Source: Phycisphaerae bacterium (GTDB lineage Bacteria > Planctomycetota > Phycisphaerae > FEN-1346 > JAACEH01). From it: a DNA stretch of 64,000 nt. The position numbers and the translations under genes are program-made. Location of the stretch: assembly GCA_041690105.1 (NCBI GenBank), contig JAWLHX010000001.1, forward strand, positions 14,939 to 78,938. Reading direction: 5' to 3'. How positions within the stretch are numbered: the first letter of the stretch is position 1; the number at the start of each line of letters is the position of its first letter. Shown here in pieces: positions 1-64,000 of the stretch. The notes under the pieces are model-generated. The model saw only the letters and a program-made list of their open reading frames with translations. It had not been told where the DNA came from and ran no database searches.

Positions 1-96
1 GTCAACAGTATTTTGACAATTTTTAATTTGTTAATTGTTTTTGCTCTCTGGGCTCTGTACATTTTCCGCAAGAACATCGAATTTTGGGAGCAAGCC

Positions 97-2202
97 ATGT
101 CTTCTCATCGTCAGCCAAAGTTATCACGCCTGACACAACTGTCGGCTTTGCTTACGGCAACAGTGTTGCTTGCCGCGGCCGGGCTTAAAGCCCACCAGCT
201 GGCTACGCGTCCTGTGCTTGAGCAGACTTGGCTTGATCAGCGGTGGCTTTTGACGGCAGGAGTGGGATACGAGCTGGTGCTTGGCCTTCTACTGCTTAGC
301 GGGCTGTGGCGCAGACCGGTGTGGTTTCTGGCTCTGGCAACATTTCTTTTCTTCACTGTCGTCTCGCTTTACAAGGCCATATCAGGTGAGGCGTCGTGCG
401 GCTGTTTCGGCGTCATTTCAGTCTGGCCATGGTACACAGTGGCTCTCGATGCAGGCTTGGTTGCGTTATTACTCCTGTTCTTTCCGCGAGCCAGTAACAC
501 TGGCTTTCAACCTCCCGCTCAAAAGCCAAGCCGGCCTCGTCTGCGTTTCGCGACGGTCGCTGCCGCCAGCCTGGTTCTTGGTGCTCCCGCTATGGTTGCC
601 ATGGTTGCTTACGAGCCAGCCAGGCTTTCAAACGATGGCGACATACTGGGCGATGACCAGTTTGTCTTGCTTGAGCCTCAAGCCTGGACAGGTTTGAGAT
701 TTCCGCTGCTTAAGTATCTGGCGGTTGATAATGAGCCCGGCAGCACAGAGAATGAGGTGGCTGAGGGAAACTGGGCAATCGTTCTCTATCATAATGACTG
801 CGGACGCTGCAGGAAAGTGCTGGGCGAGCTGGAGAAGCGTGCTTCTACCCTTAGCTCTCTCGATGGCTGGCCGGAAAACGTAGCCATGGTCGAACTGCCG
901 CCGTTTGCTGACCAGCGGTTGAGCCTGCACACAAAAGGATGGAAGTACGGTCGCCTGAGTACTGAAAGGGACTGGTTTGTAACAACCCCGGCGGTGATTC
1001 GATTACAGGATGGAGAGGTTGTAGCGGCAGCCGATTCGGTTAGTGATATGAAACAGCTTATTGCCATTGCCTCAACAAAAGCAGTTCCGGCAGCGACTGA
1101 CGCAGGTACGGCCTCAGCAGCGACCACTGACGGCACTGACCCTTCAACGCCGACAGTGGCGGGCGGAACAAGCCAATCGGTCTCGGCGGCACCTGCTGCT
1201 GAAGAGAAGAAGCAAAAGACAAGAGTGCATCAGACAGTATCGGTTGATTGGGATGACGGAAAGGCGGAGTTTGACTTTGGCTTCAGCAGACCGGAAAGCC
1301 GACACAAGGTTAACATCGTACTGACCCGAAAGGATCAGCCACTGCCGGCACTGGGACCAATCAGATCAGAATGCAAGTGCATGACAGGCAAAGAGATCCG
1401 TTCCGCCGCAGAAGACCCACGACAATCCCTAACTCTGGAACTGGTTTTCGAGGCACCGAACGAGCCGCTTTTCTACAGTAAGCGCCTGCTTATTTCGTCC
1501 GCCCAAAACCCGAGCGAGAAGTTCGTTCTCACGGTCAAATCTCGCGTGGGGATGCCGCTTTCAGTTGAACCGGAACAGGTTGATGCAGGTGTACTTATTG
1601 TCGGCCAGAAGTGTCGGCTGAACGTGGTCTGTGTTAACGAAGGAGACGAGGAGATAAGGCCTGTCTATGGCATATCTTCTGACCCGGCGTGCACCGCACT
1701 TGTTCCTCGCTCGCCAATTGCCCGTGACGGTGGGCGACTTTCCGTGCCCATTGTCATTGACGCATCCCGCGCCAGGGCAGGATCGACAAAAGCTCGCATT
1801 TCCATCAGCACGACAAGCAAACTGCAGCCAACAATTAACGCAGCGGTATCTTACTCAGTGACCGACCGCTTCACCATCAGCCAGGGTGAAGTAGCCCTTG
1901 GTTCAGTAGCGGCCGGTTCCAGAACCAGCCACAGTATCCTCATAGGTGCCAGAGATTCGCAGGAGAGAATTGTCGAGCGGCATGAATTACTGGCATTTCA
2001 GAATCTCGAGGCTATACTCACGCTTGATGAACAGCCGGGTAAGGCTTTGCTGAAGGTTGTCTGTCTGGCAGGCAACAGCCAGGGGCCGATGAGCGGGACG
2101 ATCCGCCTTCATCTTCAAGGCCATTCTCAGCCGGTTGATCTTTACATTTCTGGCAAGGTGAAAGAGGCCGGGGCGGTTTCCGCCGCGGCCGCGCCGCAGT
2201 AA
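97..2202 (+). CDS. Membrane protein with N-terminal DoxX/MauE-like polytopic domain, thioredoxin-like CxxC segment and C-terminal DUF1573-like beta repeats
   Basis: ORF 13..2202. The likely true start is ATG 97, preceded by GGGAG (MSSHRQ...). There are 4-5 hydrophobic helices in the first ~150 aa, a DCGRC motif, and repeated segments of the form FDFGxS..., VLIVGQKCRLNVVCVNEG... and ISQGEVALGSVAAG..., which resemble DUF1573. Confidence 0.5.
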   Translation: MSSHRQPKLSRLTQLSALLTATVLLAAAGLKAHQLATRPVLEQTWLDQRWLLTAGVGYELVLGLLLLSGLWRRPVWFLALATFLFFTVVSLYKAISGEASCGCFGVISVWPWYTVALDAGLVALLLLFFPRASNTGFQPPAQKPSRPRLRFATVAAASLVLGAPAMVAMVAYEPARLSNDGDILGDDQFVLLEPQAWTGLRFPLLKYLAVDNEPGSTENEVAEGNWAIVLYHNDCGRCRKVLGELEKRASTLSSLDGWPENVAMVELPPFADQRLSLHTKGWKYGRLSTERDWFVTTPAVIRLQDGEVVAAADSVSDMKQLIAIASTKAVPAATDAGTASAATTDGTDPSTPTVAGGTSQSVSAAPAAEEKKQKTRVHQTVSVDWDDGKAEFDFGFSRPESRHKVNIVLTRKDQPLPALGPIRSECKCMTGKEIRSAAEDPRQSLTLELVFEAPNEPLFYSKRLLISSAQNPSEKFVLTVKSRVGMPLSVEPEQVDAGVLIVGQKCRLNVVCVNEGDEEIRPVYGISSDPACTALVPRSPIARDGGRLSVPIVIDASRARAGSTKARISISTTSKLQPTINAAVSYSVTDRFTISQGEVALGSVAAGSRTSHSILIGARDSQERIVERHELLAFQNLEAILTLDEQPGKALLKVVCLAGNSQGPMSGTIRLHLQGHSQPVDLYISGKVKEAGAVSAAAAPQ

Positions 2203-2223
2203 CCTGACCGACAGCCGCACAAC

Positions 2224-4601
2224 ATGCAGAAAGAGAACGCCATGAATCGTCGCCTGATATACGTTCTGACGCTGCTTTCTGTGGCCGCGTTTTCAATTCA
2301 AACAGCTTCGGCGCAGCAGTCCCCTCAGGCAGAAGCAGAGACCCCTGCCCCACCGCCGTCCCCCAATCAAACCTCTGCCGACGATCAGATGGCGACACAG
2401 GAAGCCGCTGCTGCCGAGCCGGAGATGGTACAACTTAATTTCCCCGAGAATGTCGAAGTCAAGGTTCTCATTGACTATGTGGCCAAGCGCCTGGGCATAA
2501 AGCTGATGTATGATGAGGCCCTGGTGAAGAAGCGCATCACCATGATCATCCCTCAGCGCATTCCGCTGGAGAGCTTGCCGGGAGTTCTGCAGAGTGTTCT
2601 GAAGATGGCAAATCTGACCATGGTTGATGGCGACGAACCTGGCTGGAAGAAGATCGTGGCCGTGCAGGATCTGCCAACGGTAGTTCGAGACCTGCAGCTG
2701 ACTGGTGAGGCCTTTCGAACAGCCGAAGCGACTGTTCTGATGGCCCAGGCATTCGAGCTTCGCTCGGCGAGCGTGGCCCAGGTTGACCAGGTGATCAAGC
2801 CATTCCTCAGCAAGCCTGGAGGCAGCACCTTTCTGCTGGCTGATCAGAACACCATCATGGTCATGGACTACGCTGACGTTCTGCGCCGTGTGGCTCCGCT
2901 GATCGATCTGGTTGATCGGCCTGGAGATCAGCTGGAAATGCGTTTTGTGCCCGTGCGCCATTGGGAGGCGGACCTGCTGGCGAGGCAGGTTACGGCGCTT
3001 CTTACCGAGAAGAATCGCCTTGCCGGCGGCGGCAGGCAGCTGCGCGTCAGCATGTCGACTGAGCCACGGGGCAACCAGATTGTGCTTATCGCCCCTCCAG
3101 CCCAGGAAAAGGAAGCCCTCGAACTGATCGAGAAGCTGGATATTCCGGGGCAGGTGGAGACCAGGACTTACCGCTTTCTGCACGTACCGCCTGAGCGCGT
3201 AGACAGGCTGGTTCGCGGGGCTTTTGGAGACAAGGACCGGTATAAATCGATGATCGATGCCGAGAGCGGCATGCTCATAGTGACGGCATCATCGATTGTT
3301 CAGCAGCACGTGGAAGCGCTGAAAAGGGACCTTGATGTTCCGCTCCGCGAAGAAGAGAGCCATGTCCGCTTCTACAAGATCATGAATCGAACGGCAGCAG
3401 AGGTTATGGCTACCATAAGAGCGCTGGAGGCGGGCGGCGGATTGACGGCCGACGCCCTGGCCGGCATGGATGGGCCAGTGGCCTCGGACCACGAATTACC
3501 GAGGGAGAGAGTCTTTCCACCGGACCGAATGTCCCTCCAAGCCCACCTGGCGTTGCTCCACCCAGGCCGCCGATGGATCCCGCGGATTCGGCGGCGACTG
3601 CCCCAAAAACCGACCCGGAATCCGCCGCACAGCCTCGCGGAGCGATCGCCGCAGCCAGCGGAGAATCAGCAACACAGGCCGTCGTAACGGCCGACCCGAT
3701 TACAAACTCCATAGTGGTCATAGCACCTCCTGCCACGCAGAAGGTTTATGCCAAGCTGATCGAGATGCTGGACACGCGCTTGCCGCAAGTAATGGTCGAG
3801 GTCACGCTTATTACGCTCGACACTTCGGACAGTTTCTCTCTGGGCATTGACGTAGCCAAGGCCGGCGAGGCGGGAGACGATGGCAGATACCTTGTTTTCA
3901 GCTCAACAGGCCTGAGCTCTGTTGATCCGCTCACCGGCGCCTTGACGCTGGCTCCAGGGCTGGGCTTTAATGGCGTACTGCTTGATCCTGACACAGTCAA
4001 TGTAGTGGTGAGGGCTCTGGCCAGTCACGCCCGAGCCAAGGTTGTATCGGCTCCCAAAGTCCTGGTAAACGATAATGGTACAGCCACCCTTTCCAGCATA
4101 GCCGAAGCTCCATACGTCAGCATCAATGTCGGCGACACAGTCTCCACCACCAGTTTCGCGGGCTATGCATCGGCCGGCACTACCGTAACAGTCACCCCTC
4201 ACATCAGCCAGGGAGATTACCTGCTCCTGAACTATGCCTTTACACTGAACAGCTTCACCGGATCGGGAGCAGCGGGCGTACCGCCGCCTCGGCAGACCAA
4301 TACCATCAACAGCACCGTCACGGTACCAGACGGACACGCCGTAATAGTCGGCGGCCTTACGCGGCGTGACATCAGCAAAAGCATCGCCGGGCTTCCGTAT
4401 CTGGTCCAGCTGCCGTTGCTCAAATATCTCTTCGGTAACGAGACCAGGAACGACAATGAAACGACGCTCTTTGTGTTCATCCGGCCGGTGATATTGCGGG
4501 ATGATCAGTTCACGGACCTGAAGTATATTTCCGAAGTGGCCTCGGGCACGGCAGGACTTCAGCCGGAATACCCCGAGAGCGAACCAATGATGATGCCATA
4601 A
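2224..4601 (+). pseudogene. gspD: Type II secretion secretin GspD, split into two frames (ORFs 2224..3687 and 3573..4601)
   Basis: The N-terminal part has a signal peptide and secretin N0/N1-like segments (VQLNFPENVEVKVLIDYVAKRLGIKLMYDE). The C-terminal ORF has the secretin core (VVSAPKVLVNDNGTATLSS...TLFVFIRPVIL). The frame changes between ~3480 and 3530 in the tract cgagggagagagtc. A Pro-rich linker reads through in frame 0 from 3420. Confidence 0.75.
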
Positions 4602-4643
4602 TTGCAAGGCAAGTCTGGTCGAGCACGCGGAAGACAGGGAGAT

Positions 4644-6383
4644 ATGGAAGTAGCAGAATTAACATCATGTGCTGGCGAGAATCTGGCCGTGGGGACGCCG
4701 CCGACCATAGCTGCCCGCTTTGCCGCGGCAGTCAAGGGGCAGCTGAAGGGACTTCATGCCACCTTGAATGAGATGCCGGACAACCTGCCAAAGGCTCGCC
4801 AAGCGCAGATTGATGAAACAGTCATTGCCAGGGCCGCGGCCGAGGCATTATCAGTGCCTTTCGTCGAAAGCCTCAGCGGCCTCGCACCCAGCCATGTTTT
4901 TCTTTCTTCAGTACCGATTGCCTTTGCCCGGCAGCATCACATGCTGGGTTTGGCTGGAGAGGCCGGAGAGCAGGAGCTGACGGTTGTAATCTGCGATATT
5001 GCCTCCTGGCCGCAGTTGCAGGTCATCAGCAAGCTCATCGGCCGTCGGGTACGGCCGATCCTGGCCACAAAGGACGAGATAGAACGAGCGGTGAATCTGG
5101 CTTACCAGCAGCAGAATGGCCAGGCCGAGAAGGTCATTCAGCAGCTCGATGAGGAAGCGCTGCAGCAAGAGCTGCTCAGTGCTGTAACAAACGAAGATCT
5201 GCTGAACGTGGCCAGTCGTGATCCCGTGATCAAGATAGTCAATCTGGCAATTTTCGATGCCATCAAGCGACGCGCCTCGGATGTCCACATTCAGCCGACG
5301 GAAGATGCCCTCATTGTCAGATTCCGGGTCGACGGGGTGTTGCACGATGTCCTCCATCCTCCAAAGTCACTGCAGGAAGAGATAGTCAGCCGCATCAAGG
5401 TAATGGGCGGCATGAACATAGCCGAACGCCGCCTGCCGCAGGACGGCCGGGCAACGGTGGAGGTGGGTGACCGCGTTGTGGACCTGAGAATAGCCACCTT
5501 ACCTACCAGCTTTGGCGAGAGGGCGGTGATTCGCCTGCTGGACAAGAGCGCCAGACTGTATCGACTGGGCGAACTGGGCATGCCGCCAGAGATTATGACG
5601 GGTTTTCGCAGCCTCATTCACCGCGACCATGGCATTGTCCTGGTAACCGGCCCTACCGGCAGTGGCAAATCGACAACCCTTTATGCCGCTCTTCAGGAAG
5701 TTAACTCTCAGGAACTTAACGTACTGACGCTGGAGGACCCGGTCGAGTATCGGCTGGAAGGTATCAGTCAGACGCAGATCAGCGAACGCAAGGGCATGAC
5801 TTTCGCCAGCGGCTTGAGAAATGTCCTGCGGCAGGACCCGGACATCATAATGGTCGGCGAGATTCGGGATGCCGAGACTGCCCGCATGGCCATTCAGTCG
5901 GCTCTGACCGGCCACCTGGTTTTCTCTACTTTGCACACAAATGATGCCGCCGGGGCCGTCTCTCGTATGCTTGACCTGGGGGTCGAGCCTTATCTGCTGG
6001 CGAGCAGTCTGCTTGGAGTCCTGGCCCAGCGGCTTATCAGGCGCATCTGCCCGCAGTGTCGTCAGGCCGTGGAACCCGCGGCTGACGAGACCCAGCTGTT
6101 CGCCGCCAATGGCCACCAGGAGATCGAGGGACTGTTTGTTGGCCGTGGCTGCCAGGAATGCCTCAACACAGGCTACCGCGAGCGAATGGGTATCTTCGAG
6201 TTGCTTACGGTGACCGAGACGATACGGGAGCTGGTCCTTTCGCGAGCCAAATCCTCGACCATAAAAGGTCAGGCAGTGGCGGACGGCATGGTTACATTAC
6301 GGAGCTGTGGCCTTTCCTGGGCGGCCGAAGGATGGACTACGCTCAGCGAGGTGACGCGCATAACCAGCTGCGACGATTTTTGA
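4644..6383 (+). CDS. gspE: Type II secretion ATPase GspE
   Basis: GspE N-terminal domain, Walker A motif GPTGSGKST, Asp/His boxes and a C-terminal CxxC...CxxC pair (CPQC...CQEC). ATG 4644 has a GGGAGA ribosome-binding site. Confidence 0.9.
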   Translation: MEVAELTSCAGENLAVGTPPTIAARFAAAVKGQLKGLHATLNEMPDNLPKARQAQIDETVIARAAAEALSVPFVESLSGLAPSHVFLSSVPIAFARQHHMLGLAGEAGEQELTVVICDIASWPQLQVISKLIGRRVRPILATKDEIERAVNLAYQQQNGQAEKVIQQLDEEALQQELLSAVTNEDLLNVASRDPVIKIVNLAIFDAIKRRASDVHIQPTEDALIVRFRVDGVLHDVLHPPKSLQEEIVSRIKVMGGMNIAERRLPQDGRATVEVGDRVVDLRIATLPTSFGERAVIRLLDKSARLYRLGELGMPPEIMTGFRSLIHRDHGIVLVTGPTGSGKSTTLYAALQEVNSQELNVLTLEDPVEYRLEGISQTQISERKGMTFASGLRNVLRQDPDIIMVGEIRDAETARMAIQSALTGHLVFSTLHTNDAAGAVSRMLDLGVEPYLLASSLLGVLAQRLIRRICPQCRQAVEPAADETQLFAANGHQEIEGLFVGRGCQECLNTGYRERMGIFELLTVTETIRELVLSRAKSSTIKGQAVADGMVTLRSCGLSWAAEGWTTLSEVTRITSCDDF

Positions 6384-6430
6384 CAATGGCCTGATTGCTT
6401 CGGCATAATTCCAGAAAGGACGTTTCTTCT

Positions 6431-7636
6431 ATGGCGGTCTTCGCTTACGAAGCCATGGAAAAAGATGCATCGCTGGTGGCCGGCACGATCATTGCCGATA
6501 CACCCCGGCAGGCTCGCGACCAGCTTCGCCAGCGCGGGCTGACGATCACGCAGATCACCGTCTGCAACAGTGGCCGAGCCAATGGCTTTATTTCCCGTCG
6601 CCGCGGGCGACAGAGTGATGTGCAGGTTACGGCCTTTATTCGAGAGCTGGCGACACTGACGCGAGCGGGGATTCCGCTGCTTGATGGCCTCGAAACTCTT
6701 GCCGATCAGCACCGGGGAATATTTCGTACTGTCATACAGCATCTTTCGGATGATGTTCGCGGCGGACAAAGCCTTTCTGAAGCCATGAGGCGACAGGGAG
6801 TTTATTTTGACGAGTTCTGCGTCAACATCACCAGGGTTGGCGAAAACACAGGCTCAATTGATCTTGCCCTGAGGCAGCTGGCGGCTTTCAAGGAAAAGAG
6901 CCAGCGCCTGCGCGGCAGAGTGGTCAACGCGCTGCTCTACCCTCTGGTGGTCTGTGCAATCGGTTTTGCGGTAATGATTTTTCTGATGACTTATGTTGTG
7001 CCTAACCTTCTGAGTACTCTGACGCAGTCAGGCAAAGAACTGCCTGCCCTGACCCTGGCGGTCCAGTCGGTAAGCCGCCTGTTGATTGACTGGTGGTGGC
7101 TGCTGCTCGGTGGATTATCGGTTCTGGCATTGCTTGTCCGTCATTTCTCGCTGACCGAATATGGCGGTCGTTTTATGAATCGTTGCACTCTGTGGCTGCC
7201 AGTGGTGGGTGAACTGCTGCGCAAAGAGCTGACCAGCCGCTTTGCGGTAGTCTTGTCGGCCCTGCTGCGGAGTGGCTTGCCTTTTATCGAAGCCCTGCAG
7301 ATTACGCGGAGGACACTGCGCAACAGGGTCTTCCAGCAGGCCCTGAAGCAGTATGAAATGGCAGTAAACGCTGGCCGGGATGTCGCAGCCCCACTGGCCG
7401 CAAGCGGAGTTTTCAGCCCGATGGTCGTGCAGATGCTGGCGGTCGGCCAGCAGAGCGGCCAGCTGGAGGAGATGCTGGAGCAGCTTGCTGAAACTTACGA
7501 CGAAGAAGTCGACATGGCTACGCAGCGGCTTACGGCAGTGCTGGAGCCGCTGCTTATTGTACTATTGGCACTAATGGTTGGGACAGTGGCTTTCGCCACG
7601 ATTCTGCCGATCCTGGAGGTAAGCAATGTACTTTGA
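6431..7636 (+). CDS. gspF: Type II secretion inner-membrane platform protein GspF
   Basis: MAVFAYEAMEKDASLVAGTIIADTPRQARDQLRQRGL is a typical GspF/PilC N-terminus. The protein has two repeated GspF domains and three TM segments. Confidence 0.85.
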   Translation: MAVFAYEAMEKDASLVAGTIIADTPRQARDQLRQRGLTITQITVCNSGRANGFISRRRGRQSDVQVTAFIRELATLTRAGIPLLDGLETLADQHRGIFRTVIQHLSDDVRGGQSLSEAMRRQGVYFDEFCVNITRVGENTGSIDLALRQLAAFKEKSQRLRGRVVNALLYPLVVCAIGFAVMIFLMTYVVPNLLSTLTQSGKELPALTLAVQSVSRLLIDWWWLLLGGLSVLALLVRHFSLTEYGGRFMNRCTLWLPVVGELLRKELTSRFAVVLSALLRSGLPFIEALQITRRTLRNRVFQQALKQYEMAVNAGRDVAAPLAASGVFSPMVVQMLAVGQQSGQLEEMLEQLAETYDEEVDMATQRLTAVLEPLLIVLLALMVGTVAFATILPILEVSNVL

Positions 7637-8066
7637 CCACCCCTGCCGGCGCATGAGAACAGCCGGCTTTTCGCTGGTTGAGCTGATGGTCGTCATCGTC
7701 ATTATCGGTCTTCTGGCCGGGACAATAGCCATACAGGTCAGCAGCTACCTCTCGCGTGCTCGCCAGACCACGGCTCGTTCTGAATTGTCGACTATAAAAC
7801 AAGCCCTGGACACCTTCTATGGCGTGTATGGTGATTATCCCAGCAATGACCAGAGCCTGAATGTACTTGCCCAGCCGAGCGAAAAGCTGCCAATACCGCC
7901 GCTGGAGCCTGGAACAACCTTCAAGGACCCCTGGGGCAACCTGTATGTCTACAACAAGCCCGGCGTGGGCGGCGCTCCTTACGATCTTGTCTGCCTTGGA
8001 GCGGACGGCCGCCAGGGTGGCGATGGCATCAACGCTGACATCAGTGCCTTTGACTTGAAGGAGTGA
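7626..8066 (+). CDS. gspG: Major pseudopilin GspG
   Basis: Prepilin leader then GFSLVELMVVIVIIGLLAGTIA (type IV pilin N-methylation motif), with a conserved GspG-like C-terminal segment (KDPWGNLYVY...). Confidence 0.8.
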   Translation: MYFDHPCRRMRTAGFSLVELMVVIVIIGLLAGTIAIQVSSYLSRARQTTARSELSTIKQALDTFYGVYGDYPSNDQSLNVLAQPSEKLPIPPLEPGTTFKDPWGNLYVYNKPGVGGAPYDLVCLGADGRQGGDGINADISAFDLKE

Positions 8067-8078
8067 CAGAAGTTGAGG

Positions 8079-8603
8079 ATGGCAAGGCCGGCATTCTCGA
8101 TGGTCGAGCTCATTGTTGTGCTGGTATTGCTGGGCCTCATGGCGGCCACGATTACCCTTCGACTTCACAGTCCGCTTTATCTGGCCAGGATCAATGATTT
8201 CAAGGAGAGTATGGCTGCTTATGACCGGCTGACCAGGAGAATCTGTCTGGAGCAGGATCGCCCGGTACGACTATGGGTGGACCTGTCCGAAGGCCGCATC
8301 GAACGCCGCTCAGCCGATGGCGGCAACGAGCTTGGCACAGCACTTCAGCTGCCTCATGGCCTGAAGCTTATTGCCTTGCGTGTGGGCCGAGACGAGATCG
8401 TCGCTGGGCGTTATGTTATTCCCTTCAGCCGCCGGGGTCTCTGTACAACCTATGGACTCTGCATCGAAGCTCGCGAAGGCGACCGGCATTGGCTGGTTAT
8501 CAGTGGACTGACGGGACAGACGCTGGAGCCCGAGGAGGATCTGGATGTGCGCGAAATGTTTCTGGCTGACCCGGCAACGCCAGGCGGGTTCAACCCTCGT
8601 TGA
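8079..8603 (+). CDS. Minor pseudopilin (GspH-like)
   Basis: Pilin-type N-terminus FSMVELIVVLVLLGLMAATIT; position after gspG. Confidence 0.6.
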   Translation: MARPAFSMVELIVVLVLLGLMAATITLRLHSPLYLARINDFKESMAAYDRLTRRICLEQDRPVRLWVDLSEGRIERRSADGGNELGTALQLPHGLKLIALRVGRDEIVAGRYVIPFSRRGLCTTYGLCIEAREGDRHWLVISGLTGQTLEPEEDLDVREMFLADPATPGGFNPR

Positions 8604-8973
8604 GGCCATCGTTTCGATGGCTATCCTGGGCAGCCTCGTTGTCAGCATTGTGGTGGCCGCCGGCAGAATGACGGCTCAAACCGGGCTGGCTAATGAACGC
8701 ATAAAGGCCTGCCGCCTGGCGGACCAGCTGTTGGAGGGCTGGTGGGCAGACCGTGACAGCTTTCCGGTGCAGAGCGCGGGAATCTTTGCTGACGAAACAC
8801 TCTGGCGCTGGAGGACAAGCATTGTGGAGAAGCGGAATGCTGAAGTATTGCAGGCCGATGTAGTGGCCCTGGAAATCTTTGCTCCGGTTAAAAACGCCGG
8901 AGTGGAAATGGCTGCGGCCAGCGAAAAGGCCACCTTGCGACTTGAAGTGCTGTTACCACGGAAAGAAAGATGA
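8545..8973 (+). CDS. Minor pseudopilin (GspI-like)
   Basis: Pilin-type N-terminus AGSTLVEAIVSMAILGSLVV; small size. The start is uncertain and overlaps the upstream gene. Confidence 0.55.
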   Translation: MCAKCFWLTRQRQAGSTLVEAIVSMAILGSLVVSIVVAAGRMTAQTGLANERIKACRLADQLLEGWWADRDSFPVQSAGIFADETLWRWRTSIVEKRNAEVLQADVVALEIFAPVKNAGVEMAAASEKATLRLEVLLPRKER

Positions 8974-9500
8974 TAAAACGCCCCGGGCTGACTCTGGTCG
9001 AAATGATGATCACGCTGGCCATTACGGCCATGCTGACGGCTGGGGCTTTAAGGCTTATCACACGCCTGTCGCAGAATGCAGCGGCCATGGAATCTGCAGC
9101 AATGGAAATGCCGGCACCGCACGAGGCGGCTCTGGCAAGACTTCTGGAGGAGGATCTGCAGCAGGCCCGCCGCATGAGACTGGCCAGACATGGTTTTGAG
9201 CTGCAGACTGTTTGTGCACTGAACAGACAATCGCTCGAGGTTGAGCACAGGCCGATCACTGTCGGATATCAGGTGCAGCAGGTGGGACAGAGGAAATGGC
9301 TGCTTCGCATACAGCAGGACGAGAGCAGCAGACTCTGGAGCGAGAAAGTCTTGTGCGATATACAGTCGATCGAGGTGAGCACATCTGGAGGCCCACGCGC
9401 TTCTCTCTCCAGCAACTGGGGGTCTCCCGGCGATGTAGTTGCCATTACGCTGTCGCTGGTGGAAGGTCCACCAATGAATTTCGTCTTTCGCAGGAAATGA
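8970..9500 (+). CDS. Minor pseudopilin (GspJ-like)
   Basis: N-terminus GLTLVEMMITLAITAMLTAGA; ATGA overlap with the upstream stop. Confidence 0.55.
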   Translation: MIKRPGLTLVEMMITLAITAMLTAGALRLITRLSQNAAAMESAAMEMPAPHEAALARLLEEDLQQARRMRLARHGFELQTVCALNRQSLEVEHRPITVGYQVQQVGQRKWLLRIQQDESSRLWSEKVLCDIQSIEVSTSGGPRASLSSNWGSPGDVVAITLSLVEGPPMNFVFRRK

Positions 9501-10384
9501 TTATGATCGCTCGGCGCTCAACCAAGAGAGGCTTTGCACTGGTGCTTGTGCTGCTGGTGCTTGTTCTGGCCGGCAGCTATCTCGGCCTTGCCGCTCATCG
9601 CAGTGGCAAAGCAGCATTGGCTGCTGCCAGTGCTCAGGAGGAGTTACAGCTGAAGTGGGCTTTTCTCAGTGCCAGGGCGGCAGCGCTGCCGGCGGTTGAA
9701 CGGCTGCTGGAGGAGCAGCTGGCAATCTCTGGCAGACCTGCATCCACTGCCCGAGTGGACCTGACACTCAACGGCAGGCAATTGACAATTGTGGCAGGCG
9801 ATGAGCAGGCCAAAGCCAATGCTAACATGCTGCTGGAGCGACACGGCATGAGATCTTTGATCGATACGCTGAGGAGCTTGCAGGCTGACCAAAGGGAGGC
9901 CTTGGCGGTTGAACCACGCCCGGCGGCAGAACCACCGGCGAATCTGATCTCACGCTGGCCTCAGAGATTCGCGGCCCTGGGCCAGCTCTTTGCTCCTGGA
10001 AAAAGGATGTCGGTGCCACAGATGAAATACGACAGCTGCGTCAATCAGCACATCACCTGCTGGGGCAGCGGTGCCGTCAATATACTGCGTGCTGACGCTC
10101 TGGTGCTGCGGGCAACGCTGGGCGATCTGCTCAACGAAAACGAGATTGATCAACTGCTGAAGTGGCGACTCGACAACCCGCAAGGCACTGTCGATGCAGC
10201 CATGGAAAGCCTGGAAATCGAGAAGAAACGCCGCGAGAGCTTGAGACGACTTTTAACCAGCCGCTCTTATTGCCATAGCATCTGGCTCGTTGTCCGCAGC
10301 GGCTCCCGAGATTGGCAGCGTCTCTACGTGAATCAGCAGGGCGATGCAGAGAATGACTCCCAGGAGTGGACTTTTCTATGGTGA
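9497..10384 (+). CDS. GspK-like minor pseudopilin
   Basis: Start ATG 9497 overlaps the upstream stop. N-terminal TM segment GFALVLVLLVLVLAGSY. About 295 aa, in the position of gspK. Confidence 0.45.
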   Translation: MIMIARRSTKRGFALVLVLLVLVLAGSYLGLAAHRSGKAALAAASAQEELQLKWAFLSARAAALPAVERLLEEQLAISGRPASTARVDLTLNGRQLTIVAGDEQAKANANMLLERHGMRSLIDTLRSLQADQREALAVEPRPAAEPPANLISRWPQRFAALGQLFAPGKRMSVPQMKYDSCVNQHITCWGSGAVNILRADALVLRATLGDLLNENEIDQLLKWRLDNPQGTVDAAMESLEIEKKRRESLRRLLTSRSYCHSIWLVVRSGSRDWQRLYVNQQGDAENDSQEWTFLW

Positions 10385-10875
10385 CAATGACACTGCGGTC
10401 CTGGAAGAGACTGCTTAAATTGACGTCTGCTCTTGCCTCGCTTGGCATCGCGGCTATTATCGCCGGTGCCCTGCTTCTTCCTTTGGACGTGGAGATGCCG
10501 ACTACTGTTCCGACGACAGAATCCTCCAATGAGAATCCTATAGTTGCAGCCGTTCAGGGCGGGCCTCTTCAAGACTATGCGGTCATTTACCAAAGCAAAT
10601 TGCTTCAGACGCTCGTAGATCCCGAGCCGGCGGCACCACCACCGCCCCCTCCTCCACCACCGCCCCCTGCCGTAGTTCTCGAAGGTACGGCCATTGAGCC
10701 AGGGTTCACCATGGCCCTGCTTCGTCCAGCTCGTGGACAGGCACAGTGGGTAAGCGTCGGCCAGAAGCTTGAAGATGTCGAAGTGCTGGAAATCCGGCAG
10801 GACGAAGTAGTGCTGAAACATCGCGGCCGCAGTGTTACCCTGAAGTCTGCCTCCTCAGAGGGAGGCAGGCCATGA
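10378..10875 (+). CDS. GspC/PilP-like T2SS protein: N-terminal signal anchor, poly-Pro linker, C-terminal HR-like beta domain
   Basis: TM segment LASLGIAAIIAGALLL, then PAAPPPPPPPPPPPAVV, and a C-terminal segment WVSVGQKLEDVEVLEIRQDEVVLKHRGRSVTL resembling the secretin-binding HR domain. Confidence 0.4.
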   Translation: MVTMTLRSWKRLLKLTSALASLGIAAIIAGALLLPLDVEMPTTVPTTESSNENPIVAAVQGGPLQDYAVIYQSKLLQTLVDPEPAAPPPPPPPPPPPAVVLEGTAIEPGFTMALLRPARGQAQWVSVGQKLEDVEVLEIRQDEVVLKHRGRSVTLKSASSEGGRP

Positions 10876-19900: not shown

Positions 19901-22900
19901 ACGATAGGGGCGACCGGCTGAGTTATACTCGGTGCGGCTGAGGATGTACTTGGCTGAGTTGCCGGCCAGAGGACTGGAGAGGACAGCATAGTAGTCCTGG
20001 GTACCGGTGGTCTCGGGGTCAAAGTCGCAATCATACGTATAGAGACTGACGCCGCCGTTAGTGCCATAATTGGCTGAGAACACGGGGCGCTTGGTTTCAG
20101 CGTCGTACCAGGTGGCGGAGTAGCTTACCCTGAATCCACCATCGTCGCGGCGCAACAGGTGGGCCGTGCGCATAAGCTGGCCGCCACTGCCGTTCTGACT
20201 ATCGTCATAGAGGTAGTTCGTTCTTTCATAGACGGTATCGCCAGTGACGGTGGTGGCATCGGCGTAGCTGGAGTCGCTGCTGTCGCCGCAAAGATAGGCA
20301 TCGATTGTGCGGCCAAGGCTGTCGTAGCTGGTTTTGGTGAAAAGGTTGTTTGGATTAGCTACCTTGATAGTTCTGCCTGCGGCATCGTACCAGTAGTTGG
20401 TCTCCAGGTAGTCGGCATTGACAGCGTCAAACGTGCTGCCGCCAACGACGTTATAGGTACGGCTGCGGAAGCGGCGTCCGCGGGCGTCATAGTATTCTTC
20501 CGTGCGGGAAATCATTTTGCCAGTGTCCGGCTGCCAGTCGTTGTCGCCGTCATAGAAGCTTTCTGTTACTGAAACGCGGCCGCCGCCTGTAAACTGCTCG
20601 CTTTGTGCAGAGACGATGTTGTCAGCGCCGACAGACTTCTCCAGCCTGTTTCGCCAATCGTATAGCTTTCTGGTGAGATAGTAGTTGCTGGCATCGTAGT
20701 AGACGCGGGTACTGGTAAGATTGCCATCACCGACGCCCTCCGTTCCACTGCCAGGCACCGATTCGTCGTAGAAATTCTCGGAAACCTTCACCAGGGCCTG
20801 AAGGTCAGTCCCCTGATAGACAGCTCGAGTGCGGCCAAGCGCATCGTAAGCCGTCTGCCGGTAAGTGCCGTCCCAGCCTTTTTCGAGATAGTGACGGCCC
20901 TGAGTATCGTAGTAATAGTATTGTCGATAAAAGTGCGTTCCTTCGACCGGGTCGCCTGTGGCGGGAATGGTGTGGAAGGAGTCGACCGAGGCTACCTGTC
21001 CGCCATCGTTGTAGTTTGTGCGGGTCCAGGCGACATAGTGAGTTCTGTCGTAAGACTCATTGCCGGTAAGGGTTGATCCGAAGGACATATTAGAGGAATC
21101 CAGCGTGATATTGTCGGTCACCTGCCGAAGCATGCCATATTTGGTGACCTGAATGGGGAGTTTGGGTTTTCCATCCGCGCCGATGGCTGGATAGACACGT
21201 GTCTCATTGGCACCGTAGAAAGTCAGTGTCTCAACGCCGGCGGCATCGGTTGATTTAACCATGCGCCCGAGTCGGTCGTATTCAAACTTCTGAGTCCTGT
21301 TAAGTGGGTTTTGAGCAAAACTCCGCTGCACTTCCGTTGGCGCATCGCCGCTCCAGGCGATCCAGAGACCATTGCCGTCACTAGCCACCTCTGCCGGCAT
21401 GTTCGCTGCTGAGGTGGCAACGTCATTGACAACCAGTGCCCTCCGCCCGTTGACAGGGTGGTAGGAATGGTAAGTGACAATGCCCAATGCGTCCTTCACC
21501 CATCGCAGACGTCCCTGCTGATCGTAGTACTCGATTTCAAATTGAGCCACAGTGCCAGGCCCGTTGTGGCTCTCGCTGACATCAGCAAGAACCCTTTTCC
21601 TGGTCTTAAGCTGTTTCTCATCGGCATCCCAGAAAGCATATTCGAAATCTGTCTTTACTGCTGTGCTGCCGCGAGCTTGGGTGTAGAGGGTATCCACGAC
21701 GTAGTCGTATGTAGAGGCCGGCAGACGCGAAGGAGTTGTAAGGCCGTCGCCATAGTCTGTCGAGCGGGTCACGTATTCAGCGCCAGCTTGGCTGCCATTC
21801 CACTCCACTACAGTTGCGTCGATCAGACGCGTGTCAGAGTTATAGTAGTACTTTCTGACGATGCCGGTTGTGCCAGCGGCCGCGCCCAAGGTGTCAACAT
21901 CGTTACTGCCATACTGAGGCTTGAGGAACTTCCTTAAATCCTCAGCCGAAGTTATTCGCGAGTGAGCCGATGGACCCCGTTCTTCAACCACAAGCCCTTC
22001 ACTGTTGAGTATCTTCGACCGGCAATAATACTTCTCCTGGTCGTTGACCCGCACAATTGTTACCTCTCGCAGCGCCACACCGTTGCTATTAAGGCCGTAA
22101 ATTCGTCTGGCTATTTTGGTGTCATCCGCAACAGTTTCAGTGGCTGTCAAGTCTTGAATGGTGAGATAGACTACATTGTTTGGGTCAGTGGTGTCTGCGT
22201 CGCTGTGCTGCAGGTAGAAAAACGTGTGCTTGACTGTTCCATCACTTCCGCCGCACGATCCGCAATTGCTGTGCACAAGTTCGCTCTTCACCATTGGTGG
22301 CACGCGAACTCCAATCTGTGCCCCTTCTGTCAGCGTCACCTCGCCTTCGTCGCGATCATCCGCGCCGTAAAGATTATTTAGGTTTTGACTGCCGCCCCAC
22401 GGTGTGCTGATGTTGGAACCTGTGTCAACATGGTACGAGTAATAGCTGAATTCCTTCAGTACCTGCGAACCGGTAACACCATAAGTTGACTTGGTGACCT
22501 TGGTGAGCTGATACAGGAACATGTATTCGTACTGAATTTGTTCTATTGCCCCTCGAACGATGAAAAAGCTGTCAGTCGCAGTAACAGCACTAGCCAGATC
22601 CGAAAACGTGATCGTCACGTAATCTCCGCTGACCGAAGTACTTGCAATCGTGCGGATAACGCGGTTGTAACTGCTGTAAGGATTAACCATCACCAGCTTC
22701 ATCTGATCGAACTGGCCTGGGACTACACCTGCTGCTTCGAATGTAAGTGACGTCTTGGTGCCATTGGCTGATGCCATCTTCGACACGACCACGTCTTCGC
22801 AACGGGTTACTTTCGCAAGGTCACCACGTGACCCACGGTAGTAAGGATAGCTTGAGGAGTCATCGCAATAATCATAGGCGACGCCATTGACCGGGCCATC

Positions 22901-23917
22901 AGCATTGGAAACAGTAATGCCGACAATCTTGCCGTTCTCTGTGCCGGGATGAAAACGATATTCATAAGTGATGCGGTCGCCATTGTCATTCGAGACTTCC
23001 GTTATGCGGCCATTGGTACCGATTGTGGAATCATACTTGAATTCCAGAAAACGACCATAAGCATTGCGCTTCCACAGCAGCATTCCCTGCTGTGCCCCCC
23101 AATCGTCATGCGATCCTGCAAACTCAAATTTCATCCCGCTGTCTGGATAGTAAAGAACGATTCGATCGAGAATCTTGAAGTTAGCATTGGCAGGAACAGT
23201 CGGCAGCGGTCGGTCAACATGAACGACACTACCTGAATGCGATACAATCACTCTAAGCTCATAACCTGATCCCATGTCAACCTGGAGCACCCTGTCGACC
23301 ACGTCCAGACCCGGATCCACGCTCAAGGTCACTTCAGTGCCGCTGCTGCCAGTGACCGTATCACTGCCTGAGTTGACCCTGGAGCACGTGAAGAACTTCA
23401 TCTCTGCTCTATAGTCATCCGGCGCCTCATACGTGCTGGGGTCCTGAGTCGCAGTGAACGTCCTTTTATGCGTAGCATCTTTTATCAGGGCAATACTGCC
23501 ACTTGAAACCTGCACGCGCTCGGTAAGCATGTTTACTTCCCAGCGCGCTCCTTGAGGGTCAGGCATCCATTGATTACGTGCCTTGAGGTTAATAAGACGA
23601 CTGTTGTAGGTACGCGTATGAGACCATGACATTCCGTCAGTGGATATGCTGGCGTCGGTCTCGGTCTCAATTACAAAACCATCCTGGAGATTCACCGGGT
23701 CCGATGTGGTGGCGCTGGAGGAGGACGCCCCGGCGCCATTATTGCAACCGCCGGGATTACATTCCGGCGTATTGGGTTCTGTTTCATCATAAGGATTCTC
23801 AGCGCAGCCCTGGGCATTCACCGTCCCCGCCGCCACAGACATGACGATAACAGCTGCCAGCGTCAGAAGAATGGCCGCACTCAAACTCTTAGCAGAATCC
23901 GCGTGGAGATGCTTCAT
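16940..23917 (-). CDS. rhs: RHS/YD-repeat polymorphic toxin with Sec signal peptide and C-terminal zinc-dependent phospholipase C-like tip
   Basis: Start MKHLHADSAKSLSAAILLTLAAVIVMSVAAGTVNA with an AAGGA ribosome-binding site. The 7068-nt ORF extends to 24007, but that N-terminal extension is probably not translated. Dozens of YD repeats (YxYDxxGR/N), then the RHS core end ...HAVDPLGL. The ~290-aa tip carries THKQL, LHVLQDSYSHEGW and GQWKWKDHP, resembling PC-PLC motifs (EDKHKEG, LHYLGDVNQPMH, GYWNWKG). Confidence 0.85.
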   Translation of the reverse strand: MKHLHADSAKSLSAAILLTLAAVIVMSVAAGTVNAQGCAENPYDETEPNTPECNPGGCNNGAGASSSSATTSDPVNLQDGFVIETETDASISTDGMSWSHTRTYNSRLINLKARNQWMPDPQGARWEVNMLTERVQVSSGSIALIKDATHKRTFTATQDPSTYEAPDDYRAEMKFFTCSRVNSGSDTVTGSSGTEVTLSVDPGLDVVDRVLQVDMGSGYELRVIVSHSGSVVHVDRPLPTVPANANFKILDRIVLYYPDSGMKFEFAGSHDDWGAQQGMLLWKRNAYGRFLEFKYDSTIGTNGRITEVSNDNGDRITYEYRFHPGTENGKIVGITVSNADGPVNGVAYDYCDDSSSYPYYRGSRGDLAKVTRCEDVVVSKMASANGTKTSLTFEAAGVVPGQFDQMKLVMVNPYSSYNRVIRTIASTSVSGDYVTITFSDLASAVTATDSFFIVRGAIEQIQYEYMFLYQLTKVTKSTYGVTGSQVLKEFSYYSYHVDTGSNISTPWGGSQNLNNLYGADDRDEGEVTLTEGAQIGVRVPPMVKSELVHSNCGSCGGSDGTVKHTFFYLQHSDADTTDPNNVVYLTIQDLTATETVADDTKIARRIYGLNSNGVALREVTIVRVNDQEKYYCRSKILNSEGLVVEERGPSAHSRITSAEDLRKFLKPQYGSNDVDTLGAAAGTTGIVRKYYYNSDTRLIDATVVEWNGSQAGAEYVTRSTDYGDGLTTPSRLPASTYDYVVDTLYTQARGSTAVKTDFEYAFWDADEKQLKTRKRVLADVSESHNGPGTVAQFEIEYYDQQGRLRWVKDALGIVTYHSYHPVNGRRALVVNDVATSAANMPAEVASDGNGLWIAWSGDAPTEVQRSFAQNPLNRTQKFEYDRLGRMVKSTDAAGVETLTFYGANETRVYPAIGADGKPKLPIQVTKYGMLRQVTDNITLDSSNMSFGSTLTGNESYDRTHYVAWTRTNYNDGGQVASVDSFHTIPATGDPVEGTHFYRQYYYYDTQGRHYLEKGWDGTYRQTAYDALGRTRAVYQGTDLQALVKVSENFYDESVPGSGTEGVGDGNLTSTRVYYDASNYYLTRKLYDWRNRLEKSVGADNIVSAQSEQFTGGGRVSVTESFYDGDNDWQPDTGKMISRTEEYYDARGRRFRSRTYNVVGGSTFDAVNADYLETNYWYDAAGRTIKVANPNNLFTKTSYDSLGRTIDAYLCGDSSDSSYADATTVTGDTVYERTNYLYDDSQNGSGGQLMRTAHLLRRDDGGFRVSYSATWYDAETKRPVFSANYGTNGGVSLYTYDCDFDPETTGTQDYYAVLSSPLAGNSAKYILSRTEYNSAGRPYRSIDNVGRVTEATYDALGRTAQVVEDKGTDPANINRTTRYEYDSKGRLATLIAVNVIDGTTTVDQKTRYVYDCGHDASLPTAVIYPDSQSTFIQDPGTKIWSLDPLSSHDHVSFNYDYVGRRTKVTDQLQVVHNYGYDSAGRLITDSTNGLDDPSFPASVDDRVLRIEMSYDDFGRTTHVTSYNAATAGNIVDQIHYTYNNDDWGALSESRQEHIGAVDVNSSPKVGYLYETAGDGPLASASNSARYSRLKDVVYPGPATARSVRYIYNSSLPGNDRLEKIIRPMSSFQYANYTAGDLVGQVGYGTPVYFFYGYDTQTNTYVHGDIGWGGNYPAWDDFNRTVQVRWSGSGSYDSFNYGYDNAGNRFWRQVAVSGQGDKSEFYTYDRLNRLVSAERGTLVGTSPNFTGVTGKNRAHDWTLDHLGNWTEFQQDDDGLGWDLQQQRGHNEVNEVTSITGGSWVVPVYDAAGNMTQGPKTVSPQNGQTLVYDAWNRLVRVEEEIGETLVPVAEYHYDGLLRRTAKLVRHDDGQQVTWTRTDYYYNENWQVLEERRLKGLASLDAARSAVVDLPSTPDPNYWGCQYVWDSRYIDSLISREEDTNGDGDCLDSSGSRRLIYLQDANYNVTSLVTMVNGSYQVDERYLYDAYGQVTVLDGNWTPRVGNTSAYDNEILYCGYRFDPETGRYHVRHRYYDPLLGRWVTRDPCIRDTAGSYYQTVLGQPIHAVDPLGLYEEYTHKQLTADIASNPISGLRLQDADRIAAADQGADDWLHQASTQAIVSVLTSGLFGRDYQLHFPGARQPDMWYLIFGDHSASNYVYPGFLNDVVVQMVYDAVESCDADRLGTSLHVLQDSYSHEGWPERGFHPEFFDPNVGAIDNPGDPRGQWKWKDHPKAFQDQDGERRIGLHEGINDKIGFKQFMMDSVAPQWKRRVWRIEDEKNRGPTALDNPLLDNSRHQKAMDDTRMVMAEFRRHCCQQQDDGSWKTVGAQP

Positions 23918-23973
23918 ATTAATGTTCCTTACCAGTAGCCCAATAAGATGTCCATTTCCCGGCCATATCTTTC

Positions 23974-26457
23974 TCAACGTAGATTCTTCAGCTTTTCCTG
24001 ACGCCATTTGATGCGCTCCGCCAGATGCTGCCTCTGCTCCTCCTCAAGCCTTGAACGCCATTGCTCAATTTGTTCCACAGCAGTCGCCGCTGAAAATTGC
24101 GGAGAGATGCTTTCCAGCATCGAAAGCCCCTCCTCGTAACGGTTAGTCAAAGAAAAGCCTTCAACAAGTTCGCTCAGCACAAGAAGACGACAGCTTTCAG
24201 ACTGACTGATCGCCAATGCCTCGTCCAGGTGCTGCTTGCCGTCCAGCGGCAGGCGTTCCTTGCCGATGTTCCGAATGCTTGCTGAATAGGCCTTCACCAT
24301 AAGCCATTTTGCTTTAGCGTCGCCGTTGGCGGCTTTAACATGCTCGTCAATCTGTTCCTCCCAGTGCTTCTCCTTGAGCAATTTTCGGTAGGACCAGGTC
24401 AGAATGTTTGCCACCTCAATCCGCACGTGCCCTTGCTCGTCATGCAGGAGTTCTTCAAACATCTGCTGTGTTTCAGGGGTCCCGAGGCCGCGAGCGATTA
24501 TGTTGTGCGTCCGCCAATCAGTCATCGGCAGCTTGCCCTCCACCGCCAGACGCCGCATCACTTGAACGTATCCTTCGTACCCGCGTCCCGGGCCAATCAG
24601 CTCCGCCTGCCGCAGCAGAATCCCAATACGCCTCAATACTGCCATGTCCGCGGCAGCTCTCATTTCCTCAGTCCCAAGAGCCAGGCCATAGGCACGTTCA
24701 GTCCATCTCTTACCGCGCTCTTTATCCCCGCTGGCTATCCAGGCTTCAGCCACGCCACAAGTCGACTGCCACGAAAGCTTCCCCTCCTGGAAGGCCTTGT
24801 CCCACTGAGGCTCGAACTGCAGCAGAAGATCACGCGATGCATCTCCACTGGCGGCAGCCACAGTCGCCAAGGATGTCGTCACCTCCGCACTGTCGCCTTC
24901 GGCAGTTCCAGCTACAGCGCCGATTTTCAACGCTTCGCCCGAACTCAGCACGGAAAGAGCCGCCGCCAAATCCTTCAGTTGTGCCGGTGTTAGAGAAGAC
25001 TTCACCCCCTCGTTCTCAAGATAATTTGCAGTCAAGCTGCGAGCCCATCGCTCACGCTGCTCAATAGGCAGCTCAGGGCCAACGAGAGTTGCCAAAAATC
25101 GCCAGTTGGAAACCCCTGCCTTAATGGTGGTCTCCGGATCCGATAGCGGCACCTCAACCAGGTGAGCGCCAAGTTTCGCCAGAGAACTTCTGGAAGCAGG
25201 TGGCTTGTTCAGCTGGCGCGCCAGCCAGAGCATATCCTGCACAGTCCAGGATCTCCAACCGTCCTGCTTATCGACCATTTCCGCAAGAACCGAAGGGAAG
25301 CTTGTTTCGGAAACCGCTGCAAGTGAAAGCTCCAGTGCCCGCACATCCCCGGTTGGCATCTCTGCGAGACGCCCAGTATCTGCTGCAAAAGTTGCCTTCA
25401 GAACCGCCGCCACGCGATTCTTCTGCAACTCATCAAGGTCGGCCCGACACACTTTCAGTACCGACTGCCATTGTCTGGGAGTCAACAGCTGCGCCTTGTC
25501 GGCATCAGCGCCGTATACATCAATCGCGTAAGTCATGGCCTTTTGGTACGCTCCCGCCCCGTTCTCACCAACCTTCTGAAGGTCGCTCAGCAGACCACCA
25601 AGATATGCCACTCCAACAGTTTCAAGTTTTCCGCCGCTGTTTATCCACACAGCAGGAACGTCTAAGGCCTGCTTGTGACCGAGCCCTCGCAGGCTGCTGC
25701 CAATGCTCATCATCCCCGCGCCATCCATTAAAGCGCATGCCTGCGGATCAGCAAGGTATGCCGCCCAAATACGTTCAGCCAGAGACGACTTGGATTCAGC
25801 ACCTATTTCACTATTTAAGTCGCGGACGTAAGAGGAGATGATCTGTGGCTTGACCTTGCGAACAGACTCAGCATCCTTCAGTATCACTTTGTCGATCTTA
25901 TCCACCAGCCGCTTGCGACCAGCCTGCTGAAGTTGACTTGATCCCTTAATGCGACTGGCAACCGTAGAGATGCCTCCAGAGCTGAAACTATCAACCATTG
26001 CAGACTGACTCGCCCACTTGCCCAGCACATCGGCCGACCCGGCATCTCCCAGCGAACTCAATGACTGCCCGAGAGCCAGTGCCTCATTACCGTCGAGTGC
26101 AAGCAATGTGTCATCGTTCACAAAGGCCGCTTTCAGAGCGGTAAGCCAGCGGCTGCGACTATCTTGAGTAAAATCTTGCTGGAACGACTTCACCAGAGAT
26201 GACCACTGCCGCGGTGAGATCTCGCGAGTACGGGCCGCAGAGGAGAAATACTGCTCGGAAATATAACCTTCCAGCAGCTGACGCTGCTCCTCAGCGGACT
26301 TGCCTTGGGCGGCCAGATCCTGCGCCAGCTTAACCAGCTCACTGCTCTCCATCGCCTGCCATTCAGCCGGAACCTCGGCAGACGCATTTTGGCCCAAAGC
26401 CAGTCCCCCCAGGAATACTACCAGTGTCATGATTGCTGAAAGCTTTCGGCCTGGCAT
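23974..26457 (-). CDS. Large secreted alpha-helical repeat protein upstream of rhs
   Basis: ATG at 26457 after AAGGAG. Signal peptide MPGRKLSAIMTLVVFLGGLALGQNASA. Low-complexity helical repeats. It ends ~56 nt before the rhs start. Confidence 0.6.
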   Translation of the reverse strand: MPGRKLSAIMTLVVFLGGLALGQNASAEVPAEWQAMESSELVKLAQDLAAQGKSAEEQRQLLEGYISEQYFSSAARTREISPRQWSSLVKSFQQDFTQDSRSRWLTALKAAFVNDDTLLALDGNEALALGQSLSSLGDAGSADVLGKWASQSAMVDSFSSGGISTVASRIKGSSQLQQAGRKRLVDKIDKVILKDAESVRKVKPQIISSYVRDLNSEIGAESKSSLAERIWAAYLADPQACALMDGAGMMSIGSSLRGLGHKQALDVPAVWINSGGKLETVGVAYLGGLLSDLQKVGENGAGAYQKAMTYAIDVYGADADKAQLLTPRQWQSVLKVCRADLDELQKNRVAAVLKATFAADTGRLAEMPTGDVRALELSLAAVSETSFPSVLAEMVDKQDGWRSWTVQDMLWLARQLNKPPASRSSLAKLGAHLVEVPLSDPETTIKAGVSNWRFLATLVGPELPIEQRERWARSLTANYLENEGVKSSLTPAQLKDLAAALSVLSSGEALKIGAVAGTAEGDSAEVTTSLATVAAASGDASRDLLLQFEPQWDKAFQEGKLSWQSTCGVAEAWIASGDKERGKRWTERAYGLALGTEEMRAAADMAVLRRIGILLRQAELIGPGRGYEGYVQVMRRLAVEGKLPMTDWRTHNIIARGLGTPETQQMFEELLHDEQGHVRIEVANILTWSYRKLLKEKHWEEQIDEHVKAANGDAKAKWLMVKAYSASIRNIGKERLPLDGKQHLDEALAISQSESCRLLVLSELVEGFSLTNRYEEGLSMLESISPQFSAATAVEQIEQWRSRLEEEQRQHLAERIKWRQEKLKNLR

Positions 26458-26892
26458 GTTCTTAGTCTCCTTAGCCATATCAACGACGGACGTGGATTGT
26501 GTCTGTTGCCCCAAATTCTGCATGGACAATACATGCACTTCTTGAAATTGTCAATATAGAGTCTTCCCCTTTTATTAAGTTTTACTATCCTCTGTTGCCA
26601 ACTGTTACAGCGCACTCCTGATGCAACAACCAAGCACATGACTAGGGGCATGATTACCTTAAGAAGTTTCTGTTCCGCGCCTTAAAGATGATCGGCAGCC
26701 GAATTAGCCTTGATATTCATCTCTAATAGCATTATCCTCACACCCACTCGACTGGCCACTGGAGAATCCTGGTAATCGGGTAGAGTCGAGATCTGGCGCG
26801 GCGGTGTAGGCAGGGCATATCTGTTACCGGCCCTTTCGGTTGCCGGTGCCTCACTATCTCTGCCGTGCTCCGTTTCCAGTATCCCGCTCACC

Positions 26893-26925
26893 GAACCGGA
26901 CGCGCGGTTTTCCCGCATCCGGCTC
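26893..26925 (-). ncRNA. Group II intron domain V
   Basis: Near-consensus 33-nt hairpin gagccggaugcgg-gaaa-accgcgcguccgguuc. Confidence 0.75.
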
Positions 26926-27133
26926 TCGGACAAGGCCCGACGCCCTTCGCTCACGAGTCGCTGACAGGCCGCGCCTGGAGCCGAAAGAGCCCCAGTTCTT
27001 GATAGAGGTACTCGTCCGGGTATCGTGAGGCCCCAATCGGCTCGCCCTGCGGCGTGCCGCGTCCTTGGTCCTTGTTACGGGTCGTTCGCTGCTTCCGTCC
27101 ATGGTTGTCCGTTTCTTCCACCGGTACCCGTAG

Positions 27134-27667
27134 TCACATCTTGACAAGCTTGAGAACCTGCCGGTCGCTGATGCGGCGGGTCACGGAGGTCATCAGTTCA
27201 CCGTGGGGGATGCTGTCGAAGTAACCGCTCAAGTCTGCGTCCACCACCTCCCTGTGCCAGCCATCGAGCAACGTCATGACCTGTCTAATAGCATCATGAG
27301 CGTTACGTCCGGGTCGGTAGGCATACTGCTCCGGCGGCAGGTCCGTCTCGAAGATCGGCCCCAAGACCAGCACTGCCGCCATCTGCACGACGCGATCACG
27401 GACCGTCGGGATACCCAAGGGCCGTTGCTTGCCGTCCGGTTTGGGAATGTAAACCCGCCGGACAGCCTGCGGACGATATTCCTTCTTCCTGAGTTCCTCC
27501 GTCAGTTCACCCAGCCACCGTTCCACCCCGTACAGTTCGATCCCGTGGAAGTCCTGGCCGCCCACCCCCGCCGCACCGCCGTTACCCGGCTTCGTCGGTA
27601 CTACGGGGCCTCTCCGCCACCCCAAGCAGCCTGGCCTGTCCCTCGCGGGTCGCCAGTTGAAGGTCAC
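27134..27667 (-). pseudogene. Group II intron reverse transcriptase/maturase, truncated
   Basis: Encodes only RT motifs 0-4: [34 protein letters not shown] ... [13 protein letters not shown] ... [15 protein letters not shown] ... RQVLKLVKM, then stop. No YADD. Immediately after the stop the same frame reads ...PDEYLYQELGLFRL, resembling the extreme C-terminus of IEPs, so this is an in-frame internal deletion. Confidence 0.8.
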
Positions 27668-28124
27668 GCGCCTTCACCGCTTCGGGTTTCCCGTGTTGCG
27701 TTCGATCTCCTCTGTCGGCATGCCGTCGCCACTACCCCGGCGGGATCGTCAGGTTCTATCGCTCATTCTTCGCCTGACGACGGCGGCCTTCCCCGTTACA
27801 CGGCCGGGTCGGCTCCCGCATTGTCCTTTTCGAGGCCTGCTCAGCGTTCACTCACGTTACGGCCTGTCGACTTGCCGAGTCGCCCAAGGCGACCCTTTAC
27901 ATCAGAGGTTTCGGCAATTTCGTTACCTCCATTGCCGCTCCGATTGCTACCGGCTGGAGCGATCAGTTGCCGGGCGGGATTGGCCCGCTGGAGCTCGACA
28001 CCTTTTCACGGCACACCATGTAAAACGGACCCGCCTAGGGAGGATAATCGGCGTATAATTTGGGCCCACCCCAGCGGCCTCCGATCTGGTATGCATTACG
28101 CACACCAGATGAAGGAGGCAGAGG

Positions 28125-28271
28125 ATGCTGACGGTGGACGATTTTGGACAGATTCGCAGGGCGCACCGCGATGGCATGAGTATTTGGGCCAGCCGGAAGG
28201 AGATGGGCGTCCATGGAAAAGCAAGATGGAGTATGTCCTTTCTTGTTCCCTTAACTCTCTTGCAGGCCTGA
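28125..28271 (+). pseudogene. IS21-family istA N-terminal remnant
   Basis: GAAGGAGG then ATG 28125: MLTVDDFGQIRRAHRDGMSIWASRKEMGV..., similar to the IstA N-terminus (MLT.E.w..IRRl...G.S....AR.LG.). It then degenerates and terminates. Confidence 0.45.
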
Positions 28272-28767
28272 TGTATGTGGAAAGTCTTATTGGCTGCAAC
28301 AGAATGGTGGGGCAAACGGCGCTGTAATTAAACTCCTCTAAAAGAGGCATCTTATGCGCAACCGCTTATCACAGAAGGTGTTAGATAAGACGCACCCAGC
28401 GCTGAAGATGTTCCGCGAGTCGGCAGTGTTAAGTAAATATCAGGTATAAAAAATAGCGCATATGAGGGGGCAAAATCGCTGTAACTCAAATGCTCTAAAG
28501 AGAATCACCTGCTAGCCGGCCCAACAGCCTATTACAGTCACGGGATGGGTTACTTCAGTGCTGGGCTCTCGAGCAGAGTCGAAAACGGCCGCAGTAAACC
28601 GTCAGCCTCTTCGTCGCCTCGTAGATAATCACTCCGGTTCCAAGCCTGAAGGTCGTCGCGGAGCCTTCGCGCACATGGCGCTACACACGATGGGAGGCGG
28701 TTTTCAGCGTTTCTCACGGTTTTCCCGAGAAACAGAGGCTGTCCGGTTACATCGCGCTACACACGCG

Positions 28768-30227
28768 TCAGGCCCAGAACGGCACGTACTTGGCATCCTT
28801 CTTCGACTCACTAGCCTGGCCATGAGGCTTAATGAGGCCAGCTTCGATGGTGTCCCTGATGATCCGAGAGGCGATGGGGTAGTTCTTGTCGCTGATGCCA
28901 AGCCGTTTGCGCAGCGTGGCGTTAGTCATCTGCTTGCCGGATACGACCAAGAGACCGGCATGTTGATAGCAGGCGCGGATGCGATCTGCCTTGTCCATGT
29001 CGGCGAACTTACGTGGACCAAAAAGAACGGCAATCGTATGACCGGGCGAAACCCTGAAGTCCGGCGCCGGCAACTGAAACATTTCGACGCTGAACACAAC
29101 CTTGTCAATGCCACTGCCGCGCTCTTCACAAATCTGCATCCGCCGCATAACAGCAGCCAAGTCCTCGTTCCGGGATCGCGGGGGTTCATCGATGAAGCGA
29201 AGCGTGTCGATCAAGGGGACACCCGGGTTGGAGATCTCTATCCGGTCGCTGAATAACTCCACCATCGGTCCGGTGCCCGTTATATGGAATTCCTGGTGAA
29301 TGAGGGCATTCGCCACCAGTTCCCGGACGGCGACCTCCGGGAACATACGCACTTCCTTGCGCAGTGCCTGTCCCACGGCTTCGTTCTGAGGCAATTGACT
29401 GTTGATGAATTCAATGGCGGCCTCGAAGCCGGAGGCATAGCCCTTGGTGACGACCTGTTCGCGTAGCGTCTCAATCCGATTGACACCCTTGTAGACGACG
29501 ATTCGCAGGGCCTTGCGGGCCAGGTGCTCAAACGCATCAAGGCTTTTCGCAAAAAGGATCGCCCCCAAGTTCGTAATGTCGTAGCGATCAGTCGTTCGAG
29601 CGACGATAAAACGTTCAGAGACCAATCGCTTCAAAATGGCCGAACGGTTCTCCGGCAGGTTCTGCCGCGACATCTCGAGGTAGGCTGGGTAGTCGAGCAT
29701 CGCCAGTACGTCATCTGCCCCGGCTCCCTCAAAGGCCAAGCCCTTTTCAAATGGCTGCTTGGCAAACAAAGCCCAGAGGGATCGCTCCTTCTCCGGGAAT
29801 TCCTTGAGCTTCTTCTTGTAGCTGCCCGAACGGATGAACTCGGTGCCCTTGAACTGCACTGGCGTATGGGTGGCCCGAGGGACGCTGAAGATAACGAACT
29901 CTTTGCCGGCTGCTTGGAACTCATGAATGCGAAAGTCAATTCGCGGAGCCAGCTGTATGGCCAGCCAGTTCTCCAGTTCCTCGTTGCCGACCTTCTCGCA
30001 CCGCGGTTTGAATGTTGTGCCGACGAGAGCGTGGGTTTTGTCAGCGACGCCCCAGACAATGTAGCCTTTGTTCTTGCCATGCAGAGCGGCGGAGTTAGCA
30101 ATCGCCGAGAGGTACTCGCCAATATCTTCCGGCGCCCAGTTATTGACCTTAAACTCGACCCATTCTGTTTCACCGGGCATAGAGGCCAACTCGTGCAAGA
30201 GCGCCGCCAGTTGATCGTGCCTCATCC
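28768..30227 (-). CDS. AlbA_2 (Schlafen-like divergent AAA) plus HATPase_c_4 plus C-terminal wHTH regulator-like protein
   Basis: Start MRHDQLAALLHELASMPGETEWVEFKVNNWAPEDIGEYLSAIANSAALHGKNKGYIVWGV... with a GGAAATGAGGTAAGG ribosome-binding site. Central HATPase-like region. C-terminal HTH LRKRLGISDKNYPIASRIIRDTIEAGLIKP. The longer ORF up to 30489 is probably not translated. Confidence 0.7.
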
Positions 30228-30577
30228 TTACCTCATTTCCTCTGCTGGCAACTCCCTGCGCAAGGACTCGCAAGGTCGGACAACCCTCACAGCCCGGAGG
30301 CCGCAGACAACCGGCGGTCTCCGCCCCGTCTGTTGCGAGCACAATTGTCGTGACAGCGTCACGACAGTCCCCTTCAACCACACCTAATTCCGAATACTGG
30401 CCAGAACAGCCAGCCCCCGGACTGTTCGGCGCGTCTTGGCATGATGATCGGGTGGAATTATAGAGTCTGCAAGCATCTTTCACAAGCATTCCCCTTCACC
30501 CGACTTCGCCAGCATCCTACAGGTAGCGATCTGGAGATTCGCTTGGCAACCATGTCGCCTTCTGGCATAATCCCGGC

Positions 30578-33500
30578 ATGGCCACCTTAGATCGCCCAGC
30601 AACTATCGGTCCCGCCCAGTTTATCTCCAAGTGGCAGCGCGTCGCCCTTCCGGAGCGGGCCGCAAGCCAGGAGCATTTTCTGGACCTCTGCCGGCTGCTG
30701 GGCCAGCCCACGCCGGCGGAGCACGATGCCACGGGAGCGGAATACACTTTCGAGAAGGGCGTCAGCGTTACGGCCGGGGCCTCAAAAGGGGCCAAGGGCG
30801 ATGGCGGCTTCGCCGACGTCTGGTGGCGCGGCAAATTCGGCTGGGAGTACAAGCGCAAGGGCAAATACAAGGACCTTGCCGATGCCTACCGCCAGCTCTG
30901 CCAGTACCGCGAGGCCTTGGAGAATCCGCCGCTGCTGGTCGTCTGCGACATCTCGCGCACCGAGATTCACACCAACTTCACCGGCACCGCCAAGCAGGTC
31001 CACACCGTACTGTTGGAGCAGATGGATCAACCGGAGAGCCTCTCGCTGCTGCGCCGCGTCTTCACCGCGCCCGACAGTTTCCGCCCGACGATCACCGTGC
31101 AGAAGGTCACCGAGCAGGTGGCCCGTGATATCGCCCACCTGGCCCAGTGCCTGCGCGAGCGCGGCCACGAGCCCCACGCCGCCGCTCATTTCCTGATGAA
31201 GTGCATGTTCTGCCTGTTTGCTGAAGACGTGGGCCTCTTGCCGGGCAACCTGTTTTCGCGCATCCTCGACACTTGGCACAATCAGCCGCTTGATCTGCAG
31301 AAGCGCCTGGCGGAGCTTTTCACCGCCATGAGTCGTGGCGGAGCCTTCGGAGTCGAGGCCATCCCGTGGTTTAACGGCGGTCTGTTTGACGACACGCCGC
31401 CTATCGAATTGACGAGCATTGAGGCTGAGGCCCTTCGCGCTGCCGCCCGGCAGGACTGGTCGAGCGTCGAGCCGGCCATCTTCGGCACGCTCTTCGAGCG
31501 GTCGCTTGACCCGTCGAAGCGAGCCCAGATCGGCGCCCACTACACCAGCCGCGACGATATTCTGCTCATCGTCAACCCGGTGGTCATGGCCCCGCTGAGG
31601 CGTCAGTGGGCCGGGGTTCAGCAGGAGGTCGAGCGGCAACTTGCCCGCCGCAAGGCCCTCGACCCCCGAGACAGGAGCCGCAAGGCCGACGCCACGCGCC
31701 GCACCGTCAGCAAGGCCGTCAGTAAGGCCATTCAGGACATGCTGCACCAACTGGCCGCCGTCCGCATACTCGATCCGGCCTGCGGCTCGGGCAACTTTCT
31801 CTACGTGGCCATTCAGCAACTGCTGGAGCTGGAGAAAGAGGTTATCACCTTTGCCGCCAAGCCGGAAATCGGCATCGGATTCTTCCCTCACGTGCGGCCC
31901 ACTCAACTGAAGGGGCTGGAGCTTAACCCCTACGCCGCGGAACTGGCCCAGGTGGTCATCTGGATAGGCTACCTGCAGTGGATGCGCGACAACGGCTTCA
32001 ACATGCCGCGCGACCCGATTCTCGAACCGCTCCAGTCCATCGAGTGCCGCGATGCTATTCTTGACCTGCCGCCGATAACCGGCGGGCTGGCCGCGGCCGG
32101 GGGCACGCAGGCGGCCTCGCCCAACGTTCTGACAACGCCGGCCGAGTGGCCTGAAGCGGACTACATCATCGGCAATCCGCCGTTTCTGGGCTCCAAGGTC
32201 TTCCGCCAGAACGGCCTGACGGATGATTACATTGGGGCCATGTACGCTGCCTACGATCTGCCGAAGACAAGCGACCTGTGCTGCTACTGGTTCGAGCAGG
32301 CGCGACGGGTGATCGAGCGCCGTCCGCACGTGCGGGTGGGGCTGCTGGCGACGCAGGGCATTCGAGGCGGGGATAATCGGAAGGTTCTGGAGCGGATCAA
32401 GAAGACGGGCGACATCTTCATGGCCTGGAGCGACCGCGAGTGGGTGCTCGACGGCGCGGCGGTGCATGTTTCGATGGTCGGGTTTGATGCCGGCAATCAG
32501 ACGGAGCGGCGACTTGATGGCCACGACGTCCAGTCAATACACGCCGACCTGACATCCGCCACCGATACGACTATCGTTCGCCGACTGTCGGAGAATCGTG
32601 GGATTGCCTTCATGGGCGATACGAAAGGCGGGGCGTTCGACATTCCCCGCGCAGAGGCACGGTGGCTACTTGCGCAGCCGAATCCGACGGGCAAGCCAAA
32701 CAGTGACGTGGTTAGACTATGGGTCAACGGCAGCGATGTCACCAGACGGCCGAGAGCCATGTTCATCATCGATTTCGGCTGTGACATGCCAATGGGCGAG
32801 GCGGCGGGCTATGAAGGCCCGTTCAAGGCAGTCGATACATACGTCAAGCCTGAGCGCATCAAGAACCGTCGCCGCGCCTATGCCGAACGATGGTGGATTC
32901 ACGTGGAACCGCGACCGGCGATGAGGGCATCCCTGCCTTGCCAACGATACCTTTGCACACCGAACGTAACCAAGCACCGTCTATTCGCATGGCTTTCCGC
33001 AGAAGTCTTGCCCGACCATCAGCTGATTGCTTTCGCCCGCAGCGACGACTATTTCTTCGGTGTCCTGCACTGCAGCATTCATGAATTATGGGCACGGCGG
33101 ATGGGTACGCAGCTTCGCGAGGTGGAATCAGGATTCCGTTACACGCCAACGACCTGTTTCGAGACCTTTCCGCTGCCCTGGACGCCGGGCAAGGAGCCAA
33201 CCGACAGCCCGCTTCATGCCCGCATCGCCGAGGCCGCCCGAATTCTGAACGAACAGCGCGAGCGCTGGCTCAATCCGCCAGAATGGCTGGACGAAGTAGC
33301 GGCAGCCGTCGACCGCGAGGATGACTTCCACGACGTGCCGGTAAATGTCCGCCCACTTATCCGGCAGTCGGCGATCATGGCCCGGGCCGCAAATCACCGG
33401 GAACTGAAGCGCCGCACACTCACCAATCTCTACAACGAGCGACCCACCTGGCTGCGCCTCGCCCATCAGCAGTTGGACAGGGCTATGCTGGCCGCCTACG

Positions 33501-33673
33501 CCTCCACCGACCCGGCGGGCGAGTGGAACGAGACTTGGGCTGAAGCCTGGCTCGACACCGGCGCCGGCCAACCCCTGCCGTCAGATCATCCCTTAATGGC
33601 ACGCCGCAGCGAGATTGATGAACGCGTCCTAGAGAACCTGCTGCGGCTCAATCAGACGCGGTCAGCACGGTGA
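30578..33673 (+). CDS. MmeI-family Type IIL restriction-modification enzyme (single-polypeptide endonuclease plus gamma-class N6-adenine methyltransferase plus TRD)
   Basis: N-terminal nuclease region GFADVWWRGKFGWEYKRKG...YRQLCQYREALENPPLLVVCDISRTEIHTNF aligns with MmeI GFVDLFWPGILLIEMKSRG...VLVCDFQRFRLTD, with D-x(n)-ExK intact. Also GAHYTS, motif I LDPACGSGNFL and motif IV IIGNPPFLG. Confidence 0.85.
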   Translation: MATLDRPATIGPAQFISKWQRVALPERAASQEHFLDLCRLLGQPTPAEHDATGAEYTFEKGVSVTAGASKGAKGDGGFADVWWRGKFGWEYKRKGKYKDLADAYRQLCQYREALENPPLLVVCDISRTEIHTNFTGTAKQVHTVLLEQMDQPESLSLLRRVFTAPDSFRPTITVQKVTEQVARDIAHLAQCLRERGHEPHAAAHFLMKCMFCLFAEDVGLLPGNLFSRILDTWHNQPLDLQKRLAELFTAMSRGGAFGVEAIPWFNGGLFDDTPPIELTSIEAEALRAAARQDWSSVEPAIFGTLFERSLDPSKRAQIGAHYTSRDDILLIVNPVVMAPLRRQWAGVQQEVERQLARRKALDPRDRSRKADATRRTVSKAVSKAIQDMLHQLAAVRILDPACGSGNFLYVAIQQLLELEKEVITFAAKPEIGIGFFPHVRPTQLKGLELNPYAAELAQVVIWIGYLQWMRDNGFNMPRDPILEPLQSIECRDAILDLPPITGGLAAAGGTQAASPNVLTTPAEWPEADYIIGNPPFLGSKVFRQNGLTDDYIGAMYAAYDLPKTSDLCCYWFEQARRVIERRPHVRVGLLATQGIRGGDNRKVLERIKKTGDIFMAWSDREWVLDGAAVHVSMVGFDAGNQTERRLDGHDVQSIHADLTSATDTTIVRRLSENRGIAFMGDTKGGAFDIPRAEARWLLAQPNPTGKPNSDVVRLWVNGSDVTRRPRAMFIIDFGCDMPMGEAAGYEGPFKAVDTYVKPERIKNRRRAYAERWWIHVEPRPAMRASLPCQRYLCTPNVTKHRLFAWLSAEVLPDHQLIAFARSDDYFFGVLHCSIHELWARRMGTQLREVESGFRYTPTTCFETFPLPWTPGKEPTDSPLHARIAEAARILNEQRERWLNPPEWLDEVAAAVDREDDFHDVPVNVRPLIRQSAIMARAANHRELKRRTLTNLYNERPTWLRLAHQQLDRAMLAAYASTDPAGEWNETWAEAWLDTGAGQPLPSDHPLMARRSEIDERVLENLLRLNQTRSAR

Positions 33674-33694
33674 CCTGTTGGGCAACGCGTCTTA

Positions 33695-34369
33695 TCAGTT
33701 TGAACCGCAAAACATGAGAAGGATGTGGTAGAGAGTTACAGGCTGGCCCACTGAAGGCCGCTTGTGAACAGTGCGATAACAATGCTTCAACTCCGGTATC
33801 ACCTGCTCAGCCGACCACTGTTCAGACAAGTTCAAAGAAGAGGCGTCACCGTTGACCTTGTCACAGAGCTTTGCGGCCCACTGGTCCGAGTCATCCGACT
33901 GAACATATCCTAACATTCCTGCTTCAGCCTCGCCCGTGGAGTAGCTGCCGTCAAGGAAAGCCCCAAGTCCCTCAGCACCAAGGTAGCCGCTGACCCCATG
34001 CGAACCAGTACACAGTCTCTTGGCTTCAAACGCATAACGGGCATGGGGTCCAACTTGGGTTCTTTCGAATCTAATATCCAGGCGTGGCCGGCGCTTTCCA
34101 CGGCGACCTCCAACATTCTCCGGCGGATCGTCATGTACCGCGTATCGCGACGCCCACCCCGGCGCGCTGCGATCATCGATTACTTCTCTAATCACCCGTA
34201 CGAGTTCACCGGTGATGTTCTGTTCCTCGGCCTTCTCACAATTGGTGGCCTTAATGCGGTCATACCCCATCTTCAGCAGCCCGAGCACCTGCTTACGAAA
34301 GACGCGGCGATAGACTTCTTCGTCTCCCGCGTCTGTCCTAGGAACTTGTGGGCCCGCTGTAATCGGCAC
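33695..34369 (-). CDS. Hypothetical protein translationally coupled downstream of the second MTase; possible PD-(D/E)xK nuclease-like motif
   Basis: ATG 34369 lies 6 nt after the upstream stop. The segment GKRRPRLDIRFERTQVGPHARYAFEAKRL carries a D...E-x-K-like motif. Confidence 0.5.
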   Translation of the reverse strand: MPITAGPQVPRTDAGDEEVYRRVFRKQVLGLLKMGYDRIKATNCEKAEEQNITGELVRVIREVIDDRSAPGWASRYAVHDDPPENVGGRRGKRRPRLDIRFERTQVGPHARYAFEAKRLCTGSHGVSGYLGAEGLGAFLDGSYSTGEAEAGMLGYVQSDDSDQWAAKLCDKVNGDASSLNLSEQWSAEQVIPELKHCYRTVHKRPSVGQPVTLYHILLMFCGSN

Positions 34370-34374
34370 GTCGC

Positions 34375-37300
34375 TCAGCCCTTTGCTGTGACAAGTTTGT
34401 CAGCAATGAATTCGTCCGCATCAACATAAGCCTGACTCTTGAGCCAGTGCAGGCGTTCACGCGGCTTGAACAAATACGTGGCCTTTCCATCATAGACCCT
34501 CAAGCCACGTTCAAAGTAAAGCCACTGCCGGTGCTGTTGCAGCAGACTCCTGTAAACGTTGCTTAGCCCCTTGTCAACGCCGCTTTGTACGTCAATCTCG
34601 GAGGCCAGGGCCGCCGCTCGCCCTTCAAGATATTCAACTCTCACAACACCCAACCGCTCCGCGTACCCAACCGTGACCCGATGCTGTTGTTGAGAGGTTG
34701 CTCCGACAAAAACATCTAACTCTTTCTTCAATGTCTTGGCATACGCCCTGATCTCCGCCTCGCTTGCCGGTTGGGTGGCAGCCTCTGCAACCTTGCCTTG
34801 ATTCAAGTCCATCCGCACATTCAGCAGATCGTGAACCAGCACTTGCTCGGCTTTGCTGAGGCCAAGCAGAGAGAACACCATGACATTCACTTCATGCTCA
34901 AGCTCTCTCATGCGATCAGGGCGTTGATTCTGGGCGAGAAGTGGTTGCCCGGAGCACTGAGAACGTCGAAACTGTTCTTCTGCTACGAGCGCCCTCTGGA
35001 GCTTGGCCAGTTCTGAGACCTCCTTCTCGCTCTGGCCATCGAATGGCACAGGAAGTGTAAGCAGGGTATCCAAGGTAGTGGTGGATTTCTGCACGCCCCA
35101 CTGCGCCGACATAAAGAACTGATGGTACTGAGCAAAGTCTGAGCACAAGAAAAGCGATAAGGCCCGAAGCATCACCTCGTTCTCTTGGGTGGATGATATC
35201 CCCAATTGACCATGTGGCACCACGACAAAAGAATTTGAAAAAACGGCGAATCGCCTCGCGCAATCAACCACTACATGCGGTGGGCGGCAGATCCTCAGAG
35301 GGGCAGCACCGCCGCGAGTTCTGATATAAGCCCAGTCGCTTGGAACAGTGTCCAATGCTTCCTTGGGAAAGGCGTAGATTCTTCCGCACTCTTTCAGGGC
35401 CTGCATGAGGATTCTGTTTTGGCCGATGACTTCGGGAGCGGGTTTAACGGCCTCCTCTCCGTCCCGCGTGCGCAATTGCGGTCCTTCGTGAACGAGAATG
35501 TTTTTCGCTGCGGCAAAGTCGGCGAAGGTTGGGAATTGCGAGGCAAGCGAATCCAGAACATGCTTGTCCCTCGCCGTTCCCCACATGGCCAGTTTCCACG
35601 GTAATCCGTCGCCGGTTGCCGCATCTGCGACGGGTACCTCCCGCACTTCGGCCCGGTTGACGGCGATGCTCCAAGTGTCTTGTCGGCTGTGGGCCTCTGG
35701 AGGGCAGTTGGCAATCTGATTAACCACCATCGGCGAGTAGGTCAAAACAGTTTCCTGTCCGTCTCGCTCTTCGCCTTCGCCAAGACCTGTGTAAAAGAGA
35801 GCCGCTGCGGGCAGCCGCGATCTACCGGCAAACAGAACCTCAGCTAGATTGGCGAAGTTCGCGATACACCAAACGCGGTTGCGTTTGAAAAACTGCTGCC
35901 GCATTAACTTCGCGGTCTTGGAGGACTTGAAAAGAAGCATCGCAGGTAACAGTAATCCCACCACCCCATTCCCCGTGGTAAAGTCAGCAGCTTTCCACGC
36001 AAACGCCTCTGCCAGTTGCTTGTCGCCGGTCGGGCAGCGTGAAGCGTTCTTGCCCATCCAGGTGAGTGCGTGCTTGTCGCTGGGGGTCAGGTTTTTGTGA
36101 AGTCTCTTCCATGGAGGATTGCCCACCACCCAATCGAACCGGGCCAGTGGTTCGGTCGGCGGCGTGCCAAGCTCCGGATCGAAAAGACCACCAGGAAGAT
36201 GCACTATGTTCCGGTCCCGCAAAGTAGGGAGCTTGAAGTTTGGCGAACCCATCAGGTCGGGCGGACGCACATAGTCCAGCAGCGTCATGACGAGGCTGAG
36301 TTCCGTAACGCTGCACGCATCAGCATCTACGTCAAGACCAAAGATGCTGCTGGTGAGCAGCTCTCGCAGGTCAGAAGGCCGGAGGCGCCGGCTCGGGCTG
36401 GCCGCAACCTTTCGCTCTATCAGCCTGCGATAGCACTGGACAAGAAACGCGCCAGACCCGCACGCCGGATCGAACACCTTCATTCCAGTCTTCAGCGGAT
36501 GCTTGGCGTCGAGTTCATCCAAAATGAAGTTGACAAGATGAATCGGTGTGTAGTAGGCCCCCAGGCCCTTTCCTTGGCCCTCGGAGTGCAAGAACTGCTC
36601 GTACACCACCGAAAGAGTTTCAATCGGGATATGCTGAAAATCGTAGGCCTGAAAATCAAGATGCATCTGGCCAGTGAGCGGCTCGTCTCCGCTGAATGTG
36701 CCGGCCACTTTGCGCACATGCTCTTGGTCAGGAGATGCCTTGCCCGACTTTGGAATCGGGAAGATGCTACCATTGAGCCAGTCCGCCAGCCTGTCAACGA
36801 CAGAGAAAAGCCCATGGCGTGAAGCGTTTGGTCCGAATACAGACTCTTGTTTGATACCCCAGTCGTCAAGTCGCCGCGGCGAAAGTATGCCGCGATCCCG
36901 CAAGTAGCTCAGGTACACATACTGTCCAATGATCGCGTGTGCCGTTTCTTTGGGCAGATCGTGGTTTCGCAGCCATTGCCCCAACAGTTTCAGGTTCTCC
37001 AACAATTTCCAGTCAACCCTTGTCTCCGGGCTTACCGTTTGCGACCAACGCCGCCATAGCGTCCCCTGGTCAATCGCCTGGGCCTTGAAATCCGCGAACT
37101 TGTCCAAAACATCCGCGGCATCGCTGACTACGCTCACGAGAGACTGGTCTTGGGGGCCGGCCCCCGTAGCGTCCGGCGTGTCATACCTGAAACCGCGATA
37201 AAGGCGGAAATGAGTCGGGGTGCTCATCAGCAGGAAAGGGGCAACGTTCTGGTTCCAGACAAATCTGTGTATCTCTGCTGCCTCAGCGTCCGAGGCGGCC

Positions 37301-37509
37301 TCACAGACATAGACGAGTGGCACAATTGAACCGCCTGTAGCCTGATGACCGGATGGCTCATTCAGGACATAGACGCCGCGCAGTTTGCAGGTTTCCGTTG
37401 CCCGGCGGAAGATATGGGAGTACCCGGGGTGTTTCTCCAGATGGTCTCCCCATAGGAATGCCGACGATTGATCGTACTCAAGGAGGCTCAGAAGATTAGT
37501 CAAATTCAT
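34375..37509 (-). CDS. MmeI/PglX-like gamma-class N6-adenine DNA methyltransferase with degenerate N-terminal nuclease motif
   Basis: Start MNLTNLLSLLEY. Motifs GAYYTPIHLV, FDPACGSGAFL and VVGNPPWKRL. The N-terminal region ...PLVYVCEAASDAE...FRLYRG aligns to the MmeI nuclease region but lacks the catalytic D and K. Confidence 0.7.
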   Translation of the reverse strand: MNLTNLLSLLEYDQSSAFLWGDHLEKHPGYSHIFRRATETCKLRGVYVLNEPSGHQATGGSIVPLVYVCEAASDAEAAEIHRFVWNQNVAPFLLMSTPTHFRLYRGFRYDTPDATGAGPQDQSLVSVVSDAADVLDKFADFKAQAIDQGTLWRRWSQTVSPETRVDWKLLENLKLLGQWLRNHDLPKETAHAIIGQYVYLSYLRDRGILSPRRLDDWGIKQESVFGPNASRHGLFSVVDRLADWLNGSIFPIPKSGKASPDQEHVRKVAGTFSGDEPLTGQMHLDFQAYDFQHIPIETLSVVYEQFLHSEGQGKGLGAYYTPIHLVNFILDELDAKHPLKTGMKVFDPACGSGAFLVQCYRRLIERKVAASPSRRLRPSDLRELLTSSIFGLDVDADACSVTELSLVMTLLDYVRPPDLMGSPNFKLPTLRDRNIVHLPGGLFDPELGTPPTEPLARFDWVVGNPPWKRLHKNLTPSDKHALTWMGKNASRCPTGDKQLAEAFAWKAADFTTGNGVVGLLLPAMLLFKSSKTAKLMRQQFFKRNRVWCIANFANLAEVLFAGRSRLPAAALFYTGLGEGEERDGQETVLTYSPMVVNQIANCPPEAHSRQDTWSIAVNRAEVREVPVADAATGDGLPWKLAMWGTARDKHVLDSLASQFPTFADFAAAKNILVHEGPQLRTRDGEEAVKPAPEVIGQNRILMQALKECGRIYAFPKEALDTVPSDWAYIRTRGGAAPLRICRPPHVVVDCARRFAVFSNSFVVVPHGQLGISSTQENEVMLRALSLFLCSDFAQYHQFFMSAQWGVQKSTTTLDTLLTLPVPFDGQSEKEVSELAKLQRALVAEEQFRRSQCSGQPLLAQNQRPDRMRELEHEVNVMVFSLLGLSKAEQVLVHDLLNVRMDLNQGKVAEAATQPASEAEIRAYAKTLKKELDVFVGATSQQQHRVTVGYAERLGVVRVEYLEGRAAALASEIDVQSGVDKGLSNVYRSLLQQHRQWLYFERGLRVYDGKATYLFKPRERLHWLKSQAYVDADEFIADKLVTAKG

Positions 37510-37865
37510 GAACTGTGTCCCCTGTACCGCGGACGCGCGGCACTCCCAAGTTATTCTAAGAAACCACACGGAGAATGCAATACTTAGAGCTACACCGTCT
37601 TGTTTTTGTGTGCTACCGCCACCTGCTGCTCCCGCATGTACGGCACCAGCTTGTTGAGCAGGTCGTGCCGCTTCTCGCAGTCGCAGGCCGAGGGGGACGC
37701 TGCGGCCGGATCGGCCCGCGTAGGAGTCCCCAGAATGCGGTTTTTCGCCTCAAGTCTCAAAGTCTCATGTTCTTTCGTCCTGCACCCCCTAGGGTCACGA
37801 GTATGAACGGTTCATCCGCAATTACCATAGCCAGTTCTGCGGACGCTGGGAGCGGTAGCCGGCCC

Positions 37866-38168
37866 TCACGTCGTGTCCGCAACGATCCCTGCAAACCGCT
37901 CAAAATCCGGCACCGTGCCTGTCTGCTGATACGCCTTCCGCGCCTCCCGGATCGCATCATGCAGTTCCGGCCAGGCCTGCGATTCTTCCTCGGCCTCGTG
38001 CAGGTGGCCGATGGCTAGGAGGCGGTGGGGGTAGCCGTTCTGGTGCTCGGTGATAAGCACCCAGGCGGCGCCCAAGTGCTTCTCGCAACACTCCATGCAC
38101 GACGGCCGCGTTACCTGCTTCCGCCGCGACAGCGGCCCCAGGCGGTGTTTTTCGAGATTATTGGCCAT
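37866..38168 (-). CDS. Small hypothetical protein near the left end of the prophage
   Basis: MANNLEKHRLGPLSRRKQVTRPSCMECCEKHLGAAW...; no recognisable domain. Confidence 0.35.
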   Translation of the reverse strand: MANNLEKHRLGPLSRRKQVTRPSCMECCEKHLGAAWVLITEHQNGYPHRLLAIGHLHEAEEESQAWPELHDAIREARKAYQQTGTVPDFERFAGIVADTT

Positions 38169-38184
38169 TTTACTGGATCCGCAA

Positions 38185-39153
38185 TCACCCATCGCAGCAC
38201 GCTCCACAGTCAATCAGGTTTCTGTACACCTTGGCCACAGGGGCTTCGGGATTGTCAATCACGTCGGCGATCTCGTAGCACGGCACCAGGTCGCCGGGGT
38301 TGGCTGGCTCATCAATGATAATTACGCCGCTGGCGCTCGACGGTACACGGCGCTCCAGGATGCAGCCGTGGATGCCGACGTTGCGGTCATATGGGGTCTG
38401 GCCATCGAAGATGTACCAGCAGTCCGGCGGGGTTGGCTTCTCGCCTGCCGGCCGGTTGAGCGGCTCCACCCAGTCGGCTAGTTCCATGTCGTGCCAGGTA
38501 ATCTTCAGGACGAAGTCGTCGCACCCCTCGGGCGGCGGGCCGGCGTAGGGGCAGATGCCGATGTTGAAGACTCTGTCTTCGCCGTACGGCGCATAGCCCG
38601 AGGCGGTATCGTAGGCGATGCTGACGCCATTTTCGCCGCTCCAGTTCATTGTGCAGGTGCCGTGGCCCGGCCCGGAGCAGGTATGGTTGCCGACGGCGAA
38701 CTTCGGCGGGCAGTAATTGCAGTCGGGCCACTGGACGCCGGGCAGCGCGTCGCAATCACCCTCCTGCCAAGGGTGATTGGCCGGAAAGCGGGCCTCGTAA
38801 TTCCAGCCGCCCCAGACCTTGAGGTCGGTCTCGATGCCGGGGCTGGCGCAGCCATCGGCCTCCTCGCAGTAGCGGAGGCGATAACACTGACCGCCGCGGA
38901 CGATCAGCACGTCCTGGGCCCACAGGTGACCATCGGCTTCGGGCGCGAAATCGAACTCGCGGAAATCATTGCGGCAGCAGATCGGCGCGCCGCCCCCGCA
39001 CGGCTCCAGGACGAAGACCGGGAAGCACGGCATGAGCAGCACGGGCGTCAGGCCGCACCCGTTGACGAGATGGCCGCCCGCGTTCTTAACCAGGTGACCC
39101 GTGGTGGCGGACTTCTTCAGGTGGGCCACGTCAGCAGTCCTCCGGGGTGTCAA
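38185..39153 (-). CDS. Cys-rich phage distal tail/tip protein
   Basis: Last gene of the tail module; 30+ cysteines (CPPKFAVGNHTCSGPGHGTCTMNW...). Confidence 0.45.
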   Translation of the reverse strand: MTPRRTADVAHLKKSATTGHLVKNAGGHLVNGCGLTPVLLMPCFPVFVLEPCGGGAPICCRNDFREFDFAPEADGHLWAQDVLIVRGGQCYRLRYCEEADGCASPGIETDLKVWGGWNYEARFPANHPWQEGDCDALPGVQWPDCNYCPPKFAVGNHTCSGPGHGTCTMNWSGENGVSIAYDTASGYAPYGEDRVFNIGICPYAGPPPEGCDDFVLKITWHDMELADWVEPLNRPAGEKPTPPDCWYIFDGQTPYDRNVGIHGCILERRVPSSASGVIIIDEPANPGDLVPCYEIADVIDNPEAPVAKVYRNLIDCGACCDG

Positions 39154-39934
39154 TCTCGATGCGCGTCTCGGCCGTCGCGGCCACCAGGCATCCTCGGCTG
39201 TCGAACTTCAGGTCACGATGGAAGGCGTAAAGCTTCTGGTCGCCAAGTTCGTTGTAGGCGGTGCGGGTCTGGATGCGGACGGTCACGCCGTCCTTGGCGG
39301 CGGGCTGCCCGGTAATGTCCCACGTGTCAATTGCGGCCAGTTCCTGCTCGAAATCGGCCGGCTCCAGCACCGCCGGGTCGTCCGCCGTGCCGGGGGCGCA
39401 GTCGAAGCGGACGATGGCCCACTTTTCGCCGGTGCCGGCCTCTTTCCAGAGGATGGCCGCCGAACCCGTGGCGCCGCTCTTCAGCCGCGCGGTGCCGCCA
39501 TCGATCTCTGCCCACTGGTGGCCGGCATCGGTAACGTTAAGTTTCGCGGGGAAAGTGCCGCTCGCGTAGCCGCGGCCGATCCCGCCGGCCTTGACCGGCC
39601 CGGAGAGGACAACGAAGCGGCCGAGGTGGTTGGGATCGATTGGCATGACGCCCTTGACCGTCAGCGTGGTCTTGAATTGACTGGCGGGCATTGCACCGTC
39701 CGAAGGCAGCACCAGGACGCCGTCGATGCCGAGCACGTCGAACTCGTCGCGATCGGCACCACTGTCGTTCCGCACAATGACCGGTGCGGGCGCGGAGAGG
39801 CCGAGGGCGGACATACCGGCTGCGTCCATGCCGCCGCCCTCAAATGCCTGCGCCAGCCGCATCAGGGCGTTCCAGGCGCGGGCCGAAGGGCGGAACGGCT
39901 CGCCGCTGGTGACGGGTCGGAAGGGATTGCTCAT
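39131..39934 (-). CDS. Phage tail protein (hypothetical)
   Basis: Position between tape-measure-proximal genes; overlaps its neighbours. Confidence 0.45.
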   Translation of the reverse strand: MSNPFRPVTSGEPFRPSARAWNALMRLAQAFEGGGMDAAGMSALGLSAPAPVIVRNDSGADRDEFDVLGIDGVLVLPSDGAMPASQFKTTLTVKGVMPIDPNHLGRFVVLSGPVKAGGIGRGYASGTFPAKLNVTDAGHQWAEIDGGTARLKSGATGSAAILWKEAGTGEKWAIVRFDCAPGTADDPAVLEPADFEQELAAIDTWDITGQPAAKDGVTVRIQTRTAYNELGDQKLYAFHRDLKFDSRGCLVAATAETRIEIDTPEDC

Positions 39935-40767
39935 GTGCCGATCCCCAGCCCGCTGAAATCCCCCTCGTCATACACCCGCTCGACATAAGCGGCGCACGGC
40001 CGCTTGACCAGCATCTTCGCTGTTGTGTCGAGCACGTCGTGATACCTGATCCACAGGTACTCCCAGCCTTTTTTCGAGACCACGGTGATCGAGGGGATTT
40101 CGGTGATGCTGGTCCGGTTCGGGCTGCTGGCGAAGCGGAACGTTATCTCCCAGTCGCTCTCGCCGCGCTTCGAGCCACTGGCCCCCAGAAACAGCACCTC
40201 GCCGGCCTGAAAGCCCTTGAATGCGCCGCTATTGGTCTTGCCGGTCAGGCCGAAGAGCGTGCCGCGATAGGCGAGCGTCACCGCACTGTCAGCCTTGTAG
40301 TGCGTCTCGCTCCAGTTGTAGACCGGCACGATGATGTCGCAGCCTTCGATGCTGCTGTCGGTGACGTTGATCGCCCCCTTGAAATCGGGGGCCGTATCGC
40401 CGGCCTGGCCGAAGCGGCCCTTGTTCTCCTTGCTCTGGGTGATGTGCTGCGAGCCGCCGCCGGTGTCGAAATTGAAGACGCTCTCGCCGGTGGCCGGCGG
40501 TTCCTTCTTCTCCAACTTTCCGGGCGTGACATACTCGACTGTGCCGAGCCAGAAGTCGGCCCGCTCGGTCTCGGCCACGCGACAGGTGCCCAGAACCAGC
40601 AGCGTCCCGATGCTGGCCGGAGCGTAGGCCGCCAGAGCCGCCCGCGCGGCTGACTCATCGCCGACATCATCGTCGGTCTGAAAGATGATATAGCGCCGCG
40701 AGGCGGAGTTGTTCCGCCCGGCCTCATACTCGCGACTTTCTGGCGCTTCCAGCACGGTTACTGCCAT
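39931..40767 (-). CDS. Phage distal tail protein (hypothetical)
   Basis: Immediately downstream of the tape measure gene, as expected for a Dit-like protein. Confidence 0.45.
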   Translation of the reverse strand: MAVTVLEAPESREYEAGRNNSASRRYIIFQTDDDVGDESAARAALAAYAPASIGTLLVLGTCRVAETERADFWLGTVEYVTPGKLEKKEPPATGESVFNFDTGGGSQHITQSKENKGRFGQAGDTAPDFKGAINVTDSSIEGCDIIVPVYNWSETHYKADSAVTLAYRGTLFGLTGKTNSGAFKGFQAGEVLFLGASGSKRGESDWEITFRFASSPNRTSITEIPSITVVSKKGWEYLWIRYHDVLDTTAKMLVKRPCAAYVERVYDEGDFSGLGIGT

Positions 40768-40780
40768 CGGCTCTTGCCCC

Positions 40781-43147
40781 TTACTGTTCGAACGTCAACC
40801 CGCCATCACCGGCCATATCCACCAGCCGGTCGGTATTCTCGGCAGTCTTCTCCGCCGCCTTGGCGGTCCGCTCCGCGGCCGATGCACCGCCGATGCTGAG
40901 GCCCTGCAGAGCGACGGCGCTGAAGGTGCCGATGGTCGCGAACTTCGACTGCACCTCGGCCACGCCCTTGGCCAGCCACGGGAACATATCCGTGTTGGGC
41001 TGTATCTTCGGCCCGCCCTGCTTCGCCCCGCCTGGCTTGCCCGGTGCCTCTTGCCCCGCCGGCGTCTGCTTCTTCTTCGTCTCGGCGATGGCGTCCTGCC
41101 ATTCCTTCCGGGCCGCGTCAACTTCGTCCTGGGCCGCGGCGATCCGCTGGTCGTATTCATCGTCAAGGGCCTGCTTTTTGGCCTCCTGCTCGGCCGTGAG
41201 CTGGTCCATGACGGCATTGTGCAGCGATTCCTCCTGACGACGTTCGGCGTCGCGCTGGGCCTCGCGGGCCCGGACGGCGCCATTGGCCTGCTCGTCAACC
41301 TTCTTGTTCTCCGCCTCCAGCCAAGCGTCGGCCCCGGCGTTGGCGGTATTGGAGTCGAAGCTGTCGTCAAAGAGACCCTTCAGCCAGTTCCAGGACTTCG
41401 AGACCTGCGCCCCCGCCCAGTTCCAGGCTTTGCCGATGCCCTGGCAGAACCGCGTCCAGGTGGTCGAGAGGAAGCTGGTCGTTTCGATCCAGGCAATCTC
41501 CAGCCCGTGCCAGACCGTCTCGGCCGCCCGCACCGCTCCGTAGAAGGCGTCGTAGGCCAGGCGGATGAAGAAGTTGCGGAAGTCGAGCCATAGCTTCGAG
41601 AGCCAGGCGATACCCTTCTGCCACTGGAGCTTCAGCGTCAACCACAGCACCTTGGCCGCCAGACCGATGTCGCCCGAAGCCAGGGCCGCACCGATGGCGC
41701 CAAAGGCCTCGCCCGCGTCGGCTGCCAGATCGCCGAAGACGCCCTTCAGCCATTCCAGAGCCTTGCCGCCCGCGCCGGTCCAGTAGAGGATGGCCGCACC
41801 AAGCGCCACGACGCCCACAATCACCAGGCCGATGGGCGAAAGGATCGCCCCGAGAATTGAGCCCGCCACGCCGAGCACCGTGCCCAGCACTGTGACAATA
41901 GTTGCCAGCCCGCCGATGGCCGTGGCCACCACGCTGGCGGCCAGCCCGAGGCCGATGAGTACCGCGCCCACTGCCGCCACGCCGACCGCCACTTTGGCGA
42001 TGATGACCACCAACGGCTTGTTGGCCTTGACGAATCCGGTCACAAAGCCCGCCGCTTTGCTCAGCCAGTCAGCAATGTCCGAAATGGCCGGTGCCAAAGC
42101 GTCGCCGATAGAGAGGGCAATGCCCTCAACCGCCGACCAGAACCGCCGCAAGGCTCCGCCGATGCCGGCATCCATCTCCGTGGCCGTCCGCGCCGCCGTG
42201 CCTGCCGCATTGTCGATGGCCTCGTTCAGCCGGTCGAATGACGCCCCCGTCAGCTTGGCTGCACCGGCAATGGCCCGGTCGCCGAAGAGTTCCGACAAGA
42301 GCGACACGCGCTCGGCCTGCCCCATGTTCTGCATGGCCTGGCCCACATCCGAAAGGATCGCCGAGACCGTCCGCAGGTTGCCGCCGGCATCGGTTACAGC
42401 CACGCCCATTCCTTCCAGCGTCTTCTGCACCTGGGGATTGGCGATCTGGAGCATGACCCGCTTCAGGGTGTTGCCGGCCATGGAGCCCTTGATGCCGAAG
42501 TTGGCCAGTGCTCCCAGCGTCTTGGCGGTCTCCTCCAGCGTCAGGCCGTAGGTCGAGGCCACCGGGGCAGCGTACTTCATGGACTCGCCCAGATCGGTGA
42601 TGGTCTGGGCGGAGCCATTGGCCGTGGCCGTCAGCACATCGGCCACGCGGCCCATCTCGGCAGCCTCCAGATCGAAGGCCCGCAGCGACGCTCCGGCGAT
42701 GTCGGCGGCCTCCGAAAGCTCGACACCCGTAGCCCGCGAGAGGTTCAGGATGTCGCCGATGGAGGCGTTGATCTCGTCCGACGAGAATCCCGCCCGCCCG
42801 AGTTCGGTCATGCCGGCGGCCACCTGGGCGGCGGTGAAGCTGGTGGTGCGGCCCAGTTCCTTGGCTGTCTCGGTGAGCATCTCAAACTGTTCGGCCGAGG
42901 CCCCGGTGACGGCCTTGACCGTCCGCATCTGGTCGTCGAAGGCCATAAAGACGCGGGTCGCCAGGGCGAAGCCGCCGGTCATGGCCGCCCCGGCAGCGAA
43001 GACTCGCGTGCCAGCCGAACGCAGCGTGCGGCCGAAGGCCTGAAGCTTCCGCTGCGCCGCCCGCAGCCCGCGCACGAGCTTTGAGTCGTCGGCGAAGAGC
43101 TCGACGAAGGCGCGACCGGCGCGGATGGAACCAGCGCTGTTTGCCAT
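40781..43147 (-). CDS. Phage tail tape measure protein (TP901-type core)
   Basis: FTAAQVAAGMTELGRAGFSSDEINASIGDILNLSRATGVELSEAADIAGASLRAFDLE...TDLGESMKYAAPVASTYGLTLEETAKTLGALANFGIKGSMAGNTLKRV, Gly-rich TM helices and C-terminal coiled coil. 788 aa. Confidence 0.85.
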   Translation of the reverse strand: MANSAGSIRAGRAFVELFADDSKLVRGLRAAQRKLQAFGRTLRSAGTRVFAAGAAMTGGFALATRVFMAFDDQMRTVKAVTGASAEQFEMLTETAKELGRTTSFTAAQVAAGMTELGRAGFSSDEINASIGDILNLSRATGVELSEAADIAGASLRAFDLEAAEMGRVADVLTATANGSAQTITDLGESMKYAAPVASTYGLTLEETAKTLGALANFGIKGSMAGNTLKRVMLQIANPQVQKTLEGMGVAVTDAGGNLRTVSAILSDVGQAMQNMGQAERVSLLSELFGDRAIAGAAKLTGASFDRLNEAIDNAAGTAARTATEMDAGIGGALRRFWSAVEGIALSIGDALAPAISDIADWLSKAAGFVTGFVKANKPLVVIIAKVAVGVAAVGAVLIGLGLAASVVATAIGGLATIVTVLGTVLGVAGSILGAILSPIGLVIVGVVALGAAILYWTGAGGKALEWLKGVFGDLAADAGEAFGAIGAALASGDIGLAAKVLWLTLKLQWQKGIAWLSKLWLDFRNFFIRLAYDAFYGAVRAAETVWHGLEIAWIETTSFLSTTWTRFCQGIGKAWNWAGAQVSKSWNWLKGLFDDSFDSNTANAGADAWLEAENKKVDEQANGAVRAREAQRDAERRQEESLHNAVMDQLTAEQEAKKQALDDEYDQRIAAAQDEVDAARKEWQDAIAETKKKQTPAGQEAPGKPGGAKQGGPKIQPNTDMFPWLAKGVAEVQSKFATIGTFSAVALQGLSIGGASAAERTAKAAEKTAENTDRLVDMAGDGGLTFEQ

Positions 43148-43200
43148 TAACCCACTCCAGACTGTTGCGTCCTGCCATTTGGTATTGCTATCATTGTGGC

Positions 43201-43746
43201 ATGACGATTTCAGAGATAAACTTCACGGCACTCTCGGCTTTTGCAACAGTGGCACGCGAATACATCATTTTCATTGATTCCTTCAGCTCAGGCAGACCTG
43301 ACAGGCTCTATCATCGACTTGAGGCACTATTACAGCATGTGCATCAGGCAATTGTGCCCGTTGAAATCGAAATTCCGAAAACTAAGCATGCCAAGTCAGA
43401 ATCCTTGGCTATGAGCACCGATGAGGCTGCTGCTGTCTCTCGCATGGTTCATGAACTCGTTGCGCCCGAGTCTTATGCGCTGCTTGAGCGGCATGAGGAG
43501 TTTGCTGATGCCGATATGAAAGGCAAAGACCCTGCCGCTACTCGAGCATTCATGCTTTTCGACGATCTGGCTGATATCTACCGCGACGTGCACCATGGCT
43601 TGGCCGTGTGGAATGTCGGTACACCCGACGCTCAAGCGGAGGCCGCATGGCAGTGGCGGTGGGGATATGAGAACCACTGGGGCGAGCACCTTTTTCGGGC
43701 CATGCTGACGGTTCACGAAATGCGTTATTGGCTTGTTGAAGAATGA
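43201..43746 (+). CDS. Moron: opposite-strand, lower-GC hypothetical protein inserted between tape measure and tail chaperone genes
   Basis: ATG 43201 (MTISEINFTALSAFATVAREYIIFIDSF...). The local region 43150-43450 is visibly AT-richer. It is the only plus-strand gene in the tail module. Confidence 0.55.
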   Translation: MTISEINFTALSAFATVAREYIIFIDSFSSGRPDRLYHRLEALLQHVHQAIVPVEIEIPKTKHAKSESLAMSTDEAAAVSRMVHELVAPESYALLERHEEFADADMKGKDPAATRAFMLFDDLADIYRDVHHGLAVWNVGTPDAQAEAAWQWRWGYENHWGEHLFRAMLTVHEMRYWLVEE

Positions 43747-43756
43747 CGGCCGAATG

Positions 43757-43945
43757 TCAACCCTTTCGGGCCTCCGCCCACTTCGCATCCGCCGCATCGG
43801 CCCGCGAAAACGCCGCGTCCACCTGCTCACGCGTGACCTGCCGCTGGCCGTTCTCGATGGCCCGCGACACCAGGCCCAGCAGTTCGTTGGCGATGTAGAG
43901 CACCAGCAGCGCGTCGAGCATTTTTCCCTCCTGTCTCCCGCTCAT
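43757..43945 (-). CDS. Small phage protein (hypothetical)
   Basis: 62-aa ORF coupled to the lipoprotein gene. Confidence 0.3.
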   Translation of the reverse strand: MSGRQEGKMLDALLVLYIANELLGLVSRAIENGQRQVTREQVDAAFSRADAADAKWAEARKG

Positions 43946-44286
43946 TGCCCGGCCTCCCTCTTCTCGGATTCAACCTTCAGCCGCTCCTGGAGCAGGAGCC
44001 GCACGGCGTCATTGAACTGCAGCGCCGCCGATTCCGTCGGCAGCCCGTTTTCGGCCGCCTCGTGCCAGCTATCAAGCGCCGCGCGGGCCAGCGAACGGTA
44101 TACTTCGATCCGCTCCGCCGTTGCATCGTCAATCTTTCCCGCCTGCCGGGCCTCGGCCAACACATTGACTGTCGAGGCATAGCCATCGACCGCCGTCACG
44201 AGCGGCAGGCGCGGATCATTCTTAACTGCGCAGCCCACCAGCAGCACGCACAGCGCCAACACCATCAGCATCAATTGCTTCATCAT
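43942..44286 (-). CDS. Phage-encoded lipoprotein
   Basis: GGAGGG then ATG: MMKQLMLMVLALCVLLVGC (lipobox LVGC). Confidence 0.5.
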   Translation of the reverse strand: MMKQLMLMVLALCVLLVGCAVKNDPRLPLVTAVDGYASTVNVLAEARQAGKIDDATAERIEVYRSLARAALDSWHEAAENGLPTESAALQFNDAVRLLLQERLKVESEKREAGQ

Positions 44287-44296
44287 CCGCCCTCCG

Positions 44297-44644
44297 TTAC
44301 AGGTTGCCCGCCGCTTCCAGGTCTGCATGCGTCACCTGAATCCCGTTCTTCAGGTCGGCCACCTCGGCCGACGTGGCCACGCGCCCCCTGGCCTGCTCGT
44401 ACACGGCCACTACCATCTTCAGGGCCGCATCCAGCCGGGCCAGGCCCGCGTGCGGCGTCTCGTCGGGGATCTCCTTCTCGGCCCACTTCACCGCCGAGAT
44501 GATTTCGCCCTCGTACTGCTGCCACAGAGGCTTGGCTGCATAGAGCCGCCCCAGCAGCCACAACAGCGCCGTCGCCAGCAACGTGATCGCCGCCGGAGAA
44601 TTTACCACCGCCCATAATCCCGATAACACTCCCGTCCAGTTCAT
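44297..44644 (-). CDS. Small membrane protein (phage)
   Basis: Two hydrophobic helices in the N-terminal half. Confidence 0.4.
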   Translation of the reverse strand: MNWTGVLSGLWAVVNSPAAITLLATALLWLLGRLYAAKPLWQQYEGEIISAVKWAEKEIPDETPHAGLARLDAALKMVVAVYEQARGRVATSAEVADLKNGIQVTHADLEAAGNL

Positions 44645-45383
44645 TGCTGCTTTCCTTTCTTCGCAAAGGCCTTCAGAATGCTTATGTTTGCCGCCGCAAG
44701 GGGTATGCCGCGACGCTCCGGGCGGCGCAGCGGATGAAAATCAATGGGCCTGGCCGCAGTCTGCCGCTTCGGATCGCGGTTGGCGTTGAAGATCATCGCC
44801 AGCACGGTGCTGGTGTGATCCCAGGCCTCCTGCCGCTTCGCCTCGGCCATCAGGGCCAACTCGCGAAGCGTAAGCGGGCCGGGATCGACTCCGACGACCC
44901 CCGCCAACTGCCAGATCAGCCGCCAGCAGGCGTCTTTGCTCCCGAGGCCGTCTCGATCTCGGCCAGCTGCTTTTCGACCTCCGCCATGAGCCGCGGGTCG
45001 TCGAGCCGGCTCTCCACCGCCCGAAGCGCCCTCTCCTCCAGCACCCGCAGCTTGCCGAGGGCCTTCGTGAGGACCGCCCGCTTCGGGCTCGGGAAAAAAC
45101 CCACCATCTCCTCCAGGAAGGCAGCGGTCGCCGCCTCGATCACGTCGCCGCCCATGGCCCGGCCGAAGTCCTCGTCCGAGATGCCCTTGGCGTCGAGCTC
45201 CGGCTTGCAGACGGCATAGAGCACGTCGCATAGGAGAATCGGATCGTTGGCCAGACGGCCCAGCAGGTCGCCCTCGAAGATCTCCAGCAGGTTCACCCCG
45301 CACAGCGTCCGCACCCGCTTGATGGCGTCCACGTTGACGGCCACGGTCCAGGTGCGGCCGGCGTTATCAATAAATGTTTTCAA
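44641..45383 (-). CDS. Tail assembly chaperones G (44916..45383) and frameshift extension T (44641..~44930)
   Basis: Two overlapping frames directly upstream of the tape measure gene. The 155-aa G-like product ends ...EIETASGAKTPAGG. The alternative frame extends ~95 aa further (...LTLRELALMAEAKRQEAWDHTSTVLAMIFNAN...). Confidence 0.55.
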
Positions 45384-45397
45384 TCAAGGTTCCTTTC

Positions 45398-45847
45398 TCA
45401 GGCTGCGGCGATGGTCTTCCACTGCGGCGGGTTCGCCGAGTAGGTCGGCTTCAGCGTCACCTTGACCGTCAGGGCTTCCTCCAGCGGCTCGGAGCGGCTG
45501 AAGTCAATCACCGCCATGTCGGCCCACAGGCCCTGGCGTCCCGCCTCGGTGACATCCCCGTCCATGGCCGCGATGCCGATGGCCGTGTCGTTGAAGTAAG
45601 CCGCCTGCAGCGCCGCGAAGCCGGTGTCGTCGGTGTCCCAGACCATCTCGAACTCGATGGAGCCTTCCTTCAGCGTGCCCACGCTGGCCTTCCAGCCGTT
45701 GTTGCCGCGGGTCGTCACGTCGGCCTCGCCCTTCTGGAGACTGACGTCCACGTTCTTGACGTTCGTCAGCTCCGTCCAGAGCGGCGTGCCGCCAATGCCG
45801 TCCGCGCAGAAATACAGTTTTGCGTCCTTGCCCAGTACGATGCTCAT
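45398..45847 (-). CDS. Phage major tail protein
   Basis: 149 aa, MSIVLGKDAKLYFCADGIGGTPLWTELTNVKNVDVSLQKGEADVTTRGNNGWKA...; position upstream of the G/GT chaperones. Confidence 0.7.
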   Translation of the reverse strand: MSIVLGKDAKLYFCADGIGGTPLWTELTNVKNVDVSLQKGEADVTTRGNNGWKASVGTLKEGSIEFEMVWDTDDTGFAALQAAYFNDTAIGIAAMDGDVTEAGRQGLWADMAVIDFSRSEPLEEALTVKVTLKPTYSANPPQWKTIAAA

Positions 45848-45884
45848 CGTTCTCTCCCTATCGTTCTCGGGGTTACTTGTCTGG

Positions 45885-46616
45885 TCAGCCTGCTCTGACC
45901 GAAGAGGCCCAAAGCCGCGGCAACTCCGGTCTTACTTTCGCCAGCGCCGGCCGCATGTACGGGCGGGCTTCAACAAACATGACCTTGTACATCGGGCCGT
46001 ACAGTTGCTCGTTCAACCGATTGGCTCGCGACACCTGGGCGGCGGACTTAAGTTTCGTGTAGAACACCCGTCCGCCGCGAATATTGATTTCGCCGCCACC
46101 GCCGACACGTCGCCTGCGCCGCTGTTTATTGCGTACCCGCGTGCGACCGCCGAACTCCAGCGTCTCCGGAGCGCCGCTGCCACGCGGAAACCCCACCGGC
46201 CCGATGACCACCGACTGCGCCACCGGCTCAAAGGCGTAGAAGAGGTTCTTGCGAACCCACGGGTGCGGCTTGATGGCTCGCGGCGGCTGGCCCGGCGAAC
46301 TCACGCTCGGGTCCCGCGCCTCCTTCTTGCGGAGGCCAGCGGCAACGCGCCGCTCCTGCTCCCGGCGGCTGGTAACGTAGCGCATCGACGTCTGCGCTGC
46401 CCGGCGAATCTTGCGCCCCGCATCCTGCAGGGCCTGCCGGCTTCTGGCGTCCATGTAGTTCTTGACGCGCTGGCGGTCAAAGAACCACCGTTTGACGTCG
46501 AACCGCAGCGTGAGGCCCGACCCCGGCGAGCCGCCGCCTCCCGCCAGCCGCGAGAGCGACCCGCCCAGCCCGGAGCCCGACAGCTTGCCGATCATGCCCC
46601 CGAAACCCGCCATCAC
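45885..46616 (-). CDS. Phage neck/tail-completion region protein (hypothetical, Gly/Arg-rich)
   Basis: Position between neck genes and major tail. Confidence 0.4.
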   Translation of the reverse strand: MMAGFGGMIGKLSGSGLGGSLSRLAGGGGSPGSGLTLRFDVKRWFFDRQRVKNYMDARSRQALQDAGRKIRRAAQTSMRYVTSRREQERRVAAGLRKKEARDPSVSSPGQPPRAIKPHPWVRKNLFYAFEPVAQSVVIGPVGFPRGSGAPETLEFGGRTRVRNKQRRRRRVGGGGEINIRGGRVFYTKLKSAAQVSRANRLNEQLYGPMYKVMFVEARPYMRPALAKVRPELPRLWASSVRAG

Positions 46617-47045
46617 TTACCTCATCACGCGGAACGTCACCGTCAGCACGCTCGTAAACTGCCGCAACTCTTCCAGATGCCCCGGCGAGTAGACCGGCTC
46701 GTTGGCGGTGGCGATCCATGAGGCCCGCGGATACTGCGACAGCTTCCGCTGCCGGAAGAAATCCGCGATCTCCTCAACCAGGTTCATCAGCGGATCGATC
46801 TCGGCGGCGTCTTCAGTCTGGAGCTTCTTCTGCACCGCCACGTCAACCGACACGTCACACTGCACGCCACTGCGGCTGGCGATGCCGATCTCGATGCCTT
46901 TGGGCACCACCGTCACGTGCAGGTCGACCATCTCCACCAGGTCGAACTGCGGCCGATAGAGCCGCCGGGCGGTGAACGTTTGGGTGAACTCCCCCGCGTT
47001 AAGCTCCACGACGACCGCATCGGCAATGTCCACGATCAATGCCAT
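46617..47045 (-). CDS. Phage neck protein (hypothetical)
   Basis: Start MALIVDIADAVVVELN; TGACATGG stop/start coupling with the upstream gene. Confidence 0.4.
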   Translation of the reverse strand: MALIVDIADAVVVELNAGEFTQTFTARRLYRPQFDLVEMVDLHVTVVPKGIEIGIASRSGVQCDVSVDVAVQKKLQTEDAAEIDPLMNLVEEIADFFRQRKLSQYPRASWIATANEPVYSPGHLEELRQFTSVLTVTFRVMR

Positions 47046-47046
47046 G

Positions 47047-47979
47047 TCAGCTTCCCACCCGCCCGAAACCAACCTGCCGCACGCCCGACCGCACTTCTCC
47101 CCAAGCAACTTCCGGCCGCATCAGAAAGATATTTGTCACGTCGCCTGGCATCGTCTGGTTGTCGACCACGCCGGACATCAGTTCGATGCGGCTCGCACTG
47201 ATGCCGCCAAGAATGCTCGTCGTTCCGTAAAGCCGAAGGAGCGATACGCTGGCGCCCAAGCCTATGATCTCGCAGTCAAAGAGCGTCATCAGATCAACGG
47301 TGCCGCCGTAGACGTCAATCGACGTGCCCGTGCAGGTCAACTCGCCAACCGTGCCGACACCGAGAAGCACGCCGCCGTTGACCGTCAGCTTGTTGGCCGT
47401 TATGCCAAAGGTGGCCACACCCGAGAGATTGAGGACCGCTTCATCGCAGCTGAAGTCGCCGCAATCGTTGAACGTGCTCGTCACCGTGACCTTGCCGCCA
47501 ATGGTTCCACCGAGGATCTGGGCGCCGTCGTTGATGGTCACGTTGCTGTCCACCGTGCCGCCGGTCATGTAACCCAGCGCCATGAGTGAACTGAAAGTGG
47601 CGTCGCCGGTGACGCGTCCGGCCGACATCACACCATCCCAGCAATCCAGTGCCGCCGTGGTCACGTTGGCCCACATGATAGGAACGTCCAGATTGCCGTT
47701 GGCGTACAGTTCATCGGTAGAGAGCGAGGCCAGCGTCGGAGCGTTAGCCAGTGTCGGCCCCGTCCAGCAGGTCTGAATGATCTGGAACTCCGGATTGCCG
47801 TTTGCATCATCCGCCCAAAAGCCGTACAGCCCGACATGATCGGCGAAATTAGCCGGATCGAGCCCCGGCAGGACTGTGGCCGGTTCACTGGCAGCGCCGT
47901 TCCAGACCCGCCAGTTGCCGAGGACGTTCCAATCGGCATCGACCTCGCCCGTCCAGCGATAGTGCCGTAAAGTGGCCAT
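47047..47979 (-). CDS. Gly/Thr/Val-rich repeat protein with possible parallel beta-helix fold, located in the head-tail connector module
   Basis: Repeats such as GGTVDSNVTINDGAQILGGTIGGKVTVTSTFND...LTVNGGVLLGVGTVGELTCTGTSIDVYGGTVDL. Confidence 0.45.
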   Translation of the reverse strand: MATLRHYRWTGEVDADWNVLGNWRVWNGAASEPATVLPGLDPANFADHVGLYGFWADDANGNPEFQIIQTCWTGPTLANAPTLASLSTDELYANGNLDVPIMWANVTTAALDCWDGVMSAGRVTGDATFSSLMALGYMTGGTVDSNVTINDGAQILGGTIGGKVTVTSTFNDCGDFSCDEAVLNLSGVATFGITANKLTVNGGVLLGVGTVGELTCTGTSIDVYGGTVDLMTLFDCEIIGLGASVSLLRLYGTTSILGGISASRIELMSGVVDNQTMPGDVTNIFLMRPEVAWGEVRSGVRQVGFGRVGS

Positions 47980-48299
47980 CAGAAGATTCTCCTGTGGGCC
48001 AGCCAGTAGGCCCGGGCCTCTTCACCAGTCGGGACCGGCCGCACGGCCTTCTTCATCGCTTCAGCTTCGGTGGTGCCGCGAAGGCTCGGCTTGGTCCACT
48101 CCGGCACCACGATATCGTCAGCCTCCAGCCGCCGCTTGCGCCACTCCCATAGCATGTCGGCGATGATCTTGCCCGCGGCGTCAGACTTTGCTGCCGTCTG
48201 CAGCGTCTGGAAAGCCTGCTGCACTCCGGTGGGCCAGGCATCCAGCTGCAGCGTCGGCGCCTTCCGCAGGGCCAGCATGATTCGAATCGGAACGTTCAT
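47979..48299 (-). CDS. Phage head-tail connector region protein (hypothetical)
   Basis: Position only. Confidence 0.4.
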   Translation of the reverse strand: MNVPIRIMLALRKAPTLQLDAWPTGVQQAFQTLQTAAKSDAAGKIIADMLWEWRKRRLEADDIVVPEWTKPSLRGTTEAEAMKKAVRPVPTGEEARAYWLAHRRIF

Positions 48300-48313
48300 C
48301 AGGAGAAAACTCC

Positions 48314-48676
48314 TCAGGCGAAGATGCGGTAGACGACGCCTTCGCCATTGGCGTTGGCCTTGACGTACAGCTTGCTGGCATTATCGATGGCGATGGTCAG
48401 CCCCTCGAAGTTCGCCGGCATGACCGGAATGTTCTGTCCGGCCGAGTCGCCGATGAAGACGGGCTTCGTATTCTGGGCCACACCCGCCGTCGTAACCCGC
48501 GGGCCAATCCAGACTGCCCGACACGGTGTCGACGCCGCCGCCAGCTTCTCGGCCACCGCCTGGTTGGCGCAAGTCTTCGTCCCACCCGCCAGCGACGTCG
48601 GCGGCGAGCTGCTCACGGCCAGCGCCCCGGCGTCACTGATTTCCACGTCAGCCGACTGAATCCACTTCCTCGCCAC
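48314..48676 (-). CDS. Phage head-tail connector region protein (hypothetical)
   Basis: Position only. Confidence 0.4.
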   Translation of the reverse strand: MARKWIQSADVEISDAGALAVSSSPPTSLAGGTKTCANQAVAEKLAAASTPCRAVWIGPRVTTAGVAQNTKPVFIGDSAGQNIPVMPANFEGLTIAIDNASKLYVKANANGEGVVYRIFA

Positions 48677-48679
48677 GGC

Positions 48680-48919
48680 CTACCCTCCGAACAATGCCTG
48701 CCAGGCCGCGCTTGCCGCCATGGTGATAGCCGAGCCGGCAATCAGCCACAACAGGCGACTGCGCGACTTTTCCGAAAGCTCCAGCCGATCAAGCCGCAGC
48801 TGAATGCCGGGCTTACCGTTGCCGCGAACTGAATGATCGAGGGCGTCGAGTTTGCGGTGAATCTCCGCAAACTCGTCCCGGCAGACATCGTTGTAGCGAT
48901 CATCACAGTGCGCGCTCAT
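48680..48919 (-). CDS. Small membrane protein (phage)
   Basis: Start MSAHCDDRYN; ATGA overlap with the upstream gene; C-terminal TM segment LLWLIAGSAITMAASAAW. Confidence 0.3.
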   Translation of the reverse strand: MSAHCDDRYNDVCRDEFAEIHRKLDALDHSVRGNGKPGIQLRLDRLELSEKSRSRLLWLIAGSAITMAASAAWQALFGG

Positions 48920-49281
48920 CAGGCGACCTCTTTCGTGTGAATCCGCAGCGTCCGGCGGTAACCGTCGCTCCAGCGCCATGGCGTTCGCCCGGCCGGGGCC
49001 AGCACTTCATAGACGAAGCTCTTGCCGCCGACCGTGTCGGTGATCCTGTCGCCCCGCTCCGGAAGGCCGAAGGCCACCATGTCCTCGGCAGAAACAAGAA
49101 AATCCCGCGACTGCCATTGCTGCACGATGCCATAGTCGTCAGCGACCTCGAACTCGGTCTTACCGACCGTGGCCAGGATCTCCTGGACAACATCGCCGCG
49201 ACTGTAAGTCACCAGCCGCGACAGAAACCTCCGCCGCTGATCGTCCAGCCACTGTGAAGCCTGCTCCAGGAGGTCAGCCAC
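48919..49281 (-). CDS. Head-tail adaptor-like protein
   Basis: 120 aa, downstream of the capsid/DUF2190 genes as for gp6-like adaptors. Confidence 0.45.
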   Translation of the reverse strand: MADLLEQASQWLDDQRRRFLSRLVTYSRGDVVQEILATVGKTEFEVADDYGIVQQWQSRDFLVSAEDMVAFGLPERGDRITDTVGGKSFVYEVLAPAGRTPWRWSDGYRRTLRIHTKEVA

Positions 49282-49293
49282 TGTCGAGATTCC

Positions 49294-49629
49294 TTACTGG
49301 CTGAGCCGCACGCGGACAGTGGTGTCGGCATCGGCCGCAGTCTTGACGACTTTGCCGATCAGCTTATTGGCACCGGTTTCAGAATCCGCCTGGACCACGC
49401 CGGGATCGGCCTTCCAGTAGACAGTGGTGCCGACTGTGATGCCGGTCCCGACGCCGGTCGCCTTCGGAAAGTCGAAAACTCCCGTCACCGAGAGGCTGCC
49501 CAGCGCATCGGCTGCGATCGGCGTGCGGGCCACGCCCACCAGATCCCCCTGAACAACGACCGCCCCGGCCGCCACCGCGGAACTCGGGGTATAATCCACA
49601 GCGCCGCCTTCATGCACAAAAGTCGCCAT
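49294..49629 (-). CDS. DUF2190-family phage protein
   Basis: MATFVHEGGAVDYTPSSAVAAGAVVVQGDLVGVA... is characteristic of DUF2190 proteins found next to HK97-type capsid genes. Confidence 0.6.
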   Translation of the reverse strand: MATFVHEGGAVDYTPSSAVAAGAVVVQGDLVGVARTPIAADALGSLSVTGVFDFPKATGVGTGITVGTTVYWKADPGVVQADSETGANKLIGKVVKTAADADTTVRVRLSQ

Positions 49630-49711
49630 CGTTACTGTCTCCTCTGTGATTACTTATGGAGCCGGGCGGCAGCCTGAAGGCCACTCGCCCGGCCCCGACA
49701 TGTTCAGTTGA

Positions 49712-51787
49712 TTACGCCTCGCCCTTGGCCTTTACACCGCCCCGCGGGTCCTGCAGAGCCACGCCGAAGTCGTGATAACCGCGCATCTGGACGCCGAGGA
49801 CGTTGAAGTCGGCCTCCGCCGTCTCGATGGTGGGCGACTCCTGGCCATTGAGGAACGCCACCTCGATGACCGGCAGGTCGCCCGGGTCGGCCAGCAGGTA
49901 CCAGGCTTTTGAACTTGCGCCCGTGTAGCGGCTGTTGCTCAGGTAGCGGCTGACCTCGGTCCGGAACTTCCCGGCGTGCGGGTTGGCCACCGGGTACTTG
50001 GTGCTGGAGGTCGTATCGCGAATCTCCAGACTCTTGTGCAGCACCATGGCCATGGCCGACAGAGCCGTGGGTACCAGCAGGATGCTGGGCATGATGCCGA
50101 TCGGCTTGTTGTCGGCGTCGACCTGATCCATGAAGGTCACTTCGCCCTTCGTCAGACCATCGATCCCCAGCACTGTGTCGGCGCCACTGACGTAATTGGC
50201 GTTACCGGCGGAGAAAAAGCTGCTGTTGGCCAGGAATACCGACCAGAAGACGTCGTTGATCTTCAGCCCCGAGCCGCGGCCCAGCTTCCTGGGCACCGTG
50301 GTGATGGCCCCGAGATCATCATTTATGATGTCGCGGCGATCCACTGAGAGCATCAGGCCGTAGGTGTCGGCCCTGTTGGCGTAGCTTTCCTCCCCGAGCG
50401 TTCCGTGCTTCAGTTCGCCGCCGGGGGCCACGATTTCATACTGGTCCTTGCCGACCAGCCGGTAGCTGGTGACCGTCTTGAAATCCCGCACGCTGCGCAG
50501 AGCGCAGATGTTCCGCCAGACCCGCTCCACGCTGAAGAAGCCATCAAGCAGAAACTTGTTGGCCACGTTCGACAGGATGCCGCCGATGTCGACCGTCGAG
50601 AAACCAGCCTGAATGTCGGCAAAGGCATGGCGCAGCACCGCCCGGCTGTCGCGGAACGTGCGGCCCGTGTAGCCGTTGGCCCAAGCGGCCTCCAGCAGCA
50701 GTTCCTGCAGCCCCAGGCCACCCCGGAAGCGCTTGTCAGCGGCGTCGAGGGTCTTTTCGTCGAACTCCTTCTCCACGCCCTCAAACCTGGCGGAGATCAT
50801 GCAGGCCGCTTCCAGCAGACGCCCGCTCATCGGGTTATCCGGTACGTGGGCCGCAGGCGCCTTGGGCCTTGAGGCCCTGAGTACTTCCAGTTCTGTCTTC
50901 GTCTCGTCCCAGCCCTCCTCGATGGCTTTGGCCTCGATTTCGGCGAACCTGCCGTTGCAGATCCGCCGGATGGCGCTGATGCGGTTGGTTTCAAGCAGCG
51001 CCCGGGCACGGATCTCCTTCACCGGATCGGCCGCCTCCACCGTGCCAGCGGTCTGCTGCTCCAGAGTCTGAACAGGGGCCGCCACCTGACCCTTGCCTTC
51101 GCCGGTCGCCGTCTGCTCGTGGCCTTCCACACTGTTCTGTTCCGTGACAACCTCGGTCGTCTCGTTCGTCACCACGTCCATATGCTCTTTCTCCCTGGCG
51201 GCTCCTGTGCCCGCCGCGATACTGGCTGACGTCTGATCGTCCGCCCCGTTGCCCACGAAACTCACTTCCGACAGTTGCGACCGCCGAGCCACATTGATCG
51301 GCCCGCTGACCTCCCTGCCGTTGACATTCAAGGTCCTGCCTTCGGGAACGAACTCCACCTCCTGCACGCTCGCTCCGATTGAGGCCTGCCACGGATAGCC
51401 ATTTTCGGCGTCGGCCACCACCTCACGGGCCGCGGCACTTGTCGAACTGACCACACCGGTCACCCGTAGCCGGCCACCGAGTACGTTCACAGCCTCCAGA
51501 TGGCCGACCCGCGCCGTGCGATTGTGATCGAGGTAGACCTTGGCTCCGCCACGGATCGACAGGCCGTCCAGATCGACAACCACCGGAAAACGCCAGCCCG
51601 CGAGGGTCAGGGGACCGCCGGTATAGGCATCCATGTGGAACTTCCGCGGCCGGGCGGGCATGCCTTCGCCACCAGTGACAGCCTCGGCCGCCTCAATATT
51701 GATGTCGGCGCTCAGCGTCAGTTCACGCGGCACGTCGGGTTTCTCCGTCAGCATTCTGGTCATCTTCATCCTTCTCCTCGTTTTCAT
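49712..51787 (-). CDS. Prohead protease - scaffold-like linker - HK97-fold major capsid protein fusion
   Basis: N-terminal ~200 aa are protease-like, followed by an acidic low-complexity linker. The C-terminal ~400 aa carry capsid-like segments (...ARFEGVEKEFDEKTLDAADKRFRGGLGLQELLLE...SYRLVGKDQYEI...). Confidence 0.7.
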   Translation of the reverse strand: MKTRRRMKMTRMLTEKPDVPRELTLSADINIEAAEAVTGGEGMPARPRKFHMDAYTGGPLTLAGWRFPVVVDLDGLSIRGGAKVYLDHNRTARVGHLEAVNVLGGRLRVTGVVSSTSAAAREVVADAENGYPWQASIGASVQEVEFVPEGRTLNVNGREVSGPINVARRSQLSEVSFVGNGADDQTSASIAAGTGAAREKEHMDVVTNETTEVVTEQNSVEGHEQTATGEGKGQVAAPVQTLEQQTAGTVEAADPVKEIRARALLETNRISAIRRICNGRFAEIEAKAIEEGWDETKTELEVLRASRPKAPAAHVPDNPMSGRLLEAACMISARFEGVEKEFDEKTLDAADKRFRGGLGLQELLLEAAWANGYTGRTFRDSRAVLRHAFADIQAGFSTVDIGGILSNVANKFLLDGFFSVERVWRNICALRSVRDFKTVTSYRLVGKDQYEIVAPGGELKHGTLGEESYANRADTYGLMLSVDRRDIINDDLGAITTVPRKLGRGSGLKINDVFWSVFLANSSFFSAGNANYVSGADTVLGIDGLTKGEVTFMDQVDADNKPIGIMPSILLVPTALSAMAMVLHKSLEIRDTTSSTKYPVANPHAGKFRTEVSRYLSNSRYTGASSKAWYLLADPGDLPVIEVAFLNGQESPTIETAEADFNVLGVQMRGYHDFGVALQDPRGGVKAKGEA

Positions 51788-53213
51788 CCTGCGGCTCGGC
51801 CTTCGTCCGCGGCTGCGCCTCGGCCAGGCCCAGTTCCTTCATCAGGGCCAGCTCCTTGGCCCTCTGCCGCAATTCCGTCTCCCAGTCCTTGCCCTGCCGG
51901 GCATATTCCGTGGCCAGCGTGGTTGTGTTGGATGCCAGGCGAGTGGCCTGAGCATTGGCTTCCTTGGCCGGATCAACGTGTTCACGGCCGTCCCAGAACC
52001 ACTGGTGCGGCGCATTTTCCGGCAGCGCCCATCGGTACACCCTCACGGCCTCGGCCAGCCACGCCGTCAGAATCCTGTCCAGCACCAGCGTCTCAACGTG
52101 CGATTGCTCAACCCTGATCGATTTGTAGTAGGTCTGGTGATCCAGTCGCCCCGAGGCATAGTTGTAGCCGCTGGAGTTGCAGGCGGCGATGTTGAACGGC
52201 ATGTTCAGGCAGCGGGCGATTTCATTGAGAATCTCGTGCTTGAACTCGCTGTAAGTCGTGGCCGGCTGCTCCGCCTTGATCTGGCTCGGCTCCCACCCTT
52301 CCGGGCCGAAAACAGCCATGTTCGGCTCGAACTCCATGGTCACGCCGGCATCGACTTCAGCCGCCTCGCCACCGGTGGGGGCGTTTGTCTTCATGAAGAT
52401 CGCCACGTTGGCCGCCGACTCGGCCGCCGCGATCACCGCCAGCGTATAGCGCCTCAGCTGGGCAAAGAGCGGCAGGGCAGGCAGGATGTCTGGCAATCCG
52501 CGTGACTGGCCCGGGCGGTCCTGCCGCAACCAGTGCACCACGGCCTCCGCGGGAATGCGGTCGTAGTCCCGGCCGAAGCAACCGGCACCGTCACCGGGGT
52601 GGGCCTTCAGAACGTGGTATTCCACGGGGTTGCCTGCATCATCAAAGACAATTCCGTCAACCGCATGCCTCCCCGGCGTTCGGTCCGGCGTCGTCACCTG
52701 GTCGGCCTCGACCAGCCGCAGGTCAAGCTGCACCGCGGTATCAAGGGCCGGATTATCAAAGAGCACGGCAAAGGCCTCGCCGTCCTGCGCGCGGGCCATC
52801 CGCATCGTCCGCAACTTGCCGGCCAGATCGACCTCTCGCGCCCAGCGGCAGAACTCCTGCTCGATAACGTGGTTCAGACTGCTATTGAGTCCGTCGCCGA
52901 GCAGCATCTGCAGCCGTGGTCCGGTGCCGATGACGTCATTGGCCAGTGTCAGCACGATGCCACGGGCATAGCTGTTGTTGGCCACTTCATACCGCGCCCG
53001 GCTCCGCAGCACGCGCCGCACTTCCGGGCTGGCAGCCGCGTTGGCTGACAGATGATCGGCATTGGCCCAATGGCGACGATTGTCGGGCGTGGTCTGGGCG
53101 GAGTCGAATCTGGCCCGGACAAACAGTTGCTGCACGGCCGTAATGGCCCGCCGGCGGCGTCTTTCCCCGGCACCCGACCACACGCCCTTGAACTTGTCGA
53201 TAATGCGTCCCAT
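51723..53213 (-). CDS. Phage portal protein (lambda-like family)
   Basis: Start MGRIIDKFKGVW. Size and acidic C-terminal tail are typical of portals. Overlaps the capsid fusion gene start. Confidence 0.8.
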   Translation of the reverse strand: MGRIIDKFKGVWSGAGERRRRRAITAVQQLFVRARFDSAQTTPDNRRHWANADHLSANAAASPEVRRVLRSRARYEVANNSYARGIVLTLANDVIGTGPRLQMLLGDGLNSSLNHVIEQEFCRWAREVDLAGKLRTMRMARAQDGEAFAVLFDNPALDTAVQLDLRLVEADQVTTPDRTPGRHAVDGIVFDDAGNPVEYHVLKAHPGDGAGCFGRDYDRIPAEAVVHWLRQDRPGQSRGLPDILPALPLFAQLRRYTLAVIAAAESAANVAIFMKTNAPTGGEAAEVDAGVTMEFEPNMAVFGPEGWEPSQIKAEQPATTYSEFKHEILNEIARCLNMPFNIAACNSSGYNYASGRLDHQTYYKSIRVEQSHVETLVLDRILTAWLAEAVRVYRWALPENAPHQWFWDGREHVDPAKEANAQATRLASNTTTLATEYARQGKDWETELRQRAKELALMKELGLAEAQPRTKAEPQDENEEKDEDDQNADGETRRAA

Positions 53214-53427
53214 GCTCACACGGCCCCCGGCGGCACGATCTTCACTTTCCGTAGCCCCATGTTGCGGGATGACATGGCCCGCTTGCCCGCCAGATACTTG
53301 TCCGCCGTAATCTGATCCGCCAGCGAGTGCTGCTCCATGCTGCCGGAATCGCCGCTGGCTTTGCGCGGCCCGGCGGCATTCTGCTGAATTGCGTTTTCCA
53401 GTTCTTCCGGCACCTTTATCTCCTTTG

Positions 53428-53502
53428 GACGCGGGAGTTGGACGCGAACCAGCGCAATCGCCTTTTGAGCCCCGCGCTCTGCCAATTGAGCTATCCCGCA
53501 AG
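53428..53502 (-). tRNA. tRNA-like element with encoded CCA; anticodon stem does not pair (probable pseudo-tRNA)
   Basis: Minus strand: TGCGGGA-TA-GCTC-AATTGGCA-GAGC-G-CGGGG-CTCAAAA-GGCGA-TTGC-GCTGG-TTCGCGT-CCAAC-TCCCGCG-T-CCA. Acceptor (7 bp with one G.U), D-arm and T-arm fold well. The anticodon loop is CU-CAA-AA. Positions 39-43 (GGCGA) cannot pair with 27-31 (CGGGG). Confidence 0.35.
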
Positions 53503-53647
53503 CGGACAACGCGACCGTTTGTTGTCCGGTCTGGTTGTGTGGCCTATCTATATCGTCGTCCGAATGTCACGCCAGCGGAAACAGAGGCGACGGAATTGAG
53601 GATTCCAGATCTGGAAAGAAACTGTGCCGAAGGTTATCCTGTTGTCC

Positions 53648-54562
53648 ATGGACTCCAGAAAACAGACATCCCAATACATCCTGCTTGCCGCGGTGATAGT
53701 CGCAGTGAGCGCCGTTGTGTTGCTTTGCGCCGTCGTGGAATGGCAGCAGCCTTCGAGACAACCCACAGTACCTGCAGTTGCTGACGAGCCACGAGCCGGC
53801 GATCCGGTCGTACAGACTGGCCATGATCCTATTCCTGAAGCCTTGCCGGCAACGGCCGCGGATCGCATACATGCCTATGCCGGGCTGCCCCGCTCCACAG
53901 GCCCTGTGACGGTGCTGGTGAACAGCGGCTATGTCGTCGGTTATTGTGACACGCGTCAGAATCCCCTGTGGGTCTGTTACCGTCTATCGCGAGTCGCTCC
54001 GTCCAGGGCTCCGCCCAGGCCAAGCCGCTTCATTACCGACATGCGCACCCAAGCCCGTGTCACGCATGATGCCTACACCCACAGCGGCTACGACCGCGAC
54101 CATATGGCTCCAAACTACGGCATCGCCACTCGCTACGGCGTTGAAACCCAGATTGAGACATTTCGGATGTCCAACGTGGTGCCGCAGACGCCTACGCTCA
54201 ACCAGGGTATTTGGCGGCGACTGGAGCAGCTTGAGGCAGACAAGTATGCCCAGGTGTTTGAGGATGTCTGGGTAATCACGGGCCCGATCTTCGGCGATGA
54301 TGCCCGAAGGCTGCCAAGCGGAGTGTTAATACCAGATGGCTGCTTTAAGATCATTCTGAAGGAGATCGATGGGCATCCGCATGTGCTGGCGTTCATCATA
54401 CCTCAGGACGTTACCACCAAGGCCATCCTTGAATCATATCTGACCAGCGTCAGGGAGATCGAGCGACTGACGGGACTGGATTTTCTGGCTGACCTGCCGG
54501 ACAGTCTCGAAGAGCTGTTAGAAATGCAGACAGCCACAGCCCTGTGGCTGTCGCCCAACTGA
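53648..54562 (+). CDS. Secreted DNA/RNA non-specific endonuclease (Serratia NucA-like)
   Basis: N-terminal signal anchor QYILLAAVIVAVSAVVLLCAVV. Catalytic region DRDHMAPNYGIATRYGVETQIETFRMSNVVPQTPTLNQGIWRRLE, with a DRGH-like motif. GTG 53624 is an alternative start. Confidence 0.8.
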   Translation: MDSRKQTSQYILLAAVIVAVSAVVLLCAVVEWQQPSRQPTVPAVADEPRAGDPVVQTGHDPIPEALPATAADRIHAYAGLPRSTGPVTVLVNSGYVVGYCDTRQNPLWVCYRLSRVAPSRAPPRPSRFITDMRTQARVTHDAYTHSGYDRDHMAPNYGIATRYGVETQIETFRMSNVVPQTPTLNQGIWRRLEQLEADKYAQVFEDVWVITGPIFGDDARRLPSGVLIPDGCFKIILKEIDGHPHVLAFIIPQDVTTKAILESYLTSVREIERLTGLDFLADLPDSLEELLEMQTATALWLSPN

Positions 54563-54968
54563 CGCCCGTCAAAGGATCGTTCGATCCCAGCCAACCGGCA
54601 GATTGGAAGTCCGCCGCCAAAGCCCGTATCTGATAACCGCCGACGATATAAGCCCGATCTGGCAAAGGATATCCACTGGTTCTGAATGCATTCCGAGAGA
54701 ATCCGCCGCTAATATTCGGGCCGCTCATCCTGCAGCCGCTTGGCTAGGTCCACCTGCCGCAAACATCGCACCGTCTGGCCAGAATGGCGGCGACTTTTTC
54801 GTTGCGCTCGCGCGCCGTCATCTCCGGCGGCTTCCTAAGAGCGTACATTGAGCCTCCTTGCCTATATACTGTTAACATACCGGAAACGAAAGCGGTTTGG
54901 TTGTAACGGGCCTTGGATTCCTGGGAAAAACTTGGGGAACCGGGAGAGGACAAGTGGTGAGTAGGTGA

Positions 54969-57900
54969 CTATCGTCCTCGATGTTTTCTCTTGGCTCGTC
55001 TGCATCGCCAACGCCTCAGGAAGCGGGATAGTCGCCTCCATTTTCTGCGACTGCGTTCGGGCAGGGCATTCAGAGGAGTTCTGTAGACGGGACGCGCTAT
55101 GACGGGGCCCGAAAGGGCGCGCGGCATTCTTTCCAGCAACTGCTCGATGAGTTTGGCCGCTTGACGTTCTTTTGGACAGCGGAACCATATCTTCGCGATG
55201 AGTTGGCTCGTCAGGAAGCAGTTCTGGGAGTTCATTGGAACGACTGCGGCAATGAAATCAATGGTGCGCATGGCAGGCTCGCGGTCACCGTCCCAATTGG
55301 CCTCCGAGAACAAGTACACCGCGGCATCTGCCGTCAGCCGTGGTGCGACATAGCCCCAGCTGAATGCTTTTCCGAGAGCTTCATTTACAGCTGTCGAGCC
55401 AAGCTCCCGTGCTGTTGAGACAAGGACGCTCTGTGTCCACACGGACTCAACACCCCAGCTCTGTGCGGCCATAACAGCAACAACAAGATCGTCGGTCCAA
55501 AGCGGGGCCTTCCTCTGGCGGGCAATGGCAATTGCATGGACCGCACCAGCCCCGAGCATCCGAGTTAATGCGGTGCGTTGATCGTGAGGCAGATCGAGGA
55601 CAGCGCTGCCGCCAACCACCTCACAGTCGTGTGCGATCGTTATGATGAGTTCGTCGAGCTGTGCTGCCCAGAGGGCCTCCTGCTCCCGCGAAGACTCCCG
55701 GAACACTGGCCGCCCATCGTGAAATCCCAGATACCCGGCACGCTCTGTGCCTGGGTCATGTTTGCTTCGCAACTCGCGTAGCTGGTGCAGGGAGGCCTCC
55801 GTCACAATGCAACGAAAAGGCAAGTCCCTGAGCCGTGCATGAACGCCGAGCAGGAACAAAGATGCTATTGCAGTTTCATCGAGTACTATGCAGTTGGCTT
55901 CGCGAACGATTATTGCTGACTGTTGCCAGAGGGGCTCGCCCTCCGGACTGCAGCGTACACCGAGATGGCGGCTCTCTGCAAGGTATCCCATGGTTTCCAG
56001 CACTGACCGGCCAAGCAACTGAGCCACAGAAGCGATTGGGATGCCTTGTTGTGCGTAGAGCCCCTCTACGGCGGTCTGTCGCTCATGCTCTTCCTCCAGA
56101 TACTGATACACCTCTCCCAAGGCCGCTTTCGGCTCCGCGATTGTGCCAAGATTGGGTGACACGGTGAAGCGGCGAATCGAAGGGTTGTTGGGAAATGCTT
56201 CCTCGAATCCTTCGAGGCACTCGCGGGCCCTGTATACTATTTTCGACTCTATGCTGATGATCTTATAGTCATGCCCTTGGAAGCTGAAGGTCTCCCCCAC
56301 GGCCTTGCCCAGCATCGCCTCCGCAAGGCCATGATCCGGGGCATACTCATGGCGAGTGACGCTCGGTGTCAGGCCAGGCTCAATGACCGCAACAAGTAAC
56401 CGTCCAGACGCCACCTCTTGGTAGCGAACCGAGCTGTCTGCATCTATCCGTTCGGGCGGGGCGAAGGTGGGCTTTCCCGGAGAGGGGTCAAGAACCGCAC
56501 GGATGAGCGTGTGCTGGGCCGCCTGAACATCGGGGAACTTGCGCCAGAGGTCGTAGGCATAGTTGGCGGCAAGCATGGCATCGGGGCCATGGCGGAGAAC
56601 GTGATAAACAACCGCGCCCGCTTCGGCCGCCGTCAGTTCGGACACCGAGGGTAACTTGACGGCATCCGTTTCCACCAACTCTGGAAAGTTTCGCTCAATG
56701 GCCAGGCTGGAGAGATTGAGACGCATTATCTTGTCGTCTGGGTGTGCCGTCAGCCATTCCTGCATGAGCGATATCGCCTCGCGGTGCTCATGGCACCTGA
56801 TGAGGACATCGGCTTCCGACTCGTAAACATGGCGGGTCACAATGCCATTCGCGCGCAAGGCACGACACAAGGTGAGAATGTAACCGTCGTCCTGAGCAAG
56901 CCTCGCAGTAACTAGAGCACGCTGCGTATCGCTGTTGAACAGCTTCGGGGTCACGATAGTCCGCCACAGCAACAACGACAGCTGATAGTCACCAAGACTG
57001 TGGGCAAGAATGGCGGCTTCTCGGCGGTATTCCCACACACCGCGATCCATCAACTGCGTGATGGCAAGGCCAAGCGCGGACCTGGCCCCTTCCTTGTCAC
57101 CCGCGTTGAACAAGATGCGGGCGAGGATGGTCTCCCGGCAGCCGCTGTCAAGCAACTCCTGCGGTACACTCTCAACGGCGTTCCTCGCATCTTGCGGTTG
57201 AGCCAAGTCGCTAAAGAGCATTGCCAGCAGGCCCACAACATCGGACCGATCTGACTCTGACAGTGCTGGGAGCCGCTGCATCCAAGGCTGGAGCACCGCG
57301 ACGGCCTTCTTCCGGTCACCGTCTGTCCCTCTTTCCCTGAGAAGCACCGCGAGAAGAAATGATGCCCGCTGGTGGGATGCAAGTGCCGGCAGCGACTCAA
57401 GAAGGGCAATGGCTTGATCCCGGTGCCCTTCATGATCCAACATCGCAGCCATAACCACGGCGATTTCGGGTTCGCCCGGATTTCGCCGATGCGATTCTCG
57501 TATGTCCTCGCCCGCCTCCGTGGTCTTACCCAGTAAGCGTCGTGCCGACGCACGATTCAGATAAGCCGCGGGCAGCAGTTTGGCCGGGTCAGAGGCAGGA
57601 ATCAGCTGAATGGCCTCGTTCAGCAGAGACTCTGCTTCTTGCATGCTTTCACGGCTCTCTGGAATCAAACCCCTGTCAACATCGGGCAACGCACGCAGTC
57701 GCTCTCTCTTCAGCAGAGCCCCAGACAGGTTGACGAGACCGTACGGCCATTCTGGTGCTCCGTGCACGGCGCGCCGCCCGTATTCCACGGCCTTTTCCAC
57801 CAAATCCTGCTCAAAGGCTAGGCCACCAAGAGCGCCCGCCACTTCAGCATCGTTCAGAAGGGCGTCAGGGATCAAGGATTCCGCTTCTTCTAGGGAGGTC

Positions 57901-59339
57901 CCTTCAGGAAGCGACGCGATTAGGAGCCAATGTGCTCGACCAAAGCTAGGCTCTTGTTCACACAACTGCCTCGCCAGCCCGTGTGCAATTGGGTACTCTC
58001 TTCGGAGAACATAGGCCATTATCCGAAAAGCGAGAGCGTCGCGAGTGTCTCGAAGCGCTGCCGCCTGAAGGTACTGCTCTGCCGCTTTGTCCATCTCACC
58101 CATGCTGTAATAAGCATTCCCGATATTGGCGCGAACGCGATACTTGAGCCTTGGTGTAAGCCTATTTCCCTCACGCTGCTCAATCCTTTCGTATAGCTCG
58201 ACGGCCGTGTGCGGTTCCCCGCGTTTCACGTAACGGAAGATCTCATCGATCTCCGTGTCAACTGGGGTCCGTTCATTACCAGCGACGTCTGACCCAGCGG
58301 ATTGCCCCTGCGATGAAGCCAAAGCACTCCAGCTTCTGCCTGTCGCGTTCTGAATTGCGCCCGTCACGGCGCGCTGGGCTTCCGCCAATATAATTGGGCT
58401 GTCCTTGATCACGTCCTGAAGCGCGGCTACGGCCATCGTCTGAGCAACTCGTGCGACTTCCTCGCCGTCGGAACGTACAGCCCGGAGTCGTTCGACATCC
58501 AGTCGCAGTTGAGCCATGAAAGGAATAATTGCTTCATGGTTTCCCGACTTTGGATAGAAGATAGGACGAATCCTGTATCGCCGCTCGATTCGCTCACGGA
58601 GGGCCGACTCCTCGCCCGCCGCGGGCTGCTCCAATAGAGCAAAATGTTTCGGTTCCCCCTCACCCAACACTGCCGCCACGAAACGCAGGGGCTCAAGGTC
58701 ACTTTCGTTCATGCCACAGCCGATAAACACGCATCGACACACTGTAAAGATGGTAGCCAACGAGTGGCGGGCTAAAGTTTCTCGATGGTACCTGCGATTG
58801 TAGTCATCGAGAGTCAATATGATGCCCGAGGACTTGCCGACCGAACCATGCACGTGTACCACGTTTCTGTCAGCGATACGAGAAGTCAGGTTGTCCAGGA
58901 ATTGCCGAAGGAGGGCTTCTTCCTGAAAATCGAAATGCCGGGCCTCAAGCCCAGCGACCTCCAGGTGAGCGGCTTCCAGAACGTAATCATAGTTGAACGT
59001 CAGGTAATGGGTGAAAGGCAGCCGCAAGAGGTCGCGGTGGAAATCACTTAGACGGGCCTTCGCGGGTGCAAATATGCCTGCAACCATAGCCAGCAAAGCA
59101 TCGCGCCCCAGTAGTTCTTCACAGCAGGCTGCCTCGACCAATGCGTCTTTGCTCTGTCGAAGCGATGCTAGCCTCAGGGCCGCTTCCGGATGAGTCCGGA
59201 GTATCTCGCCGGAAATGAACTTCAACAAACCATCCCAAGAGGGATAGCCAGCACCCATGCTGCTCCCTGCGCCAACCATGGCGATGGCGCCATTGGCAAT
59301 CGCCTGCACCAGGCTCTCGTAGTCTTCTCGATTCTGCAT
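54969..59339 (-). CDS. 1456-aa SIR2-like (SIR2_2) - TPR array - GreA/B C-terminal-like - PIN-like protein; candidate single-gene anti-phage defence system carried by the prophage
   Basis: aa 1-230: GAGSSMGAGYPSWDGLL, THYLTFNYDYVLEAA, VVHVHGSVGKSSGIILTLDDY (SIR2_2 signatures TxNYD and HxHGS). aa ~300-950: TPR-like repeats. aa ~970-1035: EYAPDHGLAEAMLGKAVGETFSFQGHDYKIISIE (GreA/B-C FKBP-like motif). aa ~1140-1400: CIVLDETAIASLFLLG...LWTDDLVVAV (PIN-like acidic residues). Arg-rich C-terminal tail. No P-loop. Confidence 0.75.
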   Translation of the reverse strand: MQNREDYESLVQAIANGAIAMVGAGSSMGAGYPSWDGLLKFISGEILRTHPEAALRLASLRQSKDALVEAACCEELLGRDALLAMVAGIFAPAKARLSDFHRDLLRLPFTHYLTFNYDYVLEAAHLEVAGLEARHFDFQEEALLRQFLDNLTSRIADRNVVHVHGSVGKSSGIILTLDDYNRRYHRETLARHSLATIFTVCRCVFIGCGMNESDLEPLRFVAAVLGEGEPKHFALLEQPAAGEESALRERIERRYRIRPIFYPKSGNHEAIIPFMAQLRLDVERLRAVRSDGEEVARVAQTMAVAALQDVIKDSPIILAEAQRAVTGAIQNATGRSWSALASSQGQSAGSDVAGNERTPVDTEIDEIFRYVKRGEPHTAVELYERIEQREGNRLTPRLKYRVRANIGNAYYSMGEMDKAAEQYLQAAALRDTRDALAFRIMAYVLRREYPIAHGLARQLCEQEPSFGRAHWLLIASLPEGTSLEEAESLIPDALLNDAEVAGALGGLAFEQDLVEKAVEYGRRAVHGAPEWPYGLVNLSGALLKRERLRALPDVDRGLIPESRESMQEAESLLNEAIQLIPASDPAKLLPAAYLNRASARRLLGKTTEAGEDIRESHRRNPGEPEIAVVMAAMLDHEGHRDQAIALLESLPALASHQRASFLLAVLLRERGTDGDRKKAVAVLQPWMQRLPALSESDRSDVVGLLAMLFSDLAQPQDARNAVESVPQELLDSGCRETILARILFNAGDKEGARSALGLAITQLMDRGVWEYRREAAILAHSLGDYQLSLLLWRTIVTPKLFNSDTQRALVTARLAQDDGYILTLCRALRANGIVTRHVYESEADVLIRCHEHREAISLMQEWLTAHPDDKIMRLNLSSLAIERNFPELVETDAVKLPSVSELTAAEAGAVVYHVLRHGPDAMLAANYAYDLWRKFPDVQAAQHTLIRAVLDPSPGKPTFAPPERIDADSSVRYQEVASGRLLVAVIEPGLTPSVTRHEYAPDHGLAEAMLGKAVGETFSFQGHDYKIISIESKIVYRARECLEGFEEAFPNNPSIRRFTVSPNLGTIAEPKAALGEVYQYLEEEHERQTAVEGLYAQQGIPIASVAQLLGRSVLETMGYLAESRHLGVRCSPEGEPLWQQSAIIVREANCIVLDETAIASLFLLGVHARLRDLPFRCIVTEASLHQLRELRSKHDPGTERAGYLGFHDGRPVFRESSREQEALWAAQLDELIITIAHDCEVVGGSAVLDLPHDQRTALTRMLGAGAVHAIAIARQRKAPLWTDDLVVAVMAAQSWGVESVWTQSVLVSTARELGSTAVNEALGKAFSWGYVAPRLTADAAVYLFSEANWDGDREPAMRTIDFIAAVVPMNSQNCFLTSQLIAKIWFRCPKERQAAKLIEQLLERMPRALSGPVIARPVYRTPLNALPERSRRKWRRLSRFLRRWRCRRAKRKHRGR

Positions 59340-59425
59340 TGCTCGTTGATTATAGTGATGAAGCCAGAAATCAACAATACGAAGATGACAAAGTTCCGTA
59401 ACGTTGCCGTGCTACGCGTGCGTCC

Positions 59426-59446
59426 GCTGTTCGCTAACAGCGAACG
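59426..59446. promoter_or_regulatory. Palindrome ~90 bp upstream of the SIR2-TPR gene start
   Basis: GCTGTTCGCTAACAGCGAAC contains GTTCGCT-aac-AGCGAAC (7-bp arms). CGCTAAC is repeated at 59451. Confidence 0.25.
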
Positions 59447-59797
59447 TGCTCGCTAACCGCCATCGAGGAATTGGTGCTTCGAAGAGAGGTTCTCTCGGGC
59501 ACCCCAGCGAGAGGAAAATTGTTAACCCGAACCGGTGGCGGAAGAGAGCAAATGGAGAGTTCTCGCCGCTGTGGGCGGCCGTCGGGCGGGTACGAGCCTG
59601 GCGGGAAACGCTTCACCCCAAACAGAGAGCGCCGGGCATCGCGAGCCGGAACCGCCGTAAGCCTTTGCAACCAATAGGTTATAGCGATTCTGCTGCGGAC
59701 TATCGGGGACCCGAATACGAGCCAACACTAAAAGCCCACCATTGGTGGGCTTTTAGTGTTGGCTCCCCTATCTGGATGCGGATGTACGGCTCACCGG

Positions 59798-60376
59798 TTA
59801 ACGGCTCATAGGTGTCTCGAACTCTGCTACCAGAGCTTTAACCTGCTTGGCCAGCTGATCGACCGATTCCTGAAGCCGATTGATCGCCCCAAGCACCAAC
59901 AGCTGCTGTGCTTCTCCGTTTTCCATTCTCTGCCATATTCTGGCCAGTTCAGTTGAAAGGTCAAGCTGCGGAAACAGCGTCTTGATTGCCTCCAGTTGCC
60001 TGAGCGTCTGGCTGTCGGCCACGCTGGCGACGGCCTCGTGGCGTTCGTCGCGCGGCTCGTGCCGGTGGTAAGCATACTTATGCGGCGCTCTTTGTCGGAA
60101 CCAGGCGTGACGATTAGCCACATTCTGCGGCTTGAGGTGCGGCTGAAGCTGCGGGTGCTTCTCCAAAAGGGCTCTGCGGATCATCTCCAGCACCTTCGGC
60201 AGTGGCGGGCGGGGCTCCAGTTTCATGGCCGCCTCCCAAGTCCGCTCAAACACCAGATCCATCTGCCATGTCCAGTAAAGACGCCCGTCGCGGCCCACCT
60301 GCACAACGTTATTGCTGCCCATTGGTTCCCTCGTTTCTCGCGTCATGCGCAACATCGCCTCAACAACCAGGTGCAC
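59798..60376 (-). CDS. Hypothetical protein between terminase and defence gene
   Basis: 192-aa ORF with no recognisable domain; start uncertain. Confidence 0.4.
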   Translation of the reverse strand: MHLVVEAMLRMTRETREPMGSNNVVQVGRDGRLYWTWQMDLVFERTWEAAMKLEPRPPLPKVLEMIRRALLEKHPQLQPHLKPQNVANRHAWFRQRAPHKYAYHRHEPRDERHEAVASVADSQTLRQLEAIKTLFPQLDLSTELARIWQRMENGEAQQLLVLGAINRLQESVDQLAKQVKALVAEFETPMSR

Positions 60377-60437
60377 ATGAAGCCAAAAGGTTAAGCATTC
60401 ATCCAGTTAATTCCTGCAATAGCAGGCACTTATGTCA

Positions 60438-60635
60438 TTAATCCAGTATCCGCTCCGAAGTTGTCGCCCGCTGACCGCAGTAGCGGCAATGGCGATAACG
60501 GATAATGCGGCCGCTGGCCCGAGTGGTATGGTCCACGGGCATGTCGCGGCAGCCGCACTTGCGGCACTCCAGACCGCTGGTCTTCTCCGGCGGCCACTTC
60601 TTACGCGTCACATCTGACGTCGTCACCAAATTCAT
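60438..60635 (-). CDS. Cys4 zinc-ribbon protein (Ogr/Delta-like architecture)
   Basis: CRKCGC...x22...CRYCG; 65 aa. ATGA coupling to the terminase stop. Confidence 0.5.
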   Translation of the reverse strand: MNLVTTSDVTRKKWPPEKTSGLECRKCGCRDMPVDHTTRASGRIIRYRHCRYCGQRATTSERILD

Positions 60636-62917
60636 CTCCTCCTCAGGTCATCCTGCGTGTACCGCTTCCGCTGCCGCGCGGGTTTCTCTTCCATGCCCGG
60701 TGCCCGCACGCCGCACATCGAGGCCGCGGCGGCGCAGCCCACCAGGCAGTCGAACCAGTGGTTGTCGGGCTTGGATGGCCGTAGCGACCATTCATGCACC
60801 ACGCGACCATGGCCCTGCGTCTCGACCCACGTTTCGGAGTGAGCCACATGTTCGGCAAGCAACTCGTGATCGCGACCCTTGCGGCCGAAGATCGATAGCG
60901 AACCCGGATCGCCGGCGGCCGTGGCAAAGCCGCTGTGGACGAACGATTTCCAGTAGTTGACGTCCACCGCAACGTGCGGGAACTCAGCCGTCCTGCCGAC
61001 GTTCGGCACGTACCAGAAGTGACCGTGCACTTCGCCGGGCTTGCGGGCGTAAGTTGACATGGGCTTGCGGCCGCTCTTGATGCCCACGCCCTTGGAGAGC
61101 ATCATCACGGCTCCGCCGACCTTGTGCTTGGCGTCCGCCACGAGCCCCGGCTTGTACCCAATGTCCACCAGCAGCCGGTCGATTCTCGTCAAGCCATCGC
61201 CGCGCTTGAAGTCCCGCCCCAGTTGCGTGGAGATGAGCCGCTCCAGCCCGGCGCGTATGGCGCCGTCGCCGCCCATGCCCGGAAAGGCCCGCCCCAGCGT
61301 CCTGCGGGCCTGATACATGGTGAAGTAGCCCTGCGACTGCTCCGGAAAAGTGCCATAATCAACCACATAGCCGGTGAAATTCTCCTCCCAGGCGCAGATG
61401 CACCAGTAGAGCAGCTTTTCGTGGACGTCGATGAACATGGTCAGCCTGGTGGCCGCCAGCGGCACCTCGCCACGGGCTCGGCCGTTTATCTTCTCCATCA
61501 CCTGCTCGGGCCGCAGCAGATCGTCGTGCACCTGCTCCTGCATCGGCTCGTTCTGGTATTCGGCGAAGAAGGCCTCTTCGTCCCGCAGCTTCAGGTTCAT
61601 GGCGTGCTGCAGGGCCGAAAGTTCCTTCCTGGCGTCGAACCGCTCCGGCCAGGCAACCACGGCACCGGCGTCCATGGCCTCGCGATTGGCACGATAAAAC
61701 TCCGTTGCCTCGTCACCGCCATGACCCTGTCGCAGGCTATCGGCCCTGATCGTCGCGTACTGCTGCCACAGCCGTTCGTTTGCGGGGAAGCTATAGATCA
61801 GCTTGGTGCATTCAGCCTGCCATTCCGGGCACTTCTCGTGATCAAGCACCTGGTCGGCGAGGTCGGCTTCATAGATCTTGGTGCAGGTCAGCACACCGGC
61901 GATCTCTTCGCCGGGCCCGGCCAGACCCAGCACGTCACCGTTCAGCAGCTGCAGGCGATACTTCGTCTGAGTCGGCGAGCGGGCCGACTGCCGTGTCTGC
62001 GGATCATCCAGCAGCACCAGCGAGGGCCGAATAGTCGAGCCGTCCATGCGGGTATGCTGCTGGCCGCGCATGTTGGCGTCGAGGCTGGTGATGGTGATGA
62101 TCGAGCCGCTTGATGGGCTGGTCTCCATTCCCGCCTCGCGCAGGGCCTGCGGCAGGTGTTCGGCCTCCACGGTCGGAAAGACCAGCTTGTCCTGACCCCA
62201 CAGGAGGTGCGTCAGACGCCCACGGATGTGCTGCTGGAGTTGCCGCTTTGATGAATTCTCGAGGCTGCGCAGCGGATAGACCGCCTCCGGGAAGTCAGCC
62301 AGCAGGCCGGGATTCTCGAGGATATACTTCTTGATCGGCAGCAGCAGATCCTTGGCCCGCTCGTCCGAGCCACCGATCAGGCAGACAAACGGCCGGGAGC
62401 CGATCAGCACGGCCCACAAGGCCGAGAGGCGGGCCAGCGTCGTCTTGCCAGACCCACGCGGCATGGCGAAAGCGAACAACCCGCCATCCTTGACCGCCCG
62501 CTCGATCTTCGACAGCACCTTCAGATGGTCGTCGCTCCAGTTCCTGTAGAAAGCCCGCGGAAAATAGGTCTCGCAGAACAGACGCAACGAAGCACTTGTG
62601 GCCAGCCGCCGCTCATAGTCCTCGATCTCCGGGATGGGGAAGATGTCCTGGGCGGCCTTGGTACCGGCCCGGTTCTTTTCGGCCTGCCGCCGCCTGGCCT
62701 CCACGTAGTCGATGGGCCTTGTCCGCGGCCGGTCCAGTTCACGCGCCAGCCATGCGGCGTAGCGCACCAGGTGGATACGCTTTCCATCGCCCACACGAAA
62801 GGCAGCCTTATCCATCTGCCGGCGAAGGCGCGAACGATCTATCACCGTGCCCAGGGGCGTGGCGTTGACGATTTGCAGCAGTTCCGTCTGCGACAGGTTG
62901 GTCACATCAATCGGCAC
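60632..62917 (-). CDS. Phage terminase large subunit (GpA-like)
   Basis: Walker A-like FAFAMPRGSGKTTLARLSALWAV. The 761-aa size matches lambda gpA-type terminases. The N-terminal ~70 aa contain a Nu1-like wHTH (HLVRYAAWLAREL). Confidence 0.8.
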   Translation of the reverse strand: MPIDVTNLSQTELLQIVNATPLGTVIDRSRLRRQMDKAAFRVGDGKRIHLVRYAAWLARELDRPRTRPIDYVEARRRQAEKNRAGTKAAQDIFPIPEIEDYERRLATSASLRLFCETYFPRAFYRNWSDDHLKVLSKIERAVKDGGLFAFAMPRGSGKTTLARLSALWAVLIGSRPFVCLIGGSDERAKDLLLPIKKYILENPGLLADFPEAVYPLRSLENSSKRQLQQHIRGRLTHLLWGQDKLVFPTVEAEHLPQALREAGMETSPSSGSIITITSLDANMRGQQHTRMDGSTIRPSLVLLDDPQTRQSARSPTQTKYRLQLLNGDVLGLAGPGEEIAGVLTCTKIYEADLADQVLDHEKCPEWQAECTKLIYSFPANERLWQQYATIRADSLRQGHGGDEATEFYRANREAMDAGAVVAWPERFDARKELSALQHAMNLKLRDEEAFFAEYQNEPMQEQVHDDLLRPEQVMEKINGRARGEVPLAATRLTMFIDVHEKLLYWCICAWEENFTGYVVDYGTFPEQSQGYFTMYQARRTLGRAFPGMGGDGAIRAGLERLISTQLGRDFKRGDGLTRIDRLLVDIGYKPGLVADAKHKVGGAVMMLSKGVGIKSGRKPMSTYARKPGEVHGHFWYVPNVGRTAEFPHVAVDVNYWKSFVHSGFATAAGDPGSLSIFGRKGRDHELLAEHVAHSETWVETQGHGRVVHEWSLRPSKPDNHWFDCLVGCAAAASMCGVRAPGMEEKPARQRKRYTQDDLRRR

Positions 62918-63107
62918 AAGCCATCTCCTTGTTCAGCCAGGCCACGTACTGCACCAGGTTGAGCCTTCCGTCAGGCCCAAGCGGCAGACCACGAGCCACG
63001 TGCTCGCGCACCTTTTCCACAGGCAGAGACAGCAGCCTGGCCGCCTCTTCCATGGTCAGTCCGGCCGGGTTGATGCCGCCCGGCACCGCGGCGATTTGCT
63101 TGCTCAC
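62907..63107 (-). CDS. Nu1-like winged-HTH protein (small terminase N-terminal domain-like)
   Basis: MEEAARLLSLPVEKVREHVARGLPLGPDGRLNLVQYVAWLNKE resembles lambda Nu1 (...PVLRGGGKGNEVLYDSAAVIKWY). Confidence 0.5.
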   Translation of the reverse strand: MSKQIAAVPGGINPAGLTMEEAARLLSLPVEKVREHVARGLPLGPDGRLNLVQYVAWLNKEMACAD

Positions 63108-63244
63108 TTCACACCTCCGCAGCCTTCAGCGGCTGCATACAGTAATTGTGATGTTTTCTGTGGATTGGCCTTGCTTCCCGCGCAGGTTGAGGTAAATGAC
63201 ACACATCCAAAGCGACGTACGCAACAGCCACAGGAGCCACACGA

Positions 63245-63433
63245 ATGAAAACACGCAAGACAACATACATCGGCCAGCGAGCCAGAATCGTCCGGGCCTT
63301 CCAGAACCACGACGGGCAGATGGCTTACGCCCTGAAGACGATGAGTGAGACCATCGCCTTGAGCAAGGACAAGACGCTGCTGATTGATATCGCCGAGGCC
63401 CGCTACCTCGAATTGATCGACATCGCCGGGTAG
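63245..63433 (+). CDS. Small plus-strand phage gene (hypothetical)
   Basis: ORF only; divergent from the structural module. Confidence 0.3.
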   Translation: MKTRKTTYIGQRARIVRAFQNHDGQMAYALKTMSETIALSKDKTLLIDIAEARYLELIDIAG

Positions 63434-63461
63434 CGCTCGGCCCCACCACCGGAGTACAAGA

Positions 63462-63713
63462 ATGAGAATCACCCGCATCGATATCGAAGGCAGCCCCGGC
63501 CACTACGCCACGCTGAGCCGCAAGGCTGACAGCGACCAGATCGAAGTCACCATCCTGACGCCCGCCCTGCAGCGCACCCACCAGGTGCAGGCCGACTGCC
63601 TCGAGGATCAATGGTCGATGGCCCAGTGCCTGCATCAGCATCTCGAAGGCACACCCGGCACCAACAGCGACATTAATGAGTACCACAGGACCCTCGCCCG
63701 CCTCGCCGACTGA
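63462..63713 (+). CDS. Small plus-strand phage gene (hypothetical)
   Basis: ORF only. Confidence 0.3.
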   Translation: MRITRIDIEGSPGHYATLSRKADSDQIEVTILTPALQRTHQVQADCLEDQWSMAQCLHQHLEGTPGTNSDINEYHRTLARLAD

Positions 63714-63727
63714 AAGGACTCTTTCCC

Positions 63728-63949
63728 ATGACCGAGCACGAGATGCAGACAGCCCTTAATGACCTCTTCGCCGAACTGATCCTCGCCACCGACTGTGATG
63801 AATTCCCCGACAACCTGCCCGAGGAGCTGCACGAAGTCGAGATGGTGCAGACATACGAGGAGGCGGGCCTGCTGACCAGCGACGCCGGCATCGTCCTCCG
63901 TATGAAATCAGGCGCAGAATACCAAGTCACCGTCCGGCGCAGCCGCTGA
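63728..63949 (+). CDS. Small plus-strand phage gene (hypothetical)
   Basis: ORF only. Confidence 0.3.
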   Translation: MTEHEMQTALNDLFAELILATDCDEFPDNLPEELHEVEMVQTYEEAGLLTSDAGIVLRMKSGAEYQVTVRRSR

Positions 63950-64000
63950 ATCCCGCACCATCTATTCATCCCTCCAGCCGTTCGCAATTCACCGCGAACG

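Follow-up and report, generated by a model that had tools for sequence, protein, structure and literature searches.

What is a protein of 1456 residues, joining an N-terminal SIR2 domain to a C-terminal PIN domain, doing between the terminase and portal genes of a prophage, and does it represent a new kind of phage defense system? The gene lies at positions 54969..59339 (minus strand) of the window, which is the 64,000-nucleotide stretch of Phycisphaerae DNA analyzed here, and the ORF list and translation show that it is complete, with an ATG start, 1456 amino acids plus a stop, and an uninterrupted 4.4-kb frame in ∼58% GC sequence. An identical protein is present in an NCBI-derived collection (P0001, encoded on a contig of 168.6 kb), and the closest sequenced relatives share 35–52% identity. 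The order of domains is SIR2_2, TPR solenoid, GreA/B-C, PIN (PF20698), and a helical, Arg-rich tail. A preliminary description had recognized these four domains from sequence, and all are recovered with Pfam, PADLOC, PDB alignment and an AF2 model; each of the motifs that it quoted is found in the translation. No PADLOC v2 or PHROGs model describes the full-length protein.

The same description put the system forward as a candidate for novelty, and this does not stand. Kaur et al. 2021 (Kaur, Iyer, Burroughs & Aravind; eLife 10:e70394; PMC8195603) described a constant TPR-GreAB-C-PIN core ('TGP') with swappable N-terminal effectors that include SIR2, and their supplementary table lists a SIR2+TPR+GreAB-C+PIN protein of 1448 aa (NLE27049.1) that is stand-alone and matches the protein studied here in domain order and length. 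Pfam has a dedicated model for the TGP PIN domain, PF20698, and one family member, Agp, has been tested (see below). With a PF20698 PIN domain, a GreA/B-C domain upstream of it, a long TPR array, and an effector at the variable N-terminus, the protein is a member of this catalogued, predicted anti-phage family in its SIR2-effector form. It differs from the SIR2 form of Kaur et al. in being Planctomycete prophage cargo and in carrying Q1186 and H1268 in its PIN domain. A literature search found no experimental test of any SIR2-TGP protein.

Clustered at 50% identity, the core family comprises 1482 clusters when matches up to E≤1e-3 are counted and 205 when the limit is E≤1e-30. Of the 150 representatives that score best, 38 begin with an Mrr-type restriction endonuclease, at least 27 with SIR2, and 11 with a transmembrane N-terminus, with PadR plus Mrr, metallophosphatase, DUF4062, and NNH2 among the others; N-terminal swapping in this manner is characteristic of defense effectors. 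The gene is stand-alone, with different neighbors at every homologous locus examined. One homologue (L005) is flanked by a type I restriction-modification system (HsdR, HsdS, HsdM) and an AAA_13 protein, another (L004) adjoins an HSDR_N protein and an integrase, a third (L001) adjoins a serine recombinase, and a fourth (L007) appears frameshifted. The homologues are thus associated with defense islands and mobile elements.

The SIR2_2 NADase-type domain occupies aa 1–290 (58470..59339, minus strand), as defined by Pfam, PADLOC, alignment to ThsA, and the AF2 model, in which this region adopts an alpha/beta fold. Pfam SIR2_2 matches aa 111–260 with an E value of 1.3e-17 and 64.7 bits (cut-off 24.5), in agreement with the initial assignment, and the PADLOC ThsA, Dsr1, LmuA and Dsr2 models match aa 8–270 only (ThsA E 1e-15). 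The landmarks are a GAGSS loop at 23–27, the catalytic N116 within TFNYD, and H164 within VHVHGS. In a PDB search the domain aligns to ThsA (6lhx; E 2e-8), with N116 and H164 corresponding to ThsA N112 and H152. This copy keeps both the catalytic Asn and the catalytic His, and T114, N116, Y117, H162, H164 and G165 are invariant in 27/27 SIR2-TGP proteins. The CxxC zinc module of true sirtuins is absent from the domain, and its predicted output is NAD+ hydrolysis.

A low-confidence linker (aa 291–358; 58266..58469, minus strand), with AF2 pLDDT below 50 at 291–298 and 333–354, connects the SIR2 domain to a TPR-type alpha-solenoid at aa 359–950 (56490..58265, minus strand), the presumed sensor and scaffold. 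Pfam TPR_1, TPR_14, TPR_19 and TPR_8 match within aa 370–880, and TPR-S weakly. The AF2 model of aa 1–960 (pLDDT 88) confirms the TPR array noted earlier as an all-alpha solenoid of ∼590 aa and ∼28 helices at ∼359–950, with pLDDT mostly above 90, for which Foldseek reports structural matches to OGT, Ski3, Ctr9, IFT-A TPRs, and DSR2. No P-loop NTPase model (NACHT, NB-ARC or AAA) matches the protein in Pfam, NCBIfam or PADLOC, and the single Walker-A-like string, ARRLLGKT (599–606), falls within a helix of the TPR array, and homologues do not conserve it; the initial exclusion of STAND and Avs proteins is thus correct.

The GreA/GreB C-terminal (FKBP-like) domain, at about aa 962–1035 (56235..56456, minus strand), includes HGLAEAMLGKAVGETFSFQGHDYKIISIE and sits directly on the N-terminal side of the PIN region, as the TGP family requires. 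All of the GreA/B-C residues that are invariant in the subfamily are kept, and the fold suggests that the domain may bind RNA polymerase. A helical connector (aa 1036–1147; 55899..56234, minus strand), delimited from AF2 secondary structure, leads to the PIN domain and is conserved family-wide in a representative search, in which matches span query positions 1–548.

The PIN domain itself, of the PF20698 family, covers aa 1148–1295 (55455..55898, minus strand) and its fold is modeled with high confidence. Of the five usually acidic positions three are retained (D1154, D1283 and D1284), and two are substituted: position 1186, which is E or D in 69% of the family, is Q, and position 1268, which is E or D in 87%, is H. 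The site thus reads D-Q-H-D-D and is partly degenerate in this copy. Across the SIR2-TGP proteins, 21/27 are acidic at all five positions. H at 1268 also occurs in the intact family members P0009, P0013 and P0034, which suggests that it is a tolerated variant. Beyond the PIN domain there is a conserved C-terminal helical domain (aa 1296–1420) and an Arg-rich terminal helix (aa 1421–1456; together 54972..55454, minus strand), in which W1444 is invariant and Arg accounts for 14 of the 36 final residues. Both the PIN and the Arg-rich tail assignments are sustained. The suggestion that the protein has two potential effectors fares less evenly: the SIR2 catalytic residues are intact, whereas the case for PIN is weakened by the loss of two of five acidic positions. 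Because Q1186 and H1268 replace the usual acidic residues, we take SIR2 as the main effector, and it is probably the working one in this copy, while PIN may be a weakened nuclease or an RNA-binding module. A VapBC-type toxin-antitoxin system is ruled out, as the PIN domain here is one part of a protein of 1456 aa, with no antitoxin-like gene conserved next to it.

The gene is prophage cargo, as had been proposed from its position. Pfam and PHROGs identify the large terminase at 60632-62917 and the portal at 51723-53501 (both minus strand), and low GC and comparison with related phages define a 6.9-kb insertion between them (53501..60437), with a GC content of 0.575–0.59 compared to 0.63–0.65 in the phage. 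Its edges are a conserved Zn-ribbon ORF following the large terminase and a tRNA-like element preceding the portal. The slot can be described as running from terminase/Zn-ribbon to tRNA-Met/portal, and the adjoining phage tRNA is degenerate. In five related phages the terminase-portal gap is only 0.2–0.5 kb and lacks the insertion, and another related phage (L024) carries a restriction-modification-like cassette of Dcm, a GHKL-ATPase and Vsr in the same slot. The cargo also contains a membrane-anchored non-specific nuclease (53624-54562, plus strand) and a 192-aa ORF (59798-60376, minus strand) that has no Pfam or PHROGs match and no counterpart at homologous loci. The SIR2-TGP gene is on the same strand as the phage late genes.

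Three sequence elements lie upstream of the gene. A promoter-like TTGTTG-17 nt-TATAAT (59349..59377, minus strand) was read directly from the sequence. Only 9 nt separate its end from the ATG, so that a transcript made from it would have almost no leader; a consensus scan omits the site because the -35 matches at only 3/6 positions. An inverted-repeat search found two further elements, both palindromic, for which a role as operator, as first suggested, is putative. Upstream of the promoter-like site is a small palindrome, CGTCCGCTGTT-N4-AACAGCGAACG (59421..59446), with 11-nt arms and one mismatch; an equivalent repeat arises in 12/500 shuffles. A perfect 23-nt inverted repeat (59719..59765) lies between the 192-aa ORF and the SIR2-TGP gene, directly after that ORF; it gives only spurious hairpin-family matches in Rfam and resembles a hairpin or terminator more than it does an operator.

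Several characterized systems share parts of this protein. Agp, of the Bab/Agp system of E. coli ECOR25, protects against phage T5, and resistance is lost on mutation of GreA/B-C (Ibarlosa et al., bioRxiv 10.1101/2024.11.07.622273). Agp shares the TPR-GreA/B-C-PIN core and is also prophage-borne, in a defense hotspot, but it uses an N-terminal BASS11 amyloid motif to signal to a separate Bell-domain pore-former, Bab, whereas the Phycisphaerae protein has a fused SIR2 domain that is folded in the AF2 model. No Bab-like or Bell-domain gene was found among its cargo neighbors. ThsA of Thoeris has the closest solved SIR2 domain, with the catalytic Asn and His aligned; however, the protein lacks a C-terminal SLOG/STALD ligand-binding domain, the PADLOC ThsA match is restricted to aa 9–245 (profile 12–232 of 478), and there is no gene for a ThsB TIR partner within the cargo, so it is not a Thoeris ThsA. 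DSR1 and DSR2 are likewise single polypeptides in which a SIR2 domain of the NADase type at the N-terminus precedes a long sensor built of helical repeats, and DSR2 senses phage tail tube protein. Foldseek matches to DSR2 structures have an E value of about 1e-8, but homology is limited to the SIR2 region, and DSR2 lacks GreA/B-C and PIN. DSR2 identity is ruled out, as the match to NCBIfam NF041819 reaches 26.3 bits where 1400 are required and covers aa 18–184 only. In GreA/GreB-type secondary-channel factors an N-terminal coiled-coil reaches the RNA polymerase active site; that coiled-coil of GreA, GreB, Gfh1 and Rnk is missing here, and the GreA/B-C domain is embedded in 1456 aa.

A single-gene defense role, as first suggested, remains the best reading, and we think it probable that the gene is a SIR2-TGP moron of a Phycisphaerae-like Planctomycete temperate phage and acts as a stand-alone abortive-infection guard of the lysogen. 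The protein would protect the lysogen from superinfecting phages, with the TPR solenoid and GreA/B-C domain as the sensor. GreA/B-C could dock on RNA polymerase at the rim of the secondary channel and/or report phage-induced changes in the polymerase. Activation, probably via oligomerization, would turn on the SIR2 NADase, and the infected cell would cease to support phage growth as NAD+ is depleted. The anti-phage function, the binding of RNA polymerase, the NADase output and the trigger are all predicted.

Kaur et al. proposed a two-tier model (PMC8195603) in which PIN is the first line, cleaving transcripts extruded from phage-engaged RNA polymerase, and the effector, here SIR2, is a suicidal back-up. 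The well-modeled PIN fold, the three retained aspartates, and the full acidic site in most SIR2-TGP proteins are consistent with this, but with two usually acidic positions substituted the model may not apply as written. Moreover, work on Bab/Agp saw no activity of Agp independent of the effector, and the PIN mutant was unstable (bioRxiv 10.1101/2024.11.07.622273); we regard the full two-tier model as rather unlikely for this copy. A similarly doubtful proposal is that PIN has lost its nuclease activity and is repurposed as an RNA or transcript sensor in a pure 'RNA polymerase guard' with NAD+ depletion as its sole output, and that the terminase-portal slot is a dedicated, recombination-prone defense hotspot of Phycisphaerae phages.

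Could the protein instead serve the phage, as a prophage addiction or toxin module or as a device that binds RNA polymerase and so commandeers host transcription in the lytic phase? The strand shared with the late genes leaves room for this, yet homologues occur in non-phage defense islands beside type I RM and AAA_13 genes, and the cargo is evidently dispensable, since five related phages have none at this site. The absence of a conserved antitoxin-like partner (the 192-aa ORF included) and the gene's own promoter-like site and upstream hairpin also argue against it, and we consider such a role quite improbable. Decay of the gene into inactive cargo, to which the partly degenerate PIN site, the frameshifted homologue, and the degenerate tRNA might point, is harder still to reconcile with an unbroken 4.4-kb frame at about 58% GC, the retention of all subfamily-invariant SIR2 and GreA/B-C residues, and the recurrence of H1268 in intact proteins; it seems very unlikely. 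Least credible of all is a housekeeping sirtuin-type deacetylase or polymerase-regulating transcription factor. A SIR2 domain joined to a fold that binds the RNA polymerase secondary channel might suggest one, but the SIR2_2 domain is of the ThsA/DSR type without the sirtuin zinc module, relatives swap the N-terminus for nucleases, and the gene is sporadic, on mobile elements and in a low-GC insertion absent from related phages.

The gene is therefore a good specimen and no new kind of system; a repurposed PIN domain and a dedicated cargo hotspot, if true, would be new details rather than a new class. The TGP family, with ∼1500 clusters at 50% identity, is nearly unstudied, Agp being the sole tested member, and its proteins have been proposed as guards of RNA polymerase against phage takeover. 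This copy contributes a Planctomycetota example of prophage cargo, a defined insertion hotspot, and a natural variant of the PIN site. Because loss of NAD+ is easily measured, the single-gene SIR2 form offers a convenient test of whether GreA/B-C reports on RNA polymerase.

The target gene is a single unbroken open reading frame on the minus strand (54969–59339), beginning with ATG and encoding a product of 1456 amino acids whose translation contains all of the motifs quoted in the preliminary description. The SIR2-like N-terminus assigned there is confirmed by Pfam SIR2_2 (residues 111–260, E 1.3e-17), by the PADLOC models for ThsA, Dsr1, LmuA and Dsr2, which match the first ~270 residues only, and by ThsA 6lhx (E 2e-8), the closest sequence among solved structures. 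The ThsA alignment pairs N116 and H164 of the target protein with N112 and H152, respectively; PDB entry 8bto has Ala in place of ThsA N112. The site is intact, and T114, N116, Y117, H162, H164 and G165 are invariant in 27 full-length relatives with a SIR2 N-terminus, in which G23, A24, G25 and S27 are near-invariant. No CxxC zinc module was found in the target SIR2 domain. Together, the ThsA homology, the conserved residues and the lack of a zinc module indicate that, as judged from its sequence, this is a SIR2 domain of the ThsA/DSR kind. Such domains hydrolyse NAD+ in phage defence.

The remainder of the protein also has the predicted domain order. Several Pfam TPR models match between residues 370 and 880, and an AlphaFold2 model of residues 1–960 (27 sequences, mean pLDDT 88) shows SIR2 as an alpha/beta fold, then a disordered linker (291–354) and a continuous alpha-solenoid (359–950), in agreement with a TPR array following SIR2. 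Foldseek matches of this model include the TPRs of OGT, Ski3, Ctr9 and IFT-A, and also DSR2, in which helical repeats likewise come after a SIR2 domain. Because the Pfam GreA_GreB match taken alone is not significant (E 0.22), the GreA/B-C call rests on structural comparison using an AlphaFold2 model of residues 930–1456 (20 sequences, pLDDT 88.8, pTM 0.78), which upholds it; in a profile comparison, residues 962–1022 fall on E. coli GreA 83–143 in the expected register. The PIN-like domain is recognised by PF20698, entitled 'PIN domain associated with the TPR-GreAB-C-PIN system' (residues 1152–1292, E 3.3e-14), and is followed by a conserved helical domain and the Arg-rich terminal helix previously noted, Arg making up 14 of the final 36 residues. 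The reported absence of a P-loop also stands: none of the NTPase models run against the protein matches, and the sole Walker-A-like string, ARRLLGKT (599–606), lies inside a TPR helix and shows no conservation.

The suggestion that this architecture is novel was not borne out. Kaur et al. 2021 (eLife, PMC8195603) defined a system whose constant region combines TPR repeats with a GreA/B-C domain and a new version of PIN, and in which one of 13 effector domains ('PNPase, TIR, SIR2' among them) takes the place of the N-terminal EAD10. NLE27049.1 (1448 aa), which has the same domain order, appears in the source-data table of that study as 'SIR2+TPR+GreAB-C+PIN'. Ibarlosa et al. (bioRxiv 2024.11.07.622273) named the core 'TGP' and found that T5 infection is aborted by Bab/Agp, a prophage-borne system of E. 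coli ECOR25; the target gene, too, is prophage-borne. Resistance is lost in the Agp GreA/B-C mutants S628L and L634P, and also in the PIN mutant D762N, but that mutant protein is unstable; no Agp activity was seen without Bab (bioRxiv 2024.11.07.622273). The target protein is thus a new member of a family defined in 2021, with one validated relative. Literature searches returned no experimental work on any SIR2-TGP protein (the form with a SIR2 N-terminus), and no solved structure of the TGP core was found.

Several other affiliations were considered and rejected. With the NCBIfam Dsr2 equivalog the protein reaches 26 bits, where the cut-off is 1400, and is therefore not a DSR2; STAND/Avs membership was rejected since no NTPase model matches, and the protein was likewise excluded from ThsA, VapBC and Bab/Agp. 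PHROGs contains no family matching it, and PADLOC v2, proposed for checking this domain order, recognises the SIR2 part only.

The family became visible only in an exhaustive search of representatives, because a word-indexed homologue search gave only five relatives when queried with the full protein and one when queried with the C-terminal part. By contrast, the exhaustive search with residues 900–1456 returned 1482 clusters at 50% identity (E<=1e-3), 205 of them at E<=1e-30, with matches usually spanning the whole 550-aa C-terminal region. Among the best 150 representatives the core is constant and the N-terminus variable: 38 carry an Mrr-type restriction endonuclease, 27 a SIR2 domain (total length 1350–1510 aa) and 11 a transmembrane N-terminus, and others have PadR plus Mrr, a calcineurin-like phosphoesterase, DUF4062 or the NNH2 helical domain.

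Homologous loci were sought with a six-sequence alignment in species-representative genomes, a collection outside which the window's own genome lies. Full-length SIR2 relatives occur in MAGs of Phycisphaerae, other Planctomycetota and Hydrogenedentales, and the target protein is 35–52% identical to its nearest relatives. Their neighbours vary by locus, yet are genes of the sort that defence islands and mobile elements usually carry, such as type I RM genes and an AAA_13 protein (locus L005), an HSDR_N protein and an integrase (L004), and a serine recombinase (L001). In the Planctomycetota MAG locus L007 (3870–8256) the SIR2-TGP homologue is split into three ORFs, which could reflect frameshifts, a pseudogene or an assembly error. 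Ten more loci (L008–L017), most of them in Myxococcota and other soil MAGs, resemble the SIR2 part only (residues ~3–280, 31–36% identity), and the SIR2 module is therefore also found with different C-terminal architectures. At L008 there is a terminase homologue ~8 kb away.

The target gene lies among phage genes, mostly on the minus strand. The large terminase (60632–62917, −) is followed by a 65-aa Zn-ribbon ORF (CxxC...CxxC; 60438–60635, −) overlapping its stop codon, a 192-aa ORF with no Pfam or PHROGs match (59798–60376, −), a perfect 23-nt hairpin directly after it (inverted repeat, 59719–59765), the target gene, a convergent Endonuclease_NS gene (53624–54562, +), a tRNA-like element found by Rfam (53429–53500, −) just upstream of the portal, the lambda-type portal itself (51723–53501, −) and a protease-capsid fusion (49712–51787, −), with the tape measure gene further on (40781–43147, −). 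The fusion joins head protease and major capsid protein in a 691-aa ORF (PHROG 4523, 'major head and protease protein'; Pfam Phage_capsid_4). The Endonuclease_NS product (Pfam E 1.3e-35) has an N-terminal hydrophobic membrane anchor, a DRDH motif and an uncertain start codon, and could be a nuclease that is secreted or sits in the membrane. The window also contains chromosomal genes, namely a type II secretion operon. Its GspE has 62–68% identity with proteins from MAGs of Phycisphaerae and Planctomycetota, and we therefore take the phage genes to be a prophage, or the remnant of one, in a Planctomycete.

Comparison with ten IMG/VR contigs whose portals are 54–76% identical shows how the region is organised in related phages. 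Terminase and portal are 0.2–0.5 kb apart in five of them (L020, L021, L025, L026 and L028), which carry nothing in that slot; the gap contains the Zn-ribbon ORF in L020, L021 and L028 and an ARAGORN tRNA-Met in L021 and L028. Conservation of the Zn-ribbon ORF behind the large terminase extends to L020, L021, L024 and L028 (44–64% identity), and L024 has 6.4 kb of different cargo in the slot (3356–9735): a C5 cytosine (Dcm) methylase, a 524-aa protein without assignment, an 898-aa double GHKL ATPase and a Vsr nuclease. GC content is 0.575–0.59 across 53–60 kb, versus 0.63–0.65 in the phage genes. These gaps, the L024 cargo and the drop in GC place the target gene in a 6.9-kb insertion (53501–60437) at a slot, between terminase/Zn-ribbon and tRNA-Met/portal, that by this comparison is a variable cargo hotspot of the phage lineage. 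The 192-aa ORF was absent from the related phages and the homologous SIR2-TGP loci, and the nuclease was likewise common to none of those loci. The placement of the gene as prophage cargo is thus corroborated, and its reading as defence cargo is well supported by both the related phages and the homologous loci.

The tRNA-like element scores 29.8 bits with the Rfam model (gathering score 29), and an ARAGORN scan of the window found no tRNA. In related phages this position is occupied by a tRNA-Met(CAT) (L021 3450–3526, L022 1404–1477, L024 9735–9808 and L028 9636–9707), and with its CTCAAAA anticodon loop and broken anticodon stem the window element looks like a degenerate descendant of it. Since the listed portal start (53501) overlaps this element, the true start is probably further downstream. 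Ahead of the target gene, a TTGTTG-17 nt-TATAAT site read from the sequence ends 9 nt before the ATG, which would imply a nearly leaderless mRNA, and an 11-nt palindrome (59421–59446) is modestly unusual (12 of 500 shuffles). On present evidence neither of these, nor the 23-nt hairpin, can be called the operator that had been proposed.

Past the prophage's tail end, the window contains a second group of conflict genes (16940–37569). It includes a 2355-aa RHS-repeat protein (16940–24007, −) preceded by an 854-aa ORF without match, a Schlafen AlbA_2/HATPase_c_4 protein (28768–30489, −) and two MmeI-like fused restriction-methylase genes (30578–33673, + and 34375–37569, −).

Kaur et al. 2021 proposed that GreA/B-C contacts the RNA polymerase beta-prime coiled-coil at the secondary channel, that the extruded transcript is cleaved by PIN, and that failure of the PIN step unleashes the N-terminal effector. 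One possibility is that this full two-tier scheme operates here with an active PIN. We compared five PIN positions across 115 aligned relatives: 1154 (acidic in 93%), 1186 (69%), 1268 (87%), 1283 and 1284 (both 100%). The target protein reads D-Q-H-D-D; all five are acidic in 21 of the 27 SIR2-TGP proteins, and H at 1268 recurs in the relatives P0009, P0013 and P0034. Because of this altered site, SIR2 is taken as the main effector, on the residues compared. The target protein would then protect the lysogen against other phages, with the TPR and GreA/B-C part sensing infection via RNA polymerase and activation turning on NAD+ hydrolysis, so that the infection is aborted.

Three further explanations compete with this defence model. 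The altered PIN site might mark a gene in decay, to be weighed against its unbroken frame and intact SIR2 site. The gene might have a phage-serving or addiction role, to be set beside the empty slots of five related phages and the defence-island neighbours of the relatives. It might also be a housekeeping regulator, to be weighed against its place in a variable cargo slot. SIR2-driven defence is the preferred reading. As a clean specimen consisting of one gene, the target lends itself to tests of the RNA polymerase-guard idea.
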